Of a stretch of 64,000 bases of DNA, positions 1-64,000 are shown piece after piece. The stretch spans positions 1 through 64,000 of the forward strand of contig JAUCBJ010007147.1 of the NCBI GenBank assembly GCA_032718475.1, given 5' to 3'. The notes under the pieces were generated by a model. That model worked only from the letters and a program-made list of their open reading frames with translations. It made no database searches and was not told where the DNA came from. Made by a program: the position numbers and the translations under genes. Position 1 is the first letter of the stretch. The number at the start of each line of letters is the position of its first letter. The stretch comes from Nemertoderma westbladi (Eukaryota; Animalia; Xenacoelomorpha).

Positions 1-147
1 ACTTTGGTTTACTAGCCTTATTATGTTTAAAGTTTAAAGTTATATATTTATTAATTCATAATATTAATATTGATATAGTTTAAAAAAAGAAACGGAAAGT
101 TACCTTCATACGATTTCGATCCATCTGTAACGTAAGTTTTTGCATAG

Positions 148-328
148 TGTAATTATATTTTAGTTATAATTAATTTTAGTAGTTATATTTTAGTTATAAT
201 TAATTTTAGTAATTATATTTTAGTTATAATTAATTTTAGTAATTATATTTTAGTTATAATTAATTTTAGTTATAATTAATTTTAGTAATTATATTTTAGT
301 TCTAATTAATTTTAGTAATTATATTTTA
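148..328. repeat. AT-rich ~30-bp tandem repeat, about 6 copies
   Basis: Unit AATTATATTTTAGTTATAATTAATTTTAGT recurs at 30-bp spacing, with one partial copy. Confidence 0.85.
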
Positions 329-2614
329 CCGGTATATTTATAATTTAGACAATTTCGGAATATTTTCGTCATTTCCGACGATTTTAGAACTACAGTACTT
401 ATCCAATATTTATCCCACATTATTAACTACAGGTTGCCAGTTCTCATGATGGGAAGGAATTCAATGTATTCGACATAAGTATTCCTCTATTTACCTCAAA
501 AATCCCACCACAGGCTGCCATAAATTCATTTAGCCTCAAACTATGGTCACGCATAATGACACCAGATGATATTATAGGAACAATTATAGAACCCGATTCG
601 ATTGGTTCAACATTTAGAACTGCAGCTCCAGATTTGAAGGTCAATATTCTTAAAGGTTAGTAGGCCTACTTTTTAAAGAGATATATACATACAATCGATG
701 TGTCGGTGCATAGTGAGAAAATGAAGTACCATCTGTAGGCCCATATATACAAATAGTGAAATGGACTACTGTACTTATCTTGTATATGTATATTATTATA
801 CTACAGTATATTGTATAAGTCGCATTGCAGTTAGTCCGATGGAAAGATAACAACATTTGAGGCCTGATCTATCTCGATTCCATCAAAAGTGTAAAATGAT
901 TTCGGAAATAAAATTACTGCCCAAGAAAACAAACCAACATCAATAGCACCACCGTGATTAGACCCAGCAAACTACTATAATGTTGGTTTAATTTATAATA
1001 TAACCCATATAAAGTATAATTATATATTTTACATTTTAGAAATGGTTACGAAGCGATTCAGTCTTAATAATTCACTATTTAGAAATGCGATGTGGCCCAA
1101 ATTAAGGCGATCCATTAACCAGAAGGGAATAGATGCTAAGAGGAAAGAAAAGGGTAGCCGCGATCGGGACCAGGGCGAGAACCATGAACAGTGTTAACAT
1201 CAAATAATTCATTAAAATATGCTACTGTGTGGGCGTTAATATATTATATATCATGTATTTTGTAAACTGCGATACATACTGTAGGCCTTCGTTTCATTTG
1301 CATGCATTTCTACTTAAAAATTTTAAAACGATATTTAGACGGATTAATTACATACAAAATATCCAAAATACAGATATGAACCCCCGGTTCGAGATATGCG
1401 GCTTACTACAGTACGGTATACTGTACACGTTCGTGTGGCCTTCGCGCAGCACAAGACTGTGTATACGTACCAAGTATGGTTTAATCATCAATGATTGACC
1501 GACTTATATCGGTTTTTATCAAAACTCTGAAACTGTCGATACCGAATGACTGACTGTCTGAATTTTTTTTTCTCAAACTTCGGGTTCTTTATAAACTTTT
1601 GACAAACTCCAAACATACCAAGTTTGGTTAAATTTTAACAAGGAATAATGGTACCCCTATTCTAAGGCTTCGCTCACAGCTTGGCACGCCGTCCCACATT
1701 CTAAATATAGTACATTGTTTGCAAATGCTTCTAAAGCCAACATTATATTAGCTTTATCTTTATAAGATTATTTTTATACTACTGTACTTAATATGCCGAC
1801 CCTAACAAATATGGGGGGGGGGGGGGGAACTCGACGCAAAACCCGCCTTGCGAATTAATATCCCGCCTCAATGTTAAATTCTCAATTTAGGGAAAGGAGC
1901 AGGTTACAGTAGCACGTTATTTTAACCAAAACAATAAACTAAACGCAATAGAGCAGGTTACAGTTTTATTATTGAAAGTAATCAGCTGTTACAGTATTTG
2001 CGTCGAATTTCCCCTGGAGAGGGATGAATTTTTATTGCGTCCAGTTCCCATCCCCCCTCCCCCTATCTGGATTTCAGTGGTAAAACTCGATCTTGCATTA
2101 CAAACGACGCTAAAAAAAACTCAACGATGACTTTTAAGAATTTAATCTTGAAGGTCGGCTTGTCAACACATAAAATAAAACAGTATGTTAGCAAAGAAAT
2201 TCAGTTCTATTTATTTTAAATAATTAATTGTTACATCATTTGCCGCTTCCGGGCGATTTGAGGGTTGTATTTTGTGGATATTGTAATTAAATATATACTG
2301 GCTATGATATTATATTGTTAGTCATGTTTACAAAGGAGTGATCATGCATAATAAGTAATTTGATAAATTTGCAACGATCGCGTATGCACATCCCCTAGCG
2401 AACAGCAAAGATCTGGTATATTCATAGTTAATCTGTAATGTTCTTACATGATCAGTGACTCCCTGCAAAGATCTGGGATGTACCTAGAAAATCTGTAAGG
2501 ATCTTAGACGATCAGTGCCTCCCCTGCAAAGATCAGTATCTGAAGTGCCAAGATCTTACAAAGAATGTTAACAAATCTTATCAAGATCTTTTCAGATTTC
2601 GCATGTTGCAAGAC

Positions 2615-2770
2615 TAGGGTGGAGATGTCACCGAGGGCAGTTTCTAAGTCTTCAAAGAAGGATAAGTTGCTTTGACGGTGATATATAGTTCCCAATAGGA
2701 TTGGTTTAGTATGAGGTAGATTTAGATTGCCGAAAATACATTCCAGTTCACTGTTGTGGCAGATTGGAAT
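2615..2770 (-). pseudogene. Degraded AP-endonuclease fragment of a CR1/L2-type LINE
   Basis: Minus-strand translation ELECIFGNLNLPHTKPILLGTIYHRQSNLSFFEDLETAL resembles the LINE APE segment E.I...L.....I..G.IYRPP. No RT nearby. Confidence 0.45.
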
Positions 2771-3789
2771 CTGTTTAAATGAAAGACTTTGCAGTATAGG
2801 CCTAGGAGCCAAGTCCTGAAGTCAGCAAGTAGCCTAACAGCCTAATATAGTAAAACAATGGATTCTGAAGATGAAGTTCAAACGGGTCTTCCAACTAATC
2901 AAACAGAATTTGATAAGATGAATCAGATGATGACGTTCCAATAGGTAAGACTGCAGGACTGTACGGTACCGGAACCGGTATGCGGTACATACACCAGTAC
3001 ACGTACAGCTGTAAGACACTGGACACTGCTGTACTGTGCCTGACTGTGATTGCTGGACTGTCACTCACTCCCCACCCACCACCCCTAGAGGAGACACAAG
3101 TCACAAAGTCAGCCAGTACTCCCAAGAGCAAACCGCTACTGGTACCCTGGTACTGGTGGGCCTATATGGAATACTGACAAAAGGCGCGCCACATGGGTTC
3201 TGGTTAAAAGAAAAGCGCACCAAACATTGCATTCAGTGCATGCCAACCATTCTGCTATTGGATATGAAAATTTGCAATAATTGTAATTAATCATATATCC
3301 TTTTATAATGCAATAGAGGCTACAGTATTTTAACATTAAAATACGAGCGTAGAGAGCAAGGAAATTTTTCGGAAATGTTAACATTAATATTAATACAGTA
3401 CTTAACAGCCTAATACAGTAATATTCAGAGGTCAACCCCGAGGAAATTTTTTTGGAAAATGTTAACATTAATACAAATTCAGTACCGGTACCTAATATTC
3501 AGAGGTCAACCAACTGTTTTTAAATATATGTGAATATGATGTGATAAAATTGAGAGTGTAGCAAGCACGAAAATGTTAACATTTATACAGTTTATACTGA
3601 CGGATTGTTTTTAAATTTAGCTGTGATTAAATTGCGAGCATAGCTATAGCAAGCACGGAAATTCTGCTGAATCATGGTTTTATTCGTTTATATTGCAGTA
3701 CTGGTTTGAACAATTGAAAAACTGTTGACAGCCGCAAGACATTGGATACAGGTGTAGTTTGTTACATTCTGACATTAAATATATAAACT

Positions 3790-3806
3790 TTGTACATTAT
3801 CTTCAG
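3790..3806 (+). promoter_or_regulatory. Probable 3' splice acceptor upstream of the TOP1 ATG, implying a non-coding upstream exon
   Basis: TTGTACATTATCTTCAG|G at the AT-rich to GC-rich transition. An in-frame TAG at 3826 supports ATG 3865 as the start. Confidence 0.45.
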
Positions 3807-3864
3807 GTCAAATCACGCGGCAGCATAGCTGGCTGAACGGGCAGGTTGAGAGGGGGGTCAAGAC

Positions 3865-5130
3865 ATGTCGGACAACGACATTCCGCTGCTACGGACATCC
3901 GCTGGAAAATCAGGACACATTCGGACTCCGGACAACCACTTGGCGGAAAAGCGACGCCATTCCGTCACGGGCGAGGGGTCTAGCCATCACAGTAAACATG
4001 AGAAACACGATAAACATAAATGCGACAAACATAAACACGACAAACATAATAAACACGACAAACATAATAAACACGACAAACATAAAAACAGAGAAGATAA
4101 ACTCAAATACCCGGGGCTTTCGACGCGGGTAAAATCGGAACTGGAAAGCGACTACAACGAAGACGATGACGACTATAAACCGATGAAAAAAACAATTAAA
4201 GTAGAAAAAGTAAAAGACAAAGTAGTAAAGAAAGAGACTAAAGTAAATGGGATACGAGAAAGTAAAAACGAGAAGAGACAGAGCGATGCCAGGGCCACCA
4301 GCTCCCCGCGGAAAAAACCAAAGAGAGAACCAGAGGAAGTGTGGGAGTGGTGGAAGGAAGCCCCCAAAGCGGAGGGGGTTAAATGGAGTTCATTGACCCA
4401 CAGAGGTCCATGGTTCCCCCCGGCCTACAAACCCCTCCCGGCCACCGTTGTCTTTCGTTACGACAGACAGCCACTCTGTCTGTCCACCAATGCCGAGGAG
4501 GTGATGGGTTTCTACGCGAAGATGCTGGACCATGATTACACCGCCAATGACGTCTTCAATAAGAACTTCATGCACGACTGGCGGAAGGTGATGACTCATG
4601 ATGAGCGGAGGAAAATCACCGATATAAATAAGTGCGACTTCCGGGCGGTTCACACATACTTCATGGAGCAGAGTGAGGAGCTCAAAGCCGCGAGCAAAGA
4701 GGAGAAACAGAAGCGTAAAGAGGAGAACGAAGCGATCACTAAGGAGTTTGGGTTCGCCATGCTGGACGGGCATAAGGAGAAGCTCGGGGCCTTCCGGATG
4801 GAGCCCCCCGGGTTGTTCCGGGGGCGGGGCAACCATCCCAAGATGGGGAAACTAAAGAAACGCATACAGCCCGAGGATGTTACCATCAACATCTCGAAGG
4901 GGGCAACCCCCCCGCCCCCCGCGGGGCACCGATGGAAGGAAGTGAAGCACGATGTGTCAGTCACCTGGTTGGCCTGTTGGACGGAGAATGTCCAGGCCAA
5001 CATCAAGTACGTCATGTTTAGCCCTCAGAGCAAGCTGAAAGGCGTGAAAGATATGCAGAAGTATGATAAAGCGAGGGAGCTTATCAAACACGTGGATCAG
5101 ATACGGAAGGCTTACACGGACGACTTCCAG
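3865..5130 (+). CDS. TOP1: DNA topoisomerase IB, coding exon 1 (422 codons)
   Basis: His/Lys/Asp-rich N-terminus (HDKHNK repeats), then core motifs WEWW, KWSSLTHRGP, FYAKML, EPPGLFRGRGNHPKMGKLKKRI, WLACWTEN. Ends AYTDDFQ at a phase-0 donor CAG|GTAGGT (5130/5131). Confidence 0.96.
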
Positions 5131-8100
5131 GTAGGTTCGGGAATGCAGATGACGTGACTTCCAGGTAGGTCCGGGAACACAGACGACTTCCGGGTTGGTT
5201 CGGGAACACAGATGACTTCCAGGTAGGTTTGGGAACACAGGCGACTTCCAGGTAGGTTTGGGAACACAGACGACTTCCAGGTAGGTTTGTGAACACAGGC
5301 GACTTCCAGGTTGGTTCGTGAACACAGACGACTTCCAGGTTGGTTCGAGAACACAGACGACTTCCTGGTAGGTTTGGGAAATGGGAACACAGGCGACTTC
5401 CAGGTAGGTTCGGGAACACAGCCGACTTCCAGGTTGGTTCGGGAACACAGACGACTTCCACGTTGGTTTGGGAACACAGACAACTTCCAGGTTGATTCGG
5501 GAACACAGACGACTTCCAGGTAGGTTTGGGAACACAGGCGACTTCCTGGTAGGTTTGGGAAATGGGAACACAGACGACTTCCAGGTAGGTTCGGGAACAC
5601 ATACGACTTCCATGTAGGTTCGGGAACACAGACGACTTCCAGGTTGGTTTGGGAACACAGACGACTTCCAGGTAGGTTTGGGAAAACAGACGACTTCCGG
5701 GTTGGTTTGGGAACACAGACGACTTCCGGGTTGGTTTGGGAACGCAGGCGACTTCCGGGTTGGTTTGGGAAATGGGAACACAGACGACTTCCAGGTAGGT
5801 TTGGGAACACATACGACTTCCATGTAGGTTCGGGAATACAGACGACTTCCAGGTAGGTTTGGTAACACAGACGACTTCCAGGTAGGTTTGGTAACACAGA
5901 CGACTTCCGGGTTGGTTTGGGAACACAGACGACTTCCAGGTAGGTTTGGGAACACAGATGACTTCCGGGTTGGTTCAGGAACACAGACGACTTCCAGGTG
6001 GGTTTGGAAACACAGACAACTTCCAGGTTGATTCGGGAACACAGACGACATTCCACGTTGGTTTGGGAACACAGACAACTTCCAGGTTGATTCGGGAACA
6101 CAGACGACTTCCAGGTAGGTTTGGGAACACAGACGACTTCCTGGTAGGTTTGGGAAATGGGAACACAGACGACTTCCAGGTAGGTTTGGGAACACATACG
6201 ACTTCCATGTAGGTTCGGGAACACAGACGACTTCCAGGTAGGTTTGGGAACACAGATGACTTCCGGGTTGGTTCGGGAACACAGACGACTTCCAGGTGGG
6301 TTTGGAAACACAGACAACTTCCAGGTTGATTCGGGAACACAGACGACATTCCACGTTGGTTTGGGAACACAGACAACTTCCAGGTTGATTCGGGAACACA
6401 GACGACATTCCACGTTGGTTTGGGAACACAGACAACTTCCAGGTTGATTCGGGAACACAGACGACTTCCAGGTAGGTTTGGGAACACAGACGACTTCCAG
6501 GTAGGTTCGGGAACACAGACAACTTCCAGGTTGATTCGGGAACACAGACGACATTCCACGTTGGTTTGGGAACACAGGCAACTTCCAGGTTGATTCGGGA
6601 ACACAGACGACTTCCTGGTAGGTTTGGGAAATGGGAACACAGACGACTTCCAGGTAGGTTCGGGAACACAGACACTTCCAGGTAGGTTTGGGAACACAGA
6701 CGACTTCCATGTAGGTTCAGGAACATAGATGACTTCCGGGTTGGTTCGGGAACACAGACGACTTCCAGTTTGGTTTGGGAACACAGACGACTTCCAGGTT
6801 GGTTTGGGAACACAGACGACTTCCAGGTAGGTTTGGTAACACAGACGACTTCCGGGTTGGTTTGGGAACGCAGGCGACTTCCATGTAGGTTCGGGAACAT
6901 AGATGACTTCTGGGTTGGTTCGGAAACACAGACGACTTCCAGGTAGGTTTGGGAACACAGACGACTTCCGGGTTGGTTCAGGAACACAGACGACTTCCAG
7001 GTAGGTTTGGTAACACAGACGACTTCCAGGTAGGTTTGGTAACACAGACGACTTCCGGGTTGGTTTGGGAACACAGACAACTTCCATGTAGGTTCGGGAA
7101 CATAGATGACTTCCGGGTTGGTTCGGAAACACAGACGACTTCCAGGTAGGTTTGGGAACTCAGACGACTTCCAGGTAGGTTTGGGAAATGGGAACACAGA
7201 CGACTTCCAGGTAGGTTTGGGAACACATACGACTTCCATGTAGGTTCGGGAACACAGACGACTTCCAGGTAGGTTTGGGAACACAGATGACTTCCGGGTT
7301 GGTTCGGGAACACAGACGACTTCCAGGTGGGTTTGGAAACACAGACAACTTCCAGGTTGATTCGGGAACACAGACGACATTCCACGTTGGTTTGGGAACA
7401 CAGACAACTTCCAGGTTGATTCGGGAACACAGACGACATTCCACGTTGGTTTGGGAACACAGACAACTTCCAGGTTGATTCGGGAACACAGACGACTTCC
7501 AGGTAGGTTTGGGAACACAGACGACTTCCGGGTTGGTTTGGGAACGCAGGCGACTTGCAGGTAGGTTTGGGAATATAAACGACTTCCGGGTTGGTTTGGG
7601 AACACAGACGACTTCCAGGTAGGTTTGGGAACACAGACGACTTCCTGGTAGGTTTGGGAACACAGACGACTTCCAGGTAGGTTCGGGAACACAGACACTT
7701 CCAGGTAGGTTTGGGAACACAGACGACTTCCTGGTAGGTTCGGGAACACAGACGACTTCCATGTAGGTTCGGGAACATAGATGACTTCCGGGTTGGTTCG
7801 GGAACACAGACGACTTCCAGTTTGGTTTGGGAACACAGACGACTTCCAGGTTGGTTTGGGAACACAGACGACTTCCAGGTAGGTTTGGTAACACAGACGA
7901 CTTCCGGGTTGGTTTGGGAACGCAGGCGACTTCCATGTAGGTTCGGGAACATAGATGACTTCTGGGTTGGTTCGGAAACACAGACGACTTCCAGGTAGGT
8001 TTGGGAACACAGACGACTTCCGGGTTGGTTCAGGAACACAGACGACTTCCAGGTAGGTTTGGTAACACAGACGACTTCCAGGTAGGTTTGGTAACACAGA

Positions 8101-11100
8101 CGACTTCCGGGTTGGTTTGGGAACACAGACAACTTCCATGTAGGTTCGGGAACATAGATGACTTCCGGGTTGGTTCGGAAACACAGACGACTTCCAGGTA
8201 GGTTTGGGAACACAGACGACTTCCAGGTAGGTTTGGTAACACAGACGACTTCCGGGTTGGTTTGGGAACACAGACGACTTCCATGTAGGTTCGGGAACAT
8301 AGATGACTTCCGGGTTGGTTCGGAAACACAGACGACTTCCAGGTAGGTTTGGGAACACAGACGACTTCCGGGTTGGTTCAGGAACACAGACGACTTCCGG
8401 GTTGGTTTGGGAACACAGACGACTTCCATGTAGGTTCGGGAACATAGATGACTTCCGGGTTGGTTCGGAAACACAGACGACTTCCATGTAGGTTCGGGAA
8501 CATAGATGACTTCCGGGTTGGTTCGGAAACACAGACGACTTCCAGGTAGGTTTGGGAACACAGACGACTTCCAGGTAGGTTTGGTAACACAGACGACTTC
8601 CGGGTTGGTTTGGGAACACAGACGACTTCCATGTAGGTTCGGGAACATAGATGACTTCCGGGTTGGTTCGGAAACACAGACGACTTCCAGGTAGGTTTGG
8701 GAACACAGACGACTTCCGGGTTGGTTCAGGAACACAGGCGACTTCCAGGTTGGTTTGGGAACACAGACGACTTCCAGGTTGGTTTGGGAACACAGACGAC
8801 TTCCTGGTTGATTCGGGAACACAGACGACTTCCAGGTAGTTTCGGGAACACAGACACTTCCGGGTTGGTTTGGGAACACAGACGACTTCCAGGTAGGTTC
8901 GGGAACACATACGACTTCCATGTAGGTTCGGGAACACAGACGACTTCCAGGTAGGTTCGGGAACACAGACGACTTCCAGGTAGGTTTGGGAACACAGACG
9001 ACTTCCGGGTTGGTTTGGGAACGCAGGCGACTTCCATGTAGGTTCGGGAACACAGACGACTTCCAGGTAGGTTCGGGAACACAGACGACTTCCAGGTAGG
9101 TTTGGGAACACAGACGACTTCCGGGTTGGTTTGGGAACGCAGGCGACTTGCAGGTAGGTTTGGGAATATAAACGACTTCCAGGTTGGTTTGGGAACACAG
9201 ACGACTTCCAGGTAGGTTTGGGAACACGGACGACTTCCTGGTAGGTTTGGGAAATGGGAACACAGACGACTTCCAGGTAGGTTCGGGAACACAGACACTT
9301 CCAGGTAGGTTTGGGAACACAGACGACTTCCATGTAGGTTCAGGAACATAGATGACTTCCGGGTTGGTTCGGGAACACAGACGACTTCCAGTTTGGTTTG
9401 GGAACACAGACGACTTCCAGGTTGGTTTGGGAACACAGACGACTTCCAGGTAGGTTTGGTAACACAGACGACTTCCGGGTTGGTTTGGGAACGCAGGCGA
9501 CTTCCATGTAGGTTCGGGAACATAGATGACTTCTGGGTTGGTTCGGAAACACAGACGATTTCCAGGTAGGTTTGGGAACACAGACGACTTCCGGGTTGGT
9601 TCAGGAACACAGACGACTTCCAGGTAGGTTTGGTAACACAGACGACTTCCAGGTAGGTTTGGTAACACAGACGACTTCCGGGTTGGTTTGGGAACACAGA
9701 CAACTTCCATGTAGGTTCGGGAACATAGATGACTTCCGGGTTGGTTCGGAAACACAGACGACTTCCAGGTAGGTTTGGGAACACAGACGACTTCCAGGTA
9801 GGTTTGGTAACACAGACGACTTCCGGGTTGGTTTGGGAACACAGACGACTTCCATGTAGGTTCGGGAACATAGATGACTTCCGGGTTGGTTCGGAAACAC
9901 AGACGACTTCCAGGTAGGTTTGGGAACACAGACGACTTCCGGGTTGGTTCAGGAACACAGACGACTTCCGGGTTGGTTTGGGAACACAGACGACTTCCAT
10001 GTAGGTTCGGGAACATAGATGACTTCCGGGTTGGTTCGGAAACACAGACGACTTCCATGTAGGTTCGGGAACATAGATGACTTCCGGGTTGGTTCGGAAA
10101 CACAGACGACTTCCAGGTAGGTTTGGGAACACAGACGACTTCCAGGTAGGTTTGGGAACACAGACGACTTCCAGGTAGGTTCGGGAACACAGACGACTTC
10201 CAGGTAGGTTTGGTAACACAGACGACTTCCAGGTAGGTTTGGTAACACAGACGACTTCCGGGTTGGTTTGGGAACACAGACGACATTCCACGTTGGTTTG
10301 GGAACACAGACAACTTCCAGGTTGATTCGGGAACACAGACGACTTCCAGGTAGGTTTGGGAACACAGACGACTTCCTGGTAGGTTTGGGAAATGGGAACA
10401 CAGACGACTTCCAGGTAGGTTTGGGAACACATACGACTTCCATGTAGGTTCGGGAACACAGACGACTTCCAGGTAGGTTTGGGAACACAGATGACTTCCG
10501 GGTTGGTTCGGGAACACAGACGACTTCCAGGTGGGTTTGGAAACACAGACAACTTCCAGGTTGATTCGGGAACACAGACGACATTCCACGTTGGTTTGGG
10601 AACACAGACAACTTCCAGGTTGATTCGGGAACACAGACGACATTCCACGTTGGTTTGGGAACACAGACAACTTCCAGGTTGATTCGGGAACACAGACGAC
10701 TTCCAGGTAGGTTTGGGAACACAGACGACTTCCAGGTAGGTTCGGGAACACAGACAACTTCCAGGTTGATTCGGGAACACAGACGACATTCCACGTTGGT
10801 TTGGGAACACAGGCAACTTCCAGGTTGATTCGGGAACACAGACGACTTCCTGGTAGGTTTGGGAAATGGGAACACAGACGACTTCCAGGTAGGTTCGGGA
10901 ACACAGACACTTCCAGGTAGGTTTGGGAACACAGACGACTTCCATGTAGGTTCAGGAACATAGATGACTTCCGGGTTGGTTCGGGAACACAGACGACTTC
11001 CAGTTTGGTTTGGGAACACAGACGACTTCCAGGTTGGTTTGGGAACACAGACGACTTCCAGGTAGGTTTGGTAACACAGACGACTTCCGGGTTGGTTTGG

Positions 11101-14100
11101 GAACGCAGGCGACTTCCATGTAGGTTCGGGAACATAGATGACTTCTGGGTTGGTTCGGAAACACAGACGACTTCCAGGTAGGTTTGGGAACACAGACGAC
11201 TTCCGGGTTGGTTCAGGAACACAGACGACTTCCAGGTAGGTTTGGTAACACAGACGACTTCCAGGTAGGTTTGGTAACACAGACGACTTCCGGGTTGGTT
11301 TGGGAACACAGACAACTTCCATGTAGGTTCGGGAACATAGATGACTTCCGGGTTGGTTCGGAAACACAGACGACTTCCAGGTAGGTTTGGGAACTCAGAC
11401 GACTTCCAGGTAGGTTTGGGAAATGGGAACACAGACGACTTCCAGGTAGGTTTGGGAACACATACGACTTCCATGTAGGTTCGGGAACACAGACGACTTC
11501 CAGGTAGGTTTGGGAACACAGATGACTTCCGGGTTGGTTCGGGAACACAGACGACTTCCAGGTGGGTTTGGAAACACAGACAACTTCCAGGTTGATTCGG
11601 GAACACAGACGACATTCCACGTTGGTTTGGGAACACAGACAACTTCCAGGTTGATTCGGGAACACAGACGACATTCCACGTTGGTTTGGGAACACAGACA
11701 ACTTCCAGGTTGATTCGGGAACACAGACGACTTCCAGGTAGGTTTGGGAACACAGACGACTTCCAGGTAGGTTCGGGAACACAGACAACTTCCAGGTTGA
11801 TTCGGGAACACAGACGACATTCCACGTTGGTTTGGGAACACAGACAACTTCCAGGTTGATTCGGGAACACAGACGACTTCCTGGTTGATTCGGGAACACA
11901 GACGACTTCCAGGTAGTTTCGGGAACACAGACACTTCCGGGTTGGTTCGGGAACACAGACGACTTCCAGGTTGGTTTGGGAACACAGACGACTTCCAGGT
12001 TGGTTTGGGAACACAGACGACTTCCTGGTTGATTCGGGAACACAGACGACTTCCAGGTAGTTTCGGGAACACAGACACTTCCGGGTTGGTTTGGGAACAC
12101 AGACGACTTCCAGGTAGGTTCGGGAACACATACGACTTCCATGTAGGTTCGGGAACACAGACGACTTCCAGGTAGGTTTGGGAACACAGACGACTTCCAG
12201 GTAGGTTTGGGAACACAGACGACTTCCAGGTAGGTTTGGGAACACAGACGACTTCCAGGTAGGTTTGGGAACACAGACGACTTCCGGGTTGGTTTCGGGA
12301 ACACAGACGACTTCCAGGTAGGTTTGGGAACACAGACGACTTCCAGGTAGGTTTGGGAACACAGACGACTTCCGGGTTGGTTTGGGAACGCAGGCGACTT
12401 GCAGGTAGGTTTGGGAATATAAACGACTTCCGGGTTGGTTTGGGAACACAGACGACTTCCAGGTAGGTTTGGGAACACGGACGACTTCCTGGTAGGTTTG
12501 GGAAATGGGAACACAGACGACTTCCAGGTAGGTTCGGGAACACAGACACTTCCAGGTAGGTTTGGGAACACAGACGACTTCCATGTAGGTTCAGGAACAT
12601 AGATGACTTCCGGGTTGGTTCGGGAACACAGACGACTTCCAGTTTGGTTTGGGAACACAGACGACTTCCAGGTTGGTTTGGGAACACAGACGACTTCCAG
12701 GTAGGTTTGGTAACACAGACGACTTCCGGGTTGGTTTGGGAACGCAGGCGACTTCCATGTAGGTTCGGGAACATAGATGACTTCTGGGTTGGTTCGGAAA
12801 CACAGACGACTTCCAGGTAGGTTTGGGAACACAGACGACTTCCGGGTTGGTTCAGGAACACAGACGACTTCCAGGTAGGTTTGGTAACACAGACGACTTC
12901 CAGGTAGGTTTGGTAACACAGACGACTTCCGGGTTGGTTCGGGAACACAGACGACTTCCAGGTAGGTTTGGAACACAGACGACTTCCAGGTAGGTTTGGT
13001 AACACAGACGACTTCCAGGTAGGTTCGGGAACACAGACGACTTCCAGGTAGGTTCGGGAACACAGACGACTTCCAGGTAGGTTTGGGAACACAGACGACT
13101 TCCGGGTTGGTTTGGGAACGCAGGCGACTTGCAGGTAGGTTTGGGAATATAAACGACTTCCAGGTTGGTTTGGGAACACAGACGACTTCCAGGTAGGTTT
13201 GGGAACACGGACGACTTCCTGGTAGGTTTGGGAAATGGGAACACAGACGACTTCCAGGTAGGTTCGGGAACACAGACACTTCCAGGTAGGTTTGGGAACA
13301 CAGACGACTTCCATGTAGGTTCAGGAACATAGATGACTTCCGGGTTGGTTCGGGAACACAGACGACTTCCAGTTTGGTTTGGGAACACAGACGACTTCCA
13401 GGTTGGTTTGGGAACACAGACGACTTCCAGGTAGGTTTGGTAACACAGACGACTTCCGGGTTGGTTTGGGAACGCAGGCGACTTCCATGTAGGTTCGGGA
13501 ACATAGATGACTTCTGGGTTGGTTCGGAAACACAGACGACTTCCAGGTAGGTTTGGGAACACAGACGACTTCCGGGTTGGTTCAGGAACACAGACGACTT
13601 CCAGGTAGGTTTGGTAACACAGACGACTTCCAGGTAGGTTTGGTAACACAGACGACTTCCGGGTTGGTTTGGGAACACAGACAACTTCCATGTAGGTTCG
13701 GGAACATAGATGACTTCCGGGTTGGTTCGGAAACACAGACGACTTCCAGGTAGGTTTGGGAACACAGACGACTTCCAGGTAGGTTTGGTAACACAGACGA
13801 CTTCCGGGTTGGTTTGGGAACACAGACGACTTCCATGTAGGTTCGGGAACATAGACGACTTCCGGGTTGGTTCGGAAACACAGACGACTTCCAGGTAGGT
13901 TTGGGAACACAGACGACTTCCAGGTTGGTTCGGGAACACAGACGACTTCCGGGTTGGTTTGGGAACACAGACGACTTCCATGTAGGTTCGGGAACATAGA
14001 TGACTTCCGGGTTGGTTCGGAAACACAGACGACTTCCATGTAGGTTCGGGAACATAGATGACTTCCGGGTTGGTTCGGAAACACAGACGACTTCCAGGTA

Positions 14101-17100
14101 GGTTTGGGAACACAGACGACTTCCAGGTAGGTTTGGGAACACAGACGACTTCCGGGTTGGTTTGGGAACACAGACGACTTCCATGTAGGTTCGGGAATAT
14201 AGATGACTTCCGGGTTGGTTCGGGAACACAGACGACTTCCAGGTAGGTTTGGGAACACAGACGACTTCCGGGTTGGTTCAGGAACACAGGCGACTTCCAG
14301 GTTGGTTTGGGAACACAGACGACTTCCAGGTTGGTTTGGGAACACAGACGACTTCCAGGTTGGTTTGGGAACACAGACGACTTCCAGGTAGGTTTGGTAA
14401 CACAGACGACTTCCGGGTTGGTTTGGGAACGCAGGCGACTTCCATGTAGGTTCGGGAACATAGATGACTTCTGGGTTGGTTCGGAAACACAGACGACTTC
14501 CAGGTAGGTTTGGGAACACAGACGACTTCCGGGTTGGTTCAGGAACACAGACGACTTCCAGGTAGGTTTGGTAACACAGACGACTTCCAGGTAGGTTTGG
14601 TAACACAGACGACTTCCGGGTTGGTTTGGGAACACAGACAACTTCCATGTAGGTTCGGGAACATAGATGACTTCCGGGTTGGTTCGGAAACACAGACGAC
14701 TTCCAGGTAGGTTTGGGAACACAGACGACTTCCAGGTAGGTTTGGTAACACAGACGACTTCCGGGTTGGTTTGGGAACACAGACGACTTCCATGTAGGTT
14801 CGGGAACATAGATGACTTCCGGGTTGGTTCGGAAACACAGACGACTTCCAGGTAGGTTTGGGAACACAGACGACTTCCGGGTTGGTTCAGGAACACAGAC
14901 GACTTCCGGGTTGGTTTGGGAACACAGACGACTTCCATGTAGGTTCGGGAACATAGATGACTTCCGGGTTGGTTCGGAAACACAGACGACTTCCATGTAG
15001 GTTCGGGAACATAGATGACTTCCGGGTTGGTTCGGAAACACAGACGACTTCCAGGTAGGTTTGGGAACACAGACGACTTCCAGGTAGGTTTGGTAACACA
15101 GACGACTTCCGGGTTGGTTTGGGAACACAGACGACTTCCATGTAGGTTCGGGAATATAGATGACTTCCGGGTTGGTTCGGAAACACAGACGACTTCCAGG
15201 TAGGTTTGGGAACACATACGACTTCCGGGTTGGTTCAGGAACACAGGCGACTTCCAGGTTGGTTTGGGAACACAGACGACTTCCAGGTTGGTTTGGGAAC
15301 ACAGACGACTTCCTGGTTGATTCGGGAACACAGACGACTTCCAGGTAGTTTCGGGAACACAGACACTTCCGGGTTGGTTTGGGAACACAGACGACTTCCA
15401 GGTAGGTTCGGGAACACATACGACTTCCATGTAGGTTCGGGAACACAGACGACTTCCAGGTAGGTTCGGGAACACAGACGACTTCCAGGTAGGTTTGGGA
15501 ACACAGACGACTTCCGGGTTGGTTTGGGAACGCAGGCGACTTCCATGTAGGTTCGGGAACACAGACGACTTCCAGGTAGGTTCGGGAACACAGACGACTT
15601 CCAGGTAGGTTTGGGAACACAGACGACTTCCGGGTTGGTTTGGGAACGCAGGCGACTTGCAGGTAGGTTTGGGAATATAAACGACTTCCAGGTTGGTTTG
15701 GGAACACAGACGACTTCCAGGTAGGTTTGGGAACACGGACGACTTCCTGGTAGGTTTGGGAAATGGGAACACAGACGACTTCCAGGTAGGTTCGGGAACA
15801 CAGACACTTCCAGGTAGGTTTGGGAACACAGACGACTTCCATGTAGGTTCAGGAACATAGATGACTTCCGGGTTGGTTCGGGAACACAGACGACTTCCAG
15901 TTTGGTTTGGGAACACAGACGACTTCCAGGTTGGTTTGGGAACACAGACGACTTCCAGGTAGGTTTGGTAACACAGACGACTTCCGGGTTGGTTTGGGAA
16001 CGCAGGCGACTTCCATGTAGGTTCGGGAACATAGATGACTTCTGGGTTGGTTCGGAAACACAGACGATTTCCAGGTAGGTTTGGGAACACAGACGACTTC
16101 CGGGTTGGTTCAGGAACACAGACGACTTCCAGGTAGGTTTGGTAACACAGACGACTTCCAGGTAGGTTTGGTAACACAGACGACTTCCGGGTTGGTTTGG
16201 GAACACAGACAACTTCCATGTAGGTTCGGGAACATAGATGACTTCCGGGTTGGTTCGGAAACACAGACGACTTCCAGGTAGGTTTGGGAACACAGACGAC
16301 TTCCAGGTAGGTTTGGTAACACAGACGACTTCCGGGTTGGTTTGGGAACACAGACGACTTCCATGTAGGTTCGGGAACATAGATGACTTCCGGGTTGGTT
16401 CGGAAACACAGACGACTTCCAGGTAGGTTTGGGAACACAGACGACTTCCGGGTTGGTTCAGGAACACAGACGACTTCCGGGTTGGTTTGGGAACACAGAC
16501 GACTTCCATGTAGGTTCGGGAACATAGATGACTTCCGGGTTGGTTCGGAAACACAGACGACTTCCATGTAGGTTCGGGAACATAGATGACTTCCGGGTTG
16601 GTTCGGAAACACAGACGACTTCCAGGTAGGTTTGGGAACACAGACGACTTCCAGGTAGGTTTGGGAACACATACGACTTCCATGTAGGTTCGGGAATACA
16701 GACGACTTCCAGGTAGGTTTGGTAACACAGACGACTTCCAGGTAGGTTTGGTAACACAGACGACTTCCGGGTTGGTTTGGGAACACAGACGACTTCCAGG
16801 TAGGTTTGGGAACACAGATGACTTCCGGGTTGGTTCAGGAACACAGACGACTTCCAGGTGGGTTTGGAAACACAGACAACTTCCAGGTTGATTCGGGAAC
16901 ACAGACGACATTCCACGTTGGTTTGGGAACACAGACAACTTCCAGGTTGATTCGGGAACACAGACGACTTCCAGGTAGGTTTGGGAACACAGACGACTTC
17001 CTGGTAGGTTTGGGAAATGGGAACACAGACGACTTCCAGGTAGGTTTGGGAACACATACGACTTCCATGTAGGTTCGGGAACACAGACGACTTCCAGGTA

Positions 17101-20100
17101 GGTTTGGGAACACAGATGACTTCCGGGTTGGTTCGGGAACACAGACGACTTCCAGGTGGGTTTGGAAACACAGACAACTTCCAGGTTGATTCGGGAACAC
17201 AGACGACATTCCACGTTGGTTTGGGAACACAGACAACTTCCAGGTTGATTCGGGAACACAGACGACATTCCACGTTGGTTTGGGAACACAGACAACTTCC
17301 AGGTTGATTCGGGAACACAGACGACTTCCAGGTAGGTTTGGGAACACAGACGACTTCCAGGTAGGTTCGGGAACACAGACAACTTCCAGGTTGATTCGGG
17401 AACACAGACGACATTCCACGTTGGTTTGGGAACACAGGCAACTTCCAGGTTGATTCGGGAACACAGACGACTTCCTGGTAGGTTTGGGAAATGGGAACAC
17501 AGACGACTTCCAGGTAGGTTCGGGAACACAGACACTTCCAGGTAGGTTTGGGAACACAGACGACTTCCATGTAGGTTCAGGAACATAGATGACTTCCGGG
17601 TTGGTTCGGGAACACAGACGACTTCCAGTTTGGTTTGGGAACACAGACGACTTCCAGGTTGGTTTGGGAACACAGACGACTTCCAGGTAGGTTTGGTAAC
17701 ACAGACGACTTCCGGGTTGGTTTGGGAACGCAGGCGACTTCCATGTAGGTTCGGGAACATAGATGACTTCTGGGTTGGTTCGGAAACACAGACGACTTCC
17801 AGGTAGGTTTGGGAACACAGACGACTTCCGGGTTGGTTCAGGAACACAGACGACTTCCAGGTAGGTTTGGTAACACAGACGACTTCCAGGTAGGTTCGGG
17901 AACACAGACGACTTCCGGGTTGGTTTGGGAACACAGACGACTTCCATGTAGGTTCGGGAACATAGATGACTTCCGGGTTGGTTCGGGAACACAGACGACT
18001 TCCAGTTTGGTTTGGGAACACAGACGACTTCCAGGTTGGTTTGGGAACACAGACGACTTCCAGGTAGGTTTGGTAACACAGACGACTTCCGGGTTGGTTT
18101 GGGAACGCAGGCGACTTCCATGTAGGTTCGGGAACATAGATGACTTCTGGGTTGGTTCGGAAACACAGACGACTTCCAGGTAGGTTTGGGAACACAGACG
18201 ACTTCCGGGTTGGTTCAGGAACACAGACGACTTCCAGGTAGGTTTGGTAACACAGACGACTTCCAGGTAGGTTTGGTAACACAGACGACTTCCGGGTTGG
18301 TTTGGGAACACAGACAACTTCCATGTAGGTTCGGGAACATAGATGACTTCCGGGTTGGTTCGGAAACACAGACGACTTCCAGGTAGGTTTGGGAACTCAG
18401 ACGACTTCCAGGTAGGTTTGGGAAATGGGAACACAGACGACTTCCAGGTAGGTTTGGGAACACATACGACTTCCATGTAGGTTCGGGAACACAGACGACT
18501 TCCAGGTAGGTTTGGGAACACAGATGACTTCCGGGTTGGTTCGGGAACACAGACGACTTCCAGGTGGGTTTGGAAACACAGACAACTTCCAGGTTGATTC
18601 GGGAACACAGACGACATTCCACGTTGGTTTGGGAACACAGACAACTTCCAGGTTGATTCGGGAACACAGACGACATTCCACGTTGGTTTGGGAACACAGA
18701 CAACTTCCAGGTTGATTCGGGAACACAGACGACTTCCAGGTAGGTTTGGGAACACAGACGACTTCCAGGTAGGTTCGGGAACACAGACAACTTCCAGGTT
18801 GATTCGGGAACACAGACGACATTCCACGTTGGTTTGGGAACACAGACAACTTCCAGGTTGATTCGGGAACACAGACGACTTCCTGGTTGATTCGGGAACA
18901 CAGACGACTTCCAGGTAGTTTCGGGAACACAGACACTTCCGGGTTGGTTCGGGAACACAGACGACTTCCAGGTTGGTTTGGGAACACAGACGACTTCCAG
19001 GTTGGTTTGGGAACACAGACGACTTCCTGGTTGATTCGGGAACACAGACGACTTCCAGGTAGTTTCGGGAACACAGACACTTCCGGGTTGGTTTGGGAAC
19101 ACAGACGACTTCCAGGTAGGTTCGGGAACACAGACGACTTCCAGGTAGGTTTGGGAACACAGACGACTTCCAGGTTGGTTTGGGAACACAGACGACTTCC
19201 AGGTAGGTTCGGGAACACAGACGACTTCCAGGTAGGTTTGGGAACACAGACGACTTCCGGGTTGGTTTGGGAACGCAGGCGACTTGCAGGTAGGTTTGGG
19301 AATATAAACGACTTCCGGGTTGGTTTGGGAACACAGACGACTTCCAGGTAGGTTTGGGAACACGGACGACTTCCTGGTAGGTTTGGGAAATGGGAACACA
19401 GACGACTTCCAGGTAGGTTCGGGAACACAGACACTTCCAGGTAGGTTTGGGAACACAGACGACTTCCATGTAGGTTCAGGAACATAGATGACTTCCGGGT
19501 TGGTTCGGGAACACAGACGACTTCCAGTTTGGTTTGGGAACACAGACGACTTCCAGGTTGGTTTGGGAACACAGACGACTTCCAGGTAGGTTTGGTAACA
19601 CAGACGACTTCCGGGTTGGTTTGGGAACGCAGGCGACTTCCATGTAGGTTCGGGAACATAGATGACTTCTGGGTTGGTTCGGAAACACAGACGACTTCCA
19701 GGTAGGTTTGGGAACACAGACGACTTCCGGGTTGGTTCAGGAACACAGACGACTTCCAGGTAGGTTTGGTAACACAGACGACTTCCAGGTAGGTTTGGTA
19801 ACACAGACGACTTCCGGGTTGGTTTGGGAACACAGACAACTTCCATGTAGGTTCGGGAACATAGATGACTTCCGGGTTGGTTCGGAAACACAGACGACTT
19901 CCAGGTAGGTTTGGGAACACAGACGACTTCCAGGTAGGTTTGGTAACACAGACGACTTCCGGGTTGGTTTGGGAACACAGACGACTTCCATGTAGGTTCG
20001 GGAACATAGATGACTTCCGGGTTGGTTCGGAAACACAGACGACTTCCAGGTAGGTTTGGGAACACAGACGACTTCCGGGTTGGTTCAGGAACACAGACGA

Positions 20101-22547
20101 CTTCCGGGTTGGTTTGGGAACACAGACGACTTCCATGTAGGTTCGGGAACATAGATGACTTCCGGGTTGGTTCGGAAACACAGACGACTTCCATGTAGGT
20201 TCGGGAACATAGATGACTTCCGGGTTGGTTCGGAAACACAGACGACTTCCAGGTAGGTTTGGGAACACAGACGACTTCCAGGTAGGTTTGGTAACACAGA
20301 CGACTTCCGGGTTGGTTTGGGAACACAGACGACTTCCATGTAGGTTCGGGAATATAGATGACTTCCGGGTTGGTTCGGAAACACAGACGACTTCCAGGTA
20401 GGTTTGGGAACACAGACGACTTCCGGGTTGGTTCAGGAACACAGGCGACTTCCAGGTTGGTTTGGGAACACAGACGACTTCCAGGTTGGTTTGGGAACAC
20501 AGACGACTTCCTGGTTGATTCGGGAACACAGACGACTTCCAGGTAGTTTCGGGAACACAGACACTTCCGGGTTGGTTTGGGAACACAGACGACTTCCAGG
20601 TAGGTTTGGGAACACATACGACTTCCATGTAGGTTCGGGAACACAGACGACTTCCAGGTAGGTTCGGGAACACAGACGACTTCCAGGTAGGTTTGGGAAC
20701 ACAGACGACTTCCGGGTTGGTTTGGGAACGCAGGCGACTTCCAGGTAGGTTTGGGAATATAAACGACTTCCAGGTTGGTTTGGGAACACAGACGACTTCC
20801 AGGTAGGTTTGGGAACACGGACGACTTCCTGGTAGGTTTGGGAACACAGACGACTTCCAGGTAGGTTTGGGAACACAGACGACTTCCAGGTTGGTTTGGG
20901 AACACAGACGACTTCCATGTAGGTTTGGGAACACAGACGACTTCCGGGTTGGTTCGGGAACACAGACGACTTCCAGGTAGGTTTGGGAACACAGACGACT
21001 TCCATGTAGGTTCAGGAACATAGATGACTTCCGGGTTGGTTCGGGAACACAGACGACTTCCAGTTTGGTTTGGGAACACAGACGACTTCCAGGTTGGTTT
21101 GGGAACACAGACGACTTCCAGGTAGGTTTGGTAACACAGACGACTTCCGGGTTGGTTTGGGAACGCAGGCGACTTCCATGTAGGTTCGGGAACATAGATG
21201 ACTTCTGGGTTGGTTCGGAAACACAGACGACTTCCAGGTAGGTTTGGGAACACAGACGACTTCCGGGTTGGTTCAGGAACACAGACGACTTCCAGGTAGG
21301 TTTGGTAACACAGACGACTTCCAGGTAGGTTTGGTAACACAGACGACTTCCGGGTTGGTTTGGGAACACAGACAACTTCCATGTAGGTTCGGGAACATAG
21401 ATGACTTCCGGGTTGGTTCGGAAACACAGACGACTTCCAGGTAGGTTTGGGAACACAGACGACTTCCAGGTAGGTTTGGTAACACAGACGACTTCCGGGT
21501 TGGTTTGGGAACACAGACGACTTCCATGTAGGTTCGGGAACATAGATGACTTCCGGGTTGGTTCGGAAACACAGACGACTTCCAGGTAGGTTTGGGAACA
21601 CAGACGACTTCCGGGTTGGTTCAGGAACACAGACGACTTCCGGGTTGGTTTGGGAACACAGACGACTTCCATGTAGGTTCGGGAACATAGATGACTTCCG
21701 GGTTGGTTCGGAAACACAGACGACTTCCATGTAGGTTCGGGAACATAGATGACTTCCGGGTTGGTTCGGAAACACAGACGACTTCCAGGTAGGTTTGGGA
21801 ACACAGACGACTTCCAGGTAGGTTTGGTAACACAGACGACTTCCGGGTTGGTTTGGGAACACAGACGACTTCCATGTAGGTTCGGGAATATAGATGACTT
21901 CCGGGTTGGTTCGGAAACACAGACGACTTCCAGGTAGGTTTGGGAACACAGACGACTTCCGGGTTGGTTCAGGAACACAGGCGACTTCCAGGTTGGTTTG
22001 GGAACACAGACAACTTCCAGGTTGGTTTGGGAACACAGACGACTTCCAGGTAGGTTTGGTAACACAGACGACTTCCGGGTTGGTTTGGGAACACAGACGA
22101 CTTCCATGTAGGTTCGGGAACATAGATGACTTCCGGGTTGGTTCGGGAACACAGACGACTTCCAGGTAGGTTTGGGAACACAGACGACTTCCGGGTTGGT
22201 TCGGGAACACAGGCGACTTCCAGGTTGGTTTGGGAACACAGACAACTTCCAGGTTGGTTTGGGAACACAGACGACTTCCAGGTAGGTTTGGGAACACAGA
22301 CGACTTCCGGGTTGGTTTGGGAACACAGGCGACTTCCAGGTTGGTTTGGGAACACAGACAACTTCCAGGTTGGTTTGGGAACACAGACGACTTCCGGGTT
22401 GGTTCAGGAACACAGGCGACTTCCAGGTAGGTTCGGGAACACAGACGACTTCCATGTAGGTTCGGGAACATAGATGACTTCCGGGTTGGTTCGGGAACAC
22501 AGACGACTTCCGGGTTGGTTCGGGAACACAGACGACTTCCAGGTAGG
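5114..22547 (+). repeat. ~17.4-kb satellite, 29-bp unit, ~600 copies, with higher-order structure
   Basis: Consensus ACACAGACGACTTCCAGGTAGGTT(T/C)GGGA. Variants include CCGGGTTGG, CCATGTAGG, CCAGGTTGA, a +6 form (GGGAAATGGGAA) and shortened forms. Copy number is length divided by 29. Confidence 0.98.
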
Positions 22548-23460
22548 CAGTTTACAAAAACAAGCGAAATGGCATGGAATCTATCAATCTGCTTACTGGG
22601 CGGAAAAGCCAACCAACCACCAAGGTTAAGGCTGAATCACCAGCCGATCGCCTCAATGGTTGGAAAGCCCACTTTGAAAAGCTCCTAAATAATGACAGGG
22701 TATTGCCTGATAACTTTATAGAAGTAAAAGTGTCTGAGTCTGTACTCCCAGATATTCCCATTGGCGATATCTCCTTTGCAGAAGTGAAGGCTGCTGCAAA
22801 GAGCATTAAGACCAATCGTGCCAGTGGAGTAGATGGTGTTCCCCCTGAGGTCTTTAAAATACCTGAGTGTTTAAAGCTCATCTATCCCATCATAGTAGAC
22901 ATGTACCGAACATCAAGAGTCCCACAAGAAATGAAAACAAATAAGTTGGTGCCAGTTCCCAAGAAGGGCAACCTAACACTCTATGGTTCTTTTCGGGGAA
23001 TCTCATTGATCTCGATTGCTGCAAAGCTATACAATAGGATTCTATTAAATCGCATCAGGGATCCCATTGAGAGACTGCTCCGTGGAAATCAGAATGGGTT
23101 CCGTAAAGGTCGTGGGACCATGGAGCCCATTTTGGCACTTAGAAGGATAATTGAAGAGTTATCAAAAAAGAAAGACAGGCATCTGGCTGTTATCTTTGTT
23201 GACTTCTTCAAGGCCTTTGATTCAGTCTCTCGCTCACGTATGTTCAGCATACTTTCATTATATGGGATTCCTGATGAAATTATTGCAGCAATCAGATCAG
23301 TATATGATGGTTCGACAACATTTGTGTCTACTGTTGACGGTGACACAGAACCATTTGAAGTGTTATGGGGCGTCCTCCAAGGAGACACACTTGCACCATT
23401 CTTGTTCATTATTGTGGTTGACTATGTTCTACGCATGTCCGTAGATCATTATAATGATAC
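22548..23460 (+). mobile_element. RTE-like non-LTR retrotransposon, N-terminal half of the RT region
   Basis: RASGVDGVPPE, VPKKGNL, FRGISL, QNGFRKGR, FVDFFKAFDSV, GVLQGDTLAPFLF. Breaks before the YADD motif. Confidence 0.9.
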
Positions 23461-24010
23461 TACTAGGATCGGCATGCTGCATTGCAGCTGCATTTTTAAG
23501 AATGCTGTGCCGGCTTGTCAACAAAATTGCACCGCCACAACTCCCTATCACCCATGACATTTGCTAGATCATCCGCATCTTTAAGGCCAGTGTCCTTTAA
23601 GATGCGTCTCAAGAAAGTCATGGGCTGTCCACCATGCTTATTCACTCCATGAGGCTGCCAAAGTACAAGATTATGCACTGGCTGGTCCTCACGGCAAAAG
23701 CAATGTCCTGCAAAGCGGAGGCGATTTTGTTCTAGTGTCAAGCTTGGGGGAACCAATGAGACACCTCCAATGTTATATAGTGTCTGGTTGGAGATGTGTG
23801 CATTGTACTTGACACAATGTACCCGGCGTAGCATTCTTGTGAATGTGCCATCCAGAGATTTGGTGTCCTCAGCAGTTAGAGCCCAGCATGGACTCCCATA
23901 GAGGAGTACTGGAACTACTGCTGCTCTAAATAATCGGACCTTAAGTTTCCGATTAATTCTCGGTGACTTCCAAATCCTGGAAAGCCTATTCAAGGCTGCC
24001 CATGCAGAAC
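23458..24010 (-). mobile_element. RTE-like LINE 3' segment, inverted relative to the adjacent RT fragment
   Basis: Minus strand RLSRIWKS..LKVRLFRAAVVPVLLYGSPCWALT..RLRFAGHC..MGDRELWR, then a short TAGTAGTA tail. Homologous to the C-terminus of the LINE at 59171-60050. Confidence 0.85.
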
Positions 24011-24659
24011 TACCTAAGAATACTAATTAGTAAATATTTACATAGTAGGCCTATAAAGTGTAAAGTGACAGAATACAGGAATATGGAATATTGCACGGCT
24101 CTAATGCTGTAATGACAGAATAAAGTATACTCGATGACATTGCATTAAATATTAACTATATATATATTAACTATATAACCCCGTATGTACATCAATCTTG
24201 TAACCCCCCCCCCCCCCCCCCCCCCCCCCCTACACCACCTACCCTACTAACCTAACCCGTCCCCTAATGCCGAACTGCTGCACTAATGCCGGTACTGCAG
24301 TACAGTAAGAGTGCCGATTCCCATCCCATAAATTCCCCACCACCTATACCCGCCGACATACCGTCGCTACTGACTCCTACACCTCTGCCCAAATCCCCGC
24401 GCCGACGACCCCAATCTAGCCCAGTTCAGGCCTGATCGTGCAGTAGTCCGACTGACGACACAGAACACAGAAACAAACCTGTCTACCAACCCCCTCCACC
24501 ATCACGATTCATAAGCCAGTACTGCTGTACCGGTATGTCACCCCCAGACTGCCCCCCCCCCCCGCACAACAAACACCCACCTGCCTATGCGTATGGCCGT
24601 CCACACAAAAAATCCACACGCAATCCGGTTGCGTCCGTTCACACGTTCAGGTAGAGATC

Positions 24660-26290
24660 CTATATTGTTGGCTTACTCTTGTTCAAAGTTGGTCCGCACC
24701 TATGTATGTAATTAGCATCGGCATGGATGCGATCGCTGTCGCTCCTATATGCCCTAAACACTGTCACCCGCAGCTGGGACAGCTCACATTGTCTGAAATG
24801 CTCACACGTGTCTTCGTCGTGTTCACTGTATTCGGGGGCCACCTGCGTCCTAAATCCATTAATTACTGACCTATGGGTATTCATTCTCTATCTTATACGC
24901 TGCTCCGTCTGTCCTATGTAAAACTCACTCGGGTGGTCCTTGCAGGAAATGAAGTACAGTACGTTGAAGCAGGTACAGTCGAACGCGCCCACCACCTTAT
25001 CCCCCTAAGGTGTCCTCTCACAATCCACTATCCAGGGGCAGGTCATACACCTGGGACGCCCACACTATCTATTCCCTTTCCATTCTGGTTTAGTCCGCTT
25101 TCTCACTAGCATGTTCTCCAATTTATATCCGTGCTTCGCTGTCATACCCATGTTCAACCCCCACTTCTCCAGCGTGCCCCCGTATTTCTTTATCACACCC
25201 TTCAGAGCTGATCTCGTTGAGCCACTCACCGCCAGAAATACCCTTCGGTAATCCACCCCAGTGTACTGTACTACCCCCTCCGCCTTCTCCCAACTGCTCA
25301 CCCCTCTAACCTCGTTAAGAAAATCCACGGGGTAGCCCATAGCCCAACAGTCTGTCAGGTATCTATCCCTCGCTACAATGAACTGGTCACCCCCCCCCCC
25401 CCCAGTCAATCTCCAGAACCTTTTCACTTGGCCTTTAACCACACCCTCCAGAACTCTATTGTCGTGGTAACTACTGTATGGAATCGGTAATTTATTGGAA
25501 AGGGGTTTAAAGTGCACCCCCGTGATAATACCACTGCCTATACCACTAACAAAAAGGTCCAAATCCAAAAATGTGGACTTCTCATGTGAGAAATCTACTG
25601 TAAACTGTATGGAATCCCTCCCAAATATAACCTTACTGCCCGCGTTGTATCGCTGAATTATGTTTGTTTTCTCGGTCGCAGTTAGAACCTTACTGAAAAT
25701 CCCCTCCCCGTCGTCAACAAACGTTTTAAAATAAATAGCACCAAACAGGGTAATTAACCCAACATGCTCGTGTATACGATGGACCGTCAGTACTGCAATA
25801 GACTTACCCGCTGGACCCCCCATACCCAACCCTTTAATTAATAAATAGAATTTACCACAAGCTTTAAAATAGGTATGAGTAATTACAAAATAAAGCAACG
25901 CATTAATCTGTTCCAAAGTATAACCCGAAATATCCACTAAATCCGGGTTCTCCTTTATTGATGAGGATATGGCGTCGGTCGCCAAAGCGTGGTCGACCGA
26001 CGGATACATGTCGACAACGTCGAGAGCCATAAAAGTAACTCCCTCATATGACGCCGTTGGTAGCTGCTTCTTTGCCGAAGCTGAATCCGGGACAAAATGT
26101 GGCGTGCATTCCAGCAACGGTTGGAGAATGGAATTTAGGAGTTGCGCTGCCCTCTCCGAAACAGTTCCCATAGCCGAAATAATCAACCGTGCTTTGGGTA
26201 AGCTGACCCCTTCCCCCCAATCGAGCGAGTCATCCGAGCGATCGGAACAAATATATTTTTAGATACAAGGGGAGTCCCCAGTGTTGAACC
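24660..26290 (-). mobile_element. Penelope-like element (Neptune-type) remnant: RT, Cys linker, GIY-YIG endonuclease
   Basis: RT motifs RLIIS, LDVVDMYPSV, GLGMG, FVDD, FLDL, FKP..YSSYH. The same frame continues through three TAG stops into CGRPRCMTCP, NVLYFISC, FYIGQT and RMNTHR. Confidence 0.88.
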
Positions 26291-26892
26291 TATCTTTCTA
26301 TAATCACAACAGCTTTTATAATTCATTAGATGATTACAACATAATAATTATAGTTTGAAATTGTCTAGAAAATTTTTCGTACACCACCGGGGCTACACTC
26401 ACACTAATTTATTATCAGACAGAACAAAAAGCTTTTACTTGACTCGTACTGTCTCCTACGACTTGCTTCACGGGCCGCCAGGCCCGTCTCTAGTAGAGTA
26501 GAGTAGAGTGATAATACTTGGCACAGAAAGTACTTCTTTGTTAGTTGGCCCTTCCTATTGAATGGATTATCAGGCCATCTCGTGTACATTTTTCATGAGT
26601 GCCAGCTGGTGTTTTTATCATTGCGCCTATGGCAATTTTCGTGTTTTGGGGCTATTTTTCGAAATAAAACAAGTTGAGATGTTTCAATTTAAACCGCGAT
26701 TTCTCAAGTACCCATAGAAATCTATTTTCATGGTTCATGCAAAATTTCATCAAAATCGTTAGAGCCGTTTTTGCTCTAGATCAGTAGCCAGTAGTCAGTA
26801 GCTTTTTTTTCTTACAGTAATCAAGTGTAACGACTTGCTTTCAAGACTAAGGACTTGCTAAATATTACTAAATCCATTTTGTTACTTTTCAG

Positions 26893-27783
26893 TCCAAGGA
26901 GATGGCTACCCGACAGCGAGCAGTGGCGCTTTATTTTATAGAAAAACTGGCGCTGCGTGCGGGAAACGAGAAGGACAAAGACCAAGCCGACACTGTCGGC
27001 TGCTGCAGTCTGCGTGTCGAACACATTAAACTGGTGGAAGAAGCGGATAAGTACATTGTAGAGTTCGACTTCCTCGGTAAGGATTCCATCCGATACCAGA
27101 ATTCCGTTGTTATCGAGAAACGCGTCTACAAGAACCTCAAACGGTTCATAGATGGTAAGAAAGGAAGTGACGAATTGTTCGACCAGCTGGATACAAGAGG
27201 ACTCAACAAGTACCTGAACCAGCTGATGGAGGGCCTCAGTGCGAAAGTGTTCCGAACCTTCAATGCTTCGATCACTTTGCAGGATCAGCTGGATAAACTT
27301 ACCGATCCCGAGGACACCATCCATGCCAAGATGTTGGCCTACAATCGCGCAAACAAGGAGGTTGCCATACTGTGCAACCATCAACGCGCCATTCCTAAAA
27401 CATTCGATAAGTCTATGGAGAACCTAGAAAATAAGATTAAGGAAAGGGAGACTGTGCTGGATGCGTTAAAGGCTGAATTCAAGAAGGCCAAGGTCGACTG
27501 TCAGAGAGCCGCAACCGCGTCAAATACCCTGCAAAAAGATAAGGCTAAGAAAAAGTACGAGTTGGCTGCTGAGCGGTTGGACAAGCTACGGTTGGAGCAA
27601 ACAGCCAAGGACGAGAACAAAACAGTCGCGTTGGGAACCAGCAAACTCAACTATCTTGACCCCCGTATAAGCGCCGCCTGGTCCAAGAAGCACGTGGTAC
27701 CCATCGAGAAAGTCTATAACAAAACCCAGCGCCAAAAGTTCCAATGGGCCATCGACATGGCCGACGAGACTTTTGTATTCTAG
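26893..27783 (+). CDS. TOP1: DNA topoisomerase IB, coding exon 2 (296 aa plus stop)
   Basis: KLALRAGNEK, DTVGCCSLRVEH, FDFLGKDSI, AKVFRTFNAS, ILCNHQR and GTSKLNYLDPRI. All five catalytic residues (R, K, R, H, Y) are present. Stop is at the expected position. Confidence 0.97.
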   Translation, partial: SKEMATRQRAVALYFIEKLALRAGNEKDKDQADTVGCCSLRVEHIKLVEEADKYIVEFDFLGKDSIRYQNSVVIEKRVYKNLKRFIDGKKGSDELFDQLDTRGLNKYLNQLMEGLSAKVFRTFNASITLQDQLDKLTDPEDTIHAKMLAYNRANKEVAILCNHQRAIPKTFDKSMENLENKIKERETVLDALKAEFKKAKVDCQRAATASNTLQKDKAKKKYELAAERLDKLRLEQTAKDENKTVALGTSKLNYLDPRISAAWSKKHVVPIEKVYNKTQRQKFQWAIDMADETFVF

Positions 27784-28003
27784 CAGAACCTGTGACTCGA
27801 GTAATCTTATTACTGACGACACTGGTCGCAATCTTTTCAGTGATACAATAACTAGGTGGTTGTATAGTAATCAAATTGTGCGTTCTGTCCCTGATTAGTC
27901 CTGTAGGTGTCCGGCATATACAGCCCCTTGTGTATTAGACTCAGACCTATCTAATTTACCAAACATCCCCCCTATATATAAGTCAAAGTTCGAATGAATC
28001 CTG

Positions 28004-28365
28004 ACCATCCACCTGTATGTGTCCAGGCCATGCAAACTGTATGTGTTCGGAGCGTCCAACTGTATGTGTCCGGAGTGTCCAACTGTATGTGTCCGGACCA
28101 TCCAACTGTATGTCTCCAGAGCATCCACCTGTATGTGTCAGGGCCGTCCAACTGTATGTGTCCGGACTGTCCAACTGTATGTCTCCAGACTGTCCAACTG
28201 TATGTGTCCAGACCGTGCAACTGTATGTGTCCAGACCGTGCAACTGTATGTGTCCAGACCGTCCAACTGTATGGGTCCGGACCATCCAACTGTATGTGTC
28301 TGGAACGTCCAACTGTATGTGTCCAGACCGTCCAACTGTATGTGTCCAGACCGTCCAACTGTATG
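28004..28365. repeat. 23-bp minisatellite (~15 copies) just 3' of TOP1
   Basis: Unit GTCCAACTGTATGTGTCCAGACC. Confidence 0.9.
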
Positions 28366-28490
28366 TTAGGGTAGATCGAAAAAAAATTTGGAAATGTAAC
28401 TTTTCCCTATGTTAGAAATGTGTGAAATTGCCTAAAACCACAAAAAAACACAACTTTTCAAATTTTTGACAATGCATGACCCCCGCACAA

Positions 28491-29063
28491 TGTTAGCGAA
28501 TTCAATTCCGCTAACCACCACATAAAGTTGGGAAAGCGGCGCCTTTAAGCAATATTGGGGAGTACGAGGTTGATTGCCAATCAACCTCGTATCACCGCAA
28601 TAAACGGGGATGACAAACCCCAAAGGGCCGCAAACAATGGAGGTCAGAGGTTAAGCCTCCGGGGAGAAGGAAAGTAACAGCAGCGGGGGGGGAAACACTC
28701 CCGCAGAGGTGAAGGCGAGAAGTAGGTTATCAACCAATGGGGGGACAGGAGAGGCATCATCTGAGTAGTAAGGCCAACACAGTGCAATATATTACCAATT
28801 GGTGTTTTATATTACAGTTTAGTTTACTCAGTTCAGTTAGGGCAGAACGGTAACTTTTATTACCGTCACCGCCACCATCACCAATTATATTACCGGTATT
28901 TACATTATACATCCAATAACTGTGCTTTGTGCTTCACTCTACTATATTCTATACATATCTGTTAATAACATCAGAACTCTTTCAATTTAACAACGAAGTC
29001 TTTCACACACGGCGGGGACGCGTAAATAAAATAAACCGGTCGGGATTCTCGGATCCCGTCACA
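28491..29063 (+). repeat. 5' LTR of element A
   Basis: TGTTAGCG...CCCGTCACA, closely matching 55729-56301. Confidence 0.95.
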
Positions 29064-29120
29064 GTAATAAAAGCCAACTACCCGAAACTGTGACTGCCAG
29101 CCACCAATAAGAAGTTAAAG

Positions 29121-32100
29121 ATGAGTCAGGAAGGAGAGACAACTACGCCGCGGACCCCGGAGGATACGAACGAAACGATCCGCGAGGCCGCGACGCGACG
29201 GTATCGACCCAGGAAGCCGGACTCGTCAACCCTGAATGATCCGGCACCCCAAGCGGAGGGTGGTCGTCTACCACAAAGAGAGGCGAGCGAGTCGGGGGAA
29301 AGGAGAGACAAGTCGACACATGACGGCGGTCGACATACCGATGTCGCCGGCCAGCCACAGGCCGAGGGCGATGGACGGCCCACCGGAATGGCGACGGTGG
29401 GGCCGCTGGTACGACGCCGAACACGGAGAGAAAGAGGGGATGTCGGCGACAGCACCGACCAGTCAGCGACCGGCTCCGACGAGCCTACAACGCAACCAGA
29501 AAGCAACTGAGGGAAGCCAAAGAAGGGGCGAAGATAGACAAGGTGAAGCTATAGAAGCGGCTAGGTGAGTCGAATAAACATTTTGATTATCTAGTGCGCT
29601 TTGGGCAGGGAGAACTAGCCAATGAGAGAGCGAGAGGGACGCCACTGAACTGTTTGAACTGTGGGAACGTAGGGGTATGGAGCCTGGTGTAGTGTACATA
29701 GGGCCATACTTAGTCGATGCCCGGGGAATTAAGTTAGTGGGTTGGAGGGGACCGCAGGAGGGCGAATCCGAGGTTAACCCCGAGGATTCGGTCTCGACGG
29801 TCGGCAAAAATTCCAGAAAGCGGGGGAAAGTCAGTAGGACGGGAAGGTGGCGGGAGTCCATCGCGACCGATAAGTCTGCTACATCCTCCGCAAAAGTAAG
29901 ACGGGTGCTAGAAATAGATCTGGCATGTCAGCTCGATCTGGTGGCGCTAGAACAGAGAGAATTAGAAGAGACAGTTGGAAGAAGGGAGTGTGTTACTAGA
30001 GAAAGAGAGAGAGCTGGCCAGAGAGAATAAAGAGAGGGCCGAGAGGGTCGTGAGAAACTTTAGGGAGTGTGAAGAAATAGGAATGAGGGAAAGGAAGGAG
30101 CAAGAAGAGCGAGAGGTGGCAGAGGCGAGTGAACGTAAGGAGCGTGAGGCGAGAGCGGAGAATGAACGTAAGGAGCGTGAGGCGAGAGAGGAGAATGAAC
30201 ACAAAGAGCGTGAGGCGAGAGGGGTGAGTGAGCGAAAAGAGCGCGAGGCGAGACGACTTGAGAGAGTTGCGAGAGAGGCGGAATTGGCCGAGCAGAGTTT
30301 GCGAGAGGACAGGGAGAGAGAGAGAATTGAAAAGCGTGTGCGGGACGACATGCATGCCCGGTTGAGGGGGCTTATGCAGTACCAGGCAAAACAGAAGCGC
30401 CGACTAGAACTGAGCAGATGGGGCTGTCAGAGAGCGAGGCTGGCTCGAGTAGTGTTTACGAGGAGCGAGAAGTTATGGAAACATTTATTAATACCCCACT
30501 TACAGGGACCGGACGACAGACCCAAGACTGGTGTGACTGTACGGGCGGGGGGGGGGGGGGGGGGGGGTAACAATAATAATACTGTAGAAAACGTTAATAT
30601 TAATAGTACCGGTACCGTAGTGGATAACCCTAACCAAACTTTCGTTGCAGGAAATAATACTTTGACCGGTAGTAGTAATTTAAACCCAAACCATTCTAAT
30701 ATAAATGTGGGAAATAGTTCAAATAATGCAGATTCGAGTTTGCAAAATAGTTCAAATAATTTGAATAATAGTCTAAATCCGAATATGCAAAATAATTCGA
30801 ATAATATAATTACGCAAAATAATTCAAATAATCTTAATTCAAACGAACAAAATAATCCCGTCTCTAATTTAGGTGTGCAAAATAATTCAATTGATTTAGA
30901 AGATAATATTGATAATGGTGCTATTAATATAAACGTGGCGGACGCGGATGGCCCGGCAAATTAGAGCCTGGTAGGCCATGTAGTCAGTAGGCAGGAGGTG
31001 GCGGGGGTGAGAAACCCCGATGAGGGCCTGGTAGGCCACGTAGCCAGTAGGCAGGAGGTGGCGGGGGTGAGAAACCCCAATAAGGGCCTGGTAGGCCATG
31101 TAGTTAGTAGGCAGGAGGTGGCGGGGGTGAGAAACCCCAATGAGGGCCTGGTAGGCCACGTAGTTAGTAGGCAGGAGGTGGCGGGGGTGAGAAACCACAA
31201 TGAGGGCCTGGTAGGCCACATAGTAGTAGAGGGAGAGGCGGGGGTGAACGGACCCAGCCGCAGTAGGGTTAGTGTGTCGACTAGAGAGGGGTGTCGAAGT
31301 GAAGTAAGAGATAATGAAGTGATAGGTGGCGAGTGGGGGGGGCTACGTAAGCCCCACAATGAGAGATCAGCGGCGAGAGGAGGGGGGCAGGGAGTGCCCC
31401 ACAGGCGTCGGCGGATAATGCGCGGGGCAAATTAGGTAAACCGCGGCACCCGGCGATGGAGAATAGTAGGGGGATTGCGAGTATCCCCAGCGGCATGCGA
31501 TCGAGCAGAGAGAGACAGGTTGATGTTGCGAGAGGGCGAGCGACGAGACGTCGAGCCCAATCAGAAGAGGGAAGAAGAACAGTGGAGTTTAACCGGGAGG
31601 TCGACGAGAGATCTCACGAACGGGGATACTGCACTGCAGAGAGAAGAAGGTAAGAGAGTAGAAGAAGTGTTGTCGCGAACGACAGGAGAGCGAGGACGGA
31701 TAGCGAGCTGTCGGTGGTAGAGATGGAGACGGAGAGTCAGTGGGGTCGAACTCTGGGAGATTGCCATCGTCCCGTGGAGACGCTACCTGATGAGGCGTAC
31801 CACACGCCGAGAGAGGGGTACAGGGTGTACCGGTACGAGGACAAGAGCAGTAGAGGGGATCGAAGAGAAACTTCCCGGCGGGATATACCTGCCGATAGAG
31901 AATACGGTAACCGCGGGGAGGATCATTCGAGAAGGATAAACTTCGATCCCGAGCGATACATACAGACTGCAGGACATACTGTAGGCCACACTGCACATAT
32001 TATAGGCCACGCTGGAAGAGATAATGTAGGCGAAAGGGTAGCGCGGACGACGGGATTAAACCCGGAAGTTGCGGAGTATATACCGGTAGTTAGGCCAGAA

Positions 32101-35004
32101 GTGGATAGGCCTATACCGGTACCAGCACAGCAGTGTGACTACAGCATGCGGGGACATAACATATACCCGGGGGAGAGGAGAGTTATTGCGGATAGGTGCA
32201 TGGGCCCCAATATATTAACATCAACCCCAGTATCAAACATACCGGTGGGGGGGGGGGGGGGGGGACAGGGTGACATTCCCCCATCACAATATCAACAATA
32301 TACCCCAATAGGAATAAGAACATCGAACCCCTTGGACGAGAACAGATCATGCGACACCGAAATATGGAGGGGGCCGCTACCCCCAATGATATATCCAAGT
32401 CAAAGAAAGGCAGCAGATAGGACGAACGGACCGCACCCAATGGGAGAATCTATACAGCATCCATCGAACCCATTGGAAGCACAAGCGATGGGAATGGCCA
32501 CATTAATCGATGCATTAAAAACCAGGATCGAGTTGCCACCCGTGGAACCGTTTAAATTCGATGGAAGCAGGCCGGAAGAATACCTGAAGTTTCGGCGCAT
32601 GTATAGTAATGAAATACTAACGAAGAATTTGACACAAGCGGAGTGCCTAAAATATCTGCAAGTGTATACAGGAGGCCCAGCATACGACATCGTGAGGCAA
32701 TACCAGGGCATCGAGGGCGGCTTCACGACAGCATGGCGGGCACTAGACAGGGAGTACGGGCACCCAGCCAAGATCATCCGGCAGACCCTTAGAGGGATAT
32801 CATCGGGTGGCCTACAGGATAACCCCGTGAGCATAAAGACATTTGCGAACAAAGTTGAGAAAGTGCTAATTGTGCTAAAGACGCTGGACGCACCATACGA
32901 ACTCAATGTGTCTAATAACATCACCACGATAGCGCAGGCACTGCCGATGTGGCTGCGCAACAAGTGGAGGAAGATTGCTTTCTCCACTCGAGACAAGAAG
33001 GGTGTGGAACCGGGCTTAGAAGAAATGTCGAGCTTCCTGAACTACGAAGCCGAATTAATAACGGACCCAGTCTATAGGGAGGATAGCCTGGGAAAGGGAC
33101 CAAAGACCGAATACCACAGGCCGAAACCAGAACATAACGCGGCGAACGCATTGCCAAAGCTCAGACAATCACTGCCATACGCGGCGACGCAAGGGACTGC
33201 TAGTCCACATGTAGCCGGGGGTAAGACCACATCATGGAGTGGACAGGGGAAAAATAACAACACAAATAAACATAACCCCAACACGCCCAGTAGGCCAAAC
33301 CCAAACAATAAGAACAGTAGGGACTTTGGTACGAATGCAAGTGCGATATGCAGTGCACTGTATAAGGACGGCTACAACCCAAAGAACAAATGCCAATTAC
33401 ATACAAACGCACTTCATCAGACCATGAACTGCAGATATTGGCAAGCACTACCCAGGGAAGATCAGGTAGAATACGCGAGGAGAAATGAAATTTGTTCTCG
33501 ATGTGTGATGAGTGGACACAGAGCTAACCAATGCAAGGAAACACCAATCAAATTCGGTCAAGGCAAAGGACAGACGATGGCAACAAGCACCGTAGGGGCT
33601 AAGAAGAGAGGAACGGTACTACTCGGGGTTGTACCAGTGCGGGTGATTGGGGAAGGCGATCGATCAGTAACCACGCTGATGCTGGTCGACAGTGGAGCAG
33701 CCTTCACATTGGTCGAGAATTGGGTGGCTGAGGAAATAGGATTGAGGACGAGGCCAAGTAGGATGGCGGTGACAACCATCTCCAGCAAAGATGAGGTCCT
33801 GGAGATGAGGACTGGTAGGTGCGGGATAGCAGCGATAGCACCGGGATGCGATTATGGGGCGACGATCGACCCCATCCAGGTGATAGAGTCGATAAATATC
33901 AACGCCAGGCAACCAACCAACATCGAGGTCGAACAATATAGATTCCTGGACAGTATCGACTTCTCAATACCAGAAGTGGACGTTAGGAAGGTATCCATTA
34001 TAGTAGGAATGGACTGCCCGACGGCCCACGAGAGAATACAAACGGTCTTCGGCGAAGACAGATAGCGTGACCCGGTGGCAATTCTCACACCATTCGGGTG
34101 GACGCTAACCGCCCCAATCAAAACCAATATACCATTCAGTGTAACCGAGACTTCAGGGTGCATGGTGCCAGGGACTGTTGAGGAGGTAAAGGAGAGGCCA
34201 GAGACGGGCAATAGGGGGAGACAGCTAGAAGTTGAAGCAACACCAAGTGAGTGGGCGGAGGAGAATGGCTTGGATGCAGAAGATTTAGAGACAATGGGTT
34301 GGAACAAGGATCCCAGCAAGTATCGGTATGGAGACGGAGAGGAGCGGATGGCAAAATGTCCGGAGGACAAACCGGAGGAGTGTCCGGTGGAGTGTCAGGA
34401 GGACAATAGTCCGGAGGAGTGTCCGGAGGAATGTTCAGAAGAGTGTCCGGAAGAGATGCCGGTCCGGTTGAGAGACATACCGACATGGGAGAGGCCGAGT
34501 AAGAAGACAAGATGGAAAGGGAAAGGATGTGAGAGGATTAGACCAGGGGCAGAGAAGCCCATGAGTAAAGATAATAAAGGAGTCAGGAAAGTAGAAGGCG
34601 TGTTGCATACGCACGCGGGACTGACAGAGTGTGAGGGGGCATTACATGGGCAGACATCGTGTATACTGAAGGATGAACGGGGGTCGTCGAGGCCTTTAAT
34701 GCCAGCGCACATATTAAGGGGGAGGCCAGCAGAGGTGGCATATAAGATTAAGGATGAAAACAGGGGCGGCATTATACCGCCGAACGACAAGTTGAAGGGT
34801 GGCACTTTGCCGCCAAGGGACGACTACGAGGAGATCAGAGACATAGAGAGTAGGCAGCACTTTCCAAATTTAAGGACAGGAGAAAAGGGAAGGTCAATTC
34901 CAAGAGAGTTGGAATTGACAAGGAGAGCGGAGCGGAGAATCAGAGGTCCTATTAGAGGGAGCACCATAGTTGTGAAGAGTTTAGTCGTCCAAGTTTTGGA
35001 CTGA
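29121..35004 (+). pseudogene. Element A Gag-protease with diverged pol remnant; stops and frameshifts
   Basis: Colinear with element B: Gag ELPPVEPFKFDG, knuckles CQLH..H....C and CSRC....H....C, protease LVDSGA. RT and RNase H are absent. LTECEG..LMPAHIL resembles the integrase C-terminal part of B. Confidence 0.88.
30963..31225 (+). repeat. 60-bp coding tandem repeat in Gag of A (a 39-bp equivalent lies at ~41980-42200 in B)
   Basis: GAGGGCCTGGTAGGCCACGTAGTTAGTAG core encoding EGLVGHVVSRQ. Confidence 0.9.
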
Positions 35005-35099
35005 GGGGGTGGGATTGAGGGCGAGATGCCCTTCCCACACATAAAATATAAAATATAAAAAAATAATAAATAAAGGAAGAGTAAGTAGGCAGATGGAAG

Positions 35100-35750
35100 T
35101 TGGTAAGAGTTAGGCAGATAGTAAGAGTAGGTAGTTAGAGGGTACTTAGTACCGTCAGATAGTAAGAGTAGGTAGTTAGAGGGTACGTAGTACCATTAGT
35201 TAGTAGGAGTTAGTAGTTAGAGGGTACGTAGTACCGTTAGTTAGTTAAGTAGTTAGAAGGTACATAGTACCGATTAGTTATAGGGAGTTAGAAGTTAGTA
35301 AGAGGGTATGTAGTAAAGGTATGTTAGTTGAAGAGAGTTAGAGTTAGTAAGAGGGTATGTAGTACCGTTAGTTAGTTGAAGAGAGTTATAGTTAGTAAGA
35401 GGGTACATTGTACCGTTAGTTAGTTAGTGGAGTTAGAGTTAGTAAGAGGGTACGTAAGTACCAGTTAGTTAGTTAGCAGAGTTAGAGTTAGTAAGAGGGT
35501 ACGTAGTACCATTAGTTAGTTAGTGGAGTTAGAGTTAGTAAGAGGGTACGTAAGTACCGGTTAGTTAGTTAGCAGAGTTAGAGTTAGTAAGAGGGTACGT
35601 AGTACCGTTAGTTAGTTGGTGGAGTTAGAGTTAGTAAGAGGGTACGTAGTACCGGTTGGTAGAAGTTAGTTAGAAGTTAGTAAGAGGGTACGTAGTGCCG
35701 GATAGTAAGAGTTAGTGGTAGAAGGGTATGTATAATATAAATATTAGTTA
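35100..35750 (+). repeat. Degenerate GTTA/GGTACGTAGTACC tandem array after pol
   Basis: Repeats of AGAGGGTACGTAGTACCGTTAGTTAG. Same position as the array at 48670-49290 in B. Confidence 0.85.
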
Positions 35751-37802
35751 GTAGTGAGTAGCGAGAGGGGGGCATATGAGTACAGCTGGATAAATCGTGT
35801 AGGCCACGCGACGCATACTGTTGTACTGCACAAGCCCACAGAGTAGGCCAGAATGTGGATTATGAAGTAGAGTAATCCATTGGCAATAGTAAGTAGTAGC
35901 ACAGTAGTAGGATTGAATTAAATTATAATATTAAAATAGAATAGGGCTAGAAAATTAGACAAATTATGGTAACAGTAGAAAGTAAATTCTGGAACATAAT
36001 TAAAGTAACGGACAGAATTGTAATTTAGGGCACAATTTGACAGTTTCAGAAACAAAGTAGTAAAATTTAGGCTATAACTCGAAATTAAGTAGGAAATAGG
36101 CCATTGTCGAACTGTACAGACCATCTTAACCTTATCACTCATCTGTACTGCGCCTTGGCAAGGCACCACCTTACAGGTGAGCGAGTGAGAGAGTTCGGAA
36201 TGGCGGGGAAACTGATCAGGAAGAGAAAGGCGGAGTCAGGAGGAAAAGAAATACTGGTGGATTTCACCAAGAGGCATCCGGAAGAGAAGACGAGGGGATA
36301 CTACGAGCGGTTAGAGAGAGGTCATGCAGCACGAGCGCTACAGGACCATTTCAGGGAGGTGCACGAACAGCGGCTGGTCGGGACCTACGGGACGCCGTCG
36401 CTGGACAACGCGATCTTCGAGCATTTCCACTACGTGGTGAAAGGAGACGAGGCGAAGTTCGGGATTCCGAAGTACGCGAGAAAGCCACCGAGGAAGGATT
36501 GGAAGAGGTTCGTAGAGTCCGTCAGCAGAGAAGGGTACATGGTCCTGGACAATGAGGGGACTGTGGAAGACGAGGAGTGTTCGAGGAGAGGTGACGGCGA
36601 GGGTCAGGAGCCTGAAAGCAGACAAGACCAAAGGAGAGGCAGTGACCAGGAAACGACCAAGGGAGGAGGACGATAGAGGGAAAGAGTTGAGGTGGTTCCC
36701 AAAGGCAGGTGGAACGAACTAAGACATTCATGTGATATGCCTGGAAAATACAATCAAAGTAAGTACTATAGTCATACAACCTTCTTCTCAATTAGCTACT
36801 GGGACTGGGGACCAATAGACTATAATACTATCACGGACGAGACACTGGACGACATCACACTTCTTGAGTGCGACGGCACAGGAGGGGGGTGAAACTCGTC
36901 GGGAGTGAGTGGGAGAGATAGGGGTTGAGTTGTAGTGCGGAGAGAGTGCGGGTGCAATTCAAGTGTGGGGGGGGGGGGGAGAAATAAGAGGCTGAGTGAG
37001 GGACAGGGAAGTCCGAGAGTTAGAGCGGAAGTAAGGAGAAGTAGAGGAGAGTCAGGGTTAGAACAGAGTAGAGTTAGTGGTGAAAGTGTTGGGGAAACAA
37101 AAGTCGTGTGAGAGGAGCGCACGATCGGCTCGACACGGGACGCCAGGTAAACAGGGTAGCGATATCATACCCATAGGGGGCGGTCTGGAAAGCCGGCTCC
37201 GAAAAAATAGTTCCACCCCACACTCGATGCTAGGTTAGCGTATTCAATTCCGCTAGCCAGGCCCACACAGAGTTGGTTTTAAGCAATATTGGGAGCACGA
37301 GGTTGGTTACCAATCAACCTCGTGTCACCCCAATAAGCGGGGACAATAGGCCCTAAGGGAACACACACAGCGGGGGTCAGAGGTCATACGTCCGGGAGGG
37401 AGAGAGAGACAGCAGCGGGGGGAAGCACTCCCAGGGAGATGGGAGGGTGACAAGTGAGTTATTAGCCAATGGGGGGAAGGCATCGGCTGAGTAGTGTAAT
37501 GCGGCCAACCGGTGCAATATATTACCATATCACTGTATCATTCATTCACTCTTCAGTAAGTCAGTTAGTTAGGGTGGTACCGAGACTCTTATCACCGTCT
37601 CTGTCCACTGCCATCATCATCACTTAGTACGTTACCGGTACTCATCCACTCGCATTAGTAAACTGTGCTTATACTTCATATATTATACATACGTTACCAA
37701 CAATAGCCAGAGTTAATAACATCAGGACTCTTTTCATGCACACGGCGGGGACGCGTAGTTAAGAAACCGGATAAACCGGGATCCTCGGTGGATCCCGTCA
37801 CA
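35750..37802 (+). mobile_element. Element C remnant: ORF3 leader, internally deleted ORF3 (ATG 36200), 3' UTR and 3' LTR (~37233-37802)
   Basis: ORF3 homology jumps from its N-terminus to its C-terminus near 36590. The LTR ends GGATCCCGTCACA and differs from the A and B LTRs. PPT is deleted and no matching 5' LTR is present. Confidence 0.8.
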
Positions 37803-38370
37803 TTAGTAGAGAAGTTAGTAGGAGGGTACGTATAGTGCCGTTAGGAGTAAGAGTTAGTGGTAGGAGGATATGTATAATATAAAATATAGTGAGAGTTAGT
37901 AGAGATTAGTTTGGAAGTTAGTAGAGCTAGTAGTGCGTAGCGAGAGGGGGGCACGTGGGTACAGCTGGATAAATCGTGTAGGCCACGCGACGCATACTGT
38001 TGTACTGCACAAGCCCACAGAGTAGGCCAGAATGTGGATTATAAAATAGAATAATCCATTGGCAGAATACTGATAGCACAGTAGTAGGATTAAATTAAAT
38101 ATTAAAATAAAATAAAATTAGAAAATTAGACAAATTATGGTAACAGTAGGAGAAATATTCTGGAACATAATTTAAGTAATGGACAGAATTACGAAATTTA
38201 GTACAATTTGGCACTTTAGGAAATTAGGGTAGGAAAATTAGGCGATAACCTAACACAGAGCAATAGATAGGCCATTATCGAACTGCACAGACCATCCTAA
38301 CTATATCACTCGTCTGTACTGCGCATTGGCAAGGCACCACCTTACGGGTGAGCGATTGAGAGAGTTCGAA

Positions 38371-39432
38371 ATGGCGGAGAAACTGGTCAGAAAGAGAAAG
38401 GCGGAGTTAGGAGGAAAGGAGATACTGGTGGATTTCACCGAGAGGCATCCGGAAGAAAAGACAAGGGGATACTACGAGCGGTTAGAGAGGGGTCACAAAG
38501 CACAAGCGCTGCAGGACCATTTCAGGGAGATGCACGAACGGCAACTGGTCGGGACCTATGGGACACCGTCGCTAGACAACGCAATCTTTGAGCATTTCCA
38601 CTACATGGTGAAGGGAGACGAGGCGAAGTTCGGGATTTCGAAGTACCCAAAGGAGCCACCGAGAAAGGATTGGAAGATGTTCGTAGAGTCCGTCAGCAGG
38701 GGAGGATACATGGTCCTAGACGACCGTGGAAGATGAGGAAGGTTCGAGAAGAGGGTTGGCAGGGTCGGCCAGAACCATACTCCTACATTTGGCCACGCCA
38801 AATGGGGACATTTTCCTATTCGACCTGGGAACGTATGGGAAGAAGAATGGGCCAAAGTTGAACCGGTTGTCAAAGGCGGTGCAAACCCTAGTAAGAGAGA
38901 AGTCAACGACAAAGGTGGGATCGGCGATCCGCGACGATGCAGAGACAATCATCGGTCCGGACACCCCCAACCTCCTGGACATGCAGACGGTCTACATGGC
39001 TATGAGAGCACCAGACGGGTTGGGACTAGTGGAGAACGCAGGCCATTGTGGAGCGGTGGCGATGGGCCAGCTAATGGGGCTCGTGTGTCACAAACCAATG
39101 GACTGGGGTAAGTTCAGAGAGGAGTACGGAGCGGAGTTAGCGAACTCGCTGAAGTGGGGAGTGAGGCCAGGGAAACAAGAGGTGTATCAATTCTGGAGAG
39201 GAGCGATAAAGGTATATCAGAAGCGATATATCCTGCAGGAGGACTGGATAATGATGGGTTTGCTAAACCTATTCATGACCATCGTCATCGAGAGAGAACC
39301 AACAGCATTCCTGCTATCGGGATCACCCCTGAACTACAGAAGAGCCTTCAAGGCGGCTTTCGAGGGTTTGGTAGACCACCCGTGGCTGAAGGGCGAGTCG
39401 GTATACTATAACTGCCGACATCTAGTAGACGG
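38371..39432 (+). pseudogene. ORF3 of element A, 5' part (exonuclease-like), frameshifted and interrupted by B
   Basis: Colinear with B ORF3 up to RHLVDG. Small deletion near 38724. Confidence 0.88.
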
Positions 39433-40052
39433 TGTTAGCTTATTCAATCCCGCCAACACCCCATAAAGTTATAAGCCGATAAGCAATATTGGGAACCACG
39501 AGATTGGGCAATTAACCAACTCGTGCCATCCCAATAAGAGTGGGAAGGAAGCACACAACAAGGGTCAGGGGCCAAACCCCTATCCCAGAGGAGATAGGTG
39601 GAGTGAACGGGAATACTCCACGGGGCGCCAACAAGGGTATTAACCAATCAGAGGGGGGAAAGGCATCGATTGAGTAGCAATAAGGCCACCGTGCAATATA
39701 ACCAATAACCTATTAATCAGTGATTCAGTTATCTCAGTGCAGCAGTGCTAGCGTAGGTTGGTAGTCAATTAGTTTAGTTAGGGGATCACGGGACTTTAGT
39801 TACCGTATCCCGCCTTGTACACATTATATCTATATCTATATCCTATGCCCTATTATTATTATACACCGAACTTCAGAACTCAGTTACTTTGTTTCATCCT
39901 TATACACGGCGGGGACGCGTGGACTAAATTACCACACCGGATAAATCGGGATCCCTCCTGGATCCCATCACAGTAACTAAATCCGAGGAAGAAGCCCAGT
40001 TGAACATCAAGAACTGCAGCCTAGCTAGCCGAACCATCAGCCACCAGTTGAG

Positions 40053-43000
40053 ATGAGTGAATCGGGCGAGACACCGACGCGGACCCCGGACGAAGATCAA
40101 ACGATCCGCGAGGCCGCGACCAAGCGATACAGGCCCACGACGCCGGAGCCATCGATAACGGGCGAACCGGAAGTCCAGAACGAGGAGGGTCTGGAACCCG
40201 AAGTCGAGCCAAGGGAAAGGGAGAGCGAGACGGAGGGAGAAGGAGATGAGTCGACACGGAACGGAGAGCGGCGCGCCGATGTCGCCGGCCAGCTACCGGC
40301 CGAGGGCGACGAGCGACCCACCGAAACGGCGACGGTGGGGCCGACGGTGCGACGCCGGACGCAAAGAGACGGAGGAGAGATCGGCACCGATATCGCCGGC
40401 CAGCTACAGGCCGAGGGCGACGGACGGCCCACCGGAACGGCGACGGTGGAGCCGCCGGTACGACGTCGAACCCGGAGGGACGGAGGAGAGGTCGGCGACG
40501 AGGACGTCGGGGTCTCCGATCGACTTCGACGGGCCTACATCGCGACCCGGAGACTACTAGAGAAGGCCAGAAAAGGGAAAACGGTAGACGAGGTGAGACT
40601 GAGAAAGCGACTAGGTGAGTCGGATAGACACTTTAATTATCTGATACGTTTTGGGCAGAGAGAACTAGCCGAAACGAGAGCACGTGAGGTTGCCGGGGAA
40701 CTGTTTGAACTATGGGAATGTGGGAGTATGGAACCTAGCGTAGCGTCAGTGTACATAGGGCCATACTTGGTCGATGCCCGGGGAGTAAAACCAGTGGGTT
40801 GGAGGGGACTCGAAGGGGGCGAATCCGAGGTTAACCCCGAGGATTCGGCCTCGTCGGTCGGAGAAAGCTCCGGGAAGCGGGGGAAAGTTAGTAGGTCGGG
40901 AAGGCGGGGGAAGTCCGTCGTAACCGATAAGTCTGTTACATCCTCCGCGAAAGAAAGAGCGGTGAGAAAAATAGGTGCCGCATACCGTCTCAGCATGGCA
41001 GAGCAAGGTCAGAGAGAAATGGAGAAACGGCTAGAGGAGGGGAGAGTGCGGTTAGAGAGGGAAGCGGCATTGATTAAAGAAACCGGAGAGAGGGCCGAAA
41101 GGGCTTTGAAAAGCCTAAGGGAGTATGATGAGATAGAGGAAAGGGAGTGTAGGGAGCGTGAGGCGAGAGAGGAAAGGGAACGTAAGGAACGTGAAAGGGA
41201 ATGCAAGGAGTATGAAGCGAGAAGGGAAAAGGAACGCAAGGAGCGCGAAGTGAGACGAAGGGAGAGTATTAAGAGTGCAGCAGAGTCGGCCATCAGGGAC
41301 ACCCAGGAGTGTGAGAGGAGACTGGCAGTGGCTGAAAAGGAGCACAAGGAATTAGAGAGACGGCAGAGTGAGTCTGCGGGAAATAGAATTAGACGGGAGC
41401 ACGAGATGGAATTCGTGCGAGCGACGCCGTCTGAAAGCGGGGCCGGCTCGAGTATTTTTGAGGAGCCGGAGGCCGTAGACACATTTATTAATACCCCACT
41501 GACAGGGACCGCGCGACAGACCCAAAACTGGTGCGAGCGTACGGGCGGGGGGGGGGGGGGGGTAATAATAATAATGGTACAGTAGACGTTGTTAATATTG
41601 ATAATACCGTATGGGACAACACTAATCAAACCTTTGTTACAGGAAATACTTTGCCTAGTGGTAGTAATTTAAATTTAAATCAGAATAATCCCAATATTAA
41701 TGTAGGAAATAATTCTAATATTGACGTAGTTACGCAAAATAATTCAAATAATCAAAATAATAACCCAAATTCGAACCTACAAAATAATTTAAATAACGCA
41801 GTTACGCAAAATAATTCGAATAATTTAAATAATGACCTATGCCCGAATTTACAAAATAATTCAGATAACGTAGTCGCGCAGAATAATACAAATGATTTTG
41901 TTTCAAACGAGCAAATTAATTCCGTTTCCAATATGGGTGCTATTAATGTAAACACATCGGGCCTACATAACCGGGCGGAAGAGGGCCTGGTAGGTCACAT
42001 AGTCGGTAGCCAGACGGATGAGGGCCTGGTAGGCCACGTAGTTAGTAGACAGGGAGCAGAGGGCCTGGTAGGCCACGTAGTTAGTAGACAGGGAGCAGAG
42101 GGCCTGGTAGGCCACGTAGTTAGTAGACAGGGAGCAGAGGGCCTGGTAGGCCACGTAGTTGGTAGGCAGGGAGTAGAGGGCCTGGAAGGCCACGTAATAG
42201 CAGGGGGAGAGGCGGGGGTGAATAGACCCGACCGCAGTAGGGTTGATGTGTCGACTAGAGAGGTATATAATAGTGGGGAGAGAGGTAGCGAAGTTAGATG
42301 TAGCGAGTGGGGGGGGGCTACGAGGACCCCACAACAGAGAGTTAGCGGCGAGAGGGGGGGGGGGGGGGGGGCAGGGAGTGTCCCACAGCCGTCAGCGGAT
42401 AATGCGAGGGCCGAAATAGGTAAACCGCAACAACCGGCGACGGAAAGTAACAGGGGGATTGCGGGTATCCCCAGCGGCGTGCTACCGAGCAGAGAGAGAC
42501 AGGTTGACGTCCCGAGAGGGCGGACGAAGCGTCGAGCCCGATCAGAGGAGGGAAGAAGAACAGTGGGGTTTAACCGGGAGGTCGATGAGAGATCTCACGA
42601 GCGGGAATATTCCACTGATAGGAGAAGAAAGGAAGACAGTAGTAGAAGTATCGCCGCGAACGATAGAAGAGCGAGGACGGATAGCGAGCCGTCGGTAGTC
42701 GAGATGAGAACGGAGAGTCGGTGGGGTCGGACTCCGGGAGATTGCCGTCGCTCCGGAGAGATGCGATCCGGTGAGATGCATCACACGCCGAGAGAGGGGT
42801 ACACGATGTACCGGTACGAAGATGAGGACAGAAGAGAGGGGGGTCGAAGAGAAACTTTCCGACGGAATATACCTACCGATCGAGAATACGGTAGCCGCGG
42901 GGAGGATTATTCGCGAAGAATAAACTTCGATCCCGAGAGACACATGCAGACTGTAGGACATACTGTAGGCCTTACTGCACATACCATAGGCCATATTGAG

Positions 43001-46000
43001 AGAGGCTATGTAGGCGATAGGATAGCGCGGATGACGGAATTAAACCCGGAAGTCGCGGAATACATACCGGCGAGTAGGCCAGAAGCTGATAGGCCTATAC
43101 CGGTACCAGCACAGCAGTATGACTACAGCATGCAGGGACATAACATATACCCAGGGGAGGGGGGAATTATTGCGGATAGGTGCATGGGCCCCAACATATT
43201 AACATCAACCCCATTACCAAACATACCGGTGGGGGGGGGGGGACAGGGTGACATTCCCCCATCACAATATCAACAATATACCCCGATGGTAGCAAAAACA
43301 ACGAGACCCTTGGACGAAAACAGGTCGTGTGACACAGATATATGGAGGGGGCCGCTACCCCCGATGACGTACCCAAGCCAGAGAAAATCAAGAAATAGGA
43401 CAGACGGAACGCACCAGGCAGGGGAAACTATACAGCACCCGTCGAATCCATTGGAAGCGCAGGCGATATGGATGGCCACGTTGATCGATGCTCTGAAAAC
43501 GAGGATCGAGTTACCACCCGTGGAACCATTTAAGTTCGATGGGAGTAGGCCGGAAGAATATTTACAGTTTCGGCGAATGTATAGTAACGAAATACTAACA
43601 AAAAACTTGACGCAGGCGGAGTGCCTAAAGTATCTACAAGTGTACACGGGAGGCCCAGCATACGACATCGTGAGGCAATATCAGGGAATAGAGGGCGGCT
43701 TCACGACAGCATGGCGGGCACTGGATAGGGAATACGGGCACCCGGCCAAGATCATCAGGCAGACGCTGAGAGGCATAACATCGGGTGGCCTACAGGATAA
43801 CCCCGTTAGCATTAAGACGTTTGCAAACAAAGTCGAGAAGGCGCTGATCGTGCTGAAGACGCTAGACGCGCCATACGAGCTCAACGCGTCCAATAACATC
43901 ACCACGATAGCGCAGGCACTACCAAACTGGCTGCGCAACAACTGGAGGAAGATCGCTTTCTCCACTCGAGACAAGAAGGGTGCGGAACCGGGTTTAGAAG
44001 AAATGTCAAACTTCTTAAATTACGAGGCTGAACTAATAAAGGACCCAGTCTATAGTGAAGATAGCCTGGGAAAGGGACCAAAGGCGGATCACTACAGGCC
44101 GAAACCAGAGCACAATACATCAAACGCATTGCCGAGGCTCAGGCAATCATTGCCATACGCAGCGACGCAGGGGACTGCAAGTCCACAGGCAAACGAAGAT
44201 AAGACAACATCATGGAACGGACAGGGGAACAATAACAACATGAATAAACATAACCCCAGTACGTCCAGTAGGCCAAACCCAGTCAATAAGAATAGTAGGG
44301 ACTTTGGTACGAATATAACTGCGATACGCAATGCATTGTATAAAGAGGGCTACGACCCAAAGAGCAAATGCCAGTTACACGCAAATGCGCTTCATAAAAC
44401 CATGAACTGCAGGTAATGGCAGGCGCTACCGAGGCAAGACCAGATAGATTACGCGTCGAGCAATAAAATCTGCTCGCGATGTGTGAAGAGTGGACACAAG
44501 GCCAGGGAATGCCAAGAGAAGCCGGTCAAGTTTGGCCAAAGGAGAGGCCAAACGATGGCAACGAGCACGGTAGGGGCGAAGAAGAGAGGCACGGTGTTAC
44601 TTGGAGTAGTACCGGTGCGAGTGATCGGGGAAGGCAATCGATCAGTAACAACACTAATGCTGGTTGATAGTGGAGCTGCCTTCACATTAGTCGAGGAATG
44701 GGTAGCCGAAGAAATAGGATTGAGAACAAGGCCAAGCAGAATGGCGGTAACAACCATCTCTAGCAAAGATGAGATCCTAGAGATGAGGACAGGACGGTGC
44801 GCAATTGCAGCAGTGGCACCAGGATGCGATTATGGGGCAACCATCGACCCCATCCAAGTAATAGAGTCAATTAACATCAATGCCAGGCGGCCAACCAACA
44901 TCGAGGTCGAGCAATACAAATTCCTGGACGACATTGACTTCTCGATCCCAGACGTGGACGTTAGGAAGGTATCCATCATAGTAGGAATGGACTGCCCGAC
45001 GGCCCACGAAAGAATGCAAACGGTCTTCGGCGAAGACAAGCAGAGTGACCCGGTGGCCATATTAACACCATTCGGGTGGACGCTGAGTGGTCCAATTAAG
45101 AGCAAGATACCATTCAGGATGTCGGAGACATCAGGATGCATGTTCGCGGGAACAATGCAGGAAATGGGTGATGAGGGAGCAGAGGAGCAGCTTAAAAGAC
45201 TGCTCAGACAAGACTTTGAGGGACTGAAAGAGACCGGGGTCGGGACCTCGGTAGAAGACAAGCAGGCTCTACAAAGCGTGGAGGAATCGATGACGTGTGA
45301 TGAGGGGCGGTATACAATAGGAATGGTATGGAAACTACCGAAAATACCGCTACCCAATAATAGAGGGATGGTACTCACGAGACTCCGCAAGCTGAAACAA
45401 ACACTAAAACGGAGCCCCGAGAAGAACGAGTACATTCACAAAACGATTAAGAAGTACGTTGAGAAAGGATGGGCCGTGGAGTTACCGGTCGACGAGCCGA
45501 ACACGGACAGGACATACTACCTGCCACTCCACGTAGCTTTAGACCCAAAGAAAGGTCAACTTAGGATGGTAGTCGATGCATCGGCAAAGACCGACGGAAA
45601 GTGCTTAAACGACTACCTACTAGAGGGCCCAAACATATACAATTCGGGCATAGAAGTACTACTTAGATTTAGGAATGGGAAACACGCCTTCACGTGCGAC
45701 ATAGAAGGCATGTTCAACCAAGTCCGTGTAACAGAGGAAGATAGCGACAGTCAACGCTTCTTATGGTATAACGGCGAGGAAGAACCGCCTATAATACCGG
45801 CATATAAGATGGTAGTACAAAACATGGGGGCCAAGTCGTCCTCATTTACGACGACTATGGCAGTGAGAGACACGGTCAAGGGGAAGGAAGATAGATACAG
45901 CAGTAGGGCCGTCGATATGATCCGACGCGGCTTCTACGTAGACGACGGTATGGAGTCTGGAAATACGGTTGAGGAGATACTGGAAACAGGGCGCGAGGTT

Positions 46001-48574
46001 CGCGACATCCTGAAAGGATCCGGCTTCAACCTGACCAAATTCCAATCCAGTTCAGAAGAATTTATCAAGGCAATAGAGGACAAGAAACCAGAATCGACCA
46101 TGGACAACCCTACAACAGCCAAAGGACAGGACATGGCGAATAATAGAACACAATCTCAGCAAAAGGCATTGGGAATCGTGTGGGATAGAGGAACAGACGA
46201 ACTGAAGTATCAGCTGAGCCAGGAGGGCGCAGACACCCATACGAAGAGGGGTTATGTATCGTATATAGCAAGGATATACGATCCCCTAGGCCTAGCATCC
46301 CCATTACTAGTCACGGGGAAACAGATACTCAAGAGAGTATATAAATTGAAAGATGAGTGGGACGTAGAGGTACCAGAGGACATCAAGAAACAGTGGAGCA
46401 AATGGACAGGAGACTTGGAGAGGATGGGAACATACAACATGCCGCGAGTGTATTTTCCGGATGGGAACATGACGAATCTGGACCTACACATGTTCTCCGA
46501 CGCGTCGTTGGAAGCGTACGGAGCGGCACTCTACTTAGTACAACGAGAAGGGGCTCACAAGCCAAGGCTAGCCTTTAGCAAAGCAAAGTCAACGCCGCCA
46601 GATTCAGCATCTGTTCCCAAGTTAGAATTGACAGCTGCGAGACTAGGAGTAAGAGCCACAGCCTACCTAGTGGATACTATTCCCAACATAGTGGAGACAC
46701 ACTACTGGACGGACTCCATGGTAGTGCTTGGTTGGCTACACAACGAAAAGACGAGATACCCGATATTCGTCGCGAATAGAGTGGACGAAATCAGGGCGAG
46801 CACAGAACTGGAAAGGTGGCACTACTGCCCAACAGACGAGAACCCAGCGGACTTGCTGTCGAGGGGCGTGGAACGCCACACTTTCTTAAAGAAGGAAGTA
46901 TTGTGGCAACATGGGCCACAATTTCTGAGTGATAAAGAGGCCTGGCCGCCAATGAGAAAGGTGGAGCCGGGCTCAGAAGTGGTGTCAGAGGGAGAAGAGG
47001 GAGACTCAGAGGGAGAAGAGATATACTCCCAGATGGTAAGGGAGATTAGGGACGTGCAACCAAAGCAAGAACTATGCGATAACCCGACGGACAAACTCCT
47101 CAGCTACAGTTCTAGTTGGTACAAGACCAAGAAACTAGTGGCGTACTGGAGAGCTTTCGGGAATTTCCTCGCGGGAGTTAATAAGGAGAAGAAAACCAGG
47201 GAAACCATAGATCTGGAAGGAGCGGCCAAGGCAATAATCCGCTACGAACAACGGAAGAACTACAGCAACGATGTGGAACGTGTCGGCAACCAACAGCACC
47301 TCTGACGGGACAGCGAGTTGATTACGCTATCGCCACAACTCAACGACGATGGGATTCTAGTAATGAATTCTAGGGTGGGATATAACAACAGCATAATCGT
47401 GCCACCGAAACCCATCATCATTCCCACAGGATCGCCTATAGTCCACCAGATCATATGGGACTCCCACAAATCGATATTGCATGGGGGCACCAACCGAACC
47501 CTCACAGAGATAAGGAGGACCTATTGGGTCAAACAATTAAGGAAGAAGGTTAAAGCGGTAGTGGGGCAGTGCCAGACCTGCCGACGGGCGAAGAAGGAAC
47601 GAGCCATACAGGAGATGGCGCCACTACCGGCGAGTAGGGTAAGGCAGCACGACCCGCCATTTACGCATTGCGGTGTGGACATGTTCGGGCCGATAAAGAT
47701 CAAGGTGATGCGACACACGGAGAAACGCTACGGTATTATCTTCGTATGCAACAATACGCGGGCGGTAGGGATAGAACTCGCCCAAGATGCAACCGCATCA
47801 GCATTCATTAACGCCTTAGAAAGGTTTAGGGACCGCAAAGGTGGGACGATCGCAGTGATATACAGCGACAACGGCACCAACTTTGTGGGCGCAGAGAGTG
47901 AGATGGCAGAAGCCTTGGACATCTTAGAAGGAGAAGAAGTCAGGGCGGCCATGAGAAGACGACAAGTAAAGTGGGAAAGAAGGACGCCGTATGCACCACA
48001 TACACTAGGATGCGTCGAGAGACTGGTGGGCAGTTCAAAGCGTCTAATGACGAAGTTAATGAACACCCACATGGTCACTGAAGACGTCTTACGGACAGTA
48101 CTTGCGAAGTGCGAGGGGATCATTAATAGCAGACCGCTATATCCGGAGAATGATGACCCTGAGTCATTAGACGTGTTGACGCCTAGCCATTTCCTGATGG
48201 AAAGGCCAGCGACCATCGATATGCGGGGTGTAGACCCAGATGACATACACTCCCGCCAAAGTTGGAAAGTCGCTAAAGCAATAAGCGCAGAGTATTGGAG
48301 GAGGTGGGTCGAGGAATACCCACCCACGCTCCATAAGCGAAGCAAGTGGAGGAAACCGAACCGGGAGTTAGAAGTAGGAGATCTCGTAATCGTTACGGAT
48401 GATACTATCATCAACAACCAGTGGCGGTTGGCGAGAGTCGTACGCACTTACTCCGATGAGGACGGAAGAGTCCGATCGGTAGAAGTGCGAATAGGTGGGA
48501 AGATAGGTGCGAAGGACAGAAAAACCTACAGGAGAGCGGTAGGTAAATGCTGTCTCCTAGAAGGGGCACCTTAG
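40053..48574 (+). pseudogene. Gag-Pol polyprotein of B (~2800 codons; a frame break at a poly-G run and two in-frame stops)
   Basis: ORFs at 41531, 44483 and 47318 share one frame, split by TAA 44414 and TGA 47303. Motifs: Gag FKFDG, protease DSGA, RT CDIEGMF and YVDD, Pao RNase H FSDAS..AYGA and WTDS, integrase HHCC, DMFGP, SDNGTNF. Confidence 0.93.
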
Positions 48575-48669
48575 AGTGGAGTTACAGAAAAGTTTAGTCG
48601 TCCAAGTTTTGGACTGAGGGGGGCAAGACGCCCTTTCCACACAAATAAAATAAAAATAAAATAAAAAAT

Positions 48670-49290
48670 AGTTAGTTAGTTAGTAGGTACGTAGTGCCTA
48701 GAGTTAGAGAGTAGGTACGTAGTACCTAGAGTTAGTTAGTTAGTTAGTAGGTACGTAGTACCTAGAGTTAGTTAGTAGGTACGTAGTGCCTAGAGTTAGA
48801 GAGTTAGTAGGTACGTAGTACCTAGAGTTAGTTAGTTAGTAGGTACGTAGTGCCTAGAGTTAGAGAGTAGGTACGTAGTACCTAGAGTTAGTTAGTTAGT
48901 TAGCAGGTACGTAGTACCTAGAGTTAGTTAGTAGGTACGTAGTGCCTAGAGTTAGAGAGTTAGTAGGTACGTAGTACCTAGAGTTAGTTAGTTAGTAGGT
49001 ACGTAGTGCCTAGAGTTAGAGAGTTAGTAGGTACGTAGTACCTAGAGTTAGTTAGTTAGTAGGTACGTAGTGCCTAGAGTTAGTTAGTTAGTAGGTACGT
49101 AGTACCTAGAGTTAGAGAGTCAGTTAGAGGGTACGTAGTACCGCCAGTTAGAGTTAGAGTTAGAGGGTACGTAGTACCGCTAGTTAGAGTTAGAGTTAGA
49201 GGGTACGTAGTACCGCCAGTTAGAGTTAGAGTTAGTAGGTACGTAGTACCGTTAGTTAGAGTTAGAGGGTACGCAGTACCATTAGTTAGA
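48670..49290 (+). repeat. Tandem array between pol and ORF3 of B
   Basis: About 20 units of (GTTA)n-GTAGGTACGTAGTACCTAGA, each a small imperfect palindrome. Confidence 0.9.
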
Positions 49291-49775
49291 AGAGAGAGAG
49301 TAAGAGGTAAAAGGGGTAAATAGGATATAGATATTAGTTAGCAGTAAGTAGAGTTAGTAGCGAAAGGGGGGCATGTGAGTACAGCTGGGTAAGTCGTGTG
49401 GCCACACGACGTATACTGCTGTACTGCATAGGCCCACAAAGTAGGCCAGAATATGGATTAGAGAATAGAATAATCCATAGGCAGTAATAGGTAGTAAGAC
49501 AGTAGAATTAAAATAAATAGAATAGGGCTGAAAGTTAGAAAATAGTGGCAACACAAGGGAAGTCGTTCTAGAACATAATAAAAGTAACGGACAGAAATTG
49601 TAAATTAGGCTCATTTACTAGCTTCAAAATTAATTAGGTTAAATTTAGGCTAAAAGGCGCAATTAAGTAGAAAGTAGGCCATTATCGAACCGTACGAAAC
49701 ATCTTAATACATCACTCATCTGTATAGCGCCTTGGTAAGGCACCACCCTGCAGGTGAGCGAGTGTAGTGTTCGGA

Positions 49776-52325
49776 ATGGCGAGTAAGTTGATCAGGAAGA
49801 GGAAGGCGGAGTCAGGAGGAAAAGAAATACTGGTGGATTTCACCGAAAGACACCCGGAAGAGAAGACGAGAGAATACTACGAGAAGTTGGAAAGGGGTCA
49901 CGCGGCACGAGCGCTGCAGGACCACTTCCGGGAGATGCACGAGCAGCGGCTGGTCGGGACCTACGGAACGCTGTCGCTGGACAACGCGATCTTCCAACAC
50001 TTCCACTACGTGGTGAAAGGGGACGAGGCGAAGTTCGGGATTCCGAAGTATCCGAGGGAATCACCGAGGAAGGACTGGAAGAGGTTCATAGAGTCCGTCA
50101 ACAGGGGAGGATATATGATCCTAGATGACGAGGGAACCGTGGAAGACGAGGCGGATTCGAGACGAGGATCAGCGGGGTCGGCCAGGACCATACTCCTACA
50201 TTTGGCCGCGCCAAATGGGGACATCTTCCTATTCGATTTAGGGACGTATGGGAAGAAGGACGGGCCGAAACTGAGTCAGTTACCGAAAGCGGTACAAGTC
50301 TTGGTAAGAGAGAAGTCGACGACGAAAGTGGGATCGGCGATTCGCGAGGATGCGGAAAGGATCATCGGTCCGGACGCCACCAACCTCCTGGATATGCAGA
50401 AGGTCTTTATGGCTATGACGGCACCGGATGGGTTGGGGCTAGTCGAAAACACAGGTCTATGCGGGGCAGTGGCGATGGGCCAACTATTGGGGCTCGTATG
50501 TCACAAACCGATGGACTGGGGGAAGTTTAGGGAAGAATACGGAGCAGAACAAGCGAACTCGCTAAAGTGGGGAACGAGACCGGGAAAGCAGGAGGTATAT
50601 CAATTTCGCAGAGGAGCGATAAAGGTATATCAGAAGCGATATATCTTGCAAGAAGACTGGATTATGATAAGTTTGCTTAACTTATTTATGACCGTAGTCA
50701 TCGAGAGGGAACCAGGAGCATTTCTGTTATCGGGATCACCCCTAAGCTGCAGGAGAGCCTTTAAAGTGGCCTTTGACGGTCTGGTAGACCACCCGGGGCT
50801 GAAGGGCGAGTCGGTGTACTACAACAGCCGACATCTGGTAGACGGGGAGACAGATACACCGTATCAGAGATGGGAGCAGCTAGAGGCGGACAGACGAGAA
50901 GCAAAGCGACTGGAAGAAGTCGCTAGACGGGAGAGGATAGAAGCAGAGGAGAGGGAAGAGGAGGCCAGGGCACAGAGTTACGGCTTCGAGGAACAGGCGG
51001 GCCTAGACGAACTTCATTGGACTTTGTCAGGGAGTTCGGGGGAGTCTCTAGGGCGAGAATTGGGATGGACGGTGGGATCGCCGAAACAGTCGACGTCGGG
51101 GTTGCAAACGATGCCCATACCAGCGGGCGCCGAGGGCGACCAACCGCCAAGGAAGCTAAGGGAGCTAGAGGGATGGAAAGCTACGGGCGAGAGCCAAGGC
51201 GGGAAAGGACATAGTGGATCCATCGGGATACCGGGATTGGAGACACTACCAGAAGAAGAGGACGACGACGACGAGTTCGGAGAGATGCCGCCCATCGAGA
51301 GGATAGGCCACTCGGACACGGACTGGGTTGGCGGAAGGGTGGTGACGGCCAGTGGGGCGAGGGCCTTCTGGAACAGATCCGGCAAGCGGACCTGGGTGCA
51401 CGAGGAGCCGGCGATGGATTTCGCGGGGAGCACCATCAGGTTGGGCGAGCAACCGGGGACGGCACCACGGATAGTATTCGGGGAGACGATGCCTGAGAGG
51501 GGCGGAGAGATCGACGTAAACAGGGAGACCAACGTAGAGAAGTTCGCCTACCAGCGACTCCACAGACTGCGGAGATCGCTTGGGACGAAAGACGAGGTGG
51601 GACGGGAGACATTGGTACTCGGCTGCGACTACTGTGGGAGACAGACCCATCAGGAAAGCAGCTGCCTATACCGGTTCCAAAAGGGAACCTTTTGTCTCTA
51701 CTGTAGAGAACCAAGCCACAGGATGGGGGCGTGTCCACGGTTGCACAACCGATGTCCAAAGTGCCACTTTCGGGGACACTACGGGCGCGAGTGCGACTGG
51801 ATGAGCGACGAGGAGAAGTTCACGAGGTTCGAGGAGTGGGCCGACGTCGGGGCCATGACGTGCCAGCGCATGAAGGCCCAAGAGTTCAAGTGGGGTTTCT
51901 TCCTTATCAATCAGGAGACCCACATGGAAATCATAAAGCGGAGGCTACCGTTTACCTACCAAGAGGTAGCAACGGCGGCGTCGTTCGCCGGAGTTATGAA
52001 CACGCAACGGTACCTGGACAGGTGGACGCCAGAGAACCGAAGGGAGTTCAGGGATTTCTTGGCGGAGCACGTACCAAAGGCAATGAAAATTATCCTATGG
52101 GACGCCACTAGAGGGAGACAACCGGGCCATTCTGAGGGGCCACCGGCGAAGCGATATCGGGCACTAATAACACCAGCGCCCAAGGAGCCAACGACCGGGA
52201 TTAGCAAGGAAGTGGCGGCGAAGGACCGAAAGCAGAAAGCGGATGATGCCAGAGGAACGGTGATAACCAAGAAACGGCCCAGGGAAGAGGACGCCAGGGG
52301 GAACTACCCCCGGAGGAACAGATAG
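49776..52325 (+). CDS. ORF3 of B (849 aa): DEDDy/WRN-like 3'-5' exonuclease domain, acidic linker, three CCHC zinc knuckles
   Basis: Open frame. ExoI-like ILDDEG, LLHLA, IFLFDL, LP..V..LV, KVGSAIRED, NLLDM and ExoIII-like QKRYILQE. Knuckles CDYC....H....C, CLYC....H....C, CPKC....H....C. The ATG is conserved in A and C. Confidence 0.75.
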   Translation: MASKLIRKRKAESGGKEILVDFTERHPEEKTREYYEKLERGHAARALQDHFREMHEQRLVGTYGTLSLDNAIFQHFHYVVKGDEAKFGIPKYPRESPRKDWKRFIESVNRGGYMILDDEGTVEDEADSRRGSAGSARTILLHLAAPNGDIFLFDLGTYGKKDGPKLSQLPKAVQVLVREKSTTKVGSAIREDAERIIGPDATNLLDMQKVFMAMTAPDGLGLVENTGLCGAVAMGQLLGLVCHKPMDWGKFREEYGAEQANSLKWGTRPGKQEVYQFRRGAIKVYQKRYILQEDWIMISLLNLFMTVVIEREPGAFLLSGSPLSCRRAFKVAFDGLVDHPGLKGESVYYNSRHLVDGETDTPYQRWEQLEADRREAKRLEEVARRERIEAEEREEEARAQSYGFEEQAGLDELHWTLSGSSGESLGRELGWTVGSPKQSTSGLQTMPIPAGAEGDQPPRKLRELEGWKATGESQGGKGHSGSIGIPGLETLPEEEDDDDEFGEMPPIERIGHSDTDWVGGRVVTASGARAFWNRSGKRTWVHEEPAMDFAGSTIRLGEQPGTAPRIVFGETMPERGGEIDVNRETNVEKFAYQRLHRLRRSLGTKDEVGRETLVLGCDYCGRQTHQESSCLYRFQKGTFCLYCREPSHRMGACPRLHNRCPKCHFRGHYGRECDWMSDEEKFTRFEEWADVGAMTCQRMKAQEFKWGFFLINQETHMEIIKRRLPFTYQEVATAASFAGVMNTQRYLDRWTPENRREFRDFLAEHVPKAMKIILWDATRGRQPGHSEGPPAKRYRALITPAPKEPTTGISKEVAAKDRKQKADDARGTVITKKRPREEDARGNYPRRNR

Positions 52326-53001
52326 GTTCCCAGAGTCGAGGGGGAGGGACTGGGACTTAGACGTGGTACGCCTGGCAGGCGCCGCGCGGGATGTACGAAC
52401 TATTAAGTACAAATTCAATTAATGCAAATAATCATATAAGTGCAATTTGTATGTACGTACGTAGTAATTAGTAATCTAGTAAAATACATACGTTTGGAGT
52501 AAGTACTATAGTCATACAACCTTTCTCAATTAGCTACTGGGACTGGGGGATAACTGACTATGGCACCATGGACGAGACAACTGACAATTTCACGCTTCTT
52601 GAGTGCGACGGCACGAGAGGGGGGGGAGGTTCGTCAGGAGAGATAAAACAGTCACAGTGGAGTTGAGGATCGGAGTAAGAGTGCGAAGTGCGGAGAGAGT
52701 GCGAACGCAATTCTAGTGTGGGGGGGGGGGAGAATAAGAGGCTGAGTGAGGGACGAGGAGGTCCGGGGGTATGAGAGAGTTAGGGTGAGAGTGGAGGGGA
52801 GATAGGGCGAAAGTGTTGGGGAAACAAAAGTCGCGTGAAGAGGTGAGCGCGATCGGCCCGACATGAGACGCCAGGCACACAGGGTAGCGTTATCATACCC
52901 ATAAGGGGCGGCCTGGAAAGCCGGCTCCTAGAGAAAAGAATTCCACCCCACACCCGATACTAGATCGGGATCCAGCGGGATTGTAACGCACTTTTTGGTT
53001 G

Positions 53002-53039
53002 ATGCTATCTTCTTACCGGGAAGATAGCATGGGGGGGAG
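53002..53039 (+). promoter_or_regulatory. Hairpin plus polypurine tract abutting the 3' LTR of B
   Basis: ATGCTATCTTC...GAAGATAGCAT stem, then GGGGGGGAG|TG. Equivalent in A at ~55691-55728. Confidence 0.8.
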
Positions 53040-53584
53040 TGTTAGCTTATTCAATCCCGCCAACACCCCATAAAGTTATAAGCCGATAAGCAATATTGGG
53101 AGCCACGAGATTGGGCAATTAACCAACTCGTGCCATCCCAATAAGAGTGGGAAGGAAGCACACAACAAGGGTCAGGGGCCAAACCCCTAACCCAGAGGAG
53201 ATAGGTGGAGTGAACGGGAATACTCCACGGGGCGCCAACAAGGGTATTAACCAATCAGAGGGGGGAAAGGCATCGATTGAGTAGCAATAAGGCCACCGTG
53301 CAATATAACCAATAACCTATTAATCAGTGATTCAGTTATCTCAGTGCAGCAGTGCTAGCGTAGGTTGGTAGTCAATTAGTTTAGTTAGGGGATCACGGGA
53401 CTTTAGTTACCGTATCCCGCCTTGTACACATTATATCTATATCTATATCCTATGCCCTATTATTATTATACACCGAACTTCAGAACTCAGTTACTTTGTT
53501 TCATCCTTATACACGGCGGGGACGCGTGGACTAAATTACCACACCGGATAAATCGGGATCCCTCCTGGATCCCGTCACAGACGG

Positions 53585-55038
53585 GGAGGTGGATACGCCA
53601 TATCAGAGGTGGGAGCAGCTAGAGGCGGATAGACGAGAGGCGAAGCGATTGGAAGAAATCGCTAGGCGAGAAAGGAGGGAGGCAGAAGAAAGGGAGGAGG
53701 AAGCAAGAAGGGAAAGCTACGGGTTCGAGGAACAGGCGGCCTTAGATGAACTTCGTTGGAAATCATCAGGGAGTTCGGGCGAGTCTCTAGGGCGAGAATT
53801 AGGGTGGACGGTGGGATCACCAAAACAGTCGACTTCGGGATTGCAGAAGACGCCCATTCCAGCGGGCGCCGAGGGCGATTACACACTGAGGGGGCCAGGG
53901 GAGCTGGAAGGATGGAGAATCACGGGCGAAAGCCAAGGCGGGAAGGGACACAGTGGGTCCACCGGGATACTGGGATTGGAGCCACTCCCAGAGGAGGACG
54001 AGGATGACGACGAGTTCGGAGAGATGCCGCCCATCGGGAGGATCGGCCACTCGGACACGGACTGGGTTGGCGGGAGGGTGGTGACGGCCAGTGGGGCGAG
54101 AGCCTTCTGGGATAGACCCGGCAAGCGGGCCTGGGTGCATGAGGAGCCAACGATGGATTTCGCGGGGAGCACCATCAGGTTGGTCGAGCAACCGGGAACG
54201 GCACCACGAGTAGTATTCGGAGAGACGATACCCGGGAGGGGCGAGGAGATAGACGTGGACAGGGATGCTAACGTCCAAAAGTTCACTTACCAGCGACTCC
54301 ACAGACCGAGGAGATCGCTTGGGACGAAAGACGACGTGGGGCGTGCTCGGCAGCGATTACTGCGGGAGGCAAACTCACCAGGAAAGGAGCTGTTTGTACC
54401 GATTCCAGAAAGGGACTAGTTGTCTCTACTGCCGCGAGTCGAGCCACAGGATGGGGGCGTGTCCACGGTTGCACAACCGGTGCTCTAAGTGCAACTTCCT
54501 GGGGCACTACGGATGCCAGTGCGACTGGATGGATGACGAAGAGAAGTTTAGGATCTTCGAGGAGTGGGCCGATGTCGGCGCCATGACACAGCAGCGTATG
54601 AAGGCCCAGGAGTTCCGATGGGGCTTCTTTAATATCAACCAGGAGGCCCACCTGGAGATTATTAAACGGAGACTTCCGTTTACCTACCAGGAGGTGTCAA
54701 CGGCGGCGTCGTATGCCGGGGTGATAAATACGCAGAGGTATTTGGACAGGTGGACGCCACAGAACCGAGGAGAGTTTAGAGATTTCTTGGCGGAGCATGT
54801 GCCGCGGGCGATGAAAGTGATCCTATGGGACGCCACTAGGGGGAGACAACAGGGCCATTCGGAGGGGCCACCCGCGAGGCAATACCAGGAGCTGATAACT
54901 AGAGAGGTGAGGGCGAGGGTCAGGAGTCTGAAGGGAGATAAGGCCAAGGGAGCGGCAGCGGCCAGGAAACGACCAAGGGAGGAGGATGACAGAGGGAAGG
55001 AGTTGAGATCGTTCCCAAAGTCAGGTGGAACGAACTAG
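53585..55038 (+). pseudogene. ORF3 of element A, 3' part (zinc knuckles), frameshifted
   Basis: Resumes exactly after the B TSD (E.DTPYQRWEQLE). Deletion near 54340. Confidence 0.88.
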
Positions 55039-55728
55039 AACTTGGATGTGGGATGCCTGGAAGGCACCACGTGAGAAGTACGAACTCCTAAGTGCAAAAT
55101 TTAATTAATTAAAAGTGCAATTAGTATGTACGTATATAATAATCATTAATTTAGTCAAATAAGTAAATATAATCAAATAAGTACTATAGTCATATAACCT
55201 TTTCCCATTAGCTACTGGGACTGGGGACCAATTGACTATGACAGAACGAGACACTGGACGACTTCATACTTCTTGAGTGCGACGGCACAAAGGGGGAGGG
55301 TGAGGCCCGTCAGGAGAGAGTGGGTTGAGATAGGGGTTGAGTACGGAACGCGCGGAGAGAGTGCGGGTGCAATTCAAGCGTGGGGGGGGGGGGGAGAAGT
55401 AGGAGGTAGATTGAGGGACAGGGAGGTCCGAGAGTGAGGGTTGAAGAGAAGTTAAAGTCAGTTAGAGTGGAGAGAGTGTTGGGGAAACAAAAATTGTGTG
55501 AGAGAAAGCCACAATTGGCCCGACACGGGACACCAGATGTCTTGGTGCAGATAGATAAAGTTGCACCAAGACGGGGTAGCGATATCATACCCATAGGGAG
55601 TGGCCTGGAAAGCCGGCTCGGAAAAAATAACTCCACCCCACACCCGATAGTAGATCGGGCTCCAGCGGAATTGTAGCGCACTTGAGGTAGATGCTATCTT
55701 TCCACCGGGAAGATAGAATGGGGGGGAG

Positions 55729-56301
55729 TGTTAGCGAATTCAATTCCGCTAACCACCCCATAAAGTTGGGAAAGCGGCGCCTTTAAGCAATATTGGGGAG
55801 TACGAGGTTGATTGCCAATCAACCTCGTATCACCCCCAATAAATGGGGACGACAAACCCCAAAGGGCCGCACACAATGGAGGTCAGAGGTTAAGCCTCCA
55901 GGGAGAAGGAAAGTAACAGCAGCGGGGGGGAAACACATCCCGCAGAGGTGAAGGCGAGAAGTAGGTTATCAACCAATGGGGGGACAGGAGAGGCATCATC
56001 TGAGTAGTAAGGCCAACACAGTGCAATATATTACCAGTTGGTGTTATATATTACAGTTTAGTTTACTCAGTTCAGTTAGGGCAGAACGGTAACTTTTATT
56101 ACCGTCGCCGCCACCATCACCAATTATATTACCGGTATTTACATTATACATCCATTAACTGTGCTTTGTGCTTCACTCTACTATATTCTATACATATCTG
56201 TTAATAACATCAGAACTCTTTCAATTTAACAACGAAGTCTTTCACACATGGCGGGGACGCGTAAATAAAATAACCGGTCGGGATTCTCGGATCCCGTCAC
56301 A
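55729..56301 (+). repeat. 3' LTR of element A
   Basis: Matches 28491-29063 with more differences than the B LTR pair. Followed by TSD CACAA. Confidence 0.95.
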
Positions 56302-57133
56302 CACAATTAGTTCAAACAAACTACATTTTTTACAAAACTATGTAAAATGAAATCATTTAGACAAAAAAAAATTTTAAATATGACTTTTTCCAGTAGTTCA
56401 ATAACTTCGCAAATTCGCACGAAATTCCGTAACGATCTGGTTTGTAATTCCATAACGACGGGACACCAATAAAGCTGTAACACCAAATTGATTGCTAAAT
56501 CTGCTTAAAAAGGGGGGGGGGGGGGGGGGGGGGTTCACCCCTTGTCTATTTTTCATCAGAATTTTTATAATGTGTTTTCCGATGTAAATTTTTGTGGTGA
56601 TTCCAAATCTGAAATCAGATTTTCGATAACTTGTTTTGTTTTCGAGTTATGGCAACTTTTGTTAATTTCATCTAAAATTTGAAAATTTTTAATTTTGATG
56701 CAGCACCACATTTGACACCAAAAATGACCAATAAACACCCAGAAATATCGAAATATTTTGCCATTTTCGGACGGAATCAGCGCCGAAAATTAGCCTATAG
56801 GTATGAAAACCGCAAAAGAAGATCATTTTTGAAAAATTTTAAAAAAATTTCACTTTTGGTGCATATTTGGTCAGTTGTAATCAGGAGGAAATATCAGATT
56901 CGGTTTAACATATTTTTTCCTACTAGTTCTGTAATTTTTAACCGATTTTAATTCTGTTTGCGTTTTTTCGAAGCTCCTGGTGTTGCCAACAAACGATACT
57001 ACCAGATTGATTTTTTTTTTCATTATATCAAAAGTTTCTGCATTTAGTCGAGTAGACGCTTGGTACATGTTACTGACGAACCGTTCTCCAGCGTATGACT
57101 GCAATTTTATTTGCTCATGATGTTGATCCACAT

Positions 57134-57968
57134 GGTACTAGTGTGTTATAGGTACACCCCCCCCCCCTCAATTTTTTTTACTAGCTACAGTAGTTTTTGC
57201 AATTTCTTATTATGAAATGTTCTAGAACATGAGATACATTTGAAAAAATAATAAAATGTTCTAGAACAAATATTTTTTGTTTTAAAACAAAATTTAAAAA
57301 AGCTTACAAATTTTACTTTTTGTTAGTTATGTTTTATTTGATGGAAAAGAAATTGAATTTTCTAGAATTTTCGAAATTCTTCAGCTAAGATTTGACTTTC
57401 GCCCAACAACTAGCTGAGTTTCGTTGGAAGCTTCTACACAAATAAAACCTATTTTCTGCTCTGTTGGATTTCATCAGAAAATATTACCCGCTGTCTGCAA
57501 AATAATAAATATTATACAGTATACGTATTCTAAGCATATCATTAATTTCTGAATATAATGACATCAATACAATGTATTTTTTTTATTTTAATTAGCTATT
57601 AAACCCCTATTACCACCCCCCCCCCAAACCCATCTTGCCAGCAACGATTAAAAATTATATGAAACAAATTCTAAACAAAATTAAAAAAAAAATTTATATT
57701 TTTGAACTGTTCTAGAACAAAAACTATTTGTTCTAGAACTTTTTTTTTCTAGTTCTGAATAGCTAACATGTTCTAGAACATTATTAAAAAATAAAAATAG
57801 AACATTAATTTTTTTTAAATAATTCTAGAACAAAAAATAGTTTTTCTAGAACATATATATATATTTTTTAATAGCTAACATGTTCTAGAACATGTTCATA
57901 AAAAGAAATAGCAAAAACTAGGTAGTAAAAAAAATTTGAGGGGGGTGTACCTATAACAGACTAGTGCC
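57134..57968. mobile_element. Non-autonomous DNA transposon (MITE/foldback), Merlin-like ends
   Basis: TIRs GGTACTAGTGTGTTATAGGTACACCCCC and GGGGGTGTACCTATAACAGACTAGTGCC extend imperfectly inward. Flanks ATCCACAT and ATACACAT (8 bp, 1 mismatch). Internal TGTTCTAGAACA palindromes. Confidence 0.75.
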
Positions 57969-58789
57969 ATACACATTATAACAATACATTTTCGCTATAA
58001 AGACTTTGGGAAAGGTTGAACAATTTTTTTTATTGCCGTTTGTTTGGAGGGTAAAATCATAAACAAATTACCGAAATATGTTAAGCTATGTATATAGAGA
58101 ATGTGTTAGCAACAACATTAAACATTCTAGAATATTCTGTTTAATGTGTGGCCATAAAGAGAGTTGGAGGAGACGAGTGCTTTGGCTAACATAACTAAAT
58201 AAATTGTGATTAATAGTGACATTTCGTTTTGAGAAAGATTGCCTTATCTGGATGTACTGCTTTATATTGATCCAAAAAATCCAAAACTTGGAAACCCAAG
58301 ATGCAGCGATAGCAATATGAGAAAGGACTTCTTTTGTCCTTTGGGAAACAAGATTGCCGCGATACGAAGAATTAGATGGAAATGTGAAGATTCCTTTGGA
58401 TTTGGTAGATAGATGGTGAGCTTGAAGACCTAACTATTTTGGGAACCCGATTCTATCGAAGTTGCTGCGTCAATTTTAAAGGTAAATATACGCCGCCATT
58501 TAAATATGTAGAAAATCTCCCTATTTAAGAAGATTTGTATTTTCGCTTTACAATAATTATTGTTTGAAAAGAATTTAAAAACGTCTCCATCCAATCTAAT
58601 CTAGCCACGGCCCTATCAAGCATTATTGATCATTTTATGATACTCTTTATGTAGCCCAATGCAGTAGGTAACGGTTCCGTGTGCCACTACACTTTTTAAT
58701 CATAAATAATTGTTACTATGGCAACCATGGAGAGTTCTAAAATTCTAGAGTGCTAAACCGGAGTGCTAAACAGACCATTATTGAATGTT

Positions 58790-61700
58790 TGCAAGCGGAT
58801 GTTAAAAGGGGAAAAGCCACCACCAATTTGGTCTAAAGGTCAACTAAAGACTCCCCAAGAAAGGAGACCTCGGCATACCAACAAACTATCGTGGGATCTG
58901 TCTGCTTGTGGTAGCTGCCACAATATACAATAAAATGATTCCATATAGGATTAGGCCTCACATAGAGAAACTACTGCGTAAGAGCCAAAACGGATTTCGA
59001 CCAAGTAGATCAACAATAGCTCAGATACTTGCACTACGGAGACTGATTGAAGGATTTAAGTCAAAGAATCTCCCCGCAGTCATGACTTGTGGACTTCAAG
59101 AAGGCATTCGACTCCATCCATAGAGGTAAAATGCTTGAAATCCTAAGAGCTTATGGAATACCAGAAGTAATTGTTGCTGGCATTTGGATTGTTATATTGT
59201 GACACAGAAGCGCAGGTACTCTCACCAGATGGTGAAACTGAGTTTTTCTCAATCCTTGCTGGGGTACTGCAAGGTGACAAATTAGCACCATTACTATTTG
59301 TAATTGTGCTGGATTACGCAATGAGGACGGCCACAAAGGGTGAAGATCTGGGATTCACACTTCAAGAACGCAGAAGTAGTAGATATCCGGCAACTACAGT
59401 CACATACACCGACTTTGCGGATGATATCGCCCTGCTCTCTAATACCCTAGCCGATGCACAGCTTCTACTAAATAAAGTGGAGAGGGCTGCTAAGGAGGTT
59501 GGATTGCATATAAATGCTACAAAGACCGAATTCATGACCTTTAATGTTGATGGAAACTTGACAACCATTGATAATAATCAACTAAGGAAGGTCGATGACT
59601 TCCAGTACCTTGGATCATGGATAGAGGGTAGCAAAAATGACATAGAAGTTAGGAACGCAAAGGCTTGGGAAGCTCTATCAAAAATGGATACCATCTGGAA
59701 ATCAGATCTCTCCAGACACCTGAAGACTAAGTTCTTTCGAGCCACAGTGGAAAGTGTATTTTTATACTGGGGTGAGACCTGGACACTGACTAAATCACTT
59801 GAACAACGAATTGATGGTTGCTACACAAGACTACTAAGGGCAGCCCTAAACATCAGCTGGAGACAACACTTGACAAACGCCGAGCTTTATGGTACAATAC
59901 CACCTGTATCAACCACCCTCCGTGAACGCAGATTAAGATTCCGTGGGCACTGCTGGCGAAGTAAAGACGAGGTCATACCAGATCTACTTCTCTGGCAACC
60001 AACTCATGTAAAGCGTAGTCGTGGACGACCGGCCATAACATATATAGATTGGAGGTTAGGATTTTAACTGAACGGACCACACTATACTACTCTGTACCGG
60101 TACAATTTGTGCTACTGACATAGGCCTATATGAGTGGTGATTTCAGTATTCTGTAAATTCTACAATTATCTAAGTTTAAACTCGCTACGATAACTCCATT
60201 AATTCTGTTCCTATCATGGTAGTAATACGTCGTGACTTGGTTTTCTCCATACCAGTAGTCGCGGCGTTGCTCCTACTGGTCAATGCACTCATATTTCCAG
60301 TGTCTGAAGTAATGGCGGAGAAACAAACTCAACGACGGCGGGGATGTGCTGATAAGGAATATTCCCTAAGATGCATGTATCAGAATGTGCGCTCGCTGAA
60401 TGAGAATAAAGTGTATGCTGTCAAAGAGGACATAATAGCTACAACGCTAGACTTAGTATTCATAGTCGAGCTATGGAACAACGTTGAGTTCTTGAATCTC
60501 GCCACTCCGGAGGATTACTATAATCGGCATTTGACGAGGAAAGACCGTACTGGAGGAGGGGTGGCCGTTATAGCGCACAACTCGGTGAAACTGCGAAAAA
60601 TACCCATCCCGGCTAATGAACAGTTTGAATCCTTGCTTCTAGCAACCGACAAAGAGCTTGTTCATGGGCGTTCATCGCCTCCCAAATAGTAAAAGGTATC
60701 CAACTTCAATTGTCGAGTATAAGAAAATTATTGATAGTACATTGGAAGACATGTCGTTAAAGTTCGACACAATTACTATTTTTGGCGATGCGAATTTATG
60801 GTTAGAATCTGACAAGTCGTTCCAATATCTATTGGAGACACACGGTTTCGATTTCAAGAAGACGGGTCCAACGCATAAGGACGGTCATACTCTAGATTTT
60901 GTAGCTAGCCTGGGCTATAAAATCGCTGATGTTGATCTGGATCCTATAGATGAAGTGTTTAGTGATCATGCCAGTATGCGATGGATATCGAATCTGTCCA
61001 GAAATGTCTCTAAATCTTATGAGGTACAGATAAGTTTTCGAGCCTGGAAAAACTTTGATAAGGATAAATTTATAACGGAGCTGAAAGTTAATGGATTGGA
61101 TAAGAGTAGTGGAGATTTAACATGCAAAGGGTTTGAGGCGTGTGTAAAGAACCTGAGGAATTTGTTTGAACGACATGTTCCCATGAAAGAGAAGATTGTA
61201 AAGATCAACACTAAACACTCGAAAATCAGGGAGGAAGATAGGGAGGGGATCCAGACTAAACGGAAGGAGAAGAGACGGTGTGAACTTGCGTTTCACAAAA
61301 ACGGACTGAGCAGAACAAAGTTAATTTAAATATAGCAAAGTCGGACCTAGCGAAATTGCTTCGCGATTCTACAAGGGCGTTTTACTGCGATTATATTAAT
61401 ACCAATTCGACTAACTCAAAACTTCTGTGGAAACAGTTCAAAAGGTTATTGGGAAAGGGAGGAAACCTTGTTTTACCGACTAAGCATGGCAATAGTGCTG
61501 AGTTGGCAACAAAGTTCTCACATTTTTTCACTGAAAAAATTAACACTATTATGTTGACATTCAATACGAGCAGTCGATGTAATAATCTCCCGAAATTGTA
61601 TAAAACAGACTTTTGTGAATTTCAGCCTTTTCAAGAGGAGGACTTAGCTCAACTCATAAGGAAGATGTCAAATGCAACCTGCGAACTGGACTGTATGCCA

Positions 61701-63417
61701 ACGCCTTTATTTAAATCAGTAATTCCCGTTGTTATTCAGCCCTTAACGATGTATATAAACATGGTTTTAGCAGATGCGGAATTCCCAGCCTTTCTTAAAC
61801 TGTCTATCGTAAGACCTCTCTTAAAGAAACCGGAGTTGGATGCTGAGATATTAAAAAATTATCGACCAGTGTCAAACCTTAGTTTCTTATCTAAGGTAGT
61901 TGAGAAAGTGATACTTGATAGAGCTACACCACAGCTAGCTTTTCACCAGACACAGTCTGGTTACAGACGGCACCATTCCACTGAAACTGCTAATCTATTT
62001 CTTCTAAATAAATTTCTTAAGGGAATAGAAAATCAACAAGTTACTTTGTGCTCCTATATTGATTTGAGTACGGCGTTCGACACTGTCCATCACAAAAACC
62101 TTATATTTAAGCTCAGTAAAGAATTTGGGTTCACTGGTGCTGCACTTAATCTCTTTGAGTCCTATTTAGCTGACAGACATCAATGCGTGAAAATTGATGA
62201 GAGTACATCTGATAAAACATTGCTTCAAACCGGCGTGCCTCAGGGAAGTATCCTTGGGCCAGCACTTTATAATGCATATATGACTGACCTGTTCTGGCGT
62301 GTGGATGCATTAGGAGTGAAAGGTGCTAACTATGCTGATGACACACAATTCTTTGTGACTGGATATGCTGAAGATATAGAGACCCTGAAGACTCGTATCA
62401 CTGCTGTGCTACATATTGTTGCTGCTTGGATGGACGTTAATCACCTACAAATTAACCCAGATAAAACTGAACTGATTGTATATGGCACGAAACAACAAAG
62501 AATGAAGATACCTCTGAATGCTAGAACAATTGTATACAGAAACGTTAAGATAGATTTCTCTGATAAGGTTAAATCTCTCGGAGTTGTGTTTGATAGTGAA
62601 TTGAAATTTAAAGATCAGATAGTAGCAACAGCAGCGAAATCGAAATATTATATCCGGTCTTTGTATAAAATTCGGCCTTACCTTACAACTTCAGCTCTAG
62701 AAACCCTAGTCCACGCATTCATAACCAGCAGAATCGACTATTCAAACGCTGTCCTTAAAACATCCGCTAAATCAGTAGTTAAACGTCTACAAATGATACA
62801 AAACAGCGCTGCAAGATTGGTTACTCATTCTCCACGATATCGTGTTATCAATGGACAATACAAGTACACCTCGGCAGCGGCAATGCTGAAATCCCTTCAC
62901 TGGCTGCCCATTGAATCACGGATTAATTATAAGCTTGCTTGTATCACATTTAAATGTCTGTCTGGGACTGCCCCGACTTATTTGCGCAATGAAATATCTA
63001 TCCTTGAGGATACCCGTAAGTTGCGATCCAGCAATCTCTCAAAGCTTTCTGTCCCACTTGTGAAAAACACCCTAGCATCGAAGAGCTTCTACTCGTTTGC
63101 CCCTCGTTTGTGGAATAAACTACCGCCATCGACCCGATCAACTGAATCCATGATGACCTATGACTCATTTAGGCGCGAACTGAAAACCCTTTTGTTTACC
63201 GGTAATTGTAAATTAGATTAGTGTGGCAGCTGCAGGCGCCCTGATAAGAGTGTAAATACTCCCTAAGGGCGCCTGCAACACCAAATACAAATATCATTTA
63301 TTATTATTATAGATTAACTTGAAAGGGATACTGAACTTGGGAGAAACGAAATTGTGACAACTATGGAGAATCGGGAAGCCTGGAAGGATCTCATATCCAC
63401 TGTCCGAGTTCGCCTAC

Positions 63418-63449
<32 letters not shown>
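58790..63449 (+). mobile_element. 5'-truncated RTE-like LINE (58790-60050 plus 63316-63449) split by an L2/CR1 insertion
   Basis: PKKGD, NYRGI, QNGFR, GVLQGD, FADDIALL, YLGS, RLRFRGHC, GRPAITYID. Resumes LERDTEL..MENREAWK and ends in a (TAG)n tail. Confidence 0.88.
60051..63307 (+). mobile_element. L2/CR1-group LINE: APE endonuclease plus RT, frameshifted
   Basis: YQNVRSL, RTGGGVA, GDAN, GHTLD, SDH; NYRPVSNLSFLSK, GVPQGSILGP, YADDTQ, LHWLP. 3' UTR stem-loop, (TTA)n tail and TSD TATAGATT (60043-60050 and 63308-63315). Confidence 0.92.
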
Positions 63450-63473
63450 AACACCATACAAATGTTATTTAAC

Positions 63474-64000
63474 TGTGATGGGATCCGAGAATCCTGATTT
63501 ATCCGGTGTCCAATCTACGCGTCCCCGCCGTGTGTGTGTGAAAAGAGTTCTGGATTGTTGATTGATCGGTGTATATAAGTATAGGGGTATATTATAATCG
63601 GATAAGATATGGCACAGTTAAAGTGAATGATAATATAGTGTACCGGTAAAATGGCTGAATAATGGATAACTGGTGGCAGTAGATGGAGACGGTGATTAGA
63701 GTTCCGGTACTGCCCTAACTAATGGAATGACACAACAACTGGTAATATATTGCACTGGTTGGCCGTATTACATTACTCAGTGGATGCCTTCCCCCCCATT
63801 GGCTAATAACTCACTTCTCGCCTCCCATCTCCCTGGGAGTGTTCCCCCCCCCCCGCTGCTGTTATTCTCTCTCTCGGAGGTGTAACCTCTGACCCCTTTT
63901 GTGTGTTCCCTTGGGGCCTGTTGTCCCCGTTTATTGGGGTGACACGAGGTTGACTGGTTATCAACCTCGTGCTCCCAATATTGCTTAAAGCTAACTTTGT
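63474..64000 (-). mobile_element. LTR D of the same BEL/Pao family (3' LTR or solo LTR), running off the window
   Basis: Reverse complement ends GGATTCTCGGATCCCATCACA and is most similar to LTR C. Confidence 0.88.

Follow-up and report, generated by a model that had tools for sequence, protein, structure and literature searches.

The exon-intron boundary of human F7 intron 7 is spanned by the first monomer of a 37-bp VNTR (Borensztajn et al. 2006, PMC1557585). According to the accessible part of that article, F7 minigenes in mammalian cells used the most upstream functional donor at any monomer number tested, up to 12, and this use of the first donor held against stronger downstream sites. 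Boundary minisatellites with 10-26 copies are reported there for human 6-16 (IFI6), CBS intron 13, LMNB2 and PDGF, with 6-16 and CBS also splicing at the next two donors (PMC1557585). The 25-bp VNTR of human ABCA7 intron 18 ranges from 298 to 10,678 bp, or about 12-427 units, and in the available portions of the two sources (PMC5954066, PMC13747324) splicing is described as leaking to the next donor, giving a frameshift. Among invertebrates, the amphioxus "mirage" repeats occur in Adh3 and globin genes and comprise 3-6 copies of 150-160 bp in the globins (PMC3087553, in the part available). Tandem repeats also fill the gigantic introns of the Drosophila Y genes kl-3 and kl-5, which reach megabase scale and are handled by a dedicated germline programme, as related in the accessible part of PMC6508621.

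The locus described here lies in a window of 64,000 nt, the whole stretch of DNA that was analysed. Its architecture is already known: it is an exon-intron boundary minisatellite of the F7 IVS7 or amphioxus mirage type, with a first monomer over the junction, donors repeated head to tail and concerted turnover with divergent edges. In the described systems of this kind, splicing mostly takes the first donor. Overall, the locus is a real, unusually long boundary minisatellite in what is likely a weakly expressed, decaying second copy of TOP1.

An earlier reading made without database searches (hereafter the sequence-only reading) overlooked the architecture described for F7, CBS, 6-16, LMNB2, PDGF, ABCA7 and the amphioxus mirages. 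The giant introns of the Drosophila Y, which it cited, differ in size, the present intron being 21.8 kb long and not of megabase scale.

The TOP1 gene and its minisatellite

Profile matches to Topoisom_I_N, Topoisom_I and Topo_C_assoc, together with intact catalytic motifs, identify the gene as a eukaryotic type IB topoisomerase (TOP1). The exon at 3807..5130 (+ strand) has an ATG at 3865, and the ORF 3865-5130 matches Topoisom_I_N and positions 1-34 of the Topoisom_I profile. The ORF of the last exon (26893..27783, +), which ends with a TAG stop codon at 27783, resumes Topoisom_I at profile position 34 and adds Topo_C_assoc. Joining 5130 to 26893 produces YTDDFQ/SKEM (here and below a slash marks the junction), with gapless colinearity to human TOP1 chains on both sides. 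The resulting frame is open for 718 aa and holds all five catalytic motifs, whose residues we take to be those of the TOP1 catalytic pentad. The intervening sequence (5131..26892, +) is a phase-0 GT..AG intron of 21,762 bp, as defined by the junction alignment and by a contig from sequencing run X4 (see below) whose loose end behind 5130 equals the window from 26893 onward. The closest homologues, taking the best of the 120 listed, are about 60-65% identical, and in the TOP1 tree (104 of 121 rows kept) the gene forms a long, unresolved branch among the animal sequences. Seventeen TOP1 loci in metagenome_contigs are 32-64% identical; 12 of these were examined at the junction and all 12 are uninterrupted, most of them apparently being transcripts.

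Tandem Repeats Finder reported a 29-bp minisatellite of 596.7 copies with 85% matches at 5114-22544. Wraparound alignment of the array gave 597 units of 29 bp, covering 17.4 kb (5114..22547, +) and falling into 63 variants arranged in mosaic higher-order blocks. Copy 1 (5114-5142) consists of the last 17 nt of the exon 3807..5130 and the first 12 nt of the intron, with the junction at 5130/5131. Thus, this analysis confirmed what the sequence-only reading had proposed for the composition of the unit, with the coding end as copy 1, and for the copy number, which it had put at about 600.

The same reading described the intron as filled by the array. This is correct for 80% of the 21,762 bp, but the remainder consists of unique DNA and of remnants resembling LINE and Penelope elements. 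Adjoining the last array copy is a 5'-truncated piece of a LINE reverse transcriptase (22547..23557, +; RVT_1, E 2.9e-20), which we take from its motifs to be RTE-like. The 3' part of a LINE of this kind, in inverted orientation (23496..24026, −; weak match to DUF6451), was detected by tblastn; with the LINE ORF at 59171 of the window as query, the matches lay at 23279-23443 (+) and 23622-24011 (−). A reverse-transcriptase-like ORF at 25065..26258 (−), which has no Pfam match at E 1, is presumably Penelope-like, to judge from its motifs. The region downstream of the array is generally dense in retrotransposons.

Tandem duplication of an exonic AGGT was considered as the source of the intron and rejected: the unit continues GTAGGT and the next exon begins TCCAAG. 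Since this exon starts with TCC behind a pyrimidine-rich acceptor of its own, the intron did not arise from the array in this way.

Two changes, both of them CpG transitions, set the array consensus apart from copy 1: G>A at unit position 5 and C>T at position 25. The former is found in 589 of 595 copies and the latter in 334. The divergence of the array from copy 1 amounts to 3.4 of 29 positions. Copy 1 encodes YTDDFQ, an instance of a conserved Y..DF/W motif, and distant homologues read YQDDWK, YKADFK and similar at this place. Judged by the conservation of YTDDFQ in copy 1 and the CpG transitions in the consensus, the satellite came from the TOP1 exon end, and the reverse direction was rejected. 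The unit has no match outside the array with up to 6 edits on either strand of the window, and a 44-nt array pattern gave 0 exact matches in metagenome_contigs. The sequence CAGGTAGGT was counted 206 times within the array, against 0 occurrences elsewhere in the window on either strand.

Within the array, nested blocks are identical across up to 50 units (1,476 bp), a sign of hierarchical duplication. Of the 24 unique units, 12 fall within the first 22 copies. Together, the nested blocks and the divergent edge units represent ordinary minisatellite turnover with the edge pattern of concerted evolution, a pattern treated in the accessible part of PMC3087553.

Splice donors within the array

The array repeats the donor sequence head to tail within the intron. 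The sequence-only reading held that hundreds of copies keep this donor, and CAG/GTAGG is indeed present at 207 of the 597 unit junctions; about 65% of the copies therefore have a weakened donor, most commonly CGG/GTTGG or CAT/GTAGG, while GT itself is retained at 586 of 597. Intact donors are spread evenly along the array, at 15-30 per 60 units. When each of the 597 donors was joined to 26893, only the one at 5130 gave a product longer than 600 aa (718 aa), in agreement with the claim that the first donor alone yields a colinear TOP1. Read-through from the exon into the intron meets a TGA at 5155, in copy 2.

Selection on the donor was assessed with a spanning tree that connects 58 variants through 66 changes. 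The nine donor positions underwent 15 changes, or 1.67 per site, as compared to 2.07 per site at the 14 other non-CpG positions and 3.67 at the six CpG positions. With 1.67 changes per site against 2.07 elsewhere, and with counts this small, these sequences give no sign that the donor motif has been either kept or purged.

Recursive ratchet points are characterised by a strong polypyrimidine tract before the AG. In the array, AG/GT is retained in 296 of 596 units. Pyrimidines before the unit AG, calculated for one common unit type, amount to 45%, versus 64% and 73% at two real acceptors, as the sequence-only reading had anticipated in calling the tract weak. Hence, among the features of ratchet points AG/GT is present, whereas a strong pyrimidine tract and conservation of the motif above background are both absent. 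The proposals that the array might act as a U1 sink, a splicing delay or a series of recursive ratchets found no support, as the donors change at the background rate and pyrimidines stand at 45%.

Two TOP1 types and their transcripts

Of six sequencing runs available as short-read contigs, none of them recorded as RNA, four (X1-X4) were compared with positions 2600-5176 of the window. Runs X1-X3 behave as DNA. Run X4 is recorded as "DNA?" and was taken as RNA from its behaviour alone: high depth is confined to exons, and a GT..AG joint connects 3282 to 3807. Upstream introns in X4 contigs end at 3806, so the exon 3807..5130 is not exon 1, the rank that the sequence-only reading had assigned to it.

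The runs revealed two types of TOP1 in the organism, about 4% apart: type A, which is that of the window, and type B, whose spliced contig shows 44 differences in 1,074 letters. Both types are present at comparable depth in DNA runs X2 and X3, which represent two samples from two studies. In X4, the contig depth was 107.9 for A and 1194.5 for B, placing A at about 1/11 of B. This ratio derives from one contig-only run; the depth of contigs reflects expression poorly, and the sample may have been pooled, with A at low frequency.

The two types differ at their 5' ends. The A-type 5' contig of X4 (contig 26) matches the window with 0 differing letters and has as its first exon an alternative 5' exon at 2996..3282 (+), spliced GT..AG to 3807. 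The first exon of B in X4 covers 2795-2944 plus 239 nt beyond the window match, and the 30 displayed letters of its loose end upstream of 2795 were not found in the window. Type B uses the upstream coding exon portion 2858..2944 (+), which has an ATG at 2858 and the donor ATAG/GTAAGA (X4 contig 25 and insertion table). Relative to A, B has one extra base near 2914 and one near 3849. In the window copy, one base shorter near 2914, the frame from 2858 hits a stop at 2942-2944; that of B would run from the same ATG and be 49 codons longer, passing a DDDVPI motif of which a similar version is found in 29 of the 120 homologues listed. The window type thus has two 1-nt losses in the 5' coding region, 1.3-2.2 kb upstream of the array.

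Comparison of the two types made use of the 31 differences displayed out of the 44 in contig 30, with 13 unseen. The 31 differences fall in 29 codons and change the residue in 17. Set against the 120 homologues listed, these 17 changes favour B at 12 places and A at 4, with 1 tie, and five of the A residues are found in 0 of the 120. Between 4279 and 4683, pS is 0.167 and pN 0.050; the ratio of 0.30 still shows some constraint, part of which may lie on the branch of B. In this same interval, CpG losses in A account for 16 of the 30 differences and losses in the reverse direction for 0 (enrichment p 2e-5), with a pN/pS ratio of 0.84 within the CpG class. A bias toward AT extends to all aligned X4 contigs, where an A/T of the window corresponds to a G/C of the run at 50 places, as compared to 5 of the reverse kind. 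The preference of the homologues for B, combined with the one-sided loss of CpG, marks A as the derived, fast-changing and apparently minor TOP1 type. Methylation would be the presumptive cause of its CpG loss.

Type A is nevertheless not a dead pseudogene, as its 718-aa ORF is open, its catalytic motifs are intact and its 5' part yields a spliced transcript. The sequence-only reading had reckoned with a silent paralogue. In part this is what was found, the window copy being minor and apparently decaying, but transcription and splicing of the 5' part and the intact ORF speak against complete silence.

An X4 contig of 2,178 nt leaves the window at 5130 and continues with the letters of 26893 onward. 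Its unaligned 1,107 nt would extend to 27999, the start of a 23-bp repeat, and suggest a contig colinear with the last exon and the 3' UTR. The 5130/26893 junction pointed to by the sequence-only reading is thus present, with use of the first donor, but in a contig that carries the letters of type B, so for the array-bearing copy A we can only infer this splicing. The depth of the last X4 bin, 667.2, is exactly 37/83 of the 1496.8 of the exon contig; since the share of the exon contig alone accounts for this value, no X4 contig lies on the array. Indeed, none of the X4 contigs, which as an assembly drop rare isoforms, enters the array. Given that A is transcribed and that array contigs are absent from X4, A-type transcripts are presumably spliced at donor 1. 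Contigs of X2 and X3 proceed 13 nt into the intron, followed by 4 and 2 non-window bases, respectively, and then end, as though a repeat were being entered; these ends are a weak hint of another haplotype that also enters a repeat, and type B may carry the array too.

The ratio of A to B, taken at one place in one sample, was 31.8:12.5 in X1 and 26.5:29.8 in X3. Because it thus ranges from 2.5 to 0.9 between runs of one sample, depth cannot separate a paralogue from an allele. The homology between A and B stops at 2795 in DNA and RNA contigs alike, in the manner of a duplication breakpoint, and A would seem to be a duplicate rather than a sheltered allele.

Origin of the array and comparison with known systems

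We think it probable, if well short of certain, that the array is a neutral amplification in a decaying TOP1 duplicate under relaxed selection, with the first donor still taken. A 29-bp stretch over the TOP1 exon end and 5' splice site would have been amplified to 597 intronic copies through neutral slippage and unequal exchange. By analogy with F7, the spliceosome would commit to the first donor behind the exon, the choice being made in 5'-to-3' order, and any leak to later donors would produce a premature stop. Relaxed selection on the minor TOP1 type may have allowed the array to grow to 17 kb; if B carries the array as well, relaxed selection on A was not needed to seed it.

Causality could also run in the opposite direction. 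A kilobase array might have drawn methylation or heterochromatin, cut the output of the gene and made CpG mutation more frequent in the adjacent exon; put differently, about 600 copies would have silenced their own host by bringing methylation onto one TOP1 copy, lowered its output some tenfold and started its decay. We regard this as unlikely, even though the exon adjoining the array has CpG losses of 16 versus 0, the same CpG decay is seen within the array, A-type depth is low in X4 and, according to the available part of PMC5954066, ABCA7 expression drops with VNTR length. The window copy lacks the sequence that B has upstream of 2795 and has suffered two 1-nt losses 1.3-2.2 kb upstream of the array, either of which could itself lower output; a retrotransposon-dense region lies downstream, and B may share the array. 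Moreover, the divergence of the array (3.4 of 29) is of the same order as pS between A and B (0.167), so the order of array growth and decay cannot be told. Still less likely, in our judgement, is that A and B are permanently heterozygous haplotypes of a single locus (as a sex-linked pair, an inversion or an asexual lineage), with A non-recombining and degenerating and the array as a symptom; splicing would then proceed as in the favoured explanation. The presence of both types in all three samples, the homologous introns that A and B have in common, the AT-ward bias (50 versus 5), which fits a loss of GC-biased gene conversion, and the retrotransposon-rich surroundings all agree with such a pair. 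Against it, the end of homology at 2795 in DNA and RNA contigs resembles a duplication breakpoint, and the A:B depths are inconsistent (31.8:12.5 in X1, 26.5:29.8 in X3), although this last point is not decisive.

The remaining alternatives concern the array itself. In a recursive, self-correcting removal of the intron, splicing from donor 1 to a unit AG would rebuild a donor, and use of a later donor would leave an AG for a second cut. AG/GT in 296 of 596 units and 41 array copies of TTGAT, a branch-point-like word, are compatible with this scheme, but the pyrimidine tract is weak (45% versus 64-73%), most units have a second AG 11 nt upstream, the motif is not conserved and X4 yielded no array-containing contig; we find it improbable. 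An intron of 21.8 kb scarcely requires recursive splicing. That the array is a selected regulator, a sink for U1 or a delay in transcription or splicing that tunes TOP1, we hold to be very improbable: each nascent transcript would offer 207 strong donor copies, yet about 65% of the donors are degraded at the background rate and the host copy is the minor TOP1 type. Compared to cellular U1, the roughly 200 sites that a rare nascent RNA would offer are few, and since a helix takes up the bases of U1 past about position 11, an "extended" match adds little. Equally hard to credit is an array length produced by the assembly. Identical blocks as long as 1,476 bp are found repeatedly, and for the 3' end of the array the evidence comes from the assembly, but the window is free of any N, the 63 variants lie in nested blocks whose copies are separated by point differences, and the array start was recovered as contigs in the three DNA runs X1-X3, X1 spanning 5114-5176 with 0 differences.

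If the favoured explanation is correct and A transcripts are spliced at donor 1, first-donor choice would withstand about 200 identical competitors, as compared to a maximum of 12 in the F7 minigenes. Should the array instead have silenced its host, A and B would constitute a natural experiment on the reach of the first donor and on the killing of a gene by an intronic satellite. The near-identical TOP1 pair comes with its own control on whether gene decay results from arrays of this sort or precedes them, and the existence of two TOP1 types about 4% apart in the organism is new here.

As in F7, the first monomer spans the boundary and the donor is reiterated in the intron. Use of the most upstream donor, a feature of F7, would apply to the array-bearing copy by inference. 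F7 has 5-9 copies, which include 4 exon nt and whose donors are identical, whereas the present array has 597 copies with 17 exon nt and about 65% of donors weakened. The 6-16, CBS, LMNB2 and PDGF minisatellites share the architecture at 10-26 copies against 597. The amphioxus mirages are likewise tandem boundary copies in an invertebrate, with concerted evolution and divergent edges, and in the part of PMC3087553 at hand no harm to splicing is reported; unlike here, the globin copies are few and either boundary can be copied. With kl-3 and kl-5 the locus has in common that a tandem repeat makes up most of the intron, but this intron is 21.8 kb and not megabase-sized, and the accessible part of PMC6508621 gives no sign of satellites derived from splice sites. 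In the literature covered, mainly openly accessible articles, no boundary minisatellite larger than 597 units was found. ABCA7 resembles the present case in having the donor inside the unit, hundreds of copies and a disruptive outcome when the next donor is used. Its unit starts at GT, in contrast to one that starts inside the exon, and it belongs to a single locus of essential type, at which effects on expression have been measured, as opposed to the minor of two gene types. The array described here has about 1.4 times its number of units. In kind the element is ordinary, and its sole outstanding trait with respect to known boundary minisatellites is size, the range of which it extends from about 427 units, the longest published example that we found, to 597 units and 17.4 kb.

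Two TOP1 types and their upstream flank

Comparison of positions 2795-5130 of the window with sequencing runs X2 and X3, which behave as DNA, and X4, a contig-only run read as RNA from its behaviour, showed that the two TOP1 types are about 4% apart and that both are present in all three samples. Over all the X4 contigs that were aligned, change was strongly biased toward A/T on the window's side (50 vs 5 places). The coexistence of the two types, with this one-sided bias, may be the mark of a recent duplication or of a non-recombining region. An ORF on the minus strand (2504-2821) lies just 5′ of position 2795, where homology between both types ends. By eye it resembles a piece of a LINE endonuclease; Pfam and tblastn gave this reading no support. 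Further upstream, two plus-strand segments with GT..AG-like ends (427-657 and about 1040-1195) are probably the last exons of another gene; a Pfam search with the first returned no match.

Sequences bordering the array and the TOP1 3′ end

The last copy of the 29-bp array is directly adjoined by a LINE fragment (22547-24026) with an inverted 3′ portion; this fragment may have limited the array or interrupted it. Another minisatellite, with 16 copies of a 23-bp unit (27999-28366), begins about 215 nt 3′ of the TOP1 stop codon. Its start coincides with the predicted end of the spliced X4 transcript contig.

Mobile elements downstream of TOP1

Two related BEL/Pao-type LTR retrotransposon copies occupy positions 29000-48600 (plus strand; Peptidase_A17, DUF1759, DUF5641 and integrase), accompanied by coding repeats of 39 and 60 bp and followed by AGTTAG-rich tandem repeats of 32 and 47 bp. 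Further LINE reverse transcriptase ORFs (RVT_1) are found at 59171-63221 on the same strand. Amid LTR elements lies a plus-strand ORF of 855 aa (49758-52325), present in several copies; pieces related to it occur at 36089-36676, 38254-39466 and 53535-55038. The 855-aa ORF had zero Pfam matches at E 1; inspection by eye revealed motifs recalling a 3′-5′ exonuclease and a Cys/His-rich knuckle region, which we take to be putative assignments.

Follow-up and report, generated by a model that had tools for sequence, protein, structure and literature searches.

The question raised by this locus of Nemertoderma westbladi was how LTR retrotransposons of BEL/Pao type begin reverse transcription when no tRNA-type primer-binding site follows the 5′ LTR. 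The window (the whole 64,000-nucleotide stretch analysed, contig JAUCBJ010007147.1; forward-strand coordinates unless stated) contained a 29-bp satellite at about 5–22.5 kb, then LINE fragments and a nest of related LTR elements. Element A (28491–56301) was flanked by a 5-bp target duplication, CACAA, and nested inside it lay element B (39433–53579), flanked by the 5-bp duplication GACGG. The 5′ LTR of A (28491–29063) matched its 3′ LTR (55729–56301) at 97.4%, with 18 differing columns, and the LTR pair of B (39433–39972 and 53040–53579) carried 3 differences. The LTRs of both elements had TG...CA ends, and a purine tract lay immediately 5′ of each 3′ LTR. LTR ends were set from the LTR pairs, the target duplications and these adjoining purine tracts, without using the pairing described below.

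The gag-pol of B (40053–48574), broken by one frame change and two in-frame stops, encoded DUF1759, protease, RT, Peptidase_A17, integrase and DUF5641 in that order, which is the Pao domain set in Pfam. Element A retained a gag-protease region (29121–34164; DUF1759 and aspartyl protease) but was without RT, RNase H and integrase, its alignment with B jumping from 34164 to 34974 while B advanced from 45142 to 48587. Two further LTRs were present. LTR C (37233–37802) was of 3′ type, with the purine tract missing and internal sequence downstream; LTR D (63474–64000, reverse strand) was cut by the window end and had host DNA downstream. Neither is a 5′ LTR, which leaves both without a primer site, and only two phased pairs of LTR and site, those of A and B, represent the window family. 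The family was abundant in the host, a 3-kb stretch of it matching 5619, 3412 and 3463 contigs in three sequencing runs.

Among the matches listed, all 120 homologues carried PF05380 and the nearest proteins were at most 38% identical. B formed a long branch in a FastTree of 101 sequences, a tree built without named reference elements of the Suzu, Sinbad, Dan, Flow, Tas, BEL and Pao clades. The ICTV description of BEL/Pao (Belpaoviridae) gives an 18-nt primer site for the 3′ end of a host tRNA (PMC8742986), which was treated here as a described trait and not as one delimiting the family. As the earlier note had claimed, TGG was absent from the leaders of A and B, searched up to the gag ATG; A and B are therefore BEL/Pao-type by their proteins while departing from that description. 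No tRNA genes were found within the window. A primer site complementary to the element's own LTR, a trait of the Tf1/sushi group, was found in both elements, but B carried Pao domains and no Ty3/gypsy-type polyprotein was found, which places it outside that group.

The predicted primer-binding site of A (29064–29073) was the perfect 10-bp complement of 28854–28863 in its own LTR, and that of B (39973–39981) the perfect 9-bp complement of 39795–39803; each was the longest perfect match at offset 0 within the LTR concerned. These pairings, first proposed in the earlier note, were recovered together with the two features on which it had leaned: pairing ended at the LTR edge in both elements with no extension into the LTR, and two positions that differed between A and B were changed on both strands with pairing retained. 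The LTR partners, which we take as predicted 3′ ends of a self-primer, were homologously placed, directly 5′ of CGT. In both elements the 3′ end of the partner faced the first base after the LTR, a register in which DNA synthesis would begin with the last base of the LTR. As background, a 10-nt match to LTR A occurred at 18 of 37,584 window positions (0.05%) and a 9-nt match to LTR B at 107 of 37,584 (0.3%). The helices were short and A/U-rich, and extra pairing upstream of the primer was weak (shuffles: B 7/300, A 167/300).

The initiator-like motif noticed earlier upstream of the segment was present as T(C/T)AGTTAGGG in all four LTR types, always at a distance of 28–29 nt from the segment's 3′ end. 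It occupied 28833–28842 in A, a candidate start region with the A at 28835 and 29 nt to the primer end; for B the predicted start is near 39776. Since this spacing was fixed, whereas the distance of a TATA-like motif varied from 62 to 111 nt among the four LTRs, transcription probably starts at T(C/T)AGTTAGGG. The constant spacing suggests a primer of 28–29 nt, longer than that of Tf1. At the other end of the LTR, an NATAAA hexamer lay 24–28 nt before the LTR end (GATAAA being a putative poly(A) signal). If NATAAA acts as the poly(A) signal, the 3′ LTR copy in the RNA would include a second partner of the primer segment, as follows.

Directly 3′ of GACGC, each of the four LTRs repeated the primer site with a bulge; this copy, here called the mimic, was absent from the reading of the earlier note. 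It lay at 29022–29032 in A, 39919–39929 in B, 37755–37765 in C (primer-equivalent segment 37586–37595) and 63518–63508 in D (reverse strand; segment 63701–63692). Across A–D, mimic and segment covaried: Watson-Crick pairs numbered 25 of 28, ranking first among the 24 permutations, which is the ceiling for four related sequences. In A the mimic overlapped AATAAA; in B, C and D the last NATAAA was outside it. Near their ends, the four window LTRs all carry a second partner that covaries with the segment and with which the primer site would have to compete.

Predicted RNA folds placed the two states close together. Without the leader the mimic state prevailed, with a probability of 0.76–0.87 in five of the six 5′ ends tried and 0.16 in one. 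With 80 nt of leader, the primer helix of B reached a probability of 0.83–0.98, and its primer state was predicted to be favoured over the mimic state by 2.2–3.3 kcal/mol. For A the predicted preference was the reverse, the mimic state lying 1.5–4.2 kcal/mol below the primer state and the primer helix having a probability of 0.00–0.02 with at least 40 leader bases. In the folds comparing the two states with the leader included, B switched to the primer site at 0.91–0.98, against 0.00–0.01 for A. The predicted preference of A, a copy without pol, for the masked state is, together with the comparative nature of all the evidence, the main weakness of the self-priming reading. The stretch adjoining the segment on its 3′ side (28864–28873 in A) was predicted to pair with an invariant GGCGGGGACG (29011–29020), forming a helix beside the predicted cut in A, B and C, with C retaining 10 pairs through G-U substitutions; in D this helix was not formed in the one fold and was formed in a shorter one. 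A U5-IR-like hairpin was predicted just before the LTR end (29041–29058 in A), with different loops in A, B and C.

The earlier note had expected LTR C to be followed in full elements by a site close to GTGATAAGAG, and LTR D by one close to GTGATTAGAG. In three sequencing runs the C end was found joined to a leader, and contigs continuing from C-like LTR ends began by majority with GTAA (three of three runs, two studies), against GTGA expected for C. The majorities came from 12, 16 and 13 contigs with agreement of 0.52, 0.54 and 0.47, subfamilies and 3′ flanks being pooled. A GTAA majority fits a non-tRNA site shared by the family; its third base, A, is not the G expected for C, though the row is mixed.

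A profile scan for relatives gave 80 loci at 30–37% protein identity, with a gag start in 61 of the 80 and a candidate ACA end in 56. Every candidate end was scored automatically for contiguous or GT-AG-spliced complements in its own LTR and in swapped LTRs. Complements of 11 bp or more were found in the own LTR at 17 of 56 loci (14 of 46 families) against 9 of 336 swaps, and of 10 bp or more at 25 of 56 against 41 of 336; for one of the 17 matches, L019, the candidate of the scan differed from the hand-picked one. The other 39 of 56 stayed below 11 bp, many of their contigs being without the LTR part. For hand-picked starts, 10 bp was reached in 21 of 28 own against 19 of 756 swapped combinations, a comparison that is partly circular because the starts were chosen by selection, and in which several of the swaps reaching 10 bp were between kin. 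Most hand-picked sites opened with GT or AT and differed widely beyond. A TGG-type site was seen by eye in three loci (L031, L049 and L066; scan scores 0, 6 and 8).

The matches were of two types. In contiguous loci (including L017, L046, L048, L053 and L067) the partner was uninterrupted, while in spliced loci (including L004, L007, L008/L009, L010, L012, L016, L032, L033 and L074) it was formed only across a GT-AG intron in the LTR, mostly with a GTAAG donor. For L003, L008, L017, L032, L046 and L080, LTR ends were taken from the divergence of the two copies. The 168-nt GT-AG intron present in L010 was precisely missing from its sister L005, which held the 11-nt complement contiguously, and of the two LTR copies of L080 one had the intron 3′ end and the other the contiguous match; splicing of the intron, followed by its loss through reverse transcription, would be expected to produce both differences. 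In two of five unspliced relatives the primer helix did not form in the predicted folds (0.00 for L053 and 0.17 for L067). A spliced primer was also sought in the window LTRs, and the best junctions gave 5 (A) and 7 (B) Watson-Crick pairs, fewer than the 10 and 9 of the unspliced segments; by this comparison the window family is of the unspliced type. LTR pattern scans of viral and metagenome contigs and a protein scan of viral contigs gave no match. Self-priming is probably widespread in BEL/Pao and not a one-off of this family. The earlier proposal of tRNA-free priming is supported by the register, the compensatory changes between A and B and the element-specific pairing of distant loci against swaps.

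We consider Tf1-like self-priming with the element's own RNA the best reading for these BEL/Pao-type elements, with a probability of about 0.8 judged from sequence. The transcript would start about 28–29 nt upstream of the 3′ end of the segment, and the segment, near the predicted 5′ end, would pair with the leader bases that adjoin the 5′ LTR, the junction being held by the neighbouring helix and the LTR-end hairpin. By analogy with Tf1, a cut by RNase H after ...AC would leave the primer end, from which DNA synthesis would copy the LTR, starting with its last base. Until the leader has been transcribed, the segment would be masked by the mimic, which would also mask the segment copy at the 3′ end of the RNA and so keep that copy off the primer site. 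Many distant relatives would arrive at the same primer by removing an LTR intron through splicing.

The same pairings could instead form a regulatory RNA switch acting in polyadenylation, translation or packaging, with priming by something else. Such a switch would account for a second covarying partner in four of four LTR types, for two fold states within about 4 kcal/mol and for the overlap of mimic and AATAAA in A; but that overlap is confined to A, the last NATAAA lying elsewhere in B, C and D, the leader partner begins exactly at the first post-LTR base in A, B and many relatives, and the leaders show no other primer site. We regard it as unlikely.

Still less probable is that the site binds half of a host tRNA, or some other small RNA of the host, and that the LTR match is secondary. 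Half-tRNA priming is described in Copia lineages (PMC6317226); Osser, Bryco and Bianca are half-tRNA-primed Copia elements. A shared host RNA could explain why most hand-picked sites open with GT or AT. Beyond these first bases, however, the sites diverge, each tracking its own LTR in the partly circular hand-picked comparison, and a host primer gives no reason to expect complements spanning splice junctions with GTAAG donors. The least credible alternative is that the matches arose by chance, or as a non-functional by-product of template switching: although the 9–10 nt matches are A/T-rich and A and B, being related, are not independent, the low background rates, the exact register, the compensatory changes and the recurrence at 30–37% protein identity argue against it, and the swap control disfavours it.

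Self-priming remains the preferred reading for A and B. A broader proposal, to which we give somewhat less than even odds, is that much of BEL/Pao is tRNA-independent, the primer being kept off until needed either, in the relatives, by an LTR intron whose excision creates it or, in the window family, by an internal decoy that covers it and gives way to the primer site, with an exonuclease encoded by the element possibly trimming the primer. An extra ORF of B after integrase (49758–52325; Atlas feature score 0.93) is a possible 3′–5′ exonuclease with Cys/His motifs. It gave no Pfam, PDB or homologue match, apart from one repeat-like match of 19 residues, and its predicted fold had a pLDDT of 34.5, so the exonuclease assignment is a lead only. 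In lying after pol and in its possible 3′–5′ exonuclease, the ORF parallels the DEDDy exonuclease ORF3 of the bdelloid elements Juno and Vesta (PMC5408684).

No report of self-priming in BEL/Pao was found in the open literature; subscription papers, Repbase, GyDB or supplements might mention it. PMC3118150, PMC554778 and PMC12440569 gave no match for the primer terms used. BEL/Pao is one of the main animal LTR groups, and its start from host tRNA is assumed, not measured (PMC8742986). If the self-priming reading is true, this mode would extend to a third LTR superfamily, after Ty3/gypsy and Ty1/copia; the many BEL/Pao members without a tRNA site would be explained, and annotators could use the pairing as a signature. 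From the decoy and the split primer it would seem that RNA folding and host splicing control how reverse transcription begins, and the primer ends are exactly predicted.

In domain set and order, LTRs and purine tract, the window elements resemble the Belpaoviridae of the ICTV description (PMC8742986); unlike these, A and B are without the 18-nt host-tRNA site, and B is about 14 kb long with an extra ORF. Self-priming is known for Tf1/sushi and Tcn1 of Ty3/gypsy and predicted for the TAR lineage of Copia (PMC6317226), and the first 11 bases of Tf1 pair with the primer site, RNase H cutting between bases 11 and 12 (PMC7175516, PMC4600332). The window elements are like the TAR lineage of Ty1/copia (Houba, Osr-1) in that self-priming is predicted from sequence alone (PMC6317226), whereas TAR elements are Copia elements of plants. 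Like Tf1 and Tf2 of Schizosaccharomyces pombe, Tj1, Tf1/sushi and Tcn1, they have a post-LTR site complementary to their own RNA, and where Tf1 is reported to need a U5-IR-like stem the window LTRs have a predicted hairpin at the equivalent place. A and B would work like Tf1, yet they are not members of Tf1/sushi: they belong by their proteins to the BEL/Pao superfamily, and their predicted primer is 28–29 nt long with only its last 9–10 bases fully paired. What is new here, the competing LTR partner in all four window LTRs and a motif suggesting a primer of 28–29 nt, also sets them apart from the Tf1 group, as does, in the relatives, the LTR intron that splits the primer.

Element B, the BEL/Pao-type element nested in element A, contained an extra ORF of 855 codons on the plus strand (49758–52325), between the integrase and the purine tract. 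Cys/His motifs were detected in its C-terminal part, and its N-terminal part resembled a 3′–5′ exonuclease in language-model features only. Partial copies of this ORF were found near 36089–36676, 38254–39466 and 53585–55038.

Elsewhere in the window, the DNA topoisomerase I C-terminal core was encoded by a stretch without introns (26872–27783, plus strand) that lay amid transposon debris. An RT-like ORF on the minus strand (25065–26258) had no Pfam match and appeared Penelope-like from its motifs, as judged by eye. A 29-bp unit was repeated in tandem over 17 kb (~5000–22550), and long frames without stops ran along the minus strand of this array.

Among the distant BEL/Pao loci from the profile scan, the LTR intron was precisely lost in L005 (1–40), the sister of L010 (7779–7947), and apparently also from one of the two LTR copies of L080 (130–160 and 6910–6945). 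At L023/L024, one element was present in head-to-tail tandem copies with a period of 6138 bp.

A U3 hairpin (GAGGTTG...CAACCTC; 28543–28602 and homologous LTR positions) was retained, with varying letters, in A, B and the two further LTRs of the family, C and D. In A, an 8-bp inverted repeat (29058–29065 with 29087–29094), of which no counterpart was seen in B, would span the LTR end and the first primer-site bases, stabilising the masked state, in which the LTR primer segment pairs with a partner inside the LTR, close to its end, instead of with the primer site. Such predicted folding of the primer segment was common to the window family and the distant unspliced relative L067 (~556–625). In the leaders of L017, L046, L048, L053, L067 and L074, 2–9 nt separated the LTR end from the primer site, and in L031 and L066 the TGG sites likewise began 2–9 nt past the LTR end, whereas in the window elements the primer site followed the LTR without a spacer.
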